A stretch of 62,133 bases of DNA from Ruminococcus bicirculans (ex Wegman et al. 2014). GTDB lineage: Bacteria > Bacillota > Clostridia > Christensenellales > DTU072. Of this stretch, positions 1-62,133 are shown piece by piece. Position numbers and translations under genes: made by a program. The notes beneath the pieces are model-generated. The model was not told the DNA's origin, searched no databases, and saw only the letters and a list, made by a program, of their open reading frames with translations. Numbering within the stretch: the first letter of the stretch is position 1; every line of letters begins with the position of its first letter. The stretch spans positions 1 through 62,133 of the forward strand of contig CAVIFU010000004.1 in assembly GCA_963642145.1 (NCBI GenBank), read 5' to 3'.

Positions 1-2
1 TT

Positions 3-94
3 TGGCGGAGAGAGTGGGATTCGAACCCACGATACCCTTTTGAGATATACACGATTTCCAATCGTGCTCCTTAGGCCATCTCGGACATCTCTCC
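3..94 (-). tRNA. tRNA-Ser (anticodon GGA), class II with long variable arm, CCA encoded
   Basis: The reverse complement starts GGAGAGATGTCCGAG. Acceptor stem GGAGAGA/TCTCTCC, anticodon stem CACGA/TCGTG with loop TTGGAAA, T-arm GTGGG-TTCGAAT-CCCAC, discriminator G followed by CCA. Confidence 0.9.
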
Positions 95-107
95 ATTTGC
101 TTGCGCC

Positions 108-154
108 GCTACCGTAATCGCCGTTCACGCTACCGTAATCGCCGTTCACGCTAC
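108..154. repeat. 21-bp direct tandem repeat (2 full copies plus a 5-nt partial) in the spacer between the two tRNAs
   Basis: GCTACCGTAATCGCCGTTCAC occurs at 108-128 and again at 129-149, followed by GCTAC. It lies between the predicted tRNA-Ser promoter and the tRNA 5' end. Confidence 0.9.
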
Positions 155-157
155 GCT

Positions 158-186
158 ATTATACGATATTTCGGCTGCTTTGGCAA
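158..186 (-). promoter_or_regulatory. Sigma-A-type promoter for tRNA-Ser
   Basis: The minus strand reads TTGCCA (181-186), a 17-nt spacer, then TATAAT (158-163). Confidence 0.5.
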
Positions 187-207
187 GTTTTTTCGATATG
201 TTTTTGT

Positions 208-283
208 TGGTGGGTAATAAGGGACTCGAACCCCTGACTTCCTCCATGTGACGGAGGCACTCTACCAACTGAGTTAATTACCC
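208..283 (-). tRNA. tRNA-Val (anticodon CAC), CCA encoded
   Basis: The reverse complement folds as a 76-nt cloverleaf. Acceptor GGGTAAT/ATTACCC, D-stem ACTC/GAGT, anticodon stem CCTCC/GGAGG with loop GTCACAT, T-arm AGGGG-TTCGAGT-CCCTT, A73 then CCA. G at position 32 is unusual. Confidence 0.8.
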
Positions 284-299
284 ACGCGTTTACCATAAT

Positions 300-328
300 A
301 GTATATATGTGAATTTGATTTTTGTAAA
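300..328 (-). promoter_or_regulatory. Candidate promoter for tRNA-Val
   Basis: The minus strand reads TTTACA (323-328), a 17-nt spacer, then TATACT (300-305), about 17 nt upstream of the tRNA 5' end. Confidence 0.4.
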
Positions 329-432
329 GTGTTTTTTTGAATGTGATTAAATCTACATCGAAAGTCGGGCGGCGTTATCTTCGGATTATCGAAAATATCC
401 CCTATTCTTTTTCCGCATAATACCGCAGACAC

Positions 433-470
433 AAAAGAAATTCGGCCCCGTGAAGTTATCCGGAGCCGAA
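433..470 (-). terminator. Rho-independent terminator after mgtE
   Basis: On the minus strand, TTCGGCTCC pairs with GGGGCCGAA (9 bp, one G-U) around a 12-nt loop, followed by TTTCTTTT. Confidence 0.6.
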
Positions 471-491
471 CGGTAAATCTAAGGTTATTTA

Positions 492-2162
492 TTATGCAAG
501 TATTGCAACAGCCAGCGTGCAGTATATGATTAGGGATACCGCGTCCACTATCGTTGTAATAAACGGTGAAGCGACGACTGCCGGGTCTAATTTGCATTTT
601 TTGGCAAGCAAAGGCAAAGTGCAACCGACGATCTTGGATATTACCACGGTTATGAAGAGCGAAAGCGATACGACTGCGCATCTTGCCGCGGTGTAACCCG
701 AATAGCGGAACAGCAAATTGTCTATGAGGAGAAGTTTAACAAAGCACGTCAACGCCAGCACCGCGCCCAACAGGAGCGACGCTCGAAGTTCCTTCCACAG
801 TACTCGGAAGACGTCTTTTGTTTCCAGCTCGTTAAGCGCAAGCGAACGTATTATGGTAACGGATGCTTGGCTGCCGGCATTGCCACCCGTATCCATCATC
901 ATCGGCACGCACGCAAACAGCACCGGGCTTATCGCCGACAAACGCGCCTCATAGGTATTGATTATGAGCCCTGTAAACGTTGCGGACACCATCAACACCA
1001 ATAACCACGGGATTCTGTTCTTGAAGATCTCCCACGTACTCGTTTTGAGATACGGTTTGTCGGAAGGCTTGATTGCGCTGATCTTTTCGATATCTTCCGT
1101 AGCCTCGGCTTGCAATACGTCCATAGCGTCGTCTACCGTGACAATACCTACTATGCGTTTTTCGTCGTCCACGACAGGGATGGCAAGGAATCCGTAGGAG
1201 GAAAGTTTGGTCGCGACGTCCTCTTTGTCGTCATGAGTATGCACCCAAATTACGTTTTCTTCCATGATATCGCCGACGAGCGCGTCCGGTTTGGCAAGCA
1301 AGAGGTCTTTGACGGTAACCACGCCCAAAAGATGTTTGGTCGCGTCCGAAACGTAACAAGTATAAATGGTTTCTTTGTCGATAGCCGTTTCTCTGATACG
1401 TTTGAAAGCTTCTTCTATTGTCATTTCCGGGAACAAAACGACGAATTCAACCGTCATGATGCTGCCGGCGCTATCGTGCGGATACTTCAAAATCTCGTTG
1501 ACATACGTGCGTGTTTCGGCATCGGCGCGAGCAAGCAAACGTCTGACGACGTTCGAGGGCATTTCCTCGATAATATCGACGACGTCGTCTACGAACAACT
1601 CGTCCATGACGCCTTTGAGTTCTTTGTCCGAAAGCTTAGCCAAAAGCTTGGATTGGACGTCCGGCGAAAGCTCTACAAACGTATTTGCCGCCATATCCTT
1701 AGGTAAAAGGCGGAAAACGATTATACACTCGTCTATTTCGAGTTCGTCCAAAATTTCGGCGATATCGACCTCGTTGGTGTTCGTAAGAATTTCTTTGAGC
1801 ACCGCGAATTTGCGATCTGCAAGCAAACTCCTGATTTCTTCCGTGTCGACAATACGGCTTGCGACGGTTGCCGGTAAGCTCTCGATCAAGTCGATGGTGT
1901 CGTCCTCGGACACGGAGTCCATAACGTCTTGCAGTTTGTCCTCATGCAAGCCGTTGATGATATATTCCTGTTTGTCGGGATCTATATCGGTCAAGCACTC
2001 CGCAAGCTTGTCCGAGTCGGTCAAACGACAGACTCTTATAAGGTCTTCGTCTTCGAGTTCGGACAAAAGAGCTACGGCGTCCTTTACGTCGAGTTCCTCA
2101 ATAAAAGCGGCTACTTCGGAATACTCCTTATTAGCCAAAAGAGTTTTAATTCTTTCTTCCAC
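492..2162 (-). CDS. mgtE: Magnesium transporter MgtE (556 aa, GTG start in the track)
   Basis: MgtE N-domain helices, a tandem CBS pair (VGDIMEENV...IVGIVTVDD) and a C-terminal 5-TM domain with the PMMMDTGGNAGSQ motif. The N-terminus is about 100 aa longer than usual. Confidence 0.9.
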   Translation of the reverse strand: MEERIKTLLANKEYSEVAAFIEELDVKDAVALLSELEDEDLIRVCRLTDSDKLAECLTDIDPDKQEYIINGLHEDKLQDVMDSVSEDDTIDLIESLPATVASRIVDTEEIRSLLADRKFAVLKEILTNTNEVDIAEILDELEIDECIIVFRLLPKDMAANTFVELSPDVQSKLLAKLSDKELKGVMDELFVDDVVDIIEEMPSNVVRRLLARADAETRTYVNEILKYPHDSAGSIMTVEFVVLFPEMTIEEAFKRIRETAIDKETIYTCYVSDATKHLLGVVTVKDLLLAKPDALVGDIMEENVIWVHTHDDKEDVATKLSSYGFLAIPVVDDEKRIVGIVTVDDAMDVLQAEATEDIEKISAIKPSDKPYLKTSTWEIFKNRIPWLLVLMVSATFTGLIINTYEARLSAISPVLFACVPMMMDTGGNAGSQASVTIIRSLALNELETKDVFRVLWKELRASLLLGAVLALTCFVKLLLIDNLLFRYSGYTAARCAVVSLSLFITVVISKIVGCTLPLLAKKCKLDPAVVASPFITTIVDAVSLIIYCTLAVAILA

Positions 2163-2176
2163 GATTAAACTTCGTC

Positions 2177-2199
2177 AATAAAACAACGGAATATCCGTT
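2177..2199 (-). terminator. Short attenuator-like hairpin plus U-run inside the mgtE leader
   Basis: The minus strand reads AACGGA-TAT-TCCGTT followed by GTTTTATT, located 15 nt upstream of the mgtE start. The stem is only 6 bp, so it is weak. Confidence 0.35.
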
Positions 2200-2269
2200 A
2201 ACGAAGAACGGGCGCAAGCCACGTCCTACTTCGTCCTACGGAATCCTCATCGCATCGATGATGTTTCAT
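2198..2269 (-). CDS. Candidate 23-aa leader peptide MKHHRCDEDSVGRSRTWLAPVLR upstream of mgtE
   Basis: An ATG sits 8 nt downstream of a perfect AGGAGG (2278-2283). The TAA stop lies in the 5' arm of the leader hairpin. This ORF is not in the supplied track because it is too short. Confidence 0.35.
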   Translation of the reverse strand: MKHHRCDEDSVGRSRTWLAPVLR

Positions 2270-2300
2270 GACTTGCACCTCCTATTTTTAAGATATTGTA

Positions 2301-2329
2301 ATTTTACACCAATTGTGTATGCCTGTCAA
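2301..2329 (-). promoter_or_regulatory. Sigma-A promoter of the mgtE leader
   Basis: The minus strand reads TTGACA (2324-2329), a 17-nt spacer, then TAAAAT (2301-2306). Confidence 0.6.
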
Positions 2330-2419
2330 CCGATAAACAAAAATAGTATTGCGTAGCGTTCGAACGAGCGCGGAGCGATGATTTTGAAACGCCGTCCGCG
2401 CACTCGTATCTCGATTCGG

Positions 2420-3814
2420 TTATTCTCGCTTATCTGACGCCGACGATATCAATCTGCGAGAACGCTCCCTATTGTACTTAAAGACTACTATGAATATCAC
2501 TATGGCGATAACGACGACTACGGATACGGCAACAACCACCCAAATTACCCAAGTAGTATCCTCTTTGCTACTCTTGACGCGCTCCCACATGGATATCGTG
2601 GCGGCGTTCTGAGATCCGAAATCCTTCATTACTCCGAGAGGAGAATCTTTGATTGTCGGATAACGGTTTTCGTCCGCAAAATATTCTTCGGGATCATATT
2701 CGTTTTCTTCGAGTACGGCAAGCGCTTCCGGATCGCTCATAACGACTTCCTTATCCAAAGCCGAGGTATAGCCTATCGCCATGGAGTTGCGCATGGCAAT
2801 ATCCGGACGGCACATGTAATCGATGAAGACAAGAGCCGCCTCTTTGTGCTTATCGTCTATGCCCTTTAACATACACCAACCGTCGAACCATACGTTGCCG
2901 CCTACTTCCGGCACATAGTAATCGAGGTAGTCCGCATCTTCCATAGCCCAGAGCGCGTCCCCTGACCATGCAAGGTCGACGTACGCCCTGTCGGATGTCA
3001 TTTGCGCTTTGCCGAAGTCTACTTCATAGCCCTTGATGACGGAGGATTGCTCGTTGAATATTTCTTCCGCCGCTTTCAAAAGAGTGTCGCCTACCGTGTT
3101 GATGAGCTTATCCGACGGAATATCCTCGTACCCCGAGGGGAGTCTGCCGAGTTCCTTCAAACGCAAAACCGCCGCAACGTAGCTGTCGCGTATGCTGTCC
3201 TTCATGAGGATTTTGCCGTTGAGGTTAGGGTTGTTTGCCGCGTTCCACAATATGCCGTAGCCGGTTGCAATGTCCGCTTCGGTTACCTTATTCTTGTTGT
3301 ACAGTATCCCTAACGTGCCCCACATGTACGGTACAAAGTAATCGCTCATATTTTGCTTAAGCGTTTCTCCGGGCACGGTTATGCCGGTAAACACCTCGTC
3401 TACTTTGTCGTAAATTTCTTGGTTGACGTTCTTTCTGTTGGGTATTTGCGTAGCGTCGAGTTTTTGGAGATAGCCGCCCTGCATCAGTCTCTGAATGGCG
3501 TATTCAGAAGGACAAATCAAATCTATTTTTTCCTCTCCGCGCTCGATTGTGGTAAGCATTATTTCGTTGGTTTCAAAGGTGGAATAAACCAAATCGAGCT
3601 CTATTTTTTTGCCGTACTTGTTGTAATAGTACTCCTTGTAATACTCTTCGAAGTCGTCCTCTATATCCTCTCCGATGTAGTCGCCCCAGTTGTATACTAT
3701 GAGCTTTTGGTATTCCTCCACTCCGTCATCGGAGCCGTTACACCCGGTAAGAGCGATTGCGCCTACGAGAACCATCGATATCAGCGCGATAATGCCGAAT
3801 AAACGCTTTTTCAT
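2420..3814 (-). CDS. potD: Spermidine/putrescine ABC transporter substrate-binding lipoprotein with an extra C-terminal TM helix
   Basis: Lipobox LTGC at the N-terminus and a PotD/PotF-like core (LIVYNWGDYI...). The C-terminus carries WVIWVVVAVSVVVVIAIVIFIVVF followed by a basic tail. An ATGA overlap joins it to potC. Confidence 0.85.
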   Translation of the reverse strand: MKKRLFGIIALISMVLVGAIALTGCNGSDDGVEEYQKLIVYNWGDYIGEDIEDDFEEYYKEYYYNKYGKKIELDLVYSTFETNEIMLTTIERGEEKIDLICPSEYAIQRLMQGGYLQKLDATQIPNRKNVNQEIYDKVDEVFTGITVPGETLKQNMSDYFVPYMWGTLGILYNKNKVTEADIATGYGILWNAANNPNLNGKILMKDSIRDSYVAAVLRLKELGRLPSGYEDIPSDKLINTVGDTLLKAAEEIFNEQSSVIKGYEVDFGKAQMTSDRAYVDLAWSGDALWAMEDADYLDYYVPEVGGNVWFDGWCMLKGIDDKHKEAALVFIDYMCRPDIAMRNSMAIGYTSALDKEVVMSDPEALAVLEENEYDPEEYFADENRYPTIKDSPLGVMKDFGSQNAATISMWERVKSSKEDTTWVIWVVVAVSVVVVIAIVIFIVVFKYNRERSRRLISSASDKRE

Positions 3815-4623
3815 TTTTTATCCCCCTCCGCTTTGGGCGATTTTTTGTAGGAACGCAGGTTGGTCAAAAGAAGTACGAGCACTACCACGAATATGATTAT
3901 GCTGAACACCGGCAACCAGAACGGTTTGAGTCCGCTGGCATTCCTAAGGGAAGAGTAGAGGTAAGTTGAAAGAGTATCTATCCCGGTAGACGCTCCCTTA
4001 TTCAGCTGAGTGATGATAAAGTCGTCCAAGGATATGGTAAACGCCATCACGAATCCGGAAAGGATGCCCGGCAATATAATGGGTAATATTACCTTGAAGA
4101 GGGCTTTGACGGGGTTGGCTCCGAGGTCGAGCGCCGCCTCGTATACGTTGGGATCCATTTGCATGAGGCGCGGCATTACGGACAGTATGACGTAAGGCGT
4201 GCAGAATGAAATGTGCCCGAATATCAACCTAATATAGCCTTGCGGGAACCCAAACGTGCCGAAAAACATCATGAGCGAAACGGCAACGACTATCTCGGAG
4301 TTGATTATGGGGAGTTGGTTGACGTTCTCGACGATCTTGCGAGGAGTCGGGCGCAAGTAGTATATGCCTACGGCGGATATCGATCCGAGCAAGGTAGACG
4401 CAACCGACGCGATAACGGCAATCACTATAGTATTGCGAAGGCTTGTCCACAGTTTGTGCGGAGCGTCCGTAAAAAGCGTCTTGTACGCTTCGAGCGTAAA
4501 GCCATCCGGGAAAGTGAAGTTATTCGTATTGGAGAACGAATAGATAATTATCATGAGTATCGGGGCGTAGATCAGCCCGAGCATTACGATTATGTAAGCT
4601 TTTTCCGCAAGTTTTTTTACCAT
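3811..4623 (-). CDS. potC: Spermidine/putrescine ABC transporter permease
   Basis: A 6-TM BPD_transp_1-type permease with the EAA loop (YEAALDLGANPVKALFKVILP). It overlaps its neighbours on both sides. Confidence 0.9.
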   Translation of the reverse strand: MVKKLAEKAYIIVMLGLIYAPILMIIIYSFSNTNNFTFPDGFTLEAYKTLFTDAPHKLWTSLRNTIVIAVIASVASTLLGSISAVGIYYLRPTPRKIVENVNQLPIINSEIVVAVSLMMFFGTFGFPQGYIRLIFGHISFCTPYVILSVMPRLMQMDPNVYEAALDLGANPVKALFKVILPIILPGILSGFVMAFTISLDDFIITQLNKGASTGIDTLSTYLYSSLRNASGLKPFWLPVFSIIIFVVVLVLLLTNLRSYKKSPKAEGDKK

Positions 4624-5432
4624 AAGTTCTTAGCCGCCTCCCCTTTGTTGATTTTGCCCATTAAGAAGTTGGAAACAAGCACCAGCGCAAGCATTATCAA
4701 GCTCATGACGCTGCCCACGCCGTAGAGTTGATTTTCAAACTTCATATTGATGCTGTCGCCGAACAATACTATGCTGTTGTTGGAGAGCATTTGCGATATG
4801 GCAAATGCGGATATTGTGGGGATAAACACCATGGTTATACCGCTCATTATCCCGGGCAGAGATAGCGGAAGGGTGGTTTTGACAAACGTCGTTACGGGAT
4901 TCGCGCCAAGGTCCTGCGCAGCCTCCGCGTAACACTTATCTATATTGCTTATAGTGGTATGCAGCGGTAAAATCATGAACGGAATAAAGTTATACACCAT
5001 GCCGAATATTACCGTGCCCATGCCGAGAGATATTTCCAAATTCTCGAATATCGTTTGCAATGCGTAGGTGCGGATGAGGAAGTTGACCCACATCGGGAAC
5101 ATGAACAACAGCACGATTATACTGCCCGACGACCACTTACTCAAAATGTAGGCAACCGGATAGCCGAGTAACAGGCACAGCGCGGTAGTAATGAGCCCTA
5201 CCGCCAAGGAAACGCCGAGCACTTTGAGGCTGGCGCCGTCGGTAGCGAGCGCTTTGAAGTTTTCAAAGCTGAATTTGCCGTCCGCGATAAAGGCGTTGAC
5301 AAGCACGATTACAAGCGGAATTACGACGAATAAGAGCAAAAACAATATGTAAGGATACGAAAATACGCTCCTCGTCAAGCGAAAATTCTTAACCTTTTTG
5401 ACAAGTTTTTGTCCGAGTTCTTTTATTTTCAT
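4617..5432 (-). CDS. potB: Spermidine/putrescine ABC transporter permease
   Basis: A permease with the EAA loop (YAEAAQDLGANPVTTFVKTTLP), overlapping potA by 4 nt. Confidence 0.9.
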   Translation of the reverse strand: MKIKELGQKLVKKVKNFRLTRSVFSYPYILFLLLFVVIPLVIVLVNAFIADGKFSFENFKALATDGASLKVLGVSLAVGLITTALCLLLGYPVAYILSKWSSGSIIVLLFMFPMWVNFLIRTYALQTIFENLEISLGMGTVIFGMVYNFIPFMILPLHTTISNIDKCYAEAAQDLGANPVTTFVKTTLPLSLPGIMSGITMVFIPTISAFAISQMLSNNSIVLFGDSINMKFENQLYGVGSVMSLIMLALVLVSNFLMGKINKGEAAKNLW

Positions 5433-6892
5433 TCTTCTACGGTCCTCTTGATCTCTTCTATGATAATCTTATCCGGCTCAACGTTGAGTCCTACCCTATC
5501 GCCTTTGAGCCAATCGTCCTCTGTGTCCACAAAGAAGTTGAAGTAGTTATCCGCGCGAATGATGCATTGATAATAGCTGCCCTTGTAAATACTGCTCACC
5601 ACTTCGCCGCCGATGACGCCGTCGTCCTCGTCGTCGGTGACCCGAACGTCGTCAAAATCGATTTTGACTCTGACGGGAGTGCCTCCCGGGAGATCGGAAT
5701 TGCACTTGAATTTGCCACCGCAGATCTCCACCACGCCTTCTTCCCACATCTCGGTTTCGATTTCGTTGATGATACGGGCTTTGTGCATGATATGGAAGTC
5801 GAACGGCTTGATAAACACGCCTATGGTATCTCCCTTGGAGACCTCGGTGTTGTCGTGTATCAAAATCTCGTTTTCGCCGTCTACAAGCGCTATGATTTGA
5901 TAGTGATCGCCCTTGAACACGCAAGAATCTACAACCGCCTCCATCATGGAAGCCGGGTTATCGGGCGGCAAAATGAATATGTCCTCGGGACGAATAATCA
6001 AGTCTATGGGTTCGTCCTTTTTGAAGCCCTTGTCCACACACTCGAAAACTCTGTCGAACAGCTCGACGCGGTAGTCTTCACGCATACATCCCGAAAAAAT
6101 GTTGGACTCGCCTATAAAGTCGGCGACGAACGCGTTGGCAGGCTCGTCGTATATCTTTTGTGGCGTGGCAATTTGCTGTATGACGCCGTCGCGCATGACG
6201 ACTATCGTGTCGCTCATGGTAAGCGCCTCTTCTTGGTCGTGCGTAACGTAAATAAAGGTTATGCCTATTTGCTTATGCATATTCATAAGTTCTATTTGCA
6301 TATCCTTGCGCATTTTGAGATCCAGCGCGCCCAAAGGCTCGTCGAGGAGCAATACTTCCGGCTCGTTGACGAGCGCTCTTGCTATGGCTACGCGCTGTTG
6401 TTGTCCGCCGGACAAGCTGTTTACGTTGCGGTGACCGTAATCTTCGAGGTCGACAAGTTTAAGGGCGGCGTTGACTTTTTCTTTTATCTCGGACTTGGTA
6501 AGCTTGCGCAACTTCTCGTACTCGTTGCCCTTGCGGTCTTTGTACGTTATGCCGGTAGGCACGCGCTTCTCTTTGAGTCCGAACGCTATGTTGTTAAAAA
6601 CGTTCAGGTGCGGGAACAACGCGTACTTCTGGAAAACGGTATTTACGTTGCGTAGGTGTGGAGGAGTATCGGTAATATCCTTGCCGTTGAACATTATGCT
6701 GCCGGAAGTCGGTTTTTCAAACCCGGCAATCATACGGAGCGTAGTAGTCTTGCCGCAACCCGAAGGTCCCAAAAAAGTTACGAACTCTCCGCGCTTGATG
6801 GCAAAGCTGACGTTTTTGACTACCGGTTTGCCGTCATAGTCTTTGCATATGTTCTTCAACTCGATAATGGCGTCTTTGGTGTTCTTTTCCAT
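5429..6892 (-). CDS. potA: Spermidine/putrescine ABC transporter ATPase, long form (487 aa from MEKNTK)
   Basis: Walker A GPSGCGKTT, signature LSGGQQQRVAIARA, Walker B LLLDEPL. I chose the ATG at 6892 (GAGG 6 nt upstream) over the track start at 6928, which would overlap the upstream regulator gene. Confidence 0.9.
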   Translation of the reverse strand: MEKNTKDAIIELKNICKDYDGKPVVKNVSFAIKRGEFVTFLGPSGCGKTTTLRMIAGFEKPTSGSIMFNGKDITDTPPHLRNVNTVFQKYALFPHLNVFNNIAFGLKEKRVPTGITYKDRKGNEYEKLRKLTKSEIKEKVNAALKLVDLEDYGHRNVNSLSGGQQQRVAIARALVNEPEVLLLDEPLGALDLKMRKDMQIELMNMHKQIGITFIYVTHDQEEALTMSDTIVVMRDGVIQQIATPQKIYDEPANAFVADFIGESNIFSGCMREDYRVELFDRVFECVDKGFKKDEPIDLIIRPEDIFILPPDNPASMMEAVVDSCVFKGDHYQIIALVDGENEILIHDNTEVSKGDTIGVFIKPFDFHIMHKARIINEIETEMWEEGVVEICGGKFKCNSDLPGGTPVRVKIDFDDVRVTDDEDDGVIGGEVVSSIYKGSYYQCIIRADNYFNFFVDTEDDWLKGDRVGLNVEPDKIIIEEIKRTVEE

Positions 6893-6900
6893 GCTAACCT

Positions 6901-7434
6901 CTAAAAATTGCTGGGCGTGGTTACCCAAATTATTTTTGCTTCACGCGTGCCCGCGTTGATTATTTTGTGTTCGCGCGCGCCGTCTACGTAGAATGCCTCC
7001 CCGCGCTTGGCGGTGTGCTGTTTGCCGTCGACTTCCAAAATTATCTTGCCGTCCACGACGTAACCGAATTCTTCCCCCTCGAACGGATACCTTACTTCAC
7101 TTTCGCCGCCCTCGGGCAGGATAAGCATTATCGGCTCCATATCGTTCTTTTGGGAATTGGGAATAAGCCAAGTGCTCGTGCCCGTGCCGTTTGCGGACTC
7201 AAAGAAATCGGCTTTGCCGAAAACTACTTGTTCGTCCTTCTCCTCTGCAAAAAATTGTTGAAGAGTCACCCCGAGTACGTTCAAAATGTCCGTAAGCGTA
7301 GCGATCGACGGGCTGGCGAGATCGTTTTCCAACTGACTGATAAAGCCCTTGGTCAGCTCGGCGCGCATGGCGAGTTCCTCCTGCGTTAAGCCGCGACGCA
7401 ACCTGATAGACTTGATTTTTGCTCCGATCTCCAT
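6901..7434 (-). CDS. XRE-family HTH plus cupin transcriptional regulator (PuuR-like)
   Basis: N-terminal HTH_3 (IKSIRLRRGLTQEELAMRAELTKGFISQLEN) and a C-terminal cupin (GEEFGYVVDGKIILEV...GEAFYV). It is the first gene of the pot operon. Confidence 0.85.
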   Translation of the reverse strand: MEIGAKIKSIRLRRGLTQEELAMRAELTKGFISQLENDLASPSIATLTDILNVLGVTLQQFFAEEKDEQVVFGKADFFESANGTGTSTWLIPNSQKNDMEPIMLILPEGGESEVRYPFEGEEFGYVVDGKIILEVDGKQHTAKRGEAFYVDGAREHKIINAGTREAKIIWVTTPSNF

Positions 7435-7449
7435 ACAGCCTCCGTTTTA

Positions 7450-7464
7450 GGCGCAATTTGCGCC
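7450..7464. promoter_or_regulatory. Perfect 15-bp palindrome between the -10 and the RBS of the regulator-pot operon (operator candidate)
   Basis: GGCGCAA-T-TTGCGCC. The 1-nt centre is too small for an RNA hairpin loop, so a dimeric protein binding site is more likely. Confidence 0.35.
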
Positions 7465-7477
7465 GTTCGATACGCAT

Positions 7478-7506
7478 ATAATATCAAGACGTAACACTGC
7501 TGTCAA
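7478..7506 (-). promoter_or_regulatory. Sigma-A promoter of the puuR-like/potABCD operon
   Basis: The minus strand reads TTGACA (7501-7506), a 17-nt spacer, then TATTAT (7478-7483). Confidence 0.6.
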
Positions 7507-7635
7507 ACATTTTGATTATAATTATTAAACTTATTTTTGTTTACCAATACTAAACTATTTGTCATATAGTAATCCCGATGACGTTATGCCGTTTCGGCTT
7601 GACTCGGATGCGCCGAGCAACGGAAAACTCCGCAC

Positions 7636-7688
7636 AAAAAAAGAGCTACCTAATTGAGGTGAACCCCAATTTAGCAGGCAGCTCTTTC
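7636..7688 (-). terminator. Rho-independent terminator after the giant gene
   Basis: The minus strand forms a long imperfect hairpin, AAAGAGCTGCC...GGTAGCTCTTT, followed by a run of 7 T. Confidence 0.65.
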
Positions 7689-7702
7689 GGATTGGGTTTT
7701 TA

Positions 7703-10700
7703 TCAACCGACGCTTACGTTTACGTAACGTAAAGCGCCGCTATATGTCCAAATATGCGTAAAGGTGTTATATACGTCTTCTACACAATCCGAGGCATAGA
7801 CTTTGCCGCTACTCTTACCGTCTTTGATTGCGCCCTCGTTATTCCAATCTGTGGTTACATAGCTCGAAGCACTCTGACTCGTAAGTCCGTAGAATTTGAC
7901 TTGCGCGGAACCCGAACTATATCCGCTTGCGTAGAATGTTCCCGTCTTGAAGAATTCCTTTGACTTGGGCGTGTATTTGGTGCCGCCGCCTATGTATTCG
8001 GCGGTGCCGTTAACCGTCATATTGCTCGAGCCTACGCCGTTGCCGCTTGCCGCGCCCATGTTGAGGTTGACGGTTTGCGCCGTTGCGCCGGAAGAAAGAT
8101 CCACATACAGATAATGCAAGAACTTGATGTAAACCGCCGCCGACGATGACGTTGTATTGCCTATCTTATCGGTGGTGCTGTAACCTGCCACCGCGCCTAT
8201 ATAAGTGGTATTGGCGTTTGCGTTATTGGAACGCCTGTTGACCATGATCTTGGAGTTGTTTCCGCTATAAACGTTATTCTCTACCGAGCCGCCTTTGTTG
8301 TAAGCGACAATGCCGCCTACGTAAATGGTGGAGTTATCGGCACTGAGCGTATCATGCATGGGTCCGTTACCGCCGCTAGTCGGAGTATAGTAGGAAGCGC
8401 CGAGCGTAACCACTTCGATTAACGCGGTGCTTATCGTGTAGTCGTTACTTGCGGCTACGGGGCTCGATACGGTCGATCCGGTGATTGTGCCCGTTCCGTG
8501 GTTATAGCCGACAATACCGCCGTACATACCGCCCTCGTAGGCGTTGCCTTTCTCTCTGGAAGCGTAGATACGAGAACTGAGCGTTGCGTCCCTGACGCTA
8601 CCGAGGTTGACGCCGACTATACCGCCGGAGATGGTGCCCTTAAACGTCAATCTGTACGTTGCCGGAGCTTCTAAGGAGCAACTCGCCACGTTGCCTGCGT
8701 TGAAGCCGACTATGCCGCCGACGCCGTATGAGGAGTACATGAAGTTATCGTCAACGGTAAGGTTGCCGTACACGCTCTGCGAAACCATGGTTGCGTCACG
8801 CGTGAATTTCACAGTGCTTTCTACGATGTTGCTGTTCTTGGCAACCGAACCCGCTATACCGCCGATTGCGGCAAGGTTGCCAGTCGTCAAATTGGGATCC
8901 GTAGCCGTGCAATTTGACACGGATTCCACCGTTGCGGCATCGCCGTTTTCGAGTACGGAACCTACTATACCGCCCGCGGCGTAGGGAGATATTACCGTTA
9001 CTTTCTCCGTCGAGCTGTTTGTTATGGTGGATCCGCTGCCGAGTGCGCCGACTATACCGCCGGCTCCGCCGAAGTATACGCCGTTGTAAGACGCGCCTGC
9101 AATAGCTCTTATCGTGTAGCCGGAAACCTTGACGTTATCGATGCTTGTTCCGTTAGCTTCTCCTGCCAACGCGCCGACATAGTTACTGCCGACAATATTT
9201 TTCGAGGAGGTGCCTTCTAGCGTAATGTTACCGATTTTTGAGTCGCTTATTCCTCCCGCCAACGCGCCGACATACGATGACGCACTCGCGCTGATAAGGG
9301 TATCGCCTATTCGGAGGTTATAGACTTCCGCATTACTGATTCTTGCGAACAAACCTACATAGTCGCCGCTCGCCGAGAGGCTGAGGTTTTTAAGTAGATT
9401 GCCGTTGCCGTCATACACGGCGTTAAAGCCGTTACCTTGCGCGCATAGCGGACTGCTCAAAGAATCGCTTACGTCGCCGAGGTCTATCTCCGCTATCTGC
9501 TTGAAGTACACTTTTTGAGTTTGGTTGTCTTTCGTATACGTCAAGTTGCACTCATTGCCGATGTACATATTGTCTATGCTGCGCAAATGGTCAAGCGTTT
9601 CGATGTAGAACGGATTCTCCTTGCTGCCGTCACCGTATTTGCCGTCACTGCTTGCAAACGGATAGCTCATATCGCTCGTTTCGGTTACTTTGGTTTCCTC
9701 CAATTTATCTTCTACCCACTTGTAGACGTTATAAGTTGCCGTATCGTAATACACGACGTGTTGAACCTTGGAAGTAACGTAAGAGCCGTCAAAGTTAATG
9801 CCGTAGTTGACGTTGCCGTTAGCCATTGACGCCATGCTCGATATGAGTTTGATTGCGTAATCGCCGGATACCGAGCCGTCGTACGTGACGCCCTGTTCGA
9901 TGGGAATATCCTCTATGATTATTTCGCCGTCTCCGTCATCGTCGTTGACAAAGTAAATAGCGGAATCACCGTAACCGTCGATAATGGCTTTTGCGAGCGA
10001 CGCGGGAAGCTGTAAGGAAGCCCCCGGATATACGTTGTGGAATTCAAGCCTTCCGTAAGTGCGGAATTTGAATGTGACCGTCTTGTTGTCGGTCGCACCG
10101 ATTATTGCCTGAGCGGCTCCGAGTTCATCGTTGTAAGCCGCCGCCCAGTCGGTCATCGTTTCGTATTCTGATTTTTCCTTGAACGTAGGCATATGGGTAC
10201 CGCTATTTGCGGAATCGGTACCCCATACGTCCGAATTGTTGGAATTTACGGATTCTATTCCGACCCATCTGTCGAATACGGGGTTGAAGTAAACGGGATC
10301 GTTTATGTCGCCTCTGTATCCGGTAGACAGCATGACCTTGAATTTGGTACCGACCGCAACATCGGTGATTTGAACCGAGCGACCCTCATACTTAGGCTCT
10401 TCACCGAAATTGCCATCCGCGTCGGCTTCGTAAACCAAGAGGTTCGGAAGAGTGTCTGTCAAAAGTTCGGAGTATCCGGATACGTTCGTCACGCGGAAGT
10501 TCATTGTGTAAACCGAGGTGTACCGCGCGAAAATCTTATACGAGTCTTTCGCTATAATCTTCAGTTCTCCGCTTTCCTCGTCATACGAACAGTATATGGA
10601 CGTGCCCGTTTCTTCGTCCGCGATTTTGTCATTTACAAGCTTGAAGTACACTCCGTTCACACTGTAATCACTATCATCTTTGTTCGCAACTACGTTGAGG

Positions 10701-13700
10701 GAGGTTCTACCGCCTTCGCCGTTTTCGCCTATATACCAACCTTCGAATTTGTATCCGTCGATTGTGGAGGGCAACAACCTTTGCACGGTGTCGTAATCGA
10801 ATTCGCCTTCACTCAGTCCGGTGCCGGCTATTCTGGGTTCGACGTCGCCTATTCCGTCGTTGAATTTATTCGCCTCGTTGACGGCAACCGACTGCACGAG
10901 CGTGATTTTTTCGACCTTGCGATACATCGGACGTATTCTGATAGCATATATCTCTCTTTCGCCGGTGCGCGTGCCGTCGTTATCGTATACCGAAGCCGTG
11001 AACTCGGTCTTATCGGGTCCGGTGCCGTCCTCATTGAGGTACGCCATATACGATGTGGAATACAACGCTGAAATCGGGAAGGTGAACGTAGACTTTGTCA
11101 CAAGGTTGGTTTGCGACTTGGGATCGACATACGGTATGTCCTTCCATTCCGCCTCATTCGTATTTTTGTCATAGGCAAGGTACTGCCAAGTTACGAATCT
11201 GAATCCCGATCCGGTAGTGCCTATCCAATTCAAAGTGATCGTATTATCCGACCACGTGTTGTACGCGGAAGTCGCCGACGTCTTGTCGCTTAAGCTTATG
11301 GAATTGAGCTTGCCGAGCATGGTAAAGCTTACGTCTGTATTTGCTTCGGACGTCTTGGGCTCCGCAATGACGCTGTTTGCGTAGTACGTGGGCAACGTGC
11401 TGTCATACATTACCGCCGTTACGGCAACTTGACCCGCGTCCAAATACTCGTTCTCACCTGCAAGGTACTCGTTCTCAATGACTACGTTATAGACCGGCAC
11501 GAACCGCGCGACAATATCTACTTTGTAAGCGCCCTCTTTGTTCTTGTTGGACTCCTCCGCAATGTTTACGCCGTTGGCGTATCCGCTCAGGTTGTCCAAT
11601 ATGAACGACTGAATATATTCATCATACTTGTTGCTGCTCGGATAATTCTGCCCAAGCTGAGTATATGCGTTGACGCCGTTGATGAAGTATCCCACAAATT
11701 GATAGCGCCTGTTCCAATCCGTATCATCCAAGCCGTCGAATATTTGTAGATTTACCGTATCGCCGTAATCGTAGGTGCCTTCTTCGGATGTCCCCGGCAG
11801 GTAACCGAGACCTAGGTAGTCTTTAGGGCTGTCGCCCTCATCCGTGATCAACGCAACGCTACGCGTAAAGGCAATGCGCTTACGGAAACGTATCTTGAAT
11901 ATGGAGTTCTCCGCCACGTTGTCGAGCGTAACGATTACCTTGCCGATATCTGCAAAATTTTGGGGATCGGAAACCACTTCGTTTTTCAAATTGTAGTAAG
12001 TAATCTTGACTGAGCCGTTTTCCGTATCCTCCAATGGCGTATATACCGTATTGAATTTTTTGTAATCCGAATCGCTCGAAGACGAGGACAGCAGTTCAAA
12101 AATACTATCGAAACGGAAGTTTGTGTTGGGGACTATGGTTATCGTCACCTTACTGCCGGCGTCAAACGACAAAGAGTTCTCTTTGAGCGACGTCACGGTA
12201 CCCGCATTCAATTGGTATGTAACGATACCGCCTTCGTTTGCCGTGCGCGATCCCACGGTCTCCACAAGGAAGCTCGCGTAAACCTTGTTTTTGAGGTAAG
12301 CGTAAACGGTTCTGTCTTCCAACGTACCTACGCCTGCCGTGGCATACTCCAACTCCGCTTTGAGAGTGCCGTCATTTTGCAATACGCTGTAAGAGCATCC
12401 GTTGGTGGGGTTGGTGGACATGTAGGAATCGTTGTATCTGAACGAGAGTTTACCGCCGCTCTTGACGCGATAGGTATATGTTCCGTCTTTTTCGTTGCCG
12501 TCCAAGTCCTTCAAAGTTTCCGTATTGCCTACAACATCGGGCATTACGTTGTCGGCGGCGTTGTTGGCGACTGCTTCGCCGTGGACAACCGTTGCCGTCA
12601 TGGTGGCGTACCGCCTGTAAGTCATCATGTCGGGGTCTCCGCTTATGAACGAACCGCTCGTATACTTATACTCGGGATAGACTTGCAACGTAATCGTATA
12701 AACGCGATAGTATACCGCGCGGAATTCTCTGTCTCCCGTAACGGTGTACGTGAGCACGCTACCGCCAGAAGTCAGGGTAATATCGTTTTCTCCGCTCTTT
12801 ACGTACTGCCATACGCCGTTTATCCGTTCTTGATAGCCCTCGAAGGAATATTTGTCAACCGCGGAGGAATGTATGCCTGCCGTAAACGTGGCAACCGTGC
12901 CGTATTCATGCTTACTGCCGGAAGCTACGCCGTCGGAATAGCTCGCGCTAAAGTTCAACGCTTTGTTTCCGGAAACGGTCGGAATTTCGGATTCCCTAAT
13001 ATAGACCGCTTTGTTCTCGTTTGCACTACCCTCCGCAAGGAGCATATTCGTGGAGCTCGCGTAGGTATCTTTTGTGTAGTTGATGTAAATGTACAACGTG
13101 CTGCCGGAAGCGGAATGGCAATCGAGTATTTTGAGTACATTTGCGTCAAGCATTATACCTATCTCGCTCGCCTTGGCGTCAAGAATATCTAATGACACTT
13201 GCTCGGTGGCTTCGTTCTTAGGTCTGCCGTACAAGGTTATGTTGCTTATGCTGTAACCGCGCTCCAAGTCCAACGTGACGATGCCTGGATTTACCGCATC
13301 GTAATATATGCGATTTGCCTTTATTGTCGCTTTGAGGTGATCGTCCGTATATCCGCCGATGATAGGCTTGGAATCTATATAGAACGATACGCCGTAACTT
13401 TGTTTCTCGTAATTAGGCGTAACGACAATTTTCTCTTTGCCGTTGACAAGCTCGTTGTTTACCTCGAGTTTAGTGCTGCCATGCGTAGTGGAGTAGCTGT
13501 ATGATTTGTCCGACTTATCCGATTTACTGTACTGTACGGGCACTTGAACGCCGTTAATCGTAAACGACGTCAGGTAATATCCGAAATCCGAATCCATATC
13601 GAACGCCACAAGTTCGTGATGGCTGACCTTTGTCGTGGATGTATCGCGATAGGTTCCGCCTTCTACTTGCTTATACTCTATGTCGTAGGTCTTGATTTCG

Positions 13701-16700
13701 TACTTGACAGAGAGCGTGATATTGCCTTTAACCGAAGAAATCGTATACGTGCGTTTACCGCTGCCGTCGTCGGCGGAAAGCTTACTTGCGTCGGAAACAA
13801 GTACGGTTTCCAAACCGCCGTCGTTATCCATGGCTATTTTGATAGAGCTTATGCGATAACCGTCGGGCGCGGTCAAAGACAGCGTTACCGCGTCAAAGAA
13901 GCGTATGCCGGGCAGGACGCCTTCTTCATCGATTTGGGAAGGATCGTCCGTAGTAAACGCGCTCCACGACGTTTTGCCGAATACGTTTTGGTTGACGACA
14001 ACGCCGCTTACTGCATTTAGCGTCTTGACGATTACGCCTCCGCGTTCAATGGTTTTGACGGCATTGTAATCTCCGCTGAAAGTAACATTGTACTTTTTGG
14101 TTTCAATCGTCAAGGTAAACGTTATGTTCTCCTTGATATTGGCAAGTATGTAAGAACCGAGTCCTTTGCTGCCGATGGCGCCGAATGCGTCATTATTGGG
14201 GTTGCCGTTGACAGAAACGCCGGTGAGCTCATAGCCTTCGGACAGGCTGACCCTGAGTGTTACGGAACCGTCCCACTCCACGCTTCCGCTACTCAAAAGT
14301 CCCGTACCTCCGTTAACCGCACCCACGCTTATCGAGTACTCGCGTATGGCGAACTCGACGCCGACTACCGTCGTTGACGTTATGACGGTATCGGTTTCTT
14401 TTTCTCCGTCCGCACCGCCGGTGACTATGGGAGTATCGTTGACTTTGTACGATTTGACATAATAACCGTTTTCAGAATCGGGCTTTGCCACAAACTTCAA
14501 CCGCGTGCCGTGGGTAACGTAAATGTTGCCTTCATCATCCACGGTAATAACGCCGCTGCTCGTTTCGTAAGTCTTGCTCTCTTGGGGATCGATTATTTCC
14601 GTCGAATAGGAACCTTCCGCGTACGTCTTGATTTCGTAAGTGCCGTTGGCATTGCCTTTCATCGCGACTTGGTACTTTTTGATCGTATACTTAACGACTA
14701 TCGCTAAGTCGGACGAAATCGTGCTCGTATAATAGCTTGTAGACGCCACTGCAAGCATTCTGTCCTCACCGCCGATGGTAAACGTGGTACGTTCGTATCC
14801 GTCGCCGGGATCGACGTTCAGCCTATAAAGGATGCCGTACTCATACAAACCGTTATCCAAAACGACATCCGCGGACGGCGCGTAGGGATTGAAAAATTCG
14901 ATGGGCGTGGTCGCCTTACAAATGAAGTTCGAGCCTTGGTTGTCCGCTTCCACGCTCTGCGTGAACTTATAGGTGCGACGTTTGAATTCCACCGTTACGG
15001 ATTGGATGTCCTGCGAAATTCCGGAGATGGTCAAATTGCCGCCGTTGGCGTTGATATTGTTTATGAGGTTATCCGTGCTATCGTCGCCATAGGTGATCTC
15101 GAATCGAGATATATAGTAGCCCCTCGCCGTTCTGGGCGCCAAAACGAACTTAATGTCGCTACCGTGAGCTATACCGCCGTAAACGCCGTTTTCCCCTTCG
15201 CGCCCGGCAATCGTGACTGTGCCGTAGGCGGAAGGCGTTACGTCGTAGGCCGCAAAATTCAAGCTCTTGTTGGTAACGTTTATTTTAACTTGATACTCGT
15301 TTAAGGCGTACTCGACAGCCACTATGATGTTGTCGGTTACGGAGTCTTTAATCTTTATGACCGCTTCTGACATGGCGTTGGTGTCGATGCCCGCCTCGCG
15401 CCACGATTCGATAGACTCGCCGTCAACCTTGATGCTTGCGATATGGTAACCGGCAGTCGCCACAAGCTTGACGGTTACGCTGTCGCCGGCGCTCAGGCTC
15501 AGAGTGCTTGCCTTGCCGAATGCGCCGTTACCCTTACGCGCCAAAGTTTCACCGCCAAGAGTATCGGTGATCGTTATGCCGTAGACTTTGGGTAAGAACG
15601 TTATCGTTATATCCGATGCCTCCGAGACGAACAATTTGAGCGTACCGGACTTCACGTTGTTGGAGCCGTCCTTGTAGATTACGCCGTTTGTAAGCGAAGC
15701 CGGATCGTACGTGGAGCCGTTTACGGTTATCTCGCCTATGTAGAAGCCGTCGTTGGCGACTATATCGATAGCGGTGTACGTGCCGTATACGAGTTCAGAT
15801 TCACCCGTGGTCCCGAGTCCGGTCACGCTACCGCCTTCTTTGTTGTGCGTTTCTTTGAAAGTGTACTGCTTGCCCGCAAACTTGGCTCTTACCACTATGT
15901 TGCCGTTTATGTTTTTCGCGTCGAGAGTGTATTCTACAACGGCGCTCTGCGTGTAAGACGGAATTATCGGCTTACCGCCTATCTCCAATTCAAAGGTATC
16001 CAAAACATATCCGGTAGCGGCAATAATCTTGATGTTCAAAGATTCGCCCGCGCTTACCGTCGTTTTGTCTACGGAAACCATGCCGTTATTGCCTACATCC
16101 GTGCGTACCGTATAGATTTCCTCGCCGAATACCGCATACGCGTCTATGTCGCAATCCACGTTGGTTATCTCGTAGTTGCCGTTGCCATCCGCTTGGACGG
16201 AGGCGCCGTTTATCGTCAAGGCTTTGAGCGTGTATCCCGAATCCGACTTTGCCGTAAGCGTTACGCTGCTGCCGGCGTCAACCGTTTCTGTTTCCGCACT
16301 CGACGACAGCGTGCCGTTGCCGCAATAATCGACGGTTACGGTATACGACTCCTTCTTGGAGATATCGTCGGATTTTTTGGGTAAGTAGACATATACGTCT
16401 ACGGACGTCTTGACGTCGCGAATTTCCAACGTGTAACCCAAAATCTTTTCGGTGTCGAACTCATCGCGTTCCGTAGCAAGCGTGTACTGTCCGTAACTGT
16501 CGCTCTTTACGTAGTCGCCCTCAAACGGCTTGTACGTGTAGGACGACGATGTATCCCCCGAGTTTACCGTAAAGGAGCCGTCCGATTTTACCTCGTAACC
16601 GTCCACGGGGTTGACCGTAACGGTGAGCGGATTGCCGTATATCAGAGTGCCGGTGACAAAATCGGGCTTGCTCGCAAGATCTTCCCCTCCGTTGATGCAA

Positions 16701-19700
16701 ATTCTCTGCGCCTTGTCAACGTTTAGGAAGTAGACGCGGTAATCGAGCATTATAGGAGCTGCCGAAACGGCTATGGAATAGTTATCCGCTATGTTGTTCA
16801 AAGTAAGGCTGTACTCGGTGGTTTCGTAACCTATCGGCTCATTGACTTGCTCGGAGCTACTCGATTTGGTGTAGGAGATCGACGAAATCCTGTAACCTTC
16901 TTTGGCTTTGATGACGAATTCGGCGTTTTGTCCGCTGCCCAAAGACGCGAACGTGTAGGTCGAATCGCTTGTCGTTACGTCGTCATACGTTACGGTGAGG
17001 TTGTCGCCGATCGAGAAAGTCGCGTAATACGTCGCTCTTGCGAACGTAAACACTATCGTGTAATCCGCCTCAACGCTCTTTATCGTATATAACCCGGTCC
17101 GAGTCCTGTCGTTGTATACGTACTCATTCTCGTCTTTGATCGCGTCGGAGGTAACCTTATACGACTTGATGTAATATCCGTCCGACGTATTGGCTTCAAC
17201 GGACGCAAAGTCTCCGTAATACGCAACGAATGACTCGCTTACCGTGCCCACGCCGCCGGTGTACGACGCCTTGATTTTATAATACAGCTTGTCGTACTCC
17301 ACGGTAAACTCGGTATCGCAATTTATGCCGTCTATGATAAATTCCATTTGCGTCACGCGATAGTCGCCGTTTTTCAAATCGGCGTATTCGTCTTTGCCGT
17401 TGATTTTCAGTCCGATTACCTTGTAGCCTTCACGCAAAGCGTACGGATCGACAATGGTGCCGTTCGCGCGCACGCTCTTGATGTAGTAGCCGTCGTCTGC
17501 CGTAACCGTGAACGAAGGCTTGTCCCCCTCTTTAATATCGCCCGTCGTATCGGCTACGATACTGCCGTTGGCGTTATCGTCCGAGGGCAACTTGACGGTA
17601 TACGTTACATCGCCGTAAACTATCGTTACCGATACGTCGGCGACGCAGTTTTCCACCGCAAATGAGTAATATCTCGCGTCAGACGGGATATCCGTGCGAC
17701 CTACGCCGCCCACTGTCACGCTGAGGATACGTTTATGTTCCGGAGGCGTGATTTCAAAGTAAACGCCCGCGCCGTATCCCACGGTAACCGTGCCGTTTTC
17801 TTTGATATATTGCTTTTCTTCGTCCGGAGCGCCTATCTCGTTATATGAGACTACGCCGGCTTTACCGGTGCCGTTGACTACGTAGATCTCATACTCTTCT
17901 ACGGAGAACTTAGCTTCAACGACGTAATTTTGCTCGATTAACGCTTTTATATCAACGTCGTAATACGCGCCTTCCTTTGCAAAGATGCCGGTGTTCTCGT
18001 CGCCGTTGATAACTACGCTTACGAGAGAATAACCGGTGCTCGGACGGAACCTCAACTTGAAATCCGAAATTACCGGCATGTCGATTCCGGAAGAGATCGG
18101 CGTTTCTTTCTCATAAACGGTGCCGTCTATATCCTCAACGGATTCCACCGCGTAAGCGGTACCGGAGCCGTTGATGTACACGTTGAGAGACTTGGTGTTG
18201 ACCTCGAATACCGGCACGACGTAAACAACGTCTTTTTGGACGACGTAAGTCCTGTCTATCGCTACGGAAGTGGGCGCGTAGGACGCGTCGGCAAGGAACC
18301 AGCCCTTGAACGTATAGTTTTCTTTGTGCGGGGTGATGTCCGGATAATCAAATTGTACGGAATCGGCTATTTTGTCGTTGTAGCGCACTTTGACGACTCT
18401 TCCCTTGTAAGTCGAGTCATAGCCGCGCGCCTCATCCTCAAAATCGGCGTCGTAATCGCTACTGCCTTTGAGGAAGACAACCGTCTCGATATTCTTTTGC
18501 CAATCGGTAACCAACGTGGCGTTTTGCTCGAAGATGGTATCGTTGGTGACGTACACCGGCGTGCCGTCCTCTTTGGTCGCGCCGTTTTCGATATACCAAC
18601 CCTTGAAAGTGTTGCCTACGGCGGTAAGCTTGGTTAAATCTTCCACATCGTAATATTTGCCTATCGGTTCGCCGTAAGGCAAAGTCACGGCATTGCTACC
18701 GGAATCGCCTATCTTGATCTCGCCCAATGTGTTGGAAAACGTTATCGTACTTTCCACAAAGACAAAATGCGCCTTGACATACAAGTCGTCAACGCCCTCC
18801 TTAGGCGGCGTAAACGATAACACGTACTCGTCGGTGTTGTCCGTGTTGGAAGAGGAGAAACTCATCGTCTTACCGCCTGTCCCTACCGCTATGGACGTAG
18901 CCGACGCATTAGTGGCAAGATCTATCCAGTTGCCCTCGGTATTGCGTATGGACCAGCCTATAAACTTTCGACCCGAATAGGGCGCGATACGCACGGTCGC
19001 AATTTCTTCTCTCTCGTAATAATCGTAAATCTCCGTGTTGGAAGCGGCGCCTCCGAGGCTCACGCCCTCTTTGTCGGTAGTAATATCCAAATGGAAGTCA
19101 ACCGCATACTTTTCGAACACGGGCATGATGTTGGTATCTTGGATGATGGAAGAATAATCTTTGTCCCAACCGACGAATTTGTATCCGTACAGTTGCATTT
19201 CGCCTTCGCTTTCTTTCGGGATATAAGTCGGCTTTTCGCCGTGCAAAACGGTTTGTTCGCGTGAAGTGGTGCCGTCCGGATAATAAAATACCACCGTGTA
19301 GCTTTGCCTTTTGAACGTTGCAATGAGCTTCATGCTCTTGCTTACGCTTTTGTCGGTACGGGAAGCGTTGGGATTGCCGTCCGACCACTCATAGAAATAA
19401 TAACCTTCGTCCGCTATGGCTCGGACGGTATCGGCGTTGCCGCCTGCGATGACTTTTTGTTCGGCAGTGCCGTCGATTCTACCGCCGGTGCCCGCAACGT
19501 ATTCGACTACGAGTTGCGTGGGTACGACGTTGAAATCCACCTTTTGCGTAAATCCGCCGTAATTGAGAATTACGTCTTTGCACTCACCCTCTTTGCTGAC
19601 GTCCAGCCCGTCGTAGACAAGCTCGGAGATGGGAACCTTTTTGGTTTCTCCGTTGTCGTAACGCACGACGGCATAGACTGTGGTCAAGTCCGCGTTAACG

Positions 19701-19894
19701 CTTATCATGGCGTTGTCCGGGATGGAAATTCCTATGATTTCCGGCGTCTTGTAGTCCTCTACCTGCGCGTAATTCGGTAGCACGACAAAGCCCACAATCA
19801 GGGCTGCGATCGCCACTGCCGCGACGACGATTAAGCTGATACCAAGCATGCCGTTACGTGTGTAACGTTTGCCCGTTACTCTGAGTTTAGCCAT
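7703..19894 (-). CDS. Giant 4063-aa N-terminally membrane-anchored surface protein: Listeria-Bacteroides/InlB-B-type repeats plus a C-terminal GLUG/beta-helix region
   Basis: A single uninterrupted 12,192-nt ORF with GGAG 7 nt before the ATG and a TM helix at aa ~18-40. Recurring F-x-G-W units (YKFVGWDKD, TFKGWYIENG, YTFKGWFLAD, YKFEGWYIGE) and G-Y-x-I-x-S-x-x-V-N-G units (DDGYYIKSVRANG, DSGYTLKALTINGA, NDGFYIGEITVNG, TAGYHIASIKVDG and others). The last 638 aa (7706-9619) carry GGIVG/GALAG GLUG-like repeats. Confidence 0.9.
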   Translation of the reverse strand: MAKLRVTGKRYTRNGMLGISLIVVAAVAIAALIVGFVVLPNYAQVEDYKTPEIIGISIPDNAMISVNADLTTVYAVVRYDNGETKKVPISELVYDGLDVSKEGECKDVILNYGGFTQKVDFNVVPTQLVVEYVAGTGGRIDGTAEQKVIAGGNADTVRAIADEGYYFYEWSDGNPNASRTDKSVSKSMKLIATFKRQSYTVVFYYPDGTTSREQTVLHGEKPTYIPKESEGEMQLYGYKFVGWDKDYSSIIQDTNIMPVFEKYAVDFHLDITTDKEGVSLGGAASNTEIYDYYEREEIATVRIAPYSGRKFIGWSIRNTEGNWIDLATNASATSIAVGTGGKTMSFSSSNTDNTDEYVLSFTPPKEGVDDLYVKAHFVFVESTITFSNTLGEIKIGDSGSNAVTLPYGEPIGKYYDVEDLTKLTAVGNTFKGWYIENGATKEDGTPVYVTNDTIFEQNATLVTDWQKNIETVVFLKGSSDYDADFEDEARGYDSTYKGRVVKVRYNDKIADSVQFDYPDITPHKENYTFKGWFLADASYAPTSVAIDRTYVVQKDVVYVVPVFEVNTKSLNVYINGSGTAYAVESVEDIDGTVYEKETPISSGIDMPVISDFKLRFRPSTGYSLVSVVINGDENTGIFAKEGAYYDVDIKALIEQNYVVEAKFSVEEYEIYVVNGTGKAGVVSYNEIGAPDEEKQYIKENGTVTVGYGAGVYFEITPPEHKRILSVTVGGVGRTDIPSDARYYSFAVENCVADVSVTIVYGDVTYTVKLPSDDNANGSIVADTTGDIKEGDKPSFTVTADDGYYIKSVRANGTIVDPYALREGYKVIGLKINGKDEYADLKNGDYRVTQMEFIIDGINCDTEFTVEYDKLYYKIKASYTGGVGTVSESFVAYYGDFASVEANTSDGYYIKSYKVTSDAIKDENEYVYNDRTRTGLYTIKSVEADYTIVFTFARATYYATFSIGDNLTVTYDDVTTSDSTYTFASLGSGQNAEFVIKAKEGYRISSISYTKSSSSEQVNEPIGYETTEYSLTLNNIADNYSIAVSAAPIMLDYRVYFLNVDKAQRICINGGEDLASKPDFVTGTLIYGNPLTVTVNPVDGYEVKSDGSFTVNSGDTSSSYTYKPFEGDYVKSDSYGQYTLATERDEFDTEKILGYTLEIRDVKTSVDVYVYLPKKSDDISKKESYTVTVDYCGNGTLSSSAETETVDAGSSVTLTAKSDSGYTLKALTINGASVQADGNGNYEITNVDCDIDAYAVFGEEIYTVRTDVGNNGMVSVDKTTVSAGESLNIKIIAATGYVLDTFELEIGGKPIIPSYTQSAVVEYTLDAKNINGNIVVRAKFAGKQYTFKETHNKEGGSVTGLGTTGESELVYGTYTAIDIVANDGFYIGEITVNGSTYDPASLTNGVIYKDGSNNVKSGTLKLFVSEASDITITFLPKVYGITITDTLGGETLARKGNGAFGKASTLSLSAGDSVTVKLVATAGYHIASIKVDGESIESWREAGIDTNAMSEAVIKIKDSVTDNIIVAVEYALNEYQVKINVTNKSLNFAAYDVTPSAYGTVTIAGREGENGVYGGIAHGSDIKFVLAPRTARGYYISRFEITYGDDSTDNLINNINANGGNLTISGISQDIQSVTVEFKRRTYKFTQSVEADNQGSNFICKATTPIEFFNPYAPSADVVLDNGLYEYGILYRLNVDPGDGYERTTFTIGGEDRMLAVASTSYYTSTISSDLAIVVKYTIKKYQVAMKGNANGTYEIKTYAEGSYSTEIIDPQESKTYETSSGVITVDDEGNIYVTHGTRLKFVAKPDSENGYYVKSYKVNDTPIVTGGADGEKETDTVITSTTVVGVEFAIREYSISVGAVNGGTGLLSSGSVEWDGSVTLRVSLSEGYELTGVSVNGNPNNDAFGAIGSKGLGSYILANIKENITFTLTIETKKYNVTFSGDYNAVKTIERGGVIVKTLNAVSGVVVNQNVFGKTSWSAFTTDDPSQIDEEGVLPGIRFFDAVTLSLTAPDGYRISSIKIAMDNDGGLETVLVSDASKLSADDGSGKRTYTISSVKGNITLSVKYEIKTYDIEYKQVEGGTYRDTSTTKVSHHELVAFDMDSDFGYYLTSFTINGVQVPVQYSKSDKSDKSYSYSTTHGSTKLEVNNELVNGKEKIVVTPNYEKQSYGVSFYIDSKPIIGGYTDDHLKATIKANRIYYDAVNPGIVTLDLERGYSISNITLYGRPKNEATEQVSLDILDAKASEIGIMLDANVLKILDCHSASGSTLYIYINYTKDTYASSTNMLLAEGSANENKAVYIRESEIPTVSGNKALNFSASYSDGVASGSKHEYGTVATFTAGIHSSAVDKYSFEGYQERINGVWQYVKSGENDITLTSGGSVLTYTVTGDREFRAVYYRVYTITLQVYPEYKYTSGSFISGDPDMMTYRRYATMTATVVHGEAVANNAADNVMPDVVGNTETLKDLDGNEKDGTYTYRVKSGGKLSFRYNDSYMSTNPTNGCSYSVLQNDGTLKAELEYATAGVGTLEDRTVYAYLKNKVYASFLVETVGSRTANEGGIVTYQLNAGTVTSLKENSLSFDAGSKVTITIVPNTNFRFDSIFELLSSSSSDSDYKKFNTVYTPLEDTENGSVKITYYNLKNEVVSDPQNFADIGKVIVTLDNVAENSIFKIRFRKRIAFTRSVALITDEGDSPKDYLGLGYLPGTSEEGTYDYGDTVNLQIFDGLDDTDWNRRYQFVGYFINGVNAYTQLGQNYPSSNKYDEYIQSFILDNLSGYANGVNIAEESNKNKEGAYKVDIVARFVPVYNVVIENEYLAGENEYLDAGQVAVTAVMYDSTLPTYYANSVIAEPKTSEANTDVSFTMLGKLNSISLSDKTSATSAYNTWSDNTITLNWIGTTGSGFRFVTWQYLAYDKNTNEAEWKDIPYVDPKSQTNLVTKSTFTFPISALYSTSYMAYLNEDGTGPDKTEFTASVYDNDGTRTGEREIYAIRIRPMYRKVEKITLVQSVAVNEANKFNDGIGDVEPRIAGTGLSEGEFDYDTVQRLLPSTIDGYKFEGWYIGENGEGGRTSLNVVANKDDSDYSVNGVYFKLVNDKIADEETGTSIYCSYDEESGELKIIAKDSYKIFARYTSVYTMNFRVTNVSGYSELLTDTLPNLLVYEADADGNFGEEPKYEGRSVQITDVAVGTKFKVMLSTGYRGDINDPVYFNPVFDRWVGIESVNSNNSDVWGTDSANSGTHMPTFKEKSEYETMTDWAAAYNDELGAAQAIIGATDNKTVTFKFRTYGRLEFHNVYPGASLQLPASLAKAIIDGYGDSAIYFVNDDDGDGEIIIEDIPIEQGVTYDGSVSGDYAIKLISSMASMANGNVNYGINFDGSYVTSKVQHVVYYDTATYNVYKWVEDKLEETKVTETSDMSYPFASSDGKYGDGSKENPFYIETLDHLRSIDNMYIGNECNLTYTKDNQTQKVYFKQIAEIDLGDVSDSLSSPLCAQGNGFNAVYDGNGNLLKNLSLSASGDYVGLFARISNAEVYNLRIGDTLISASASSYVGALAGGISDSKIGNITLEGTSSKNIVGSNYVGALAGEANGTSIDNVKVSGYTIRAIAGASYNGVYFGGAGGIVGALGSGSTITNSSTEKVTVISPYAAGGIVGSVLENGDAATVESVSNCTATDPNLTTGNLAAIGGIAGSVAKNSNIVESTVKFTRDATMVSQSVYGNLTVDDNFMYSSYGVGGIVGFNAGNVASCSLEAPATYRLTFKGTISGGIVGVNLGSVRDATLSSRIYASREKGNAYEGGMYGGIVGYNHGTGTITGSTVSSPVAASNDYTISTALIEVVTLGASYYTPTSGGNGPMHDTLSADNSTIYVGGIVAYNKGGSVENNVYSGNNSKIMVNRRSNNANANTTYIGAVAGYSTTDKIGNTTSSSAAVYIKFLHYLYVDLSSGATAQTVNLNMGAASGNGVGSSNMTVNGTAEYIGGGTKYTPKSKEFFKTGTFYASGYSSGSAQVKFYGLTSQSASSYVTTDWNNEGAIKDGKSSGKVYASDCVEDVYNTFTHIWTYSGALRYVNVSVG

Positions 19895-19946
19895 AAGTAC
19901 ACTCCGAATGTAGTCGAATATGGCTATATTATATATAATAAATTAA

Positions 19947-19969
19947 ACGCGCGCAAGGTGAGCGCGCGT
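19947..19969 (-). terminator. GC-rich hairpin downstream of the glmM-glmU fusion gene
   Basis: ACGCGCGC-7 nt-GCGCGCGT, followed on the minus strand by TTAATTTATT, an interrupted T-run. Confidence 0.4.
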
Positions 19970-19988
19970 ATATTTACTATAAAATTAC

Positions 19989-20007
19989 CGTGCGTGCTAT
20001 GCGCACG
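19989..20007. repeat. GC-rich palindromic element related to the one at 31724-31744
   Basis: CCGTGCGTGCTATGCGCACG here compares with CCGTGCGCGCGCTATGCGCGCAC at 31721-31744. Confidence 0.4.
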
Positions 20008-20042
20008 CGACCGAATACCGCGATTTCGCGCTTTTCGGAGGT

Positions 20043-22031
20043 CTATTTTTTTCGTCTGCCACGGTTCTCTTTGACGGTCTGACGACTCCGCGCAATGCAA
20101 AACGCACCTTCCGCAACGTCTTCCGTAACCGTACTGCCGCCGGCTATGTAAGCCTCGTCGCCGATGTCGAGCGGCGCTATCAAATTGGCGTTGCAACCTA
20201 TAAAAACATGCTTCCCGACGCGCGTGCGCTGCTTTATTTTGCCGTCGTAATTGGCAAACACCGTTCCACAACCTACGTTCGTGCCTTCTCCTACTTCCGC
20301 GTCCCCTATGTACGCGAGATGCGCGCTCTTGACGCCGTTGCCGAGCACGGCATTTTTGACCTCGACATAATCTCCTACCCTGCAATCGTCGCCGACTACC
20401 GCGCCCTTCCTAAGGCAGGCAAACGGACCCACCGTGGTGCGCGAACCGATTTTTGCTCCCACAGCGTAGACGGAACGCACCAGAGAATCGTTGCCTATCT
20501 CCGTGTCCGTTATGTCCGTAAAAGAGTATATCACCGTGCCCGAACCCACTTTCGTGTTGCCACATAGGGCTACCATCGGATAGAGCACGACGCCCGCACC
20601 CAAGGTGACGCTTTTTTCGACAAACGTCGTGGATATATCTTTGACCGTTACGCCCGCGCTTTCGAAATCCTCCGCAGTCTTGTACGCATTTTCTCTATTT
20701 TGGTTACCCGAACAATCGTATTCGGGTGCTGTTTGTTTGATTTTGTTGCAAATGGTTCGATTTATGAATTCCTCGGCTTCATCGGATATTTTGCGTGCTT
20801 TTTCGTAGCTTTCCGCCTCTGCGGTTATGCGAATTTTGGGCTCGGTACCGCTCGGTCTTACCACAAGGCGCACGTTCCCCGTTACGGACGCCACGTAATT
20901 TTTGATTTCTTCGGACGCGCGGAAAATCTCTTTGGCGCGATCGTCCGCAAAAATTTCGGTTTCCGCAACGGGGTAAGTAACCATGTCGTCCAAAAAGTCA
21001 AATCCGACGTCCGCGTGCGCAAGACATAATGTCATTGCCGTCACTATGCCGTCCCCCGTTTTGCCGAGGTCGTTGATGATGATGTGTCCGCTCTTTTCAC
21101 CGCCGACGGGAGCTCCCGTCGCGAGCATGCGTTCGTAGACGTATTTGTCGCCGACGTCCGCGCGTTCGAGCTTGATTCCGAGTCGGTTCAGCGAAGCCTC
21201 GGTACCGCCGTTGGTAGTCAACGTGCCTACCGCCACGGGAGGTTCGACGCCCTTATCGAGGTAGAGGTACCGCGATATTACAAAAAGCATTTTGTCGCCG
21301 TCAATGATTTTGCCGTTGCGCACGCCTATGACCCTGTCGCCGTCCCCGTCGAAGGCGAAAGCAAAGTCGTACGAGCCTTCTTGCGCCGTTTTGAGGAGCG
21401 TTTCCGGGTGAGTCGCTCCGCAATTCACGTTGATGTTAACGCCGTCGGTTTGCCCGTTGACAGCCTCTACATAGCAACCGAGACGACGGAAAAACTCCGG
21501 TGCAAGCGCGCCTGTGGCGCCGTTGGCGGTGTCGAGCAACAGCCGCATATTTTTGAGCGTTCTCCCGGCAAAAGTCGAAAAATGCGTAATATACTCCTCG
21601 CCGCCGTCGATCTCGGACATCGATCCGCGCGCGTGGCGCGGTTCGGCGTTGCTAAGCATATACCCTTCTATCTCTGTCTCTTCCTCTGTGGTGATTTTGC
21701 CACCGTTTGCGCCGAACACCTTGATGCCGTTATACTCCGGCGGATTGTGCGACGCGCTCACCATGATGCCGAATCCGGCGCCGTACACACGCGTTAGGTA
21801 TGCGAGAGCCGGAGTAGGCAAAATGCCGGCATACAGCACTCTGACGCCGTAGCCGGACAATATTGTTCCGAGAGTGCGCGCGATGCGTTCTCCGGATACG
21901 CGCGTATCCCTTGCCATTACGCAAGCTGTTGCGCCGAACTTAAATACAAGCGCCTTGCCGATCTCGGACAAATACGCCTCGGTAAATATATGCGATTCGC
22001 CTCTTATGCCGTCCGTTCCGAAATGTTCCAT
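20043..22031 (-). CDS. Fusion protein: alpha-D-phosphohexomutase (GlmM-like) plus the GlmU-type left-handed beta-helix acetyltransferase domain (662 aa from MEHFGTDG)
   Basis: The N-terminal part has GTDGIRG, the active-site motif SASHNPPEYNGIK, the metal site FDGDGDR, GEKSGH and RPSGTEPKIR. The C-terminal ~200 aa match the GlmU C-terminus (HLAYIGDAEVGEGTNVGCGTVFANYDGKIKQRTRVG...IAGGSTVTEDV). I chose the ATG at 22031 after GGAGGAG. No nucleotidyltransferase domain is present. Confidence 0.85.
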   Translation of the reverse strand: MEHFGTDGIRGESHIFTEAYLSEIGKALVFKFGATACVMARDTRVSGERIARTLGTILSGYGVRVLYAGILPTPALAYLTRVYGAGFGIMVSASHNPPEYNGIKVFGANGGKITTEEETEIEGYMLSNAEPRHARGSMSEIDGGEEYITHFSTFAGRTLKNMRLLLDTANGATGALAPEFFRRLGCYVEAVNGQTDGVNINVNCGATHPETLLKTAQEGSYDFAFAFDGDGDRVIGVRNGKIIDGDKMLFVISRYLYLDKGVEPPVAVGTLTTNGGTEASLNRLGIKLERADVGDKYVYERMLATGAPVGGEKSGHIIINDLGKTGDGIVTAMTLCLAHADVGFDFLDDMVTYPVAETEIFADDRAKEIFRASEEIKNYVASVTGNVRLVVRPSGTEPKIRITAEAESYEKARKISDEAEEFINRTICNKIKQTAPEYDCSGNQNRENAYKTAEDFESAGVTVKDISTTFVEKSVTLGAGVVLYPMVALCGNTKVGSGTVIYSFTDITDTEIGNDSLVRSVYAVGAKIGSRTTVGPFACLRKGAVVGDDCRVGDYVEVKNAVLGNGVKSAHLAYIGDAEVGEGTNVGCGTVFANYDGKIKQRTRVGKHVFIGCNANLIAPLDIGDEAYIAGGSTVTEDVAEGAFCIARSRQTVKENRGRRKK

Positions 22032-22149
22032 ACTCCTCCGAATAATTATAATTATATTCCGAGGCTTGCCCGTATGTGCATGCAAAAGTATGCTCTTTAA
22101 GTTACGAACCGCGTATAGCACACATCTCGCGAACTACGTGGTTCGTTGT

Positions 22150-22827
22150 TCAAGAGCGCGCTATTGCTCTATAAATAGCTGCAGCATTAAGCCTACACGC
22201 CCTATCGGCAAAGGTCATATAATCTTCGCCGGCAGAATCGTCGGCGGAATCGCTTACTACTTTGATTGCTCCGAATCTGACTCCTGCAAGGTAGGCGACT
22301 TCGGCAATGGCGGCGCATTCCATATCGCATGCGGAGGCGTTGAATTCATCTCTGAGACGGGCGCAAAACGCGCTGTCGGAGACAAAGCGATCGCCGGTAG
22401 CGACGATACCGCAAGCGGAGCCGGGAGTGCCGAGGGCAAGCATGGTGCGCAACTCGACGTCTGTTTCAAAGTAAACTTTGTTCTCGCCGTTGACGTTTAC
22501 GGTGCCTAAGGGATCTCCGAAGGCTGTGGTATCGCAGTCGTATTGGACGGCGGACTCTACCACCAACACTGAACCGTAGGGCAATCTGCCCACGCCTCCG
22601 GCAATCCCGGTATTGATTATGCAAGTCGGATCGCACTTCTCTATCATGAGAGTGGCGGTATAGGCGGCGTTAACCTTGCCTATACCACTGAGCGCAATTA
22701 CGAACGTTATGCCGTTAAGCTCGCCTTCATAGAAGGATTTGCCGTAATAAACGCATTCTCTGACGTCTGTGAGCCCCTCTAATATGTAGCGGAGCTCCTT
22801 TTCCATTGCAACGATAATTCCTATCAT
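22150..22827 (-). CDS. mtnN: 5'-methylthioadenosine/S-adenosylhomocysteine nucleosidase
   Basis: IGIIVAMEKE..., GIGKVNAAYTATLMIE..IINTGIAGG, ATGDRFV and DMECAAIAEVA are typical of Pfs/MtnN. Confidence 0.9.
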   Translation of the reverse strand: MIGIIVAMEKELRYILEGLTDVRECVYYGKSFYEGELNGITFVIALSGIGKVNAAYTATLMIEKCDPTCIINTGIAGGVGRLPYGSVLVVESAVQYDCDTTAFGDPLGTVNVNGENKVYFETDVELRTMLALGTPGSACGIVATGDRFVSDSAFCARLRDEFNASACDMECAAIAEVAYLAGVRFGAIKVVSDSADDSAGEDYMTFADRACRLNAAAIYRAIARS

Positions 22828-23844
22828 CTATTCCTCTACGGTGGCTTTCGTGTTGGTTATAACGGTGATTTTGTGATCCGTTACGCCCTTTGCGCCGAGT
22901 TCAACGGTACCGGATACCACTACTTTGTCATTGTCGACAGTCGCGGTGCCGACGTTACCGAGGCGCGCGATAAACTCCGAGAAGCCTTCGCCGATCTTGT
23001 CGTTGACGTAGTCGGCGTCCGTCTTGGTGCCTTCGCCGGTAGCTTCGGTGGCGGCTTCGTTAGCCTTTTTGGCGAGGACTTTGAAGATAGCGTCCGCGAT
23101 CTTGTTGTCGGCGTCGTTTATCTTCAAGGAATCGGACGTCGTGACTATTTTGCCGTTCTCGTCTGCGGTAACGGTGGAATAACTTACCACGTAAACGCGA
23201 TCGGGTATGCTTACGATGCTGCTCAATCCGCCGAGCGCGTTCTTGACTTCGTCTTTGATGCTCGTCAAACTGATACTTGCAACTATACGCAACACATAGT
23301 TTTGTCCGCTCTTAGACACCGTAACCTCGTTGATGTCCACGTTTAGAGAAGAGAGGTATTCGAGTCCCTCGGAGCTACCGTCGCTCGACGCATTGCTCGA
23401 CGCGTCCGCGATTGCCGCGTTGAATATGTACGCAAGAGTCGTATCGTTGTACTCGATGAGGTACTCTTTGTCGTAGGTCAACGGCTCTTTGACGATGGAA
23501 GAATAATCCGGCGTGCCGTCTTCCTTCCTCTCGATGGAGCTGTTGTTTACGTTTTCGGAAGCGTTGGTTGTTTCTTCCTCTTCACTATAACCGTTTTGCA
23601 CTATTTTGGACTCGTCGGGATTCATTATAGCCTTGATTTCTTTGTATAAATCTTTGAATTTGACGTCCGCAAGTCCCATGTCGCGCAAAGAATTGCCGTC
23701 GAATAATTCAAGATCCGCAATTCCGACTTGAGCGGGAGTCAGGTTGATGAGAACCACAAACGCCACCGCTAAGATGACCACGATTACGATAAGCGCAATC
23801 AAAAGTTTGAGTAAACACCCCTTGGGGGCAACAGGTACTGCCAT
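22828..23844 (-). CDS. Hypothetical N-terminally anchored membrane protein (338 aa)
   Basis: One TM helix (LLKLLIALIVIVVILAVAFVVLI) and a Ser/Asn/Glu-rich extracellular part. I recognised no family. Its TAG stop abuts the mtnN ATG. Confidence 0.8.
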   Translation of the reverse strand: MAVPVAPKGCLLKLLIALIVIVVILAVAFVVLINLTPAQVGIADLELFDGNSLRDMGLADVKFKDLYKEIKAIMNPDESKIVQNGYSEEEETTNASENVNNSSIERKEDGTPDYSSIVKEPLTYDKEYLIEYNDTTLAYIFNAAIADASSNASSDGSSEGLEYLSSLNVDINEVTVSKSGQNYVLRIVASISLTSIKDEVKNALGGLSSIVSIPDRVYVVSYSTVTADENGKIVTTSDSLKINDADNKIADAIFKVLAKKANEAATEATGEGTKTDADYVNDKIGEGFSEFIARLGNVGTATVDNDKVVVSGTVELGAKGVTDHKITVITNTKATVEE

Positions 23845-23872
23845 ATTTTCTCCTTCTTTTCTTGTTTATATT

Positions 23873-26503
23873 TTAGGCATTTCTGCCGTTAACAAGATCA
23901 TAGTATAGGTCTTTGCTGTTCGGGACCGGATCGCCTGGCTCTATGTACGGGGCGCCCTTGGTGAAGTCGGTACAAACTATGTAACAGTCGTTACTTAACT
24001 TAAGACCTGCCGGAGCACCGGAAATGAACTTTGTAACCACCCCCTCGACGGCGGTAAGTGCATCGCTCTCGCTCAGCGGTACGGAGAAAGCTTTCATTTG
24101 AGCAGATTCGTCAATGCGGACTCTGTTTACGTCCGCTGTCGCCATCAGCCCTATGCCGAATATGCCAAAGCTTACGTACTGTTTGTTGTTGTAACGGTAA
24201 TAGGCGTTCTCGAACGCGCTTCCGCCGATTATTTCCTTAACTACGCCGGACGCGGCTTTCATCAACAGATCCTGAACATTATCGTCCAGCCTAAGGCGAA
24301 CGAACATGGTTTTTGTTACGATTTCCGCTATTTCCGTACTTTCTTTCCAATTGTAGACGTCCATGAACCCTTCGACGTTGATATTTGCTTTCATCGGCTT
24401 ATTGATCGTCTCGGAATTGGTTATATCCAAATACAATTGCACCGCCGCGCCGCCCGACGACTTAAACACGTTGTTGCGTAGCGTGATATCACCTTCAAAA
24501 TAATACTCGCTGCTATAGCTCAAACTGAAAGAGGAAAGATAGTTGTCGCCGAAAATACAGCCCTCAACAAGCACTTGTTTACACCTGTTTATGGTAATCC
24601 CTTCCGTAGTGTTAAACACTTGACAATAGCGTATCTCTATGGGCGTTTCCATCGTGTGGAATTCTATCATACCGCCGGTATTGGTGGCTTCCTCCACGCT
24701 GTTCGCGCCCTTAATGGCTACGTCCTCTATGATAAATTTGCCTTCGCTTATGTTGTTGTGGTGGTCGTAGGTATCGTTATATTCGTACATCACTTTGGGC
24801 GAAAGAACGCGCCAATAGGTCCACTTATTTTCCCGTGCCGAAAGCTCCGCGTAATCGAATGTAAAGCCGTTACCGTATATGCTCGAGAACAACCCGTACG
24901 TGCATGTAGCCACAATATCGTTTTGGAATACGAGATCGTATTCTTGCGCGTTTATAGCCGCCTTCATTTGCTCGTAGTCGTATAAATTGACGCTCTTTAC
25001 CTTGCTTTGGAAAGAGAATTTGAAACTGCGGCTGACTCTCTCCACTTTTCTGTTGTCAACCACAAGGGTTGCCGTTACCGTGACGGAATTGCCTGCAACC
25101 GCTTCTTTGAAAGTGATGTCCACGTCGTTGTTTACACCGGTAGGCGTCAAACTCGCGTATTCCTCGTTGTCAACGCTCCAAGCGACGTCAAAGGTGCCGT
25201 TGTCGTCCAACAGACCGAAGTTATAGGTGCTGGTAAGGTTATAGCATTTGCCCGCGCCCCAAGGTTTGAGCGCGCCGTCTTCCGCCTCCGTAAGCCAATA
25301 CAGCCCCCAAGTGCGTTTGAGCTGAATGCCGCGTTTGGCGTCCGCCGTACCTAAGGCAAGCTCAAACGTCACGGGACGCTCTTTAACGGTATATTCCTTA
25401 TCGACGCTACCGCCGCCGTATGTCGCCGTTATAGTGGCAATGCCTGCTTTAAGCGGCGTCAGCGCGCCGTCCGAAGACACTTCGAGAACGTCCGGCGCAC
25501 TGCTTACGTATGTAACGCCCGAAACGCTTTTGCCCGTCTCCAAATAGGCTATGCCGGTAGTGTAGGGACCGTTGTTTGTGTAGACGGTGTCCAAACCGTC
25601 CGTGAATCCTACGGCTCCCTTGTCGCACTTGACTACCGTTACGTCGGAAACAAGCGCGTCCTCGCCTTCGCGTTCGTATCTAAGCTCGAATCTGTTGAAA
25701 GTCGCTTGCTCTTCTATCAATTTGACTTTTGTGTAAGCGGGGGACAGCGCGATATTTTGTAGTACCCAGTCTGACGTTATTCCGTCCGATTTCGAAATAT
25801 AAACACGCTCGGTACGCGCCACACAGCTGTACGTATCGATCTCTATTTTCTTGCTGAGGTAGTTCGCGTCTTTGTCGCGCATATCGAGGACGATCGTGGT
25901 TGCCCCGTGTCCCACGGGCGTGACAACGCCGTTGGAATTTACCGTGGCTACACTATCGTCTTCGCTCCTCCAAGTCGCCGAGACAAGCGCGTCTATCGGG
26001 TATATGTCGGCTATGAGTCGCGTTCTGCCGGTAAGTTTCAGATTCTTTTCTATCGCGTCGCCGTTGGCGTCGTATATGTTCACGTCGTTTATGGTGTCGG
26101 TCGTTACGTTTATCGTTACTTCCTTAGCGATGTTGACGTTGGCGGTGGCGCGCACGTCCAATTTGCATATGCCTACTTCCTTCGGGATGACGGAATACTT
26201 GTTGGTTTTGCCGATGCGTTCAAGTTTGACTCTGCCGTCGCCGGCGTCCTCGTCTATCTCGTAAGTTACTGTCTTGTCTTTGGTTATCCCCGGCAGCACT
26301 TCGAATATCAAAAACTCGTTCTTTTCCTCTATATCGACTTTGACTATGTCTCCGCGTTTCAGCTCGACGTTATCCGAGTTCTTGACGATGATGTCTGTGG
26401 GATTAACAGGCGTTGTGCTTTGGATAATAGCCCCCGTCGCGTTAAGCGCAAGAACGACAATTACCGGTATAAGAAAAATTACGCCTATCAGGAATTTTTT
26501 CAT
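23873..26503 (-). CDS. Secreted Big_2 (Ig-like) plus parallel beta-helix protein, paralogue B (876 aa)
   Basis: Signal peptide MKKFLIGVIFLIPVIVVLALNA, Big_2-like blocks (ATVNSNGVVTPVGHGATTIVL; VLEVSSDGALTPLKAGIATITATYGG) and C-terminal beta-helix-like repeats (IRYCQVFNTTEGITINRCKQVLVEGCIFGDN). Confidence 0.85.
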   Translation of the reverse strand: MKKFLIGVIFLIPVIVVLALNATGAIIQSTTPVNPTDIIVKNSDNVELKRGDIVKVDIEEKNEFLIFEVLPGITKDKTVTYEIDEDAGDGRVKLERIGKTNKYSVIPKEVGICKLDVRATANVNIAKEVTINVTTDTINDVNIYDANGDAIEKNLKLTGRTRLIADIYPIDALVSATWRSEDDSVATVNSNGVVTPVGHGATTIVLDMRDKDANYLSKKIEIDTYSCVARTERVYISKSDGITSDWVLQNIALSPAYTKVKLIEEQATFNRFELRYEREGEDALVSDVTVVKCDKGAVGFTDGLDTVYTNNGPYTTGIAYLETGKSVSGVTYVSSAPDVLEVSSDGALTPLKAGIATITATYGGGSVDKEYTVKERPVTFELALGTADAKRGIQLKRTWGLYWLTEAEDGALKPWGAGKCYNLTSTYNFGLLDDNGTFDVAWSVDNEEYASLTPTGVNNDVDITFKEAVAGNSVTVTATLVVDNRKVERVSRSFKFSFQSKVKSVNLYDYEQMKAAINAQEYDLVFQNDIVATCTYGLFSSIYGNGFTFDYAELSARENKWTYWRVLSPKVMYEYNDTYDHHNNISEGKFIIEDVAIKGANSVEEATNTGGMIEFHTMETPIEIRYCQVFNTTEGITINRCKQVLVEGCIFGDNYLSSFSLSYSSEYYFEGDITLRNNVFKSSGGAAVQLYLDITNSETINKPMKANINVEGFMDVYNWKESTEIAEIVTKTMFVRLRLDDNVQDLLMKAASGVVKEIIGGSAFENAYYRYNNKQYVSFGIFGIGLMATADVNRVRIDESAQMKAFSVPLSESDALTAVEGVVTKFISGAPAGLKLSNDCYIVCTDFTKGAPYIEPGDPVPNSKDLYYDLVNGRNA

Positions 26504-29235
26504 AAGTTACCGCCTCTGAGTTTGCTGTACAATTCTATGCTGTTGGGCACAGGGTCTCCGGGCATTATTTCGGGCTCTCCTTCGGTAAAGTCCGGGCAAA
26601 TAATGTACGACGTGTTGCCTATCGTTTCTACGTTCATGGTGTTCTTTAATATACTCTCTATCGTTCCCAAATTAGGCGTAAGCGGTTTACCGCTTTCGTC
26701 ACAGAAATTAAGTTCTATCGTAGCCAATTGCGCGCTGTCGGCTATCGTTGTGCAATCTTTATCGTACTCGTACATCGCGCCGCACTCGAATATGCCCATA
26801 CTTACATATTTTTTGCCGGCATAGCCGTAATACATTTTCTCCGAGCCCTTGGTGCCGGAGCCTACCGCCTCCTTGATAATCTTCGATACGGAACCCGAGA
26901 AGAAGTTGATAATTCCCTCGCCGTTCTCTACGTATCCGAGTACGTACTGGAATACCATCTTGGTTATGGCGTCTATGAATTCTTCCTCTTCTTTCCAGTT
27001 GTAGATATCCAAACAACCGTCTATCGTCAGTTTCGGCGCGTAATTGCCCCTGAAATCGTTATCCGGGGAAGACTGCATGAAGATGATGGCGGGACCTTGG
27101 CTCTGCTTGATGACATTATTGCGTAACGTCAACTCGCAATTGTTGCCTTTTCTGCGATGATTGACGTTCGGGTACGTGGCAAGCAAGCTGTGATTGTTGT
27201 TATCGCCCAAAATACATCCTTCCACCGTCGCATTGCTCAGCTCGTCAAATTCTATGCCCCTATCCGTGTTGTAGATTTGGCAGTACCTGACGTTGACGGG
27301 TAATTCCTTAGGCGCGTCAACACGTCCGTATGTTCCGTATCTCGAGCCTGCCACTCCCTTGGTACCGTGCGTATAGTCCAGCGTTTCTTTGTATATGCCT
27401 CTTGCGCGTATGCCGGAACCGCGATTGACGGCTTCTTCCAACGTCGGCGCGTTGATGACTATCAGGTCGTCGAAATCTATGCTGTAACCGTCATCCGCCC
27501 AATATCCGTGTTCGTCCAATATCGTGCAGACTTCCCAGAAATTATAGTATATCGCGCCGGTATTGGCGTTCATCTCTTCGTCCGGGATGCCGGACGCGTC
27601 CCATTTGAAACCGTTGCCGTATATGCTTGCCGTCAGCTCTTCCGTAACGGCGTTCGCATAAATATCGTTTTGCAATACGAAATCGTTGCACTTCATATTG
27701 GCGTTTACGTACTTGACTTGGTCGAAATCGTATACGTTGACGCTTTCCGTGCGACTGCGCATCTCAAACGTGAAACTGCGTTTCGCGCGCGTATCGACCC
27801 TGCCGTCTACGATAACGGCGGCGGTCAAGGTGATTTTTTGACCTTTGGCGGCGTCTTTGAACGATATGTATACTCCGTTGCCGTCGGTAGGCGTCAAAGA
27901 GGCGTACTCATCGTTATCGACGCTCCAAGCAACGTCGAACGCACCGCTGTCGCCGTAAATGCCGAATGCGAATTTATCGGTAACGGAATATCCCGTATCC
28001 GTCTTTTGGAGCCACTTGAAGCCCCATACCCTCTTGAGCTGTATGCCGAGCTTGGCGTCCGCACTGCCGAGGGTGAGTTCAAACGTCACGGGGCGTTCCT
28101 TGACGGTATAAACCCGATCGAGAGTGCGACCGTTGTATGTTACGCGAATTGTGGCTTCACCCGCGCAAACGGGCTCCAAGAGTCCGTCGGCGCCCACGCC
28201 GAGCACATTCGGATTACTGCTCGAATACGTCACGTTGTCCGTAATGACGTTTCCGCTCGCCAAGTCCGCAATCCTCGCGTAATATACGCCGTTGCGCGTG
28301 TATACGCACGTAATGTCGTCGGCAAACCCTACCGCGCCCTCTTCGCACGCCTCCACTTTTATCGTTTGCGTGTAGATTTGTTCGTCCGCGGTACCTGCGG
28401 CGTAAGTATACGTCAGAGTATAGCTGCCGTCCGCGTTCTTGGTAACGACGGTATCGTTAGGGGAAAGCGCGTAATTGTTCCTGATGTACTCTTCGTTCAC
28501 TTCCGCGGAAGAGTATACGGTATTGCTCTTTGCCACGCACGTGGCTGTGCTTACGGCAAACGAACGGGTGACGAATCCCGAGTTCTTGTCCTTTGCCCTG
28601 ACGGTTATTTCCGTAACGCCGTGCCCTACGGGCGTAACGACGCCGTTTTCACTGACAACGGCTACGTCCGGGACGGAGCTTTGCCACTCCACGTTACTGC
28701 CGGACAACGCTTCCGCCGGGTAGATATCGGCGTAAAAACGCGTCGCGCCGCTTATCTCATACTGCTCGTCTGCCGAAACTCCGAGTTCTTTGCCGTTCGC
28801 GTCGTACACGTTTATCGACTGCAACTTGTTGCTGGTAACCAGTATGGAAACTTCTTTGTACGCGTTGATATTCGCCTTGGCGCGAATGGTGATTTTGGTA
28901 GATCCTATCGATACCGGCACAAGGCTGTATCTGTTGGTGCTGCCAATGCGTTCGAGCTTGACTTCGCCGTCGCCGGCGTCCTCGTCGCGCTCATATGAAA
29001 TCTCCCTGTTTTTGGCTATCGTCGGCAACACTTCCACTATGATGAACTCGTTCGTGTCGTTGATGTCAACCTTGATCACGTCGCCTTTGCCTATCTCGGA
29101 ATTGCCGGAATCTCGCACGTCCAAGCCGGTAGGATTGACCGGAGTGGTACGCTGAATTATCGCGCCCGTCGCGTTAAGCGCAAGGACGACGATAATCGGA
29201 ATTATGAAGATTATGCCTACCAAAAATTTTTTCAT
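26500..29235 (-). CDS. Secreted Big_2 (Ig-like) plus parallel beta-helix protein, paralogue A (911 aa)
   Basis: The first ~36 aa are near-identical to paralogue B. Shared blocks include KERPVTFEL.LG.ADAK.GIQLKR.WG, FDVAWSVDN.EYASLTPT, SIYGNGF and PGDPVPNS. An ATGA overlap joins it to the downstream paralogue. Confidence 0.85.
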   Translation of the reverse strand: MKKFLVGIIFIIPIIVVLALNATGAIIQRTTPVNPTGLDVRDSGNSEIGKGDVIKVDINDTNEFIIVEVLPTIAKNREISYERDEDAGDGEVKLERIGSTNRYSLVPVSIGSTKITIRAKANINAYKEVSILVTSNKLQSINVYDANGKELGVSADEQYEISGATRFYADIYPAEALSGSNVEWQSSVPDVAVVSENGVVTPVGHGVTEITVRAKDKNSGFVTRSFAVSTATCVAKSNTVYSSAEVNEEYIRNNYALSPNDTVVTKNADGSYTLTYTYAAGTADEQIYTQTIKVEACEEGAVGFADDITCVYTRNGVYYARIADLASGNVITDNVTYSSSNPNVLGVGADGLLEPVCAGEATIRVTYNGRTLDRVYTVKERPVTFELTLGSADAKLGIQLKRVWGFKWLQKTDTGYSVTDKFAFGIYGDSGAFDVAWSVDNDEYASLTPTDGNGVYISFKDAAKGQKITLTAAVIVDGRVDTRAKRSFTFEMRSRTESVNVYDFDQVKYVNANMKCNDFVLQNDIYANAVTEELTASIYGNGFKWDASGIPDEEMNANTGAIYYNFWEVCTILDEHGYWADDGYSIDFDDLIVINAPTLEEAVNRGSGIRARGIYKETLDYTHGTKGVAGSRYGTYGRVDAPKELPVNVRYCQIYNTDRGIEFDELSNATVEGCILGDNNNHSLLATYPNVNHRRKGNNCELTLRNNVIKQSQGPAIIFMQSSPDNDFRGNYAPKLTIDGCLDIYNWKEEEEFIDAITKMVFQYVLGYVENGEGIINFFSGSVSKIIKEAVGSGTKGSEKMYYGYAGKKYVSMGIFECGAMYEYDKDCTTIADSAQLATIELNFCDESGKPLTPNLGTIESILKNTMNVETIGNTSYIICPDFTEGEPEIMPGDPVPNSIELYSKLRGGNL

Positions 29236-29295
29236 GTTGCCACATTTTTGTTTTTACTGCTTCGCCGAGTACCCAAACTGCGTGTTTGGGATACG

Positions 29296-30936
29296 CTATT
29301 TGGCAATTCTATTGTAATCCCTGTTGAGGTTGATAGAGTAAATCAATATCGACCCGACAAGGAATACGAGCGCCATCGCGCTACACACTATGTACATCGT
29401 GCGGATGTCCATCGTAACGCCGGCTATACCGGATTTGCCGCCGGAAGACGCCCACCACGAAAGTATCATGCACGTTACGCTCTCTACTATTGCTACCACG
29501 AACCCGAGCGCTACGGACAGAGTAGTACTCGCGTTGTTATTGACGACCTCTCCTTCGCCGGACAGGTTGAAGTACGGTTTTTTGATGTCCCTACGCATCG
29601 ATATAAGGGTAAGTCCCACGGACAGCATTTCCACCACCGCGAACAGCCAAAGCCCTACTTTCCAATCAAGTTGTTTGGTAAATACAAGCACCCCGGTGCC
29701 TATGCCGTTAGACAGCACGGACACGATAAAGTACATCAGGAATTTGGCAAACAGTTGCGTCCTGACGGATACGGGCGCGACTTTGGTGTGGTAGAAGTTA
29801 TCGCCTTCCCTGCTGACGGACGTTGCCGCAAACGAGATGACTATCGTCGCGAATATCAGCATGACAAGCATCGTCATGCCGAGCGCGATTTGTTCGCCGA
29901 CTTTGTTTTTGCCGAGCTGCATGGTAATGTTGTTGCAGAAGTACACCATTACCGGCATGGCGCAGGCAAGCACGAAGTATTGGAAGGAGTAGTTTACGGA
30001 GCGGAAGACCTGCAAAAATTCCTTATGGAGCAAAGTCCCGAACACCGTGCGCCTATGGTTACGCGTGACGTGGCGGAAGGCGCTACCCTCCACTTCTATG
30101 TTATTAAGCAAAGTCTTGGGATATAGCTTGACTATGACAAGCATTGTCCCTACAAGCGTCACCGCGGTAAGCATGATGAGCACGGGATACGCTATATACA
30201 GCTCCTTACCCACGAGAATATCGGCAAAATATTTGGCGGGAATCAAGTATTTGCAAACTCTCTTGATGACGTCGACCACAGCGTCGTCAAAGACGGAGAA
30301 GTCGGAATCGTTCATAAATTCGACCATCTTGTCGAACAGCAACATGTACACGGCGAACATCGCCGTCACGATAAGCGCAAGGCAAATGATGATAAACGCG
30401 AACTTATTGCGCACGCGGTTTGTAAAGTGCATTGCGGGGATCGCCAAAATGTTGCTCAGGAAAAACGGTATGAGTATCAGGAAGAGTATCGATACCGGGA
30501 TCATACCGTAGAAGTCTTTGCCGACGTTCATGACTTCCGCATAAGCGACAAGGAAGGGCGCGACAGCCACAACGGTAACGGTTGTTTGGCTCAGTATGAG
30601 GAACAACGTCTTGCTGATAAAGACTTCCTCGCCGGAAACCGGATAACGCATAAGTATTTCGTTATCGCCTTTGTAGTACAAAACTTTGGTCGTGCCGGAT
30701 ATGCCGGTAGCCAACGTGAATATGAAGAATACGGAGTAAACTATTACAAGGGCTTCGTACGATATGCCGGCTTTGTCGAACATGCGGAAGAATATCCCGG
30801 CTGCCCAATATAAGCCGTACACCAACGCAACCAAAACTACCGCCGTGCTTATGGATTTTAGCCAGGGGTTTTTGGCTGATTTGTAGTCCCCGAATCTGTT
30901 TTTAATCTCCAATTTGAGGAGCGTTCTGACGTTCAT
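29296..30936 (-). CDS. Multi-pass membrane permease partner of the adjacent ABC ATPase (546 aa)
   Basis: Roughly 12 hydrophobic segments, no ATPase motifs, and a 3-nt gap to the upstream ABC ATPase gene. Confidence 0.75.
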   Translation of the reverse strand: MNVRTLLKLEIKNRFGDYKSAKNPWLKSISTAVVLVALVYGLYWAAGIFFRMFDKAGISYEALVIVYSVFFIFTLATGISGTTKVLYYKGDNEILMRYPVSGEEVFISKTLFLILSQTTVTVVAVAPFLVAYAEVMNVGKDFYGMIPVSILFLILIPFFLSNILAIPAMHFTNRVRNKFAFIIICLALIVTAMFAVYMLLFDKMVEFMNDSDFSVFDDAVVDVIKRVCKYLIPAKYFADILVGKELYIAYPVLIMLTAVTLVGTMLVIVKLYPKTLLNNIEVEGSAFRHVTRNHRRTVFGTLLHKEFLQVFRSVNYSFQYFVLACAMPVMVYFCNNITMQLGKNKVGEQIALGMTMLVMLIFATIVISFAATSVSREGDNFYHTKVAPVSVRTQLFAKFLMYFIVSVLSNGIGTGVLVFTKQLDWKVGLWLFAVVEMLSVGLTLISMRRDIKKPYFNLSGEGEVVNNNASTTLSVALGFVVAIVESVTCMILSWWASSGGKSGIAGVTMDIRTMYIVCSAMALVFLVGSILIYSINLNRDYNRIAK

Positions 30937-30939
30937 AGT

Positions 30940-31713
30940 CTATTTGTCGGTATAATATATGGTGCGCATAAGCGTATTTTGTTCGTTGATGTAGTCTTGC
31001 TCGGTGGCGGTAATTTCGCAGAAAGTCTTTTCAAGCGTTTCTTTGTTGCCCTTGATGTGCAGATCTATGACTCCTTGCAATTTGCCGTCCTTGATGATGG
31101 CGACTCTGTCGCATATTTTGGCTACCAAGTCCAGGTTGTGCGATGAGAAAAATACCGTATTGCCCTCCGCGCAATGCTCGTCCATGCGTTTGAGTATCTC
31201 CACCATCGATTGATGGTCAAGACCCATCATCGGTTCGTCCAATACCCACAGCTTGGGATTGTGGATAAGAGCCGCGATAATGCATATTTTTTGCTTCATG
31301 CCGTGCGAATACGATTTGATTTGGTTATCCACGGCTTTGTTGAGCTTGAATTGGCTGACGTACTTCTCGAACCGCTCGTCGCGATCGCGCTTACCTACGC
31401 GGTACAGGTCCGCTGTGTAGTTGACATACTCTCTGCCGGTAAGCTTTTCGTATACGGAGTGGTTGTCCGGCACGTAGCCCATGTTGAGTTTGGCGTTGAT
31501 GGGATCTTTGGCTATATCGTAGCCGCAAATCTTGATTGTGCCCGACGTAAACGGATAAATTCCCGTAAGGCACTTGATTGTCGTTGACTTGCCGGCGCCG
31601 TTTTGACCCAAAAAGCCGAATATTTCGCCGGGTTTAAGCGAAAGGGAGAGGTCTTCTACCGAGAATCTTTCGCTTCCCATGTACTTCTTATACAGATGAC
31701 TGATTTCTAACAT
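30940..31713 (-). CDS. ABC transporter ATP-binding protein (ABC-2/exporter type)
   Basis: Walker [10 protein letters not shown], signature YSHGMKQK, Walker [13 protein letters not shown]. Confidence 0.9.
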
Positions 31714-31723
31714 TTATGCTCCC

Positions 31724-31744
31724 GTGCGCGCGCTATGCGCGCAC
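31724..31744. repeat. GC-rich hairpin in the 5' leader of the ABC operon
   Basis: GTGCGCGC-GCTAT-GCGCGCAC (8-bp stem), lying between a TATAAT and the GGGAG RBS on the minus strand. It is related to the element at 19989-20007. Confidence 0.5.
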
Positions 31745-31835
31745 ATTATATATCTTATATATAGGGTAAGTGTAACATACATTTACAATACTGTCAACAA
31801 AAATTTATCATCGCGTTTTTGCGACGCGAGTTCCG

Positions 31836-31864
31836 TTGCAAAAAAATTAATTAAGTGCTAAAAT
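31836..31864 (+). promoter_or_regulatory. Candidate promoter of nagB
   Basis: TTGCAA (31836-31841), a 17-nt spacer, then TAAAAT (31859-31864). The RBS AAAGGAGG precedes the ATG at 31901. Confidence 0.5.
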
Positions 31865-31900
31865 TTATTTACTCGGAATACCCCTATAAAGGAGGCAACA

Positions 31901-32626
31901 ATGTTTGTAATACACACGTCGGATTATGACGAAATGAGCAAAAAAGCATACGAGATTATGCGTGGAATTCTCGTAAATAAAAACGCCGTGCTCGGTTTGG
32001 CTACCGGCAGCACGCCGATAGGTCTGTATCGCGAAATGATAGCCGATTACGAAAAAGGCAACGTCAGCTACAAAGATATGATATCCGTCAACCTCGACGA
32101 ATACGTGGGATTGCCCGTAACTCATCCCGAAAGCTACCGCGCCTTCATGAACCGCAACCTGTTCGATCACATAGACATCGACAAAACCAATACCCACGTA
32201 CCGGACGGACTTGCAAAAGACTTGCAAAAAGCCGCGGACGAGTACACCGCCTTCGTAGCCGCTCATCCGATAGACGTCCAACTGCTCGGTATAGGCGGTA
32301 ACGGACACATCGGTTTCAATGAGCCCGGCACACCCTTCGATTCTCACACCCACGTCGTGGAATTAAAGCAAAACACTCGTCGCGACAACGCAAGGTTCTT
32401 CGATAACGACATAAACAAAGTTCCTACTCATGCCGTTACCATGGGACTCAAAGACATAATGTCTGCAAAAACCGTCATACTGCTCGCAAGCGGAGCAAGC
32501 AAAGCCCCTGCCATACGCGATATGGTTAACGGCGCCGTAAGCGAAAATTGCCCCGCAAGCATACTCCAAACGCACCCGAACGTCTATGTTGTGGTAGACG
32601 ATTCCGCCGGCTACTACGTCAAATAA
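31901..32626 (+). CDS. nagB: Glucosamine-6-phosphate deaminase
   Basis: LGLATGSTPIGLYREMI, NLDEYVGL and IGGNGHIGFNEPG are characteristic NagB blocks. Confidence 0.9.
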   Translation: MFVIHTSDYDEMSKKAYEIMRGILVNKNAVLGLATGSTPIGLYREMIADYEKGNVSYKDMISVNLDEYVGLPVTHPESYRAFMNRNLFDHIDIDKTNTHVPDGLAKDLQKAADEYTAFVAAHPIDVQLLGIGGNGHIGFNEPGTPFDSHTHVVELKQNTRRDNARFFDNDINKVPTHAVTMGLKDIMSAKTVILLASGASKAPAIRDMVNGAVSENCPASILQTHPNVYVVVDDSAGYYVK

Positions 32627-32799
32627 ACAGCGCAATCTGTATCTGTAGATACGATTTAAGTGTTATTTCGGCGCATCGCGCATATATAAGCCGACCGTGC
32701 GCGCCGTCCTCGACCCCACGCTATTCTGTTGCTCAAGATACATAATGCATGTATTTTCGGTGCGATGTATATCGCTTACGCGAAGAATCGATATAAATT

Positions 32800-32845
32800 A
32801 AAAGAGCTGCCGGGCGATATCGCTTAGCAGCTCTTCTTCGTTTTG
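32800..32845. terminator. Bidirectional terminator between nagB and the SIS gene
   Basis: AAGAGCTGC (32802-32810) pairs with GCAGCTCTT (32827-32835). It is flanked by an A-run upstream and TCTTCGTTTT downstream. Confidence 0.55.
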
Positions 32846-32856
32846 CTTTGATATAA

Positions 32857-33891
32857 TTATTTAGTAATAGTTACCTTTTTGCGGTTGCGCGGCGTATCGG
32901 GATTTATTCCGAGCGCCTCCGCAACATACGCAACGTACAATTCTATCGCCATGGTATACACAAACGGTACAAACATGCCTTTAACCGACGGCATACGCAA
33001 AGACGCCACGGACATGCGCGCCACGTCGTCTATATCCGTAACCGATACAACATCCGCGCCGAGCAAATTCAAACGTGCCGTCATATCGATGAACTCGCTT
33101 GTCATTTCCGAATCGGGCGCAAGCATGATTACTTTTGTGCCCTCTTCCACTATGGATATTGGTCCGTGCATAAATTCCGCCGTGGAGAACGGACGAGAAA
33201 GTTTATAGCAAATTTCCATCATTTTGAGTGAAAGTTCACTCGAAACGCATTGCGTCAATCCGCGCGTCAAGATGATAAAGTTATTGAGATCCTTGGTTTC
33301 TTCGGCAAATGCTCTGATTTTATCGTTTTCTTCCGCAATAAAGTCCTCTAAAATCGGAGGCAATTCGGAAATATTCATTTTCGCCGGTGCGTCGGACAAA
33401 GCGTTCGCCAACATATACATTGCCGTGAGCTGTCCGAGGAAAGTTTTGGTTGCGGATACGCTCTCCTCGACGCCTGCGTTTAAGTTGATGTGGTAATGCG
33501 CCATGCGCGCAAGAGGCGACGTCGGATTATTGGTAACGGCTACCGTCAACGCGCCGGCTGCCTTGGCGTTTTCCATAACAAGCAGGGTATCCGTGCTCAT
33601 GCCGCTCTGCGATATGGCAAGCACCATATTGTTGCCGAGTTTGAGTTTGGCGCCGTATACCGTGGTTACCGAGGGGGAACATTTGCTTACGGTGCATTCG
33701 CCGATAGTCTCCATCACGTACTTGAAGTACGTGGCGGCGTTATCGCTCGTGCCGCGCGCGATGGTGGTTATATTGGTAATTCCTCTCGCTTTGAATTCTT
33801 TTGCTATTTCTTTAAGAACGGGTTTATTGGTGGCCACAACGCTTCTGACGACATCGGGCGCCGCCAAGAACTCGCTTAACATTATCGACAT
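32857..33891 (-). CDS. Double-SIS-domain sugar-phosphate isomerase/deaminase (GlmS C-terminal / AgaS / FrlB-like)
   Basis: ARGTSDNAATYFKYVME, ISQSGMSTDTL and SVSATKTF are SIS blocks; there is no glutaminase domain. The track's TTG start abuts the AGGAGG, so I chose the ATG at 33891 (MSIMLSE). Confidence 0.8.
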   Translation of the reverse strand: MSIMLSEFLAAPDVVRSVVATNKPVLKEIAKEFKARGITNITTIARGTSDNAATYFKYVMETIGECTVSKCSPSVTTVYGAKLKLGNNMVLAISQSGMSTDTLLVMENAKAAGALTVAVTNNPTSPLARMAHYHINLNAGVEESVSATKTFLGQLTAMYMLANALSDAPAKMNISELPPILEDFIAEENDKIRAFAEETKDLNNFIILTRGLTQCVSSELSLKMMEICYKLSRPFSTAEFMHGPISIVEEGTKVIMLAPDSEMTSEFIDMTARLNLLGADVVSVTDIDDVARMSVASLRMPSVKGMFVPFVYTMAIELYVAYVAEALGINPDTPRNRKKVTITK

Positions 33892-33976
33892 AGCGACATA
33901 CAACCTCCTGATATAGGTCTACGTTTATTATATGATAAACAAAATTTTTTGTAAAACAAAAAACATAAAAAAGTGG

Positions 33977-34005
33977 TTGACAATTTTGTCGCGTATAAAT
34001 ATAAT
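33977..34005 (+). promoter_or_regulatory. Consensus sigma-A promoter for tRNA-Thr
   Basis: TTGACA (33977-33982), a 17-nt spacer, then TATAAT (34000-34005), 17 nt before the tRNA 5' end. Confidence 0.7.
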
Positions 34006-34022
34006 ATAAGAGCATTAGATGT

Positions 34023-34098
<76 letters not shown>

Positions 34099-34100
34099 AT

Positions 34101-34137
34101 AAGGCTGTTAGGAAACTTCCTAACAGCCTTATTTTTG
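34101..34137. terminator. Bidirectional rho-independent terminator (tRNA-Thr / MATE gene)
   Basis: AAGGCTGTTAGG-AAACTT-CCTAACAGCCTT (12-bp perfect stem) followed by ATTTTT. Confidence 0.85.
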
Positions 34138-34169
34138 TGCTTTGTTACGCTTAAATTACTTATTATGAC

Positions 34170-35606
34170 TTAATCTGCCTCTTCCTCGGTAATCGTTTCG
34201 GCTGTTTCCGCCACTGCGGCGGTTTCGGCAACCAACGAACCGTCCTTTGCTCTACCGTGATGTTTTTTGTGTTCGATAACGGCAAATCCGCGTTTACGCG
34301 TTACAAAGTACGCCGAGCAGGTGATTATACCGCCTACCGCCCAGCCTACAGGCCAAGCGTACCATATGCCCATCAAACCGAATGACGGCGCCAAAGAAAG
34401 GCTCAATATCACCCTCAAAAGCAGATCCGTAAACGTGCCTATCATAAATATCGTCATGTGCCCGGTTCCGCGCAGCACGCCGTCGGACGCCATCTTGACT
34501 CCGACAAAGATGAAAAAGTACGGCACGTACGTCAAAAATTGCACACTTGCTTTGATTGCGTCCGCGTCGCCGTCGGTGATGAATATCTTGGTAAGCGGTG
34601 TTGCGGCAAATATAAATACGATGGCAAACAGCACCGCCATGGCCTCTATCATTATGAGTTCGGCTTTGTAACCGCGTCTGATACGATCGGGCTTGCCGGC
34701 TCCGAAATTCTGCGAAGCGAAGTTGGACATTCCGTTACCGAACGACAACATCGAGGTTATCGCAAGGTTATTGAGCTTGATTGCCGCGGCATAGCCTGCA
34801 ATGGCGCTTGTGCCGAATCCGTTGATCGCGCGCTGTATTACGAGGTTGCCTACCGAAATTGCGCCTTGTTGGAGTATGCTCGGAACGGCAATTTTGGTAA
34901 CTTCTCCGAGGATTTTGAAGTCAAACGCCTTGGCTTTGCCCTCGTGATTCATCTTCTTGAGTCTCAAAAGCACGCAGATAAGCGCAAGCACACCGCTCAA
35001 ACCTTGGCACATAAACGTTGCCCACGCCACGCTCGCTACGCCTATATCGAAGCATTTGACAAACAGTATGTCCGCGCCGATATTGCCGAGCGACGACGCC
35101 GCAAGGAATATAAACGGCGTGATGGAATCGCCGAGCGCCGAGAATATACCGGTTGCGATATTATATATCAACACGAAAATAAATCCCGCCAAGTATATGT
35201 ATAGATATTCGAGTGAAGGCTCCAAAATTTCCGCCGGGGTATTCAAAAGGATAAGTAATGGTTTGGATACGGCTATTCCCACGCCCGTGAGCACCGCGCC
35301 TATAACCAAACTCGCTATCAGCGACGTATATGCAGTTGTGCGCGTGTTTCTGTAATCTTTCGCGCCGAAGTACCTTGCCACGACTACGGAAACGCCTATA
35401 TTCAATCCGAAAGCGAATGCAATGTATATCAACGTCACTTCGTACGAGTTGCCCACCGCCGCGAGCGCGGACGTTCCCAAATAATGTCCGGCGACAAAGC
35501 TGTCGGCTACGTTGTAGAGTTGTTGAAAAATAATACTTCCGAACAGCGGCAACGAATAAGCAAACAAAACCTTAAACGGTTTACCTACCGTCAAATCTTT
35601 ATTCAT
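34170..35606 (-). CDS. MATE family efflux transporter
   Basis: A 12-TM protein with the typical N-terminus KPFKVLFAYSLPLFGSIIFQQLYNVADSFVAG. Confidence 0.85.
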   Translation of the reverse strand: MNKDLTVGKPFKVLFAYSLPLFGSIIFQQLYNVADSFVAGHYLGTSALAAVGNSYEVTLIYIAFAFGLNIGVSVVVARYFGAKDYRNTRTTAYTSLIASLVIGAVLTGVGIAVSKPLLILLNTPAEILEPSLEYLYIYLAGFIFVLIYNIATGIFSALGDSITPFIFLAASSLGNIGADILFVKCFDIGVASVAWATFMCQGLSGVLALICVLLRLKKMNHEGKAKAFDFKILGEVTKIAVPSILQQGAISVGNLVIQRAINGFGTSAIAGYAAAIKLNNLAITSMLSFGNGMSNFASQNFGAGKPDRIRRGYKAELIMIEAMAVLFAIVFIFAATPLTKIFITDGDADAIKASVQFLTYVPYFFIFVGVKMASDGVLRGTGHMTIFMIGTFTDLLLRVILSLSLAPSFGLMGIWYAWPVGWAVGGIITCSAYFVTRKRGFAVIEHKKHHGRAKDGSLVAETAAVAETAETITEEEAD

Positions 35607-35712
35607 GCGTATATCCTCCCGAGATTACGCAAGTAAAATACTCCCCCGCGTTTGTAAACGCAAGCGTTCAAGCATCTTTTAATTCCGATTTTACAATTTT
35701 TTTACAGTCAAA

Positions 35713-36540
35713 TTATCGCTTGGCTTTGTCGGAACGCACGTGTCCCGTCCTGATTACCAAGCCGCCGTCAAACTTCTCGCGCTCGCGATATATCGTTATG
35801 CGTGAAAATATCGCGTTCTTTTTGTACTTTTCGAGGCAATCTTCGCCGATTTCTCTGACCGCAGAAACAAGTTCTTGCGGTAATTTCCCGTCAACGTGCC
35901 CCCATAACAGCGTATGCGCTTTGCTAAGTTCCTCTATGCGTTTAGCCGTTACCAGCCACTCGTCAACGTAGGCGGCATTCGGCAAAAACAACCAGGGCGC
36001 CGGACACATATTGTCGCCGGTAAACACTATACCCGTTTTGTCGTCAAACAGCAAAATACTGCCGTACGTATGCCCGGGCGCGTGTTCCACTCTTACGTTG
36101 CGGTCTCCGAGCTCAAACACGTAGCCGTCCTCTATCGGAACGATCTCCGGACGCTTCTTGTACCGCACAAGGTCTTTGAGCTTGACTCCCTCGGTTATGA
36201 CGCCCTTACACCAAATAAAAAAGAAAGCCCTTACAAAGTAGCTCGTCATGAATCGATATATCCTGCCGGTATCCTTCGTATGAACAAAAATCCGCTCGAA
36301 TTGACCGTCTCCGCCCACGTGATCAACGTGCCCGTGGGTGCCCACAACGTATAACGGCTTGTCCGTCACGGCTTCAACCGCCTCTTTCAAACCGCCTATT
36401 CCAATACCGCAATCGATGAGCAAGGCACGCTCGCTGCCTACCACGAGGTAGCAGTTGGCAACGCCGAAATCGCTTATCCTGTAAACTCCGTCGGCAACTT
36501 TCTCTATCGGATGGTCGGTACGCAAACGCTCTGAACGCAT
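35713..36540 (-). CDS. MBL-fold metallo-hydrolase
   Basis: The HxHxDH motif (GTHGHVDHVGG) and a later HAPGHT. Confidence 0.85.
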   Translation of the reverse strand: MRSERLRTDHPIEKVADGVYRISDFGVANCYLVVGSERALLIDCGIGIGGLKEAVEAVTDKPLYVVGTHGHVDHVGGDGQFERIFVHTKDTGRIYRFMTSYFVRAFFFIWCKGVITEGVKLKDLVRYKKRPEIVPIEDGYVFELGDRNVRVEHAPGHTYGSILLFDDKTGIVFTGDNMCPAPWLFLPNAAYVDEWLVTAKRIEELSKAHTLLWGHVDGKLPQELVSAVREIGEDCLEKYKKNAIFSRITIYREREKFDGGLVIRTGHVRSDKAKR

Positions 36541-37505
36541 TACTCTATATTCTCGATAAATTCTTTGACGGTGTTGCGATAGGTTTCGGGATCACGCATA
36601 TACGCTTGAGTGTGACCGGCTCCCTCCACCATGAGTAAGCCTTTCGGCGCCGTGCATGACTCGTACAAAGCCTCACACATATACGCCGGGATAATCATAT
36701 CCTTTGCGCCGTGTATGAACAAAATCGGCAAACACGCGGTCTCTGTATACTTAACTATATTCGTCCTGAAATCCGTACCCGCATACCTTTTGGCAAACAG
36801 CTCCGCAATGTGAAGTATCGGGAACGGCGCAAGCTTGTATACCTGCTTCATTTGATATTCCAAAACGTCCCAAAGCTTGCTGTACGCGCTGTCTTCAATT
36901 ATACATTTGACGCTCCGCGGAAGCCCTACGCCGGCGTCTATCAACGCGGAAACGGCGCCCGTAGAGTACGCATGAATGATGATTCGGGTATCCGAAAACC
37001 GCTCTTCGGCAGCCGAAATCCATTTAAGTACGTCTTTTGCTTCCGACACGCCAAATCCGATGTTCGCGCCGCCGCTCTCGCCTTGACCTCTGCCGGTAAC
37101 GAGTAGCAGGTTGTAACCGTTCTCCATATAGAACGGCGCGATGGGCGCAAAACTCGCAAGCGACGTAGTGTTGTACCCCGGGATGCATATTATGGTACCT
37201 TTTGCCCCGTCCGTTTCGTATGCGCGCGCGGAAAGTTTGACGCCGTCGTCGGCGATGACGCTAATCCACTCGTAGGGCACTTCTTTGAACTTCTCTACCG
37301 CTTCTTCGGTAAACTCCGCGTACTTATCGTAGTCGGGTCCGAGAGCGCACAAAAGCGGACTCTTTTTGATGTCGGCGACGCCGTTTTTGCGATGCATGAT
37401 TTCCCTATACGTGATATATCCGAGCAAAAACAGCAGCCCGATTATCACGCCGCACGCGATAACCAAACTGAATATGACTATCAATACTATATCCAATACG
37501 CTCAT
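36540..37505 (-). CDS. Membrane-anchored alpha/beta hydrolase
   Basis: An N-terminal TM helix, the nucleophile-elbow-like HAYSTGA, and a late IHGAKD..GAGH typical of the fold. Confidence 0.75.
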   Translation of the reverse strand: MSVLDIVLIVIFSLVIACGVIIGLLFLLGYITYREIMHRKNGVADIKKSPLLCALGPDYDKYAEFTEEAVEKFKEVPYEWISVIADDGVKLSARAYETDGAKGTIICIPGYNTTSLASFAPIAPFYMENGYNLLLVTGRGQGESGGANIGFGVSEAKDVLKWISAAEERFSDTRIIIHAYSTGAVSALIDAGVGLPRSVKCIIEDSAYSKLWDVLEYQMKQVYKLAPFPILHIAELFAKRYAGTDFRTNIVKYTETACLPILFIHGAKDMIIPAYMCEALYESCTAPKGLLMVEGAGHTQAYMRDPETYRNTVKEFIENIE

Positions 37506-37663
37506 TTAAGCCTCCGAAACAATCGGTTTGTTTAATAAATTATACTACTTATCGTGCGCGTTGTAAAGCAAAAATTTAGGGCACCCAAACCATTGCATTT
37601 AGGTAAATTGGGTATTGAATTTGCGTTCGGGTTATGTTAGAATTGTTCTACGAGGAGATGAAT

Positions 37664-39298
37664 ATGAAATTTTACTTAATGACAGACATCCACTTTTATT
37701 CCAAGCGCAACTACGAAGGCGACCCCTATGCCGGGGACAGGGACGCCGATCAGCTGCAAAAACGCGAGTCTGAAGAGATTCTCAGAGAGGCTTTGGACTA
37801 CATTCTGAAAGCCGGAGACACCGATATCGTGCTGATACCGGGCGATATTACATACGACGCCGAAATTACTTCACACGAAGATTTGATTGCGCTTCTGCAC
37901 GAATACAAAGACAAGGGACTCAAATTTTACATAACGACAGCCACGCACGACTACAAAGAAACCGTCGAGAACCCGTTCGGCAAAGAACTTTTCCGCAACG
38001 GTAAGGCGCGCGGATACGACAAAGATCACAACATTGTGCTTGTCGATTGCTTCAAACGCAAGGATTTGGATGAAGCATACAAAGAATTCGGACGGGCGCA
38101 AGCCGTATCCGCCGACGACTATACAATGTCCTACGCGGTAGACTTTGACGACAACGTCAGACTCCTCGCTCTAAACGACGACTACGAGCACGACCCCAAA
38201 AAGAAGCTCCGCGGCTACGAACGCAACCAATACGCTTGGATATTGCAAGAAGCCGAAAAGGCGAGCAAAGAAGGCAAAACCGTCATCGCCATGACCCATC
38301 ACCCGATGATAACGCCTACTCCGCTATACAAGATAATCGGCAAGCACGACATGCTCGCAAAAGCAGATAAAGCCATAGAGGAATTCGCAGACACCGGCAT
38401 AAACGTAGTGTTCACCGGGCACACACATATCCACGATATAGGTTACCGAGTATCCAAAAACGGTAACCCGTTCTATGATGTAGGCACTTCTTCGCTGATA
38501 GGATTCCCTCCCAACATGCGCAGAGTCGAAGTCATGGGCGACAAGGTAAAAATAGAGACTATCACCCTAAACACTTTGTCCGATTTCGACTTGGGCGGCA
38601 AGACGCTTCCCGAGTATTGTCGCGACGGATTCTTCGGCATGATAGAGAATATGGTCAAGTATATGGCTACCGACGAAAGGCGGTTCGCTTACTACGCAAA
38701 CAGTATGTCCATACGCCCCAACGTCGTGCACAAGTATTGGAAATTCATAAAGGCATTCGGCAAATGGGTAAACAATCTGACGTTCGGCAAGGTTTATAAA
38801 TGGGTGCGCAAGGAAAGCGGACTGAAGAAATCCGACATCCAACCCGTCAAGGATAACAAAGCCGTTCCGCTGATACTCAAACTTGTGGAGAACATCTATA
38901 CCGGCAACGCCGCAATGCGCCCGGATTCCGTCGAATACGGGCTGACCATGGGCACGGTGTCTTTGCTTGACAGCATCATCAAGTGTTTGCCTTTGAACCT
39001 CAAAAAGTTAATCGGACACACCACTCTTGCCGAAGTCATCGCACCTCTACTGTACAACAACGGCATAGACGACTACAACGCCGTGCTCGATCTGCGCGTT
39101 GCGCCCGAGGCGCCGGAACCGCTGCCGATACCGGTAAGCCACAAGGGTCCGTTTATCATAGCCGGGCTGGTGCTGACTCTGATTCTGACGCTGCCGCTGA
39201 CGATTCCCGCAGGGATAATCGTTGCTCTTATAATGCTCCTTAAAAAGATATTCCCGAACAAGAACGACAAAGTGCCGGAACTCCTTACTCACGTATAG
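37664..39298 (+). CDS. Calcineurin-like metallophosphoesterase with C-terminal TM segment
   Basis: Motifs MTDIHFY, IPGDITYD, MTHHP and FTGHTHIHD, with a hydrophobic C-terminus. I chose the ATG at 37664 after AGGAG. Confidence 0.8.
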   Translation: MKFYLMTDIHFYSKRNYEGDPYAGDRDADQLQKRESEEILREALDYILKAGDTDIVLIPGDITYDAEITSHEDLIALLHEYKDKGLKFYITTATHDYKETVENPFGKELFRNGKARGYDKDHNIVLVDCFKRKDLDEAYKEFGRAQAVSADDYTMSYAVDFDDNVRLLALNDDYEHDPKKKLRGYERNQYAWILQEAEKASKEGKTVIAMTHHPMITPTPLYKIIGKHDMLAKADKAIEEFADTGINVVFTGHTHIHDIGYRVSKNGNPFYDVGTSSLIGFPPNMRRVEVMGDKVKIETITLNTLSDFDLGGKTLPEYCRDGFFGMIENMVKYMATDERRFAYYANSMSIRPNVVHKYWKFIKAFGKWVNNLTFGKVYKWVRKESGLKKSDIQPVKDNKAVPLILKLVENIYTGNAAMRPDSVEYGLTMGTVSLLDSIIKCLPLNLKKLIGHTTLAEVIAPLLYNNGIDDYNAVLDLRVAPEAPEPLPIPVSHKGPFIIAGLVLTLILTLPLTIPAGIIVALIMLLKKIFPNKNDKVPELLTHV

Positions 39299-39363
39299 TA
39301 TCGATTCCGAACAGAACCGTTCCGATCGCAAACCTCCGTTTCTAAATTCTCTGTACACTTTTG

Positions 39364-39392
39364 TTGACAAACGCGCGCGCGTTGTCTATAAT
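39364..39392 (+). promoter_or_regulatory. Perfect consensus sigma-A promoter of nifJ, with a palindromic CG tract in the spacer
   Basis: TTGACA (39364-39369), a 17-nt spacer containing AACGCGCGCGCGTT (39370-39383), then TATAAT (39387-39392). Confidence 0.7.
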
Positions 39393-39418
39393 TAACGTGT
39401 ATGTGTATGCGCGTGTAG

Positions 39419-42967
<3,549 letters not shown>

Positions 42968-42987
42968 TTAACCACTACTCCAAAATG

Positions 42988-43016
42988 GGTGCGGAGTACA
43001 TCCGCACCTATTTTTT
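42988..43016 (+). terminator. Rho-independent terminator after nifJ
   Basis: GGTGCGGA-GTACA-TCCGCACC followed by TATTTTTT. Confidence 0.8.
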
Positions 43017-43047
43017 GGGAACAAATATCAATTCAAAGAGGTATATT

Positions 43048-44415
43048 ATGAATTACGACGTTGTTATTATCGGAGGCGGTATAGGCGGTCTGATGAGCGC
43101 GTATCGGCTGACGAAATCCGACCCGAACCTCAAAATTTGCGTTATCGATCGCGGCAGAGCCATCAATAAACGCAGATGTCCCCTTGCCACGCATATGGTC
43201 AACGAGTGCATGCGTTGCAAACAGTGCGCCATTATGGAAGGTATCGGCGGTGCCGGAGCCTTCTCGGACGGCAAATTCAACATCACCACGGAATACGGCG
43301 GTTGGCTACAAGACTACATCGGACCCAAAAAGACTTTGGAATACATCAACCAAGTATCCGATATTTTGGATGAGTTCGGGGCAACCGACAAATATTACTC
43401 CCCGTCGGACGAAATTAAACTCGAATGCTTGAAGCACGACCTCTATCTGATGCAGGCGCGCGTCAAACACTTGGGCACCGACGGCAACTTCCGCGTCATG
43501 TCGAGCTTGATGGATTACCTCAACGAGCATGTCACCGTTCTGACGGAAACAGCCGTTACGGACATCCGCCTTGCCGAAAAATCGGTTGTTCTCGACAACG
43601 GTGAAACTTTGGGTTACGGCAGTTTGGTAATTGCAATAGGCAGGAGCGGTTCCGAGTGGTTCGCCAATTGGTGCCGTAGCAACAGCATAAAAGTTGTCAA
43701 TAACCAAGTCGATTTGGGTGTGCGCGTGGAATTGCCGCGCATCGTTTGGGAAGGCATCTCTTCCCAAATCTACGAACCCAAAATCTTCTACCGCACAAAA
43801 GATCACGGCGATTGCACGCGTACTTTCTGCTTCAACTCCGGCGGTGAAGTCGTAATCGAGAACAACGAAGGCATACTCACCGTCAACGGACACGCAAACG
43901 CCAATCCCGCGCTCAAAACTGAAAATTCCAACTTCGCCATACTCTCCACCACACGTTTTACCCAACCGTTCAACGAGCCGATAGCCTACGCAAAGCATAT
44001 TTGCATGCTTGCCAACATGATTGCCGGCGACGGCGTTATCGTCCAACGCTTCGGCGACCTCGTCAACGGTCAACGCACCAACGAGCATAGGTTGAAGCAA
44101 TCCAGAGTGCGTCCCACCCTCGACGCGGTTGCGGGCGATCTTGCGCTGTGCATCCCCAAACGCCAACTCGACAACATTATCGAGACAATCTACGCGCTCG
44201 ACAAAATCGCACCCGGAACGGCAAACTACGATACGCTACTCTACGGCGTGGAAGCCAAATTCTACTCCATCAAACCGGAGTTCAAGGATGAATACTTCTC
44301 GATAGCTCCCGACGTCTACGCCATAGGCGACGGCGCCGGCGTAACGCGCGGACTTGCCCAAGCAGGCGCGAACGGCTTGTATGTAGCAGACGCAATAAGG
44401 TCAAAAAACAAATAG
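43048..44415 (+). CDS. FAD-dependent oxidoreductase (COG2509-like uncharacterised dehydrogenase)
   Basis: Dinucleotide-binding motif YDVVIIGGGIGGL, a Cys cluster CPLATHMVNECMRCKQC, and a C-terminal AIGDGAG. I chose the ATG at 43048. Confidence 0.8.
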   Translation: MNYDVVIIGGGIGGLMSAYRLTKSDPNLKICVIDRGRAINKRRCPLATHMVNECMRCKQCAIMEGIGGAGAFSDGKFNITTEYGGWLQDYIGPKKTLEYINQVSDILDEFGATDKYYSPSDEIKLECLKHDLYLMQARVKHLGTDGNFRVMSSLMDYLNEHVTVLTETAVTDIRLAEKSVVLDNGETLGYGSLVIAIGRSGSEWFANWCRSNSIKVVNNQVDLGVRVELPRIVWEGISSQIYEPKIFYRTKDHGDCTRTFCFNSGGEVVIENNEGILTVNGHANANPALKTENSNFAILSTTRFTQPFNEPIAYAKHICMLANMIAGDGVIVQRFGDLVNGQRTNEHRLKQSRVRPTLDAVAGDLALCIPKRQLDNIIETIYALDKIAPGTANYDTLLYGVEAKFYSIKPEFKDEYFSIAPDVYAIGDGAGVTRGLAQAGANGLYVADAIRSKNK

Positions 44416-44444
44416 TATCCTATCGGAGAACTTAATCAAATTAC

Positions 44445-44480
44445 AAAACAATAGCAAGGCTTTTGCCTTGCTATTTTACA
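44445..44480. terminator. Bidirectional terminator (FAD gene / GPH transporter)
   Basis: ATAGCAAGGC-TTTT-GCCTTGCTAT (10-bp perfect stem), flanked by an A-rich stretch on one side and a T-rich stretch on the other. Confidence 0.8.
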
Positions 44481-44495
44481 TTTACGCGCACTCGA

Positions 44496-46490
44496 TTATT
44501 TAATTTTAGCATACATGGCGTACGCGTCGGCGACAATATCATCGTAGGTGACGCCGTCTCCGAATTCCCCGTCTACAAAATGGCGGTAATATTGGCATTT
44601 GCGTTTTTGCTCCGCAATGTACGCTTGCTCGTCAAAAGGCATGCCTTTGCGCTCGGCTTTTTGCTTAGCGCGCGCCGTGCGCTCTTTTATCCGCTTGTCT
44701 TCGAGTTCCAGATTCCGGAGCATTTCCGCCACGCCTTCCTCGGTTTGGGCTTCCTCTGTACGCACTTTGGCTTCCTCAAACCGCAAAAGTATAGTTTCTA
44801 TATCTTCCTTGTGCTTGGATATTTCTTCATTGACGAACGCGTCGTTTTTTGCCGTCGCGTAGTCGGTTATCTCCTTGACGTTAAGCACGTCTTCGTCCGT
44901 AAGCTCACCGCTTCCCAAGTTATCGCATGCCGCGCGCAGGCGGAGCACTTTGATTATTTTGGCGTGTTTTTCTTCCGACAGATCGTAGAAGAACAGCGGT
45001 ATAACCGCAAGTACGCCACCGATTAGTCCCAAAATCGTATAGTAGAAATATGCGCCGTCACGCTTGGAATCTATGCGTAACGCCGTATCCAAAGGCTCGC
45101 TGAGACCTATACCGCCGAACGTCAGGAAGAGAGGCGCAAGCACCAGCGTCACAAACCCGAGTATCGTGGTGATAAACGCCGAGTAGTTTTGCCAAAAACC
45201 CTCCAATCTCTTGCCGGTCTTGTACTGTATATCGTCCATGATGTCGGATACCATTATGGATGAGATGTAGTGGAATCCGTTGAATAAGTTTTGGAAGAAC
45301 GCCACAACAAGCAACAGCACGGCGTTTTTGTAGCACAATAGCTGTAATGCTATCATTACCGCGTGCGCTCCGGCGGCGACTATCAGAACCTTTTTCTTGC
45401 CGAATTTTTTGACAAGCAGCGGTCCTATAAGCATGCCGACAAGCAATATATTCATGAGGAGAGTAGTGCAAAAGACGCCTGCGATTGCGCGCGCTTCCGG
45501 CGTGGTAAAGCTGTATTGCTGTATCCAAGAGGTAAACACGGAATATCCGCGCAAGCCCGTAGCGAAGTTAAACAAGCATATTATCCAAAAGTATTTTGAT
45601 TTGGTAAGCATCAACGCGCCTTGCGAGAACTTGACCTTGGCTACATACTTTTTGTGCACGACAACCCTTTCTTTGGTGCCGAACATCGTGAACAGCACAA
45701 GCCCTACCGTGCCTATCGCGCAAAGGGGGAATATTATGCGGTAAACGTTAATATCCGCCCATCCGTCCTTGACGACGTTACCCGCGCCGTCGTACTCTGT
45801 AAACAGCGGCACGAGTATGCTTGCTATAACTATGTTCATTATCGAACTCGGTATGTTGCATATCAAACCGCGAAACGCTCCTATGTTTGCGCGTTCCTGC
45901 GCCACGGTAGAGATTGTTTGCTCTATGCCGGTGAGGCTTTGGGAGAGTAACGTTTGCGCAAACTGCCCGACCTGCACAAGTATAAACATAATAAATGTAG
46001 CAAGCCCCACGGCGTTAACGCTTGACTCCGTAATGCCGAGTAGAGGCATTTCGGGCACGCTTAAACTGAACAAGACGACGTTATTCCAATCCGACGGAAT
46101 AAACGCGATGGCCCCGAGCACCGCCGACGCAACTATTGCGGACGGCAACAAAAAGCCTTTGAACTTACTTTTGTTATTGCCCTTCAAGTGCGCGTTATCG
46201 ATTATCATCGAGAGTATGGGTGCCCGTAAAAGGGTAATTAGGGAGCTCAAAAGCGACAAAACGAGTATCATCCCCGAGGACAGCATAAAGTGCTTGACCA
46301 TAATAACTATACTTGCCGTTATGGTCGTATAGTTGCTGATTATGCTTAGAAACGACAATCCGCCGTACCCGAGAGACAAGTCCAAAAACTCGCGGTACGA
46401 TACGTCGTAACCGCGAGGGGGATGCTTCCAATATGTTTTAAGCTTGAAGTAGCCGTTGCGCAACTTTTCCGCTACGTCGATCTTAGCCAT
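44496..46490 (-). CDS. GPH/MFS-type cation symporter with a ~170-aa charged C-terminal extension (664 aa)
   Basis: About 12 TM segments with a MelB/GPH-like N-terminus. The tail is Glu/Lys-rich and predicted helical (EEAKVRTEEAQTEEGVAEMLRNLELEDKRIKERTARAKQKAERK). Confidence 0.8.
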   Translation of the reverse strand: MAKIDVAEKLRNGYFKLKTYWKHPPRGYDVSYREFLDLSLGYGGLSFLSIISNYTTITASIVIMVKHFMLSSGMILVLSLLSSLITLLRAPILSMIIDNAHLKGNNKSKFKGFLLPSAIVASAVLGAIAFIPSDWNNVVLFSLSVPEMPLLGITESSVNAVGLATFIMFILVQVGQFAQTLLSQSLTGIEQTISTVAQERANIGAFRGLICNIPSSIMNIVIASILVPLFTEYDGAGNVVKDGWADINVYRIIFPLCAIGTVGLVLFTMFGTKERVVVHKKYVAKVKFSQGALMLTKSKYFWIICLFNFATGLRGYSVFTSWIQQYSFTTPEARAIAGVFCTTLLMNILLVGMLIGPLLVKKFGKKKVLIVAAGAHAVMIALQLLCYKNAVLLLVVAFFQNLFNGFHYISSIMVSDIMDDIQYKTGKRLEGFWQNYSAFITTILGFVTLVLAPLFLTFGGIGLSEPLDTALRIDSKRDGAYFYYTILGLIGGVLAVIPLFFYDLSEEKHAKIIKVLRLRAACDNLGSGELTDEDVLNVKEITDYATAKNDAFVNEEISKHKEDIETILLRFEEAKVRTEEAQTEEGVAEMLRNLELEDKRIKERTARAKQKAERKGMPFDEQAYIAEQKRKCQYYRHFVDGEFGDGVTYDDIVADAYAMYAKIK

Positions 46491-47403
46491 ACGTATATTT
46501 GACGTTGCTCATCTTTCTGCCGTTGTCGGTAGGATACCACTTCTTGCCGAATTTGCCGCTGTCTTGCAAAGCGTTTACTTCGGCTTCCGTTTTGTGCACC
46601 GTTACCTCGGTAACGGCTCTGCAATTGTAGAAGGCGTACTCGCCTATTTCCACCACGGTGGAGGGAATTTCTATTTTCGTGAAGCCCGTTATCTTATCGC
46701 CGTCTTGCGTGCGCGTGCAATAGGCAAACGCGTCCTTGCCTATGTATTCGAGTCCCTCGGGGAGCTTAACGTTACAGAGCTCGGTGCATTTGTGGAACGC
46801 CTTTTCTTCTATCCTTTTGAGGGTGGACGGAAGGGTTACGCTACGTATATATCCGCATTTGTAGAAGGCTTTCTGCCTGATAATCTCTACGCCTTCCGGC
46901 ACCACGTAATTTTCGCAATATACGCTGACTTCCAACTTATCGTTAATGGTAACGCCCTTGCGCGTGGGGAAGAAGCAAAGCTCTTTCATGTCCTTGGTAT
47001 ACAACACACCGTCAACGGACGCAAACCATTTGTTGTCTTTGCTCACTACAAAGCCTTTACCGCCCCTTGCCGCGTCGCCGAGGGCTTGGTTGTTGGTAAA
47101 CGCCCACGTGCCTATTTCCCTGACATTCTTGCCTATAGTTATGGTGTAGAGGTTCTCCGCGTTGACAATGCCGAAGTCCGCCACCTTTGTGACGGGTTTG
47201 CCGTCTATCTCGTCGGGAATGGTAATCTCGTGCACGAGAGTGCTGTCCGTATAGCCGACTATGGTGATCTCGCCGTTGTCTTCCACTTTGTATTCGAGGT
47301 TGGTGTCGTCGACTTTCGGATTGCACGCGGTCAGCAGAACCGCCGTGGATATTACGACCGACAACGCTATCAGTAATGAAATAATTTTATGCTTTCTTTT
47401 CAT
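46483..47403 (-). CDS. BspA-type leucine-rich-repeat (LRR_5) lipoprotein
   Basis: Lipobox LTAC and repeated I-P-x-x-V-x-x-I-G-x-x-A-F-x-x-C units (VEIIRQKAFYKC, LKRIEEKAFHKC, LEYIGKDAFAYC, VVEIGEYAFYNC). The ATG at 47403 has GAGGAG upstream. Confidence 0.85.
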   Translation of the reverse strand: MKRKHKIISLLIALSVVISTAVLLTACNPKVDDTNLEYKVEDNGEITIVGYTDSTLVHEITIPDEIDGKPVTKVADFGIVNAENLYTITIGKNVREIGTWAFTNNQALGDAARGGKGFVVSKDNKWFASVDGVLYTKDMKELCFFPTRKGVTINDKLEVSVYCENYVVPEGVEIIRQKAFYKCGYIRSVTLPSTLKRIEEKAFHKCTELCNVKLPEGLEYIGKDAFAYCTRTQDGDKITGFTKIEIPSTVVEIGEYAFYNCRAVTEVTVHKTEAEVNALQDSGKFGKKWYPTDNGRKMSNVKYTYG

Positions 47404-49177
47404 CGCTTTCAATCTCCTCTACTATTTCTTTGACCACTTCCGCGGCAACTTCGGCAGGGACCATGCCATCGCCTTCCAAGGCTACTCCTTCCGGCGTAAT
47501 CGGGATTGCCGCTACGCTCGGTTGACCGTTATTTGCGAAGCGTTCCTGTATCTCCTTGACGCAACGATCATGCTCCGCACGCGTCAAATTGTAGAATATG
47601 TAAGGCAATGTCGAAAGAACCAACGCGCCCATCGTGACGAATACGTAAATTCTGACAACGCCTGTAAAGATTGAGGAATCGTACATGACGTCCCAGTCCG
47701 ACGTGAATCCGAACATTTTGAGCAACATGGGGATAGCCAAGCCGACTAGGGTATTCAGTGGCGTAGTGAACCAATTGAATATGCCCACCATATTGTCGGC
47801 GCGCTCGCCCGTCTTCCACTGGTGATAATCCAATACGTCCGCGTTGAATCCGTGATTCAAGCCGTTACAGCAGGCGGATACCGCGCTTCTGATAAAGATA
47901 AACAGCATGAGTAGCGTTATACTGTTGAGTTTAATCGCAAGCAAGTAACACGCCGTAATGCACAACCATATGCTTCGCAAGACAAGTAATATGCTTCGTT
48001 TTTCGAACTTCTTGACAAGCACCGGCGTAAGCAGGTTGCCCACAACGCTCGTAACGCCGATAATCGTTATAAATCCCGAGATCCATTCGAGGCGCAGGTT
48101 GTAGACCAAGAAGTAATTCATAACGCCGTCCGCATAGGAGTTCCAAGTGACAAAGATGTTGCTTATGTAGATTATCCAGAAGTATTTATTCGATAACAGC
48201 GATTTCGCGCTCTTTTTGAATTCAACCTTGGGCGTTTCGGATTTATCTTCCGCGACTCTCTCTTTTACGTTGGCAAACGCCAATCCGAGAATCAAGCTGA
48301 CGGCGGAAAGTATCGGAATGAACACTTGATAAGATTTGATATCGAGGTAACCGCCGGTAAGAACTATCATCACCGGGAAGAGTATTCTGTACATCGAACG
48401 CAAAAAGCCCAAGAATATACCGCCTATGGAATAAATCTTTTGTCTTTCCACGGTGTTGGGAGTGATTACCGCGACTATTGATTGCGGGCTGTCGCTGTAC
48501 AGCAACGTGCATCTTGTACGAAGAGTAAACAGAGCGTGCAGTATTATCAACTTTTGCGTGTATTCCATACTCGTCGGGATGAACGGTATCGCGCTCGAAA
48601 GTATGGCTACCGGGATGCCGTAGAGCATCATAAACGGTTTGTATCTGCCGAATTTAGGACAAAGTTTGGCGCGAATGAACCAGTTTATAAAGTTGCCGGC
48701 ACCTGAAATTACCAATATATTGGCTACAATCTGCGGCAATCCTTTGATGACCTTTTCAAACGGAGCCGATGGGATAAAATAACATCCTATACCCACCGCT
48801 ATCGTGACGGAATATGCTATAATGCACTTTTCCGCCGTCTTTTTGTTGACCTTACCGAGGTTCTCGAAAACAGTCATCGCCAGAGGTTCCATGTACAAAG
48901 TACAGTACCTGACGATTAACGCTATAATGGAAATTATGCTGAAATCGAGTAGCGATATTCCCATTATGGATCCGCAAAAATACCCTGCCGCGAAAGCTAC
49001 GGTTTCACCGGTGATAAAGGTGAATCCGCATATGCCCATTGTGCCGAAGCAGTACGAGGCAAATTCTTTGATGGAAAGGTACTCTCCTTCCAACGGCGTG
49101 TTCCAATGCGTTCTTACAAAGCCATATCCGTCTGTCAATAGCTGTTTGATGCTTTTACGCTCTTTTTTGGCTTTCAT
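47387..49177 (-). CDS. GPH/MFS-type cation symporter, paralogue of 44496-46490 (596 aa from MKAKK)
   Basis: About 12 TM segments. The N-terminus (THWNTPLEGEYLSIKEFASYCFG) resembles the other copy (TYWKHPPRGYDVSYREFLDLSLG). GGAGGAGGAG precedes the ATG at 49177. Confidence 0.8.
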   Translation of the reverse strand: MKAKKERKSIKQLLTDGYGFVRTHWNTPLEGEYLSIKEFASYCFGTMGICGFTFITGETVAFAAGYFCGSIMGISLLDFSIISIIALIVRYCTLYMEPLAMTVFENLGKVNKKTAEKCIIAYSVTIAVGIGCYFIPSAPFEKVIKGLPQIVANILVISGAGNFINWFIRAKLCPKFGRYKPFMMLYGIPVAILSSAIPFIPTSMEYTQKLIILHALFTLRTRCTLLYSDSPQSIVAVITPNTVERQKIYSIGGIFLGFLRSMYRILFPVMIVLTGGYLDIKSYQVFIPILSAVSLILGLAFANVKERVAEDKSETPKVEFKKSAKSLLSNKYFWIIYISNIFVTWNSYADGVMNYFLVYNLRLEWISGFITIIGVTSVVGNLLTPVLVKKFEKRSILLVLRSIWLCITACYLLAIKLNSITLLMLFIFIRSAVSACCNGLNHGFNADVLDYHQWKTGERADNMVGIFNWFTTPLNTLVGLAIPMLLKMFGFTSDWDVMYDSSIFTGVVRIYVFVTMGALVLSTLPYIFYNLTRAEHDRCVKEIQERFANNGQPSVAAIPITPEGVALEGDGMVPAEVAAEVVKEIVEEIESDEKKA

Positions 49178-49310
49178 GACTCCTCCTCCGCTGAGTTGTA
49201 ACACTATATTAACACATAAGCGCGGATGATACAATATGCAATTCCCCAAAACACGCTACCTGAGTAAAATAAAAGGTAAATATATCCTGAATATTTGATT
49301 TTAGCCGCAC

Positions 49311-49329
49311 AAAAAAGGCGGACTCCGCC
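49311..49329 (-). terminator. Short terminator after the aroC-SDR-PTP operon
   Basis: The minus strand reads GGCGG-AGT-CCGCC followed by TTTTTT. The stem is short. Confidence 0.45.
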
Positions 49330-49360
49330 GCCAACAAAAATCCATTAAAGTTATTGCGCC

Positions 49361-49819
49361 CTACCCGATGATGTATTTGTATAACGCTTCCGCGCCTTCT
49401 ACGATGTCGCGGTAAGTTTTTTCAAAATCGCGAGTGTACCACGGATCCGCTACGTCGCGTGGATTGTCGGTAAAATCAAGTAGCAAAAACACCTTGCGCT
49501 CGATATCGCCGCCGAAAAGTCTGAGCATATCGTCCGAATTCATGTCGTCCATACCTATGATGAAGTCGTACTTTTTGTAATCGCCACGCGTAAGCAAAGT
49601 AGCGCGTTTGGCGCCGTCTATCGGCACGCCGTGCTCTTCGAGAGTTGCTTTCGCTCTGCCGTAAATCGGCATGCCTATGGCGTCCGTATGCAGGGCGCGC
49701 GACTCTATGATAAACTTGTCTTGAGCGCCTTCCCTCGCTACAATGTCCTTCATTATCATTTCCGCCATGGGCGAACGGCAAATATTGCCGTGGCAGACAA
49801 ACACGATTTTTTTGATCAC
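49361..49819 (-). CDS. Low-molecular-weight protein-tyrosine phosphatase
   Basis: The CX5R(S) P-loop VCHGNICRSPMAE and the DP motif (DVADPWY). The GTG start at 49819 overlaps the upstream stop (GTGA). Confidence 0.85.
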   Translation of the reverse strand: MIKKIVFVCHGNICRSPMAEMIMKDIVAREGAQDKFIIESRALHTDAIGMPIYGRAKATLEEHGVPIDGAKRATLLTRGDYKKYDFIIGMDDMNSDDMLRLFGGDIERKVFLLLDFTDNPRDVADPWYTRDFEKTYRDIVEGAEALYKYIIG

Positions 49820-50520
49820 GCCGTTATGCCTCCGTCTACCGGGATGACCGCGCCGGTAATAAAATCCGACTTGCCGTCCACCAAAAACTCGATAAGCCCT
49901 GCCACGTCGTCGGCAACGCCCACTCTGCAAAGCGGCGTTTCGTCTATAACGCTCGCCACGACGTCACTGTCGAAATTACCGTTCATGGGCGTGTCGATGT
50001 ATCCGGGAGCCACCGCGTTAACGGTAATTCCGCTCGGTCCGACCTCTTTTGCAAGAGCCTTGGTAAAGCCGATTATGCCGGCTTTTGCCGCCGAATAAGC
50101 CACCTCGCAAGAACCGCCTCTTATACCCCACATGCTCGATACGTTGACTATTCTGCCCCTCTTTGCGGAAATCATCTCGGGCAAAACCGCACGCGTCAAG
50201 AGCATGGCGCCGCGTAAATCAACGTCGATAACCCTATCGAGATCTTCGTCCGACATATCCGTATAAAGGGTTACAAGCGATATGCCGGCGTTGTTTACAA
50301 GCGCGTCCAATCTGCCGACGCAGGCGGCGACTTCTCTAATTCTTTTTACGTCGGAGAGGTCAAGTTTAATTGCCTCGGCGCCGGTTTCTTCTGCAATGCG
50401 TTTGGCTATTGCCTCACCCGAGTTATAGGTGAAGTACACCTTGTAGCCCTTAGCGCAAAACAGCCTTACGGTAGCTTCCCCTATGCCGGACGATCCGCCC
50501 GTAATCAGTATCTTAAACAT
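49816..50520 (-). CDS. Short-chain dehydrogenase/reductase (FabG-like)
   Basis: TGGSSGIGEA, NNAGI and the catalytic S...YSAAK motifs. I chose the ATG at 50520. Confidence 0.85.
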   Translation of the reverse strand: MFKILITGGSSGIGEATVRLFCAKGYKVYFTYNSGEAIAKRIAEETGAEAIKLDLSDVKRIREVAACVGRLDALVNNAGISLVTLYTDMSDEDLDRVIDVDLRGAMLLTRAVLPEMISAKRGRIVNVSSMWGIRGGSCEVAYSAAKAGIIGFTKALAKEVGPSGITVNAVAPGYIDTPMNGNFDSDVVASVIDETPLCRVGVADDVAGLIEFLVDGKSDFITGAVIPVDGGITA

Positions 50521-50533
50521 AGTTTGGGTATCC

Positions 50534-51625
50534 TTAATGCAAGTTTTTGTATCCGTTACCCTCGATATACGCGTCAAGGACGGCAATGGCTACCGCGGAC
50601 GTGACCACGATGTTGCCACGTGGCGCAATGCACGCTACGTGCTCGCCTTTTACTTCTAAATTGACTATCTTGTTTGTTTCGAAGTTGAGCGTTTGCTGAG
50701 GTTGCTTGATGCTCGGCGTAGGCTTGAAGGAAGTGGATATTATTATCGGCATACCGTTGGATATACCGCCGTTGAGACCGCCGTTATAGTTGTGATCGGT
50801 TTGAGCCGCGCCGTCTACGTTTGCAACGAAAGCGTCCGCAACTTCCGATCCGCGCGCGTGGGCGAACTTGGCTCCGTATCCGAAACTTACGCTCTTAACC
50901 GCGGGAACGGCAAACAATATGCTTGCGATGCGACTTTCCAAATTATCGAACAGCGGTGAGCCGTAGCCCGCTTCGAGCCCTACTACGGCTGTTTCGACCG
51001 CACCGCCTATGCTGTCGCCTACCGCGGCGATACTCATCAGCAACGACACCATCTTTTTGCGCACTTCCGAAGAAATCGTCGCAAGCGGAGAGGAATTGAG
51101 CCTATCCATCAGCTCTGCCGAGTAATCGGATCCGAACTTCTCGTCATAAATTTCGCCTATGCACTTGATGTGCGAAGCCACCGTTACGCCCTTTTGCTCG
51201 AGGTAATCCGCGCAAAGCATTCCGAAAAACACGAGCGGCAACGTCAGTCTGCCGGAGAAATGTCCGCCTCCGTTCATATCGGCGAAACCGTTGTATCTGA
51301 CTTCCGCCACGTAGTCGGCATGCGACGGGCGCGGAATCTCCTTTTTGAAATCCACCACGTCGCAATCTTTATTGGCAAAAATAACCGTAATCGGACTTCC
51401 GTTGGTCACGCCTCCGGTAACGCCGGAAATAATCATCGGGCGATCTTCCTCTTTGCGTGCGGCAGTAAAATTGTTGCTGCCTTGGCGCAATTTAAGTCCG
51501 AGTTTGATTCTATCTAAATTTACGGTGACTCCGGCGGGAAAATTATGTAACGTGCCGCCGATCATCTGACCGTGCGCTTCTCCGAATACGGAAAGTTTAA
51601 GGTTGTTGCCCCATACGGAACTCAT
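50534..51625 (-). CDS. aroC: Chorismate synthase
   Basis: The FGEAHG block, RPSHADY and GGGHFSGR are typical AroC motifs. The ATG at 51625 has GGAGG 5 nt upstream. Confidence 0.9.
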   Translation of the reverse strand: MSSVWGNNLKLSVFGEAHGQMIGGTLHNFPAGVTVNLDRIKLGLKLRQGSNNFTAARKEEDRPMIISGVTGGVTNGSPITVIFANKDCDVVDFKKEIPRPSHADYVAEVRYNGFADMNGGGHFSGRLTLPLVFFGMLCADYLEQKGVTVASHIKCIGEIYDEKFGSDYSAELMDRLNSSPLATISSEVRKKMVSLLMSIAAVGDSIGGAVETAVVGLEAGYGSPLFDNLESRIASILFAVPAVKSVSFGYGAKFAHARGSEVADAFVANVDGAAQTDHNYNGGLNGGISNGMPIIISTSFKPTPSIKQPQQTLNFETNKIVNLEVKGEHVACIAPRGNIVVTSAVAIAVLDAYIEGNGYKNLH

Positions 51626-51739
51626 AGGCACCTCCGAAATTTTTCAGTTTACATTATACATCAAGCCGCCTCGTTTGGCAATAATTACTCCGTAATATGT
51701 GGAATTACTAATTTATTACTTTATTTCGCGCGCGTTTTT

Positions 51740-51748
51740 TGGTATAGT
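51740..51748 (+). promoter_or_regulatory. Extended -10 element (TGgTATAGT) 7 nt upstream of the RF-like ATG
   Basis: TG at 51740-51741, TATAGT at 51743-51748, ATG at 51756. No Shine-Dalgarno sequence lies between them. Confidence 0.35.
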
Positions 51749-51755
51749 AATAGTT

Positions 51756-52703
51756 ATGGACAAATCCTTTGACATGCTAACGAAAAAAATCGCCGAACGT
51801 ACCGCGCGTTACAACGAACTTGTCGCGCTCACGGAAGCGCCGGAAATAATCGCCGACAACAAGCTTTGGCGGAAGTATGTCTTGGAAAAAACTGCTCTCG
51901 AACGCTCGGTAACGCTGTACGAAGAACTAAAAGTCGCTTGCGACTTGGGCTTAGCGGAAGAAGCCTCGGCTTTGTCCGACGAGCTCGCGATAACGCTTCT
52001 CGACCAAACGGACGCCGACCGCGGAGGCGCGTTGATGGAGCTCGACGCCCGGGACGACGCGTCATGCAGACTTGCAAGCGAAATGCTTACCATGTACTCC
52101 GCCTATTGCAAAAAAGAAAAATTCGATTTTGCCGTAATAGACGAAGAGCGCACCCCTGCCGGCATAAGCCGTTGTTCCGTAAGCGTGGAGGGCGTAAGCG
52201 CCTACCTCAAATTGAGCGGAGAAATCGGTTTGCACCGCTCTACCGACGGCGGCACGGTAACCGTGACGGTACTGCCTACCGCCGAAACGCAAGACTCAAC
52301 GGAGATAGACCCTAAGGACGTGCGCACGGACATATTCCACGCAACGGGCGCCGGCGGACAAAATATAAACAAAGTGGCAACCGCGGTACGCATGACGCAC
52401 CTACCGACGGGAATAGTCGCCGTTTGCCGCGACGAACGCTCGCAGCTACGCAATCGCGAACGTTGCAAACAAGCCCTATCCGCCAAAGTCAACGCCTATT
52501 ACCGTGAAGCGGAGGACGCCAAGCGTCTGAAACTCAAACGCGATTCCGACGCCGCGGCTAAGCTGAAAAGAATACGCCTCTTCGACCGCAAAAACGGCAC
52601 TTTGACCGACGTCCGCACTCTTGCGAAAGTCGATCTCAAAGAAGCCCTCGACGGCAACATATCCAAACTTGTCAACGCCATGATCATACTGAACAAACTA
52701 TGA
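51756..52703 (+). CDS. Class-I release-factor (RF1-like) paralogue: GGQ domain intact, decoding loop missing (315 aa)
   Basis: ATGAGGQNINKVATAVRMTHLPTGIVAVCRDERSQLRNRE (GGQ codons at 52353-52361). Where RF1 carries the PxT loop, this protein has only GLHRSTDGGTVTVTVLPT. Confidence 0.85.
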   Translation: MDKSFDMLTKKIAERTARYNELVALTEAPEIIADNKLWRKYVLEKTALERSVTLYEELKVACDLGLAEEASALSDELAITLLDQTDADRGGALMELDARDDASCRLASEMLTMYSAYCKKEKFDFAVIDEERTPAGISRCSVSVEGVSAYLKLSGEIGLHRSTDGGTVTVTVLPTAETQDSTEIDPKDVRTDIFHATGAGGQNINKVATAVRMTHLPTGIVAVCRDERSQLRNRERCKQALSAKVNAYYREAEDAKRLKLKRDSDAAAKLKRIRLFDRKNGTLTDVRTLAKVDLKEALDGNISKLVNAMIILNKL

Positions 52704-55093
52704 GCTCGAACGAACAAAAAATCCGCATACGCTTCGATACGACGGTACTTTCGGATAAGTCCGAAGTTTACGCTACGGAAAAGTTTCTTAAAGAAACTCG
52801 TAAACTGAAAGACGCCGACGACTTTGCAGTAAAACTCGCGGAGTCGCTGACGAATACGAATTTACCACTTAATTCCGTCTACAAAATCAAGGTCGGAACA
52901 TCGGTAGCGGTATTCGCTTTCGGCGCGCACATAGATGACAAACGTTTGGCGCCGCGTGACGTTGTATTCCTTGAATACCGCAATTCGGGTCCCGAAATTC
53001 TGCGTAACGATTCCCGTTTGAGCTACTTTATGCAATCGCACGACGAGTACGAAACTTACGTTCGCGCGGACGGATACGTTATTAAAGAAAGCGACGTCAA
53101 AAAATTATACCGTCTGCTGACGGCGGCGTCCGGATTTCCGCTACTGACGGAAGAGCAAGCGGAACTCGTGCGCACGGAGAACAAAAACGTGCTCGTGCGC
53201 GGAGTTGCCGGCAGCGGAAAAACCAACGTCTGCATAGACAAGATAATCTACTGCGCTTGCCGAGAGTATGCCGGCAAAACGCTGTACTCCACCTACTCGC
53301 GCGGACTTTTGAACGACACGGCATACAGGGTAAAACGCTTCGCGAAAGCCGTTAAGCTCCTTGCCGACGAGATGGAAAGCGGCAAAGCCGTATTCGACGC
53401 AAAAGACAAAATCGTGGCAGTCGAGAAGAAGCTCGGCATCACTTTGGACGTAGACGGCGCCGAGAACATACGCGCCAAGCTACTACGGATCTACGAATAT
53501 CTTACAAACAAAGTCGATTACGCGCTCATAGAGGATCTTTACAGAGGCTGTATCCGCTCGGACAAAGAAGTCGTGCATAGTCAAACCTTCCCGAAAGGCT
53601 TTATTGCCGAAGCTTCCGCTTACAGGAACGGCAATCTACAACGTTTGAAGGGCACATCCGAAGAAATTATCTACAAAGAGATCTACGGCATGATATACGG
53701 CGCGCCCTGCCAAAACATGCTTACGGCGGAGGAATACGCCGCCAAACGCGAATCGAGTTTCACCAAGCAGGAGTGCGACGCCGTGTACCGCCTATCCAAG
53801 GATTACGGCGCATACCTTGCAAAAAACAACCTGACCGACAACAACTTCATGTCGAGGGAACTGCTTGCTTCCATAGACAAACTACCGCGCTACTCGCTGA
53901 CGATACTCGACGAAGTGCAGGACATGACGGAAATCAATTTGCTTTTGATGAGCAAGATCTCGTTGAAGCTGTTTTGCGTGGGCGACGCCCTGCAAATGAT
54001 AAATCCCTCCTACTTCTCGTTTGCCTCGCTCAAAAAACTGCTGTACGGCGCGGACGCTACGGAAGTCAAAGAACTCACCGCCAACTTCCGCAATTCCGAC
54101 AAGATCGCCGACATCGTCAACCGCCTCGGCGACTTGAACAAGAGTAAGTTCGGCGTACACAACTTTGTTTTGGACGGCATAAGCGTGGATTCTTCCGTGC
54201 GCGCGGACGCCGTGTATGTCTGCGATCCGACGTTTGCGGAGACTTTTGCAAAAGAGAAGTTTGACGCCTACACCTTGGTAGTAGCGACGGAACGCCGCAA
54301 AGCCGAAATGCGCAAGCTCCTCGGCAATCGCGAAATACTGACTGTATCCGAGATCAAGGGCTTGGAGCGCGACACCGTCATTACGTACAACCTACTGTCC
54401 GACAACGCCGACAAATGGTCGGAGTTCGAAAGAGCCAACGTCAACCGCAAAACGGCGGACGAGAACTCGGTATACCGCTATTACTTCAACTTGTTTTATG
54501 TCGGCGTTTCTCGCGCAAAGCTCAATTTATACGTGGCTGAACGCGCGAACCTACCGTTGTTTGCCCCGTTTTTCAAGGAAAACTTTGTAACCGCAAACGC
54601 GACTGCCGCCGTTTCGAGGCTGCGCGACGTTTTGGCGTCCGTTGTCATCGAGCAGGACGAAGTCATAGATCGCATAGAAAAGTTCATATCCTTAGGGCAA
54701 TACGACAACGCGAGAGTGGCGCTTTCGGGACTTGACGACGAAGCCGTGCGCGACTTATACAAGAACAGAATCGACGTCAACGAAGCCTATATCGCTCGCG
54801 GAGACAATCGCGGCGCCGGCATAGCGTACTGGTCGCTCGGTATGTACGAGGACGCTCGCGTATCGTTTGAATTGACTGGCGATCAAAAGCTATTGGCGTT
54901 CTTTGACGCCTGCGTTTCTCGCGATAACCGCGCGCTCGACTACGACATAGTCAGATTTTACCCCGAGATGGCAGGAGATAAAACCGCCGCCGACCTCATA
55001 CTCAACACACTCAAAACGGATCTTTCGGACATAAAGACGCGTTTGCGCGTACAAAGCGAAGCTCTGCGCAGAAAGGAGAAGAAAAATGGATAA
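52700..55093 (+). CDS. Superfamily-1 (UvrD/Rep-like) P-loop helicase with an unassigned N-terminal domain and a TPR-like tail (797 aa)
   Basis: Walker A GVAGSGKTN (aa 168-176), Walker B LTILDEVQDMTE, EIKGLERDTVI, and motif VI FYVGVSRAKLNLYV. Two TPR-like LGxY(D/E)xARV units lie near the C-terminus. Confidence 0.85.
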   Translation: MSSNEQKIRIRFDTTVLSDKSEVYATEKFLKETRKLKDADDFAVKLAESLTNTNLPLNSVYKIKVGTSVAVFAFGAHIDDKRLAPRDVVFLEYRNSGPEILRNDSRLSYFMQSHDEYETYVRADGYVIKESDVKKLYRLLTAASGFPLLTEEQAELVRTENKNVLVRGVAGSGKTNVCIDKIIYCACREYAGKTLYSTYSRGLLNDTAYRVKRFAKAVKLLADEMESGKAVFDAKDKIVAVEKKLGITLDVDGAENIRAKLLRIYEYLTNKVDYALIEDLYRGCIRSDKEVVHSQTFPKGFIAEASAYRNGNLQRLKGTSEEIIYKEIYGMIYGAPCQNMLTAEEYAAKRESSFTKQECDAVYRLSKDYGAYLAKNNLTDNNFMSRELLASIDKLPRYSLTILDEVQDMTEINLLLMSKISLKLFCVGDALQMINPSYFSFASLKKLLYGADATEVKELTANFRNSDKIADIVNRLGDLNKSKFGVHNFVLDGISVDSSVRADAVYVCDPTFAETFAKEKFDAYTLVVATERRKAEMRKLLGNREILTVSEIKGLERDTVITYNLLSDNADKWSEFERANVNRKTADENSVYRYYFNLFYVGVSRAKLNLYVAERANLPLFAPFFKENFVTANATAAVSRLRDVLASVVIEQDEVIDRIEKFISLGQYDNARVALSGLDDEAVRDLYKNRIDVNEAYIARGDNRGAGIAYWSLGMYEDARVSFELTGDQKLLAFFDACVSRDNRALDYDIVRFYPEMAGDKTAADLILNTLKTDLSDIKTRLRVQSEALRRKEKKNG

Positions 55094-55802
55094 CAACGAA
55101 GTCAAAAACCTTATAGACGCATTCAAGGGTTACCGCGATTTACTCGCGCCCATACAGTCCAACCTCAACGACTTTATCGAAACGTACGATGAAGTCAAAG
55201 GCGACATCGAACGCTTGAATTCGGCGTTCTCGGGCGACGTCAAAGGCAATTTGGACAAGATATATCGCAATCTGTCCTCACAGGCGGAAAAATCCGCCGA
55301 CCTATCCTCCGCGATAGACCGCTTTTTGCGTGCAAGCGGCAAGTACCTTGCCGATACGGAAAAACTTATAGGCACATTGTCCCGCATATCCGATTCCCTC
55401 GGCGCGGTAAACGCGATAGAGGCAAAAGCCGAGGAGCAATTGGGCAAACTCGACTCCGTCCTCGAAGAAAAACGCAAAAACTACAACGTCAAGGAACTCC
55501 AAAAGACCGTCGAGAGTTACAACGAAAACGTCCGAAAGATGAGCGACTTCATCAATCGCGACGTTGCTCTGACCGTAGCGGACAGCAACAAGACGTTGTC
55601 CGACATGAAATCGACAAACAAAGCCCTGCTCGAATCGATTTCCTCCGAAACGGCGGCAGTATCCGATTTAGCCGCAAAGTACGCAGAAAACAACGCTTTA
55701 CTTCGCAAAATCGTAGAAAAAAAGGACGTGGACGAAGCGTATATCTACGATATGCTCGACGCGTGGGCAGAAGATCGCAAGGTCAAACGTAAGAAAAAAT
55801 AA
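55086..55802 (+). CDS. Hypothetical all-helical/coiled-coil protein (238 aa)
   Basis: Heptad-like, Leu/Glu/Lys/Ser-rich sequence with no TM segment and a basic tail KVKRKKK. It overlaps the helicase gene by 8 nt. Confidence 0.8.
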   Translation: MDNNEVKNLIDAFKGYRDLLAPIQSNLNDFIETYDEVKGDIERLNSAFSGDVKGNLDKIYRNLSSQAEKSADLSSAIDRFLRASGKYLADTEKLIGTLSRISDSLGAVNAIEAKAEEQLGKLDSVLEEKRKNYNVKELQKTVESYNENVRKMSDFINRDVALTVADSNKTLSDMKSTNKALLESISSETAAVSDLAAKYAENNALLRKIVEKKDVDEAYIYDMLDAWAEDRKVKRKKK

Positions 55803-57973
55803 TGGAAGACACTATTCGCAAAATCCATAAGGCGATACTCGCCGACGACGTAAAAACGCTGAGCTCCGTCTTCGTCGAAAGACGGTATTTGACGTTGTCT
55901 TTCGGCAGATTCCCGGTGCTCTCGCTCGCGTACATGTACGACGCGCGCAAGGTCATCAAACGTTTTGCTCCCGACCTCAAAAGAGTCGGTTCTTACGAAT
56001 ACACGGACGAATTCCCGGAGGATTACGTCAAGTTCAAGTCGCTTGCCGGCAAGGCGCTGCGCCTGTACTCGGACAAAACCGTTTCTCCCGCGGAAATTGC
56101 CGTACTCAAAGGCTACGGTTCGGAAGCAAAGTCAATACTTGACGACAGCAAGACGTCCAAGACCGCCGACGCCATCGCCGAACTGTACCGCGTCAAAGAA
56201 GGGCGTACCGTGCGCGACAAGAGCGGCAACGTCGTTATACCTCGGAGCAAGGCGCCGATGCAAGTAATAATTGTGGCGATATTGACAATCGTCCTTGCCT
56301 TGGGCGCTACGGGCGTCACGGCATACGCGTATAGAGTCGTGCCGTACCTAAACGGTAACGGACAAGACAAACCTTACGTGATATGTAACGCAAACGTACT
56401 TACGGAATTGCTCGCCTCGGAAGAGGAATCCAACTGCACGCTGGGCGCGGACATCCGATTATCCGACGTCAAGCAAACCGCCTCTAAACTCAATTTGGAC
56501 GGGTGCGGTTACACGATTTATGTGGACGGCGCGTGGAGCGGACCGCTCTTTTCGACAATAAGCGGCAGCATGAAAAACGTCCGCTTCGTCTTTGAAAATC
56601 TCTCGGCAAGCTTAGGCGCGGAGCAAGGACTCATTGCCAAAGAGGTTACCGGCACGATGAGCGGAATTACCGTCACTGCAAATGCGGTCGATCTCACTTT
56701 GAACGGTAACGGCGCCGTGATAGCATACAAAAATGCAGGCACCGTCGGCGACGTGACGGTTAATCTCAGTGGTACGATAAACGAGAGTTCGGGTAGCGAA
56801 CAATCTAATTTCGGGTGCCTGTTCGCGGTAAATTCGGGCGCCGTGGCAAACGTAACGGTCAATTTGGATCTGAGCGTTACGGGGGACGCGGAATCCGTTA
56901 CTTCCGAAAGTGAAGCCTCCGAAAAAGGCGATTATATCTTTGCCGGAGTCGTGGGCGAAAACAACGGTTCGATTTCTTCCGCGACGGTAAACGGCACGTT
57001 GAACGCGGTATCGCTTGACGTAAGCGCAATAGTTTGTTCCAACGGTACCGACGGCACTCTTACGGCGTGCGTCAACAACGCCGACATCACCCAACGCTCC
57101 TCTTCCGCTTTTTGGAATCCGAACGTAGCCGGAATAGCGTTTGAGAACAACGGCAAAATCACGTCCTGCGTAAATAACGGTAGTCTTTGTTCGATATCGG
57201 ATCAAACCGAGTCGAAGTCCGTTAACGCGATAGTTTGCGGAATCGTGGGCACAAACTACAAAGACGTCCGCCAATGTACCAACAACGGCGCGCTGACGGC
57301 TACGACAAATTACGGTGCCTTCCGCATAAGCGGAATTTGCAACATCAGTATCGGCACGATAGAGGGATCGACCAACACGGCAACGCTCACGGCGTCATCC
57401 GCTATGAATAGCGCGGACGATACAAACGTATTTTCTTTTGCCGGCGGCATAAGTGCCGAGAACTACTCGTTGATTTCGGAGTGCAAGAGTACGGGCGACA
57501 TCAATCTCGACTTAGCCGTTACATGCCTGTATGCGGGCGGAATTTCTGCCTATAACCACATAAGCACTAGCGCGCAATACACGGCAACGATAGAAAAATG
57601 CGGTACTTCCGGCAAAATAACCGCCAAAACGGACAAAACGACAAACTGGTTATTTATCGGCGGCATAAGCGGATACTTCGCAGGCTACATACAAGATTGC
57701 TTTACTTCGGTTGAGATAAGCGCTCCGGAGATAATCAGTTCCGAGTCTCAATCCGGCGGCACCATCGTAGACGGCATTTGCGGCGCGGCGGTAAACAGTC
57801 GGGCATTACCTACGTCTTGCTACTTTTTGAGTCGCGATAATTATAAGTACGGCGTTTGCAAAATCTCGTCGGAAACCTACTCGCGCATACTCTATTCGGT
57901 TGAAAAAGAGATCGCCGGAATGACAGCATGCGAAACCATGGAAGACCTGATAAATTCGGGGGTGTATTGGTAA
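55802..57973 (+). CDS. Type-II membrane protein: ~150-aa cytoplasmic head, one TM, extracellular GLUG/beta-helix-like repeats (723 aa)
   Basis: TM helix MQVIIVAILTIVLALGATGVTAYAY (aa ~153-177). Repeats include FAGVVGENNGSISSATVNG, VAGIAFENNGKITSCVNNG, VCGIVGTNYKDVRQCTNNG, FAGGISAENYSLISECKSTG and FIGGISGYFAGYIQDCF. A TAATG overlap joins it to the upstream gene. Confidence 0.85.
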   Translation: MEDTIRKIHKAILADDVKTLSSVFVERRYLTLSFGRFPVLSLAYMYDARKVIKRFAPDLKRVGSYEYTDEFPEDYVKFKSLAGKALRLYSDKTVSPAEIAVLKGYGSEAKSILDDSKTSKTADAIAELYRVKEGRTVRDKSGNVVIPRSKAPMQVIIVAILTIVLALGATGVTAYAYRVVPYLNGNGQDKPYVICNANVLTELLASEEESNCTLGADIRLSDVKQTASKLNLDGCGYTIYVDGAWSGPLFSTISGSMKNVRFVFENLSASLGAEQGLIAKEVTGTMSGITVTANAVDLTLNGNGAVIAYKNAGTVGDVTVNLSGTINESSGSEQSNFGCLFAVNSGAVANVTVNLDLSVTGDAESVTSESEASEKGDYIFAGVVGENNGSISSATVNGTLNAVSLDVSAIVCSNGTDGTLTACVNNADITQRSSSAFWNPNVAGIAFENNGKITSCVNNGSLCSISDQTESKSVNAIVCGIVGTNYKDVRQCTNNGALTATTNYGAFRISGICNISIGTIEGSTNTATLTASSAMNSADDTNVFSFAGGISAENYSLISECKSTGDINLDLAVTCLYAGGISAYNHISTSAQYTATIEKCGTSGKITAKTDKTTNWLFIGGISGYFAGYIQDCFTSVEISAPEIISSESQSGGTIVDGICGAAVNSRALPTSCYFLSRDNYKYGVCKISSETYSRILYSVEKEIAGMTACETMEDLINSGVYW

Positions 57974-58194
57974 TGAAAGGCAAAGTTTACAAAATAATTT
58001 TCTTATCGATTGCCGCCGCGGTGCTGATAACGGACATCGTGTTCGCCGTGCTGACGGGGATTTCCGCCGCTTCGATCAAAGCGGGGCTGTCGTTTGTCCC
58101 CGTATGGTTCAAGCCGTATTGCATAGCGATATTCGTTATCAACCCTTTGCTCGCGATACTCGGCGCGCTTTATCCGATATTTTGCAAAAAATAG
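57973..58194 (+). CDS. Small 2-TM membrane protein (73 aa)
   Basis: MKGKVYKIIFLSIAAAVLITDIVFAVLTG...CIAIFVINPLLAILGALYPIF, with a TAATG overlap to the upstream gene. Confidence 0.6.
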   Translation: MKGKVYKIIFLSIAAAVLITDIVFAVLTGISAASIKAGLSFVPVWFKPYCIAIFVINPLLAILGALYPIFCKK

Positions 58195-58237
58195 CTACAT
58201 TTCTGCTCAACTCCGCATATAATGCCGCGGAGGAGCA

Positions 58238-59746
58238 ATGGATAATAACGAAAACTTGAATCGCATGACGCGGATGACGGGAGAGCCCGTGTCCGACGAT
58301 AACTTTTCCGTCACGGACGAAACGGGGCGTATTCCCATAGAGGACAGTTATCTTATAGACAAACTCGCGCATTTCAACCGCGAACGCATTCCCGAACGCG
58401 TAGTACACGCCAAGGGTTGGGGCGCGCACGGTGAGTTTATCGCGACCAAGGACATGTCGCGGTACACGACGGCTAAACTCTTTGGCAAAGTCGGCAAAAA
58501 GACCGAGGTGCTTGCAAGGTTCTCGACCGTTGCCGGGGGCAGAGAATCGGCGGACACGGTACGTGATCCGCGCGGTTTTGCCGTCAAATTCTACACCGAG
58601 GACGGCAATCTTGACATTGTCGGCAACAACACCCCGGTATTTTTTATACGTGATCCCATCAAATTCCCGGACTTCATCCACTCGCAAAAAAAGAATCCAC
58701 GCACCAACTTGACGGATCCCAACGCACAATGGGACTTCCTGTCGCTCACGCCGGAGAGTCTAAATCAAGTCACCGTGCTGTATAGCGACCAAGGGATACC
58801 CTACGGCTTCCGATACATGGACGGATTCGGGACAAACACGTTCACTTGGTACAACGCAAAAGGCGAATGCAGATTCATCAAATACCACTTTATTTCCGAA
58901 CAAGGCATCAAAAACATCCCTCCCGATGAAGCCGAAAAGCTTGCCGGCGAAAGCCCGGACTTTGCCGGGGAAGACCTGCAAAAAGCCATCGCGCGCAAGG
59001 AATACCCTTCTTGGCGACTGAAAATCCAAATGATGTCCCGAGAACAAGCCGAGACCTATCGTTTCGATCCGTTCGACACCACCAAAACTTGGTACGAGGA
59101 GGACTTCCCTCTTATCGAGATCGGGCGCATGACGTTGAATCGCAATCCCCTCAATTTCTTTAACGAAATCGAACAGGCGGCGTTTTGTCCCGCGAACCTC
59201 GTGCCGGGGATGGGACCGAGCCCGGACAAGATGCTCCAAGCGCGCATGTTTGCGTATGCCGACACCCAGCGTTACCGCTTGGGCGTAAATCAAACGCGAG
59301 TCGGCGTCAATGCTCCCAAAAACGCCGTATTTAACTACGAACGCGACGGACATCTTGCAAAGAATCCCTCGGATACCGTAAATTACTACCCGAATTCCGA
59401 GCAACGCGTAAGCTTCACGCAAGGCGCGGAATCCCCTTGCGGCACGGTAACGGGCAAAATCAAACGTCACGCGCAAGAGATAGCGGACATAGACTTTGTG
59501 CAACCCGGGGACAGATACCGCGCGATGACTAAGGAGGAGCAATCACGGCTTATTCAAAACATATCTGACTCGCTTTCAAAGGCGGAACGGCGCATACAAT
59601 ACAGACAAACCGCGCTGTTCCTAAAAGCCGATGAAGACTATGGTAGAGGCGTTGCCGAAATCCTCAAACTGAACATGTCGGAAGTCAAACGCCTGTCGCT
59701 GATGACGCAAAAAGAACGCGTTTACGCGACATCTAAAAGACTGTAA
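58238..59746 (+). CDS. katA: Monofunctional haem catalase
   Basis: FNRERIPERVVHAKGWGAHGEF, RFSTVAGGRESADTVRDPRGFAVKFYT and R.FAYADTQRYRLG are canonical catalase blocks. Confidence 0.95.
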   Translation: MDNNENLNRMTRMTGEPVSDDNFSVTDETGRIPIEDSYLIDKLAHFNRERIPERVVHAKGWGAHGEFIATKDMSRYTTAKLFGKVGKKTEVLARFSTVAGGRESADTVRDPRGFAVKFYTEDGNLDIVGNNTPVFFIRDPIKFPDFIHSQKKNPRTNLTDPNAQWDFLSLTPESLNQVTVLYSDQGIPYGFRYMDGFGTNTFTWYNAKGECRFIKYHFISEQGIKNIPPDEAEKLAGESPDFAGEDLQKAIARKEYPSWRLKIQMMSREQAETYRFDPFDTTKTWYEEDFPLIEIGRMTLNRNPLNFFNEIEQAAFCPANLVPGMGPSPDKMLQARMFAYADTQRYRLGVNQTRVGVNAPKNAVFNYERDGHLAKNPSDTVNYYPNSEQRVSFTQGAESPCGTVTGKIKRHAQEIADIDFVQPGDRYRAMTKEEQSRLIQNISDSLSKAERRIQYRQTALFLKADEDYGRGVAEILKLNMSEVKRLSLMTQKERVYATSKRL

Positions 59747-59824
59747 ATCTACGCGCTATCGCGCGGTGATATACATGCCCTGCGCGACGGTAAAGGATTC
59801 TTTGATAGGATAGTTCGGTTTAAT

Positions 59825-59862
59825 TAAAATAACGGCGGCTCATACGAACCGCCGTTTGTGTT
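59825..59862. terminator. Bidirectional terminator (katA / TasA-like gene)
   Basis: AACGGCGG (59831-59838) pairs with CCGCCGTT (59849-59856). AAAAT lies upstream and TGTGTT downstream. Confidence 0.6.
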
Positions 59863-59899
59863 GCAATGGTTATTGCGTATAATACAATACGTTATATTG

Positions 59900-62083
59900 T
59901 TAGCCTTGAGGTAGAAGCGTCGTATCGCCGTTAGCTACCCACGTCGTTCCATCGTTTGTAATAACCTCCCAACTACCGTTGTTGCTTTGTTCAACCGAGA
60001 AGCCGCTAACGCCGTCAACTTTAAATATCTGTCCTTTGTCCCCATTGTCATAGTCGACAGGCGAAGTAACCGTGGTGTTTTTTACGGTTATCGTCGCACC
60101 CGATTGTGCACATGCCAAACGAACAAATCTACCGTTCATACCGATCAACTTGTTGCCGTCAAAGGTAAACGTACCGCAGTTCGCTTTGTTTGAGATCTGA
60201 ACGTTGTTACCTGAACATCCGTTAAACGTATTGTTCGATACCGTGAAGTTTGTCAATGTAGCAGTTGTGTTGTTCCAAGTAATTGCCTGATAATAAGAGT
60301 TCATTGTGCAACCGACAATGGTTATATTGTTGAAGCCCTTTACGCCGTCGTCTATGCCACAGAAGTTAGCGTCTGCCCCATCACTGCCTGCGTAGAGGAA
60401 GTGTACAACGGTGTTGCTCTTATCGCCCGTGCCGACGCAATCTTTTACGGTAAAGTTGTTTACATACAAGGTGGAGCCTTTGCAATTAGTTGCAGTATCG
60501 CTCAACTCAATTGCCGTTTGTTCTGTATTGTTAAAGGTTATACCTTCTATCGTGATGTTTGTAAGTGACAAGTAGCTGACAAAGCCTTTGTCCTTGTTCA
60601 TTTCGTCTTGGTTGGATGCTTTTGTACGTGCGCCTGCTTCGACTTTTATGCCGTCACAAGTAACGGTTGCGTTGTCTGCCGCCTTGATCGTCAATCCGTC
60701 GATTGCCCGATAGTATGCGGGGTAGTAGGTGACGTTTACATCCAGATCCTCGCGCCTCGTGCTTGCAGTCTTGGTTTGGCGCAAATACAGCATGCTGTAA
60801 TCGCCTTCGGTAAGAACCAATGTCATACCGTCGATGGAGCCGTATTTGCCGTCAAGATAATCCTGAACGTTGCTGCTGCTGTTTACCGCGACGGCGTTTT
60901 CAATATTGTAGATGATGTCTATCGGGCTGGCATGGAGGAGGTGTAGCGTAATATCGCCTGTATCGTAATTATATTCCGCATATTCGGCTGTTGTGCTTGC
61001 GGTTGTAAGGAGGAGTGCGCCATTGTGATAAATCTTTACGCCTGTCAAACCCGAGATATACTTGATAACTACCGTAACAAGAGTTTCATTGGTGTCGGCT
61101 ACCGGTAACGTCAAATTGTAGCTTGCTACGGACTGGGTCGCTTCAACGCCCACGCTTTGATTCTTCGCGGTGTCGGAAAGCGTTTTACCTACATACTCTA
61201 ATTTCTGCGCAACCGTTGTCTTCTTTGTTCCGTCACTGCCGGTGCTTACGTCGGTTGTGTCGAGAACAACACCCGTAGGATAAGTAACGGACATGACGTC
61301 GTCATCAATTACCTGAGCTTCGTCACCACCAACGGAAACCTTTCCGTCGTCAGTCTCCGTAACCGTAAGATTGCCGTTTGCCTTTGTCACAATGGCAGCG
61401 TTATCATCGGTTGCGGTGTTGCCTTGTACTTGCTCAATATGGAATAACAGACTGCAAGACATGTCTTTGTAGTCATTGTCTACATCGGTAGGAAGCTCTA
61501 CGTAGCAAGTGTATTCTTTTATTTTGGTTCCACCGCTTTCGGTTGCTATATCCAATGATTCCCACTTGCTGTAACCGTTGTTTACCGTTATGCCGGCAAT
61601 ATTAAATTCCAATACGTCAAGCAATTTGCCGCCATCGAGGTTTGTGCCGACAACGCTCATTCTGTACTTGGTCTTGACGTTGCTGTAATTGGTAATAGTA
61701 AGCTTAAACGTAACTTTGTCCCCGGGGACCATTTTATCAAGGAGCAAAAGTTGCTCGTTGTTTTCCTCAGCCAAAGCAACGGTTCCGCCGGTAGCGAAGG
61801 TACCGCCTTTTCCGTCATCATTGGTAGTCGCCAAGTTGGTATCCGTCTCAACGGCATTGCCGTCGTCCATTGAAATAGACGTAGGCGAATACAGCAAAAG
61901 ATCGCTTGCAACGGCAGTAATCTCAATTTTACCGCTTGTGACATTTACGTTTACTTTGTCTTCACTTGTGAATAACGCAAACGTTGCGCCGACGATGATT
62001 CCCGTGCACAGCAAAATCGCGAGCACGGCGGAAACAATAATGTTTCGCTTGGTTCTTTGGTTCTTTTTGTTTGTTTTTTCCAT
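59900..62083 (-). CDS. Secreted protein with SipW-type signal peptide, TasA/camelysin-like N-domain and C-terminal parallel beta-helix (727 aa)
   Basis: The N-terminus IIVSAVLAILLCTGIIVGATFALFTSEDKVNVNVTSGKIEI resembles the TasA-class signal, and MVPGDKVTFKLTITNYSN is camelysin-like. PbH1-like repeats include ITIEGITFNN, FTVKDCVGTG, ITIVGCTMNS and FTVSNNTFNGC. Confidence 0.8.
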   Translation of the reverse strand: MEKTNKKNQRTKRNIIVSAVLAILLCTGIIVGATFALFTSEDKVNVNVTSGKIEITAVASDLLLYSPTSISMDDGNAVETDTNLATTNDDGKGGTFATGGTVALAEENNEQLLLLDKMVPGDKVTFKLTITNYSNVKTKYRMSVVGTNLDGGKLLDVLEFNIAGITVNNGYSKWESLDIATESGGTKIKEYTCYVELPTDVDNDYKDMSCSLLFHIEQVQGNTATDDNAAIVTKANGNLTVTETDDGKVSVGGDEAQVIDDDVMSVTYPTGVVLDTTDVSTGSDGTKKTTVAQKLEYVGKTLSDTAKNQSVGVEATQSVASYNLTLPVADTNETLVTVVIKYISGLTGVKIYHNGALLLTTASTTAEYAEYNYDTGDITLHLLHASPIDIIYNIENAVAVNSSSNVQDYLDGKYGSIDGMTLVLTEGDYSMLYLRQTKTASTRREDLDVNVTYYPAYYRAIDGLTIKAADNATVTCDGIKVEAGARTKASNQDEMNKDKGFVSYLSLTNITIEGITFNNTEQTAIELSDTATNCKGSTLYVNNFTVKDCVGTGDKSNTVVHFLYAGSDGADANFCGIDDGVKGFNNITIVGCTMNSYYQAITWNNTTATLTNFTVSNNTFNGCSGNNVQISNKANCGTFTFDGNKLIGMNGRFVRLACAQSGATITVKNTTVTSPVDYDNGDKGQIFKVDGVSGFSVEQSNNGSWEVITNDGTTWVANGDTTLLPQG

Positions 62084-62133
62084 ATAATTCTCCTTTCCGA
62101 AAATTTTTTACCACATTTATTTTGTTCATCTAA

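Follow-up and report, generated by a model that had tools for sequence, protein, structure and literature searches.

Five overlapping genes, which we call g1 to g5, occupy the forward strand of the 62,133-nucleotide stretch of DNA analysed here (the window; Table 1). Adjoining reading frames share ATGA at g1/g2 (-4), 8 nt at g2/g3, and TAATG at both g3/g4 and g4/g5 (-1 each), all at the positions that the original prediction had given. That prediction placed the start of the block at 51740, which is the first base of an extended -10 box; the g1 ATG lies at 51756. An in-frame GTG at 51699 was considered as a g1 start and is probably spurious.

Table 1. Genes and promoter of the block, by position in the window.
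Feature	Position	Strand	Details
operon promoter	51720-51748	+	read from sequence
g1	51756-52703	+	315 aa; ATG at 51756
g2	52700-55093	+	797 aa
g3	55086-55802	+	238 aa
g4	55802-57973	+	723 aa
g5	57973-58194	+	73 aa

Transcription and Coupling of the Block

The promoter combines a weak -35 element (TTTATT), a 17-nt spacer and an extended -10 element (TGgTATAGT, 51740-51748). Because the -10 element ends 7 nt before the g1 ATG and no Shine-Dalgarno sequence lies upstream of that ATG, the mRNA from which g1 is translated is probably leaderless, with the transcription start placed by this geometry. Across the window and 60 orthologous loci, the same arrangement (a TAnnnT whose end precedes the ATG by 5-8 nt, most often by 6, and no Shine-Dalgarno sequence) recurs in 39 of 61, and the TG extension of the -10 element is present in 35 of the loci that have it, though such starts may be frequent in this lineage anyway. 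A plus-strand scan found no convincing terminator inside the block, as had been proposed; terminator-like matches over the whole scanned region numbered 20, against 14.2 +/- 3.5 in shuffled sequence, i.e., no excess. The catalase gene does begin 43 nt past g5, as noted earlier, but its linkage to the block is incidental: few of the related loci have a catalase gene 3' of the block.

Domain Architecture of the Products

Most domain assignments of the original prediction prove essentially right. The product of g1 carries the PCRF and RF-1 domains of Pfam and a GGQ motif at residues 200-202. Alignment to a solved RF1 and to canonical RF1s revealed a deletion of the PxT/RIHTS decoding loop and a changed GGxE tip in helix alpha5, and the protein scores 165 bits against the NCBIfam RF1 model, whose cut-off is 400. 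No helicase-linked member of the family retains the PxT loop, and strong family-wide conservation is confined to residues ~188-240, the GGQ domain, where GGQ and its surrounding motif are near-invariant. By sequence, then, g1 is an RF1-derived class-I release-factor paralogue that has lost its decoding elements and kept GGQ, which bears out the earlier description of it. Since at least one of the genomes encodes a canonical RF1 with PxT on the contig that carries the module (L065), g1 is an extra factor.

The product of g2 has motifs I, Ia, II, III, IV, V and VI of the UvrD type, and these SF1A motifs are all invariant across 91 sequences; together with a Pfam UvrD-helicase match of 36 bits (cut-off 23), they identify g2 as an intact UvrD-type SF1 ATPase. 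Its confident AF2 model (pLDDT 87, pTM 0.87) starts with a private alpha/beta domain (1-148) that has no relatives in the PDB or Pfam and ends in a C-terminal helical-repeat domain (619-796). The motor core between them (150-615) has a small 2B region, and its domain 1A carries a large insertion of helices. The family assignment originally made for g2 thus holds, while its N-terminal domain spans ~148 rather than ~165 residues, and the tail described as TPR-like is helical with weak TPR matches. Foldseek matched the model to UvrD, PcrA, HelD, IGHMBP2, Upf1 and Sen1, a set in which DNA and RNA helicases are not separable.

On the evidence of its sequence, g3 is an orphan helical or coiled-coil protein of fixed length. 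All full-length relatives measure 232-247 aa, the g3 alignment has 59% mean column identity with hardly any indels, and the C-terminus is conserved (DVNEAYIYDILDKWAxxRKVKxKK); 1.84 billion representatives yielded only 73 relatives. Searches of the PDB returned generic coiled-coil matches only, and this coiled-coil or helical-bundle similarity agrees with the all-helical protein first proposed.

We predict that g4 is a type II membrane protein with a swappable surface domain. Its model (AF2 pLDDT 83) begins with a conserved cytoplasmic head (1-133) of ankyrin-like helical repeats bearing the motif GRFPxLSxxYLY, followed by a predicted transmembrane helix (from ~153 or ~155 to ~184); outside the cell, residues 192-720 form a parallel beta-helix that varies between orthologues. 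Foldseek matches were to ankyrin repeats and to beta-helices of the IgA1-protease and pectate-lyase types. A single transmembrane helix and the conserved cytoplasmic head are predicted in all 66 orthologues, among which the N-terminal domain is the best-conserved part. The ectodomain is variable and domain-swapped (600-1006 aa), and in one orthologue (L095) LRR_5 and Flg_new replace the beta-helix. The topology and beta-helix originally described therefore stand. The Pfam GLUG model fails to match the window protein; it exceeds its cut-off in two of six other orthologues scanned (L097 and L023).

The hydropathy of g5 reveals hydrophobic segments consistent with the two transmembrane helices proposed for it. 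A transmembrane reading frame of 60-114 aa (with one spurious 288-aa call) begins at the g4 stop or close to it in 46 of 62 loci; one subclade has no g5, and two loci (L007/L008) have an HlyIII-family protein in its position. Present in about three quarters of loci, g5 is an accessory member.

Conservation and Spread

The order g1-g2-g3-g4 on a single strand is kept in approximately 68 of 80 GTDB species-level loci; g1-g4 form the conserved core. Close packing is conserved as well. Of 79 loci, 54 have overlapping g2 and g3, and 74 have the two within 15 nt of each other; g3 and g4 are as close in 64 of 73 loci and g1 and g2 in 44 of 68, and g4 and g5 overlap in 22 of 27. The distance matrices of the four proteins correlate (r = 0.80-0.94), indicating co-divergence. 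Loss of synteny or of the junction overlaps in other genomes had been named as grounds for rejecting the idea of one coupled unit; both are instead conserved across species genomes, and the idea is supported. In one subclade (L023, L024, L026, L033 and L034) the fetched sequence holds g2-g5 without g1, so that the g2-g4 core can stand unlinked to the release-factor paralogue and perhaps without it. The possibility that unrelated genes are adjacent by chance, or that reading frames were mis-called, is negligible, being effectively refuted by this synteny, the conserved overlaps, co-divergence and full-length homologues for every reading frame.

Carrier genomes are named Christensenellaceae, Christensenellales, Stercoripulliclostridium or 'Clostridia bacterium', and metagenome contigs supplied further copies in at least five differing neighbourhoods. 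Neighbouring genes include aroC, relA, rpsB-tsf and rpsF-ssb-rpsR; the left flank remains stable even between genomes with just ~46% helicase identity, and each flanking gene family is found in at most 10 of the 80 loci. We found no phage-borne copies and no viral contigs carrying the block. Inheritance of the module looks vertical, and the block is a tightly packed, hitherto undescribed operon of gut Clostridia (Christensenellales).

A Proposed Role in Ribosome Rescue

We tentatively favor, as a reading that is quite possible though short of probable, a novel machine in which a complex tethered to the membrane would carry out ribosome rescue or quality control independently of stop codons. 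Translation quality control is preferred because the GGQ motif is conserved while decoding is lost, the start appears leaderless, inheritance looks vertical and the neighbors are housekeeping genes. The integrity of the module, the invariant helicase motifs, the predicted membrane tether and the lack of phage-borne copies also speak for it, with literature on ArfB in Firmicutes, on HrpA and on PrfH-RtcB (see below) as context. Transcription would begin at or beside the g1 ATG to give a leaderless mRNA, and termination-reinitiation coupling would produce g2-g5, supplying subunits in fixed proportion. The GGQ domain of g1 would enter the peptidyl-transferase centre and hydrolyse peptidyl-tRNA; as all stop-reading elements have been lost, g1 must reach its substrate by something besides a stop codon. 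Targeting and mechanical work could come from g2 as an ATP-driven motor that pulls or strips the mRNA of a stalled ribosome, or a linked RNA polymerase and its nucleic acid, in parallel with HrpA and RQT in collision rescue. A rigid coiled-coil scaffold formed by g3 would join g1 and g2 to the cytoplasmic head of g4, g4 and g5 would anchor the complex at the membrane, and the swappable surface domain of g4, which fits a sensor, may gate the complex according to the envelope or surroundings. Gene order, coupling, conservation, domain content, the loss of decoding motifs and the retention of GGQ and helicase motifs are shown, and membrane topology is predicted; complex formation, the ribosome as substrate, the choice between RNA and DNA as helicase substrate and any signalling role are steps that we infer. 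Several observations weigh against the rescue reading: the UvrD-like (SF1A) motifs of g2 belong to a family known for work on DNA and RNA polymerase rather than ribosomes, its Foldseek matches do not tell DNA from RNA helicases, no rescue function suggests itself for the large variable surface domain of g4, and the g2-g5 subclade lacks a g1 in the fetched sequence.

Alternative Explanations

A somewhat unlikely alternative is that the block resolves conflicts of transcription or replication: g2 would act on stalled RNA polymerase or DNA in the manner of HelD, PcrA or UvrD, g1 would free the coupled ribosome, and the membrane anchor would reflect transertion, the coupling of transcription, translation and membrane insertion. 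PcrA and UvrD are the best PDB matches of g2 in both sequence and fold, with HelD-RNA polymerase complexes also among its best relatives, the large 1A insertion and small 2B region recall HelD, and blocked transcription-translation complexes require dedicated rescue (PMC13584721). Nevertheless, the N-terminal domain of g2 is alpha/beta and not the secondary-channel coiled coil of HelD, g2 scores 20.6 with the NCBIfam HelD model (cut-off 419), and the neighborhoods offer no link to RNA polymerase or repair genes.

We consider it unlikely that the block is an envelope-sensing anti-phage system of the abortive-infection kind, in which g4 would sense phage attachment or envelope damage, g3 relay the signal, g2 attack phage nucleic acid and g1 abort translation globally. 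The exchange of g4 ectodomains (GLUG beta-helix or LRR_5 with Flg_new) would suit such a system, as would a loose analogy to the membrane sensor, long helical relay and helicase effector of Zorya. PADLOC returned only weak GajB-like and DRT-helicase matches for g2, and these are generic to the UvrD core, with no GajA, ZorAB or other partner gene. Vertical-looking inheritance and housekeeping neighbors make this explanation less likely: the neighbors read by Pfam in about a dozen loci include no defence-type partner, the left flank stays stable despite helicase divergence, no flanking family is widely shared, and viral contigs lack the block. Moreover, g2 and g3 are highly conserved (mean column identities within 55-59%) and co-diverge with their genomes, unlike fast-turnover defence genes.

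Finally, it is improbable that the block is an envelope or surface module in which g1 was recruited to a non-ribosomal role, such as trans-membrane signalling that sequesters a cytoplasmic regulator, similar to anti-sigma factors of the RsgI type. A conserved head and transmembrane helix with interchangeable surface modules is the pattern of a trans-membrane sensor, and one subclade keeps g2-g5 with no g1 beside them. Yet GGQ and its surroundings, which contact the peptidyl-transferase centre, are the most conserved part of g1, which is hard to explain without ribosome-based catalysis, and the operon encodes no transcription factor or sigma factor.

Comparison with Known Systems

No description of the module was found in Pfam, NCBIfam, PADLOC, PHROGs, solved structures or the literature, which agrees with the original prediction that it has no match among known operons, rescue pathways and defence systems. 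Zorya and Gabija share a helicase component with the block, and Zorya also resembles it in its membrane sensor and long helical element, but the block has neither the MotAB-like ZorAB nor the GajA OLD nuclease and lies outside defence islands. UvrD, PcrA, Rep and HelD share SF1A motifs with g2, which differs in its unique N-terminal alpha/beta and C-terminal helical-repeat domains, its reduced 2B region, NCBIfam equivalog scores all far below cut-offs, and its operon context.

The HrpA helicase frees collided bacterial ribosomes (PMC11419001). By analogy, HrpA, RQT (Slh1/ASCC3) with Vms1/ANKZF1, and Upf1-eRF1 may share with the block the logic of an ATP-dependent helicase working on stalled ribosomes with a peptidyl-tRNA-cleaving, release-factor-like protein, though none is homologous to the block: HrpA and Slh1 belong to SF2 and Upf1 to SF1B, and the aeRF1 fold found in Vms1 and eRF1 is an unrelated one. 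Vms1 contains ankyrin and coiled-coil elements and acts at an organelle membrane. ArfB, ICT1 and mtRF-R (C12orf65) resemble g1 as GGQ factors that need no stop codon. ArfB, which Firmicutes lack (PMC6514570, PMC11633108), consists of a GGQ domain on its own, ends in a basic C-terminal tail and lacks operon partners, whereas g1 retains a degenerate decoding superdomain, is coupled to a helicase and scores 36.6 against the NCBIfam ArfB cut-off of 100.

PrfH-RtcB provides a precedent for a release-factor paralogue teamed with a nucleic-acid enzyme (PMC6514570). Like the block, it pairs a class-I paralogue that keeps GGQ intact and reads stop codons non-canonically or not at all (PrfH, or RFH) with a nucleic-acid-processing enzyme in a conserved operon, which sometimes includes TPR or charged helical accessory proteins (PMC6514570). 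At ~200 aa, PrfH is missing domain 1, whereas g1, at ~315 aa, has this domain in shortened form and scores 60 against the NCBIfam PrfH cut-off of 167; the partner enzyme is the RtcB ligase in one case and an SF1 helicase in the other. In contrast to the sporadic, horizontally spread PrfH-RtcB operons, which have no membrane components, the block appears vertically inherited, is lineage-wide and includes membrane proteins.

A conserved block of five overlapping genes

An RF1-like paralogue (g1), an SF1 helicase (g2), a helical protein (g3), a membrane protein (g4) and a two-transmembrane (2-TM) peptide (g5) lie consecutively on the plus strand, as both the ORF listing and a reading of the sequence bear out, and the junctions between them (ATGA, an 8-nt overlap, TAATG and TAATG) are those given in the original prediction. 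The block had also been said to lack an internal terminator, and a consensus scan gave no convincing plus-strand candidate, with 20 terminator-like matches against 14.2 +/- 3.5 in shuffles; a strong hairpin occurs only past the catalase gene, at 59831-59856. Catalase starts at 58238, at the predicted distance of 43 nt past g5, and lies 3' of the block in the window and, among the orthologous loci whose neighbours were read, in L004, L014 and L030. We rejected it as an operon member, since other loci carry QueH, HAD, pur genes or rpsF-ssb-rpsR downstream. The gene for a 727-aa secreted protein (59900-62083, minus strand), with the N-terminus …GATFALFTSEDKVNVNVTSGKIEI, converges on catalase and shares the hairpin; this N-terminus presumably resembles a SipW-type or TasA-camelysin-like signal region.

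Coordinates of the five genes of the block in the window
Gene	Position	Strand	Length	Basis
g1	51756-52703	+	315 aa	ORF listing and sequence reading
g2	52700-55093	+	797 aa	ORF listing and sequence reading
g3	55086-55802	+	238 aa	ORF listing and sequence reading
g4	55802-57973	+	723 aa	ORF listing and sequence reading
g5	57973-58194	+	73 aa	ORF listing and sequence reading

The helicase family, found in 206 GTDB species genomes, is larger than the RF-like family, and synteny and flanks were scored in the best 80 of the 206 helicase genome loci, which bear the names Christensenellaceae, Christensenella sp., Christensenellales, Candidatus Stercoripulliclostridium or generic Clostridia metagenome-assembled genomes (MAGs). 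By HMM-based scoring, about 68 of these 80 loci have g1-g2-g3-g4 in this order on one strand, so that the synteny check in related genomes proposed with the original prediction came out in its favour. Spacing between the operon genes is conserved, the pairwise distance matrices of the four proteins agree with r = 0.80-0.94, and chance adjacency of the genes is excluded. Among the departures, g1 is divergently oriented in L076, and no g1 lies within the fetched sequence of a subclade formed by L023, L024, L026 and L033 (with a very long g4 of 880-1006 aa) and also by L034. In L028 a PxT-less RF gene (13270-14352, minus) immediately follows g5 in the opposite orientation, an arrangement that suggests relocation of the RF gene rather than its loss.

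The surroundings of the block vary: when all flanking ORFs were clustered, each flanking family was confined to at most 10 of the 80 loci, and the search for a recurrent accessory gene in these flanks found none. Neighbourhoods include aroC-SDR-LMWPc, relA, rpsB-tsf, obg-yhbY and rpsF-ssb-rpsR. A phage or mobile origin was rejected, as no relative of the helicase was found on 2.9 million viral contigs and the PHROGs matches were to generic RF and helicase families. The carriers found are MAGs or metagenome contigs, and no UniRef source appeared among the top 120 helicase clusters.

A release-factor paralogue without the stop-codon-reading elements

The g1 protein matches Pfam PF03462 (PCRF, 62.8 bits) and PF00472 (RF-1, 93.3 bits), and the GGQ motif of peptidyl-tRNA hydrolysis is invariant across its family. 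Alignment to solved RF1 structures and canonical RF1s places a deletion of 5-12 residues in the window g1 and in all ~70 helicase-linked homologues that removes the PxT element and the RIHTS loop, by which RF1 reads stop codons, and retains the flanks of GGQ. Strong conservation across 54 species is confined to residues ~188-240, the GGQ domain, and domains 1, 2 and 4 are decayed. The protein is placed outside RF1, ArfB and PrfH by its NCBIfam scores: with the RF1 models it reaches 165.2 bits where NF001859 requires 400 and 160.7 where TIGR00019 requires 423, with ArfB 36.6 where 100 is required, and with PrfH 60.1 where 166.65 is required.

Members of this RF-like family are few, and all those checked adjoin the helicase. 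In L065 the contig that carries the operon has, 5 kb upstream of it, a canonical RF1 with PxT, which makes g1 an extra factor; this coexistence, together with a score far under the RF1 cut-offs, led us to reject g1 as the host's canonical RF1 and with it an explanation by genetic recoding.

A conserved promoter geometry and a probably leaderless g1

The original prediction began g1 at 51740, which is not a start codon and is instead the TG of an extended -10 box: the sequence TGgTATAGT ends 7 nt 5' of the g1 ATG in the window, with no Shine-Dalgarno (SD) sequence. A TAnnnT hexamer ends 5-8 nt (mostly 6) 5' of the g1 ATG in 39 of 61 loci, extended by TG in 35 of these 39 and often accompanied by a good -35 box 17 nt upstream; SD is absent from all 39, and 13 of the 61 loci carry SD instead. 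With this geometry conserved (window 51720-51758; upstream of g1 in L012-L093), g1 appears to be leaderless. The database gene call P0001 (334 aa) begins at GTG 51699, and orthologue alignment and promoter geometry both argue that ATG 51756 is probably the true start and the 19-aa extension probably an annotation artefact. As g2 and g4 of the window each overlap the stop codon of the gene before them and show no clear SD, we infer that translation of the entire operon probably depends on leaderless initiation at g1. The 124-nt spacer between aroC (minus) and g1 (51632-51755) holds divergent promoters, the near-consensus sigma-70 site of aroC (TTGCCA-17-TATAAT, 51681-51653) standing back to back with the extended -10 box of g1.

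An SF1 motor and an orphan helical protein

Helicase motifs of g2 are invariant among 91 sequences (Walker A/B, GD..Q in motif III, NYR in motif IV, KGLE in motif V and YVG.SRA in motif VI). The protein scores 36.1 bits with Pfam PF00580 (UvrD-like; cut-off 23) and 13-22 bits with the NCBIfam UvrD/PcrA/Rep/HelD equivalogs, against cut-offs of 419-1144, and is within the UvrD-like superfamily and outside its named orthologous groups. In its confident AF2 model (pLDDT 87, pTM 0.87), an alpha/beta N-domain precedes the motor core, which carries a long helical insertion and has a small 2B region; the C-terminal domain is built of helical repeats and finishes with a long helix. Whereas UvrD, PcrA and Rep have a 2B domain and HelD an N-terminal coiled coil, the g2 model has a different N-domain and this small 2B region. 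The original prediction of an unassigned N-domain held, with no relative in PDB or Pfam, and its length of ~165 aa did not, the domain spanning residues 1-148 in the model; a weak Pfam match to DUF7013 was discarded, being under the cut-off and not seen again on full-length proteins. Foldseek matched g2 to UvrD, PcrA and Rep (TM ~0.4) as well as HelD-RNAP, IGHMBP2, Upf1 and Sen1, the DNA helicases (UvrD, PcrA) and the RNA helicases (IGHMBP2, Upf1, Sen1) at similar E-values.

The g3 protein is highly conserved, with a mean column identity of 59% and indels almost absent. A search of 1.84 billion representative proteins gave just 73 relatives, the full-length ones all of 232-247 aa. It resembles only generic helical bundles, and a sequence-level identity was rejected, as its matches were all of the compositional coiled-coil kind.

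A conserved cytoplasmic head beneath a variable ectodomain

All 66 of 66 g4 orthologues have a single TM helix, and the cytoplasmic head is the best-conserved part of the protein. The AF2 model of g4 (pLDDT 83) consists of a helical-repeat head, the TM helix and a long parallel beta-helix, for which Foldseek gave IgA1-protease-type (best matches, E 5.5e-3) and pectate-lyase-type beta-helices. The window g4 has no Pfam match, GLUG (PF07581) included, even at E<=10; in the orthologues of L023 (56 bits) and L097 (40 bits) GLUG exceeds its cut-off of 20.5. Local Foldseek matches of the head to tankyrase ARC domains and DARPins (ankyrin) had probabilities of 0.6-0.96, its motif GRFPLLS is similar to GxTPLH, and the Ank Pfam profile matched none of 18 g4 orthologues. 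In most lineages the ectodomain appears to be a GLUG-type beta-helix, and in the distant orthologue of L095 (region 2878-5079) it consists of BspA-type LRR_5 and six Flg_new repeats; ectodomain length ranges from ~400 to 800 aa, and the cytoplasmic head and TM helix are conserved despite this swap. The small 2-TM protein g5 has a similar ORF that begins at the g4 stop or close to it in 46 of 62 loci, and in one lineage (L007/L008, 16127-16813) a 228-aa HlyIII-family (PAQR-like) membrane protein takes the g5 position, overlapping the g4 stop as g5 does.

Two further sets of genes in the window, both on the minus strand, encode proteins with N-terminal anchor or signal regions. A single giant ORF (7703-19894; 4063 aa) has an N-terminal membrane anchor and presumably encodes a huge surface protein, and tandem paralogues of 876 and 911 aa (23873-26503 and 26500-29235), overlapping by 4 nt, have a nearly identical N-terminal signal or anchor, MKKFL.G.IF.IP.IVVLALNATGAIIQ.

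Discussion

The evidence fits one multi-subunit machine, which we read, tentatively and with less than even confidence, as a complex that is tethered to the membrane and serves ribosome rescue or quality control independently of stop codons. A release factor such as g1 would be useful only if its GGQ domain reached peptidyl-tRNA and, being blind to stop codons, would need a partner to pick its substrate. The gene that invariably neighbours g1 encodes an ATP-driven SF1 motor, private in its N- and C-terminal domains; g3 would contribute a rigid helical protein, and g4 would anchor the complex in the membrane and offer its conserved cytoplasmic head for docking. We favour the rescue or quality-control complex because a decoding-blind release factor needs a partner, and motor, helical protein and anchor are invariant beside g1. 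Precedents for the logic, not for the parts, are the PrfH-RtcB pair, together with the lack of ArfB in Firmicutes (PMC6514570, PMC11633108), the splitting of collided ribosomes by HrpA (PMC11419001) and the rescue of blocked transcription-translation complexes (PMC13584721).

The variable ectodomain would suit an envelope-sensing abortive-infection system, a rival explanation against which stand the vertical, housekeeping-like conservation of the block and the absence of defence partners from the loci with neighbours read and of phage copies from the viral contigs searched. Two other rivals assign the same proteins other tasks: a HelD/PcrA-like resolver would act on stalled RNA polymerase with its coupled ribosome, and a trans-membrane signalling module would use the RF domain in a non-canonical role.

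If the rescue or quality-control complex is real, it would represent a new design principle in translation surveillance, with an SF1 motor and a decoding-blind RF1 paralogue brought together on a membrane tether; it would reveal what ArfB-less gut Clostridia use instead, and it would add a fourth lineage of bacterial release-factor paralogues. A bolder version, which we consider doubtful, would make this the first bacterial ribosome-associated quality-control machine in which an ATP-driven helicase and a stop-codon-blind release factor are physically coupled and anchored in the membrane. Such a machine would be a functional counterpart of eukaryotic RQT-Vms1 or Upf1-eRF1 made from bacterial parts, would take the place that the lack of ArfB leaves empty in a Firmicute lineage, and may be gated by an extracellular sensor. 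If trans-envelope signalling or phage defence proves to be the function of the block, a release-factor domain would for the first time be seen to act as an effector.

The known routes of stop-independent peptide release in bacteria are ArfA/RF2, ArfB, ArfT, BrfA and PrfH, and helicase-driven rescue is known from HrpA. ArfB is a stand-alone GGQ domain with a basic C-terminal tail, of ~140 aa, whereas g1 carries additional PCRF-type domains; PrfH is a short release factor without domain 1 that adjoins rtcB, whereas domain 1 is present in g1 and no RtcB gene occurs in the dozen or so loci with neighbours listed by Pfam domain. A 2019 census of bacterial release-factor paralogues holds RF1, RF2, ArfB and PrfH only, and literature searches on RF and helicase pairing, on Christensenellales with release factors and on release-factor-like proteins in defence returned nothing relevant, in keeping with the original view that the gene combination matches no known operon or rescue pathway. 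The same view of anti-phage systems is upheld by PADLOC, whose matches were generic and confined to the helicase core, and we accordingly rejected the block as a known defence system. In Gabija, GajB adjoins the OLD-family nuclease GajA, whereas no nuclease gene lies next to g2 in the loci with neighbours read, and the GajB matches of g2 (<=57 bits) cover motor fragments only; Zorya has the MotAB-like stators ZorA and ZorB, whereas a MotA- or MotB-like gene is absent here and the ZorA match of g3 (E 0.007) is at the coiled-coil level only. The parts of the block belong to known superfamilies; taken together they correspond to no kind of system described so far.
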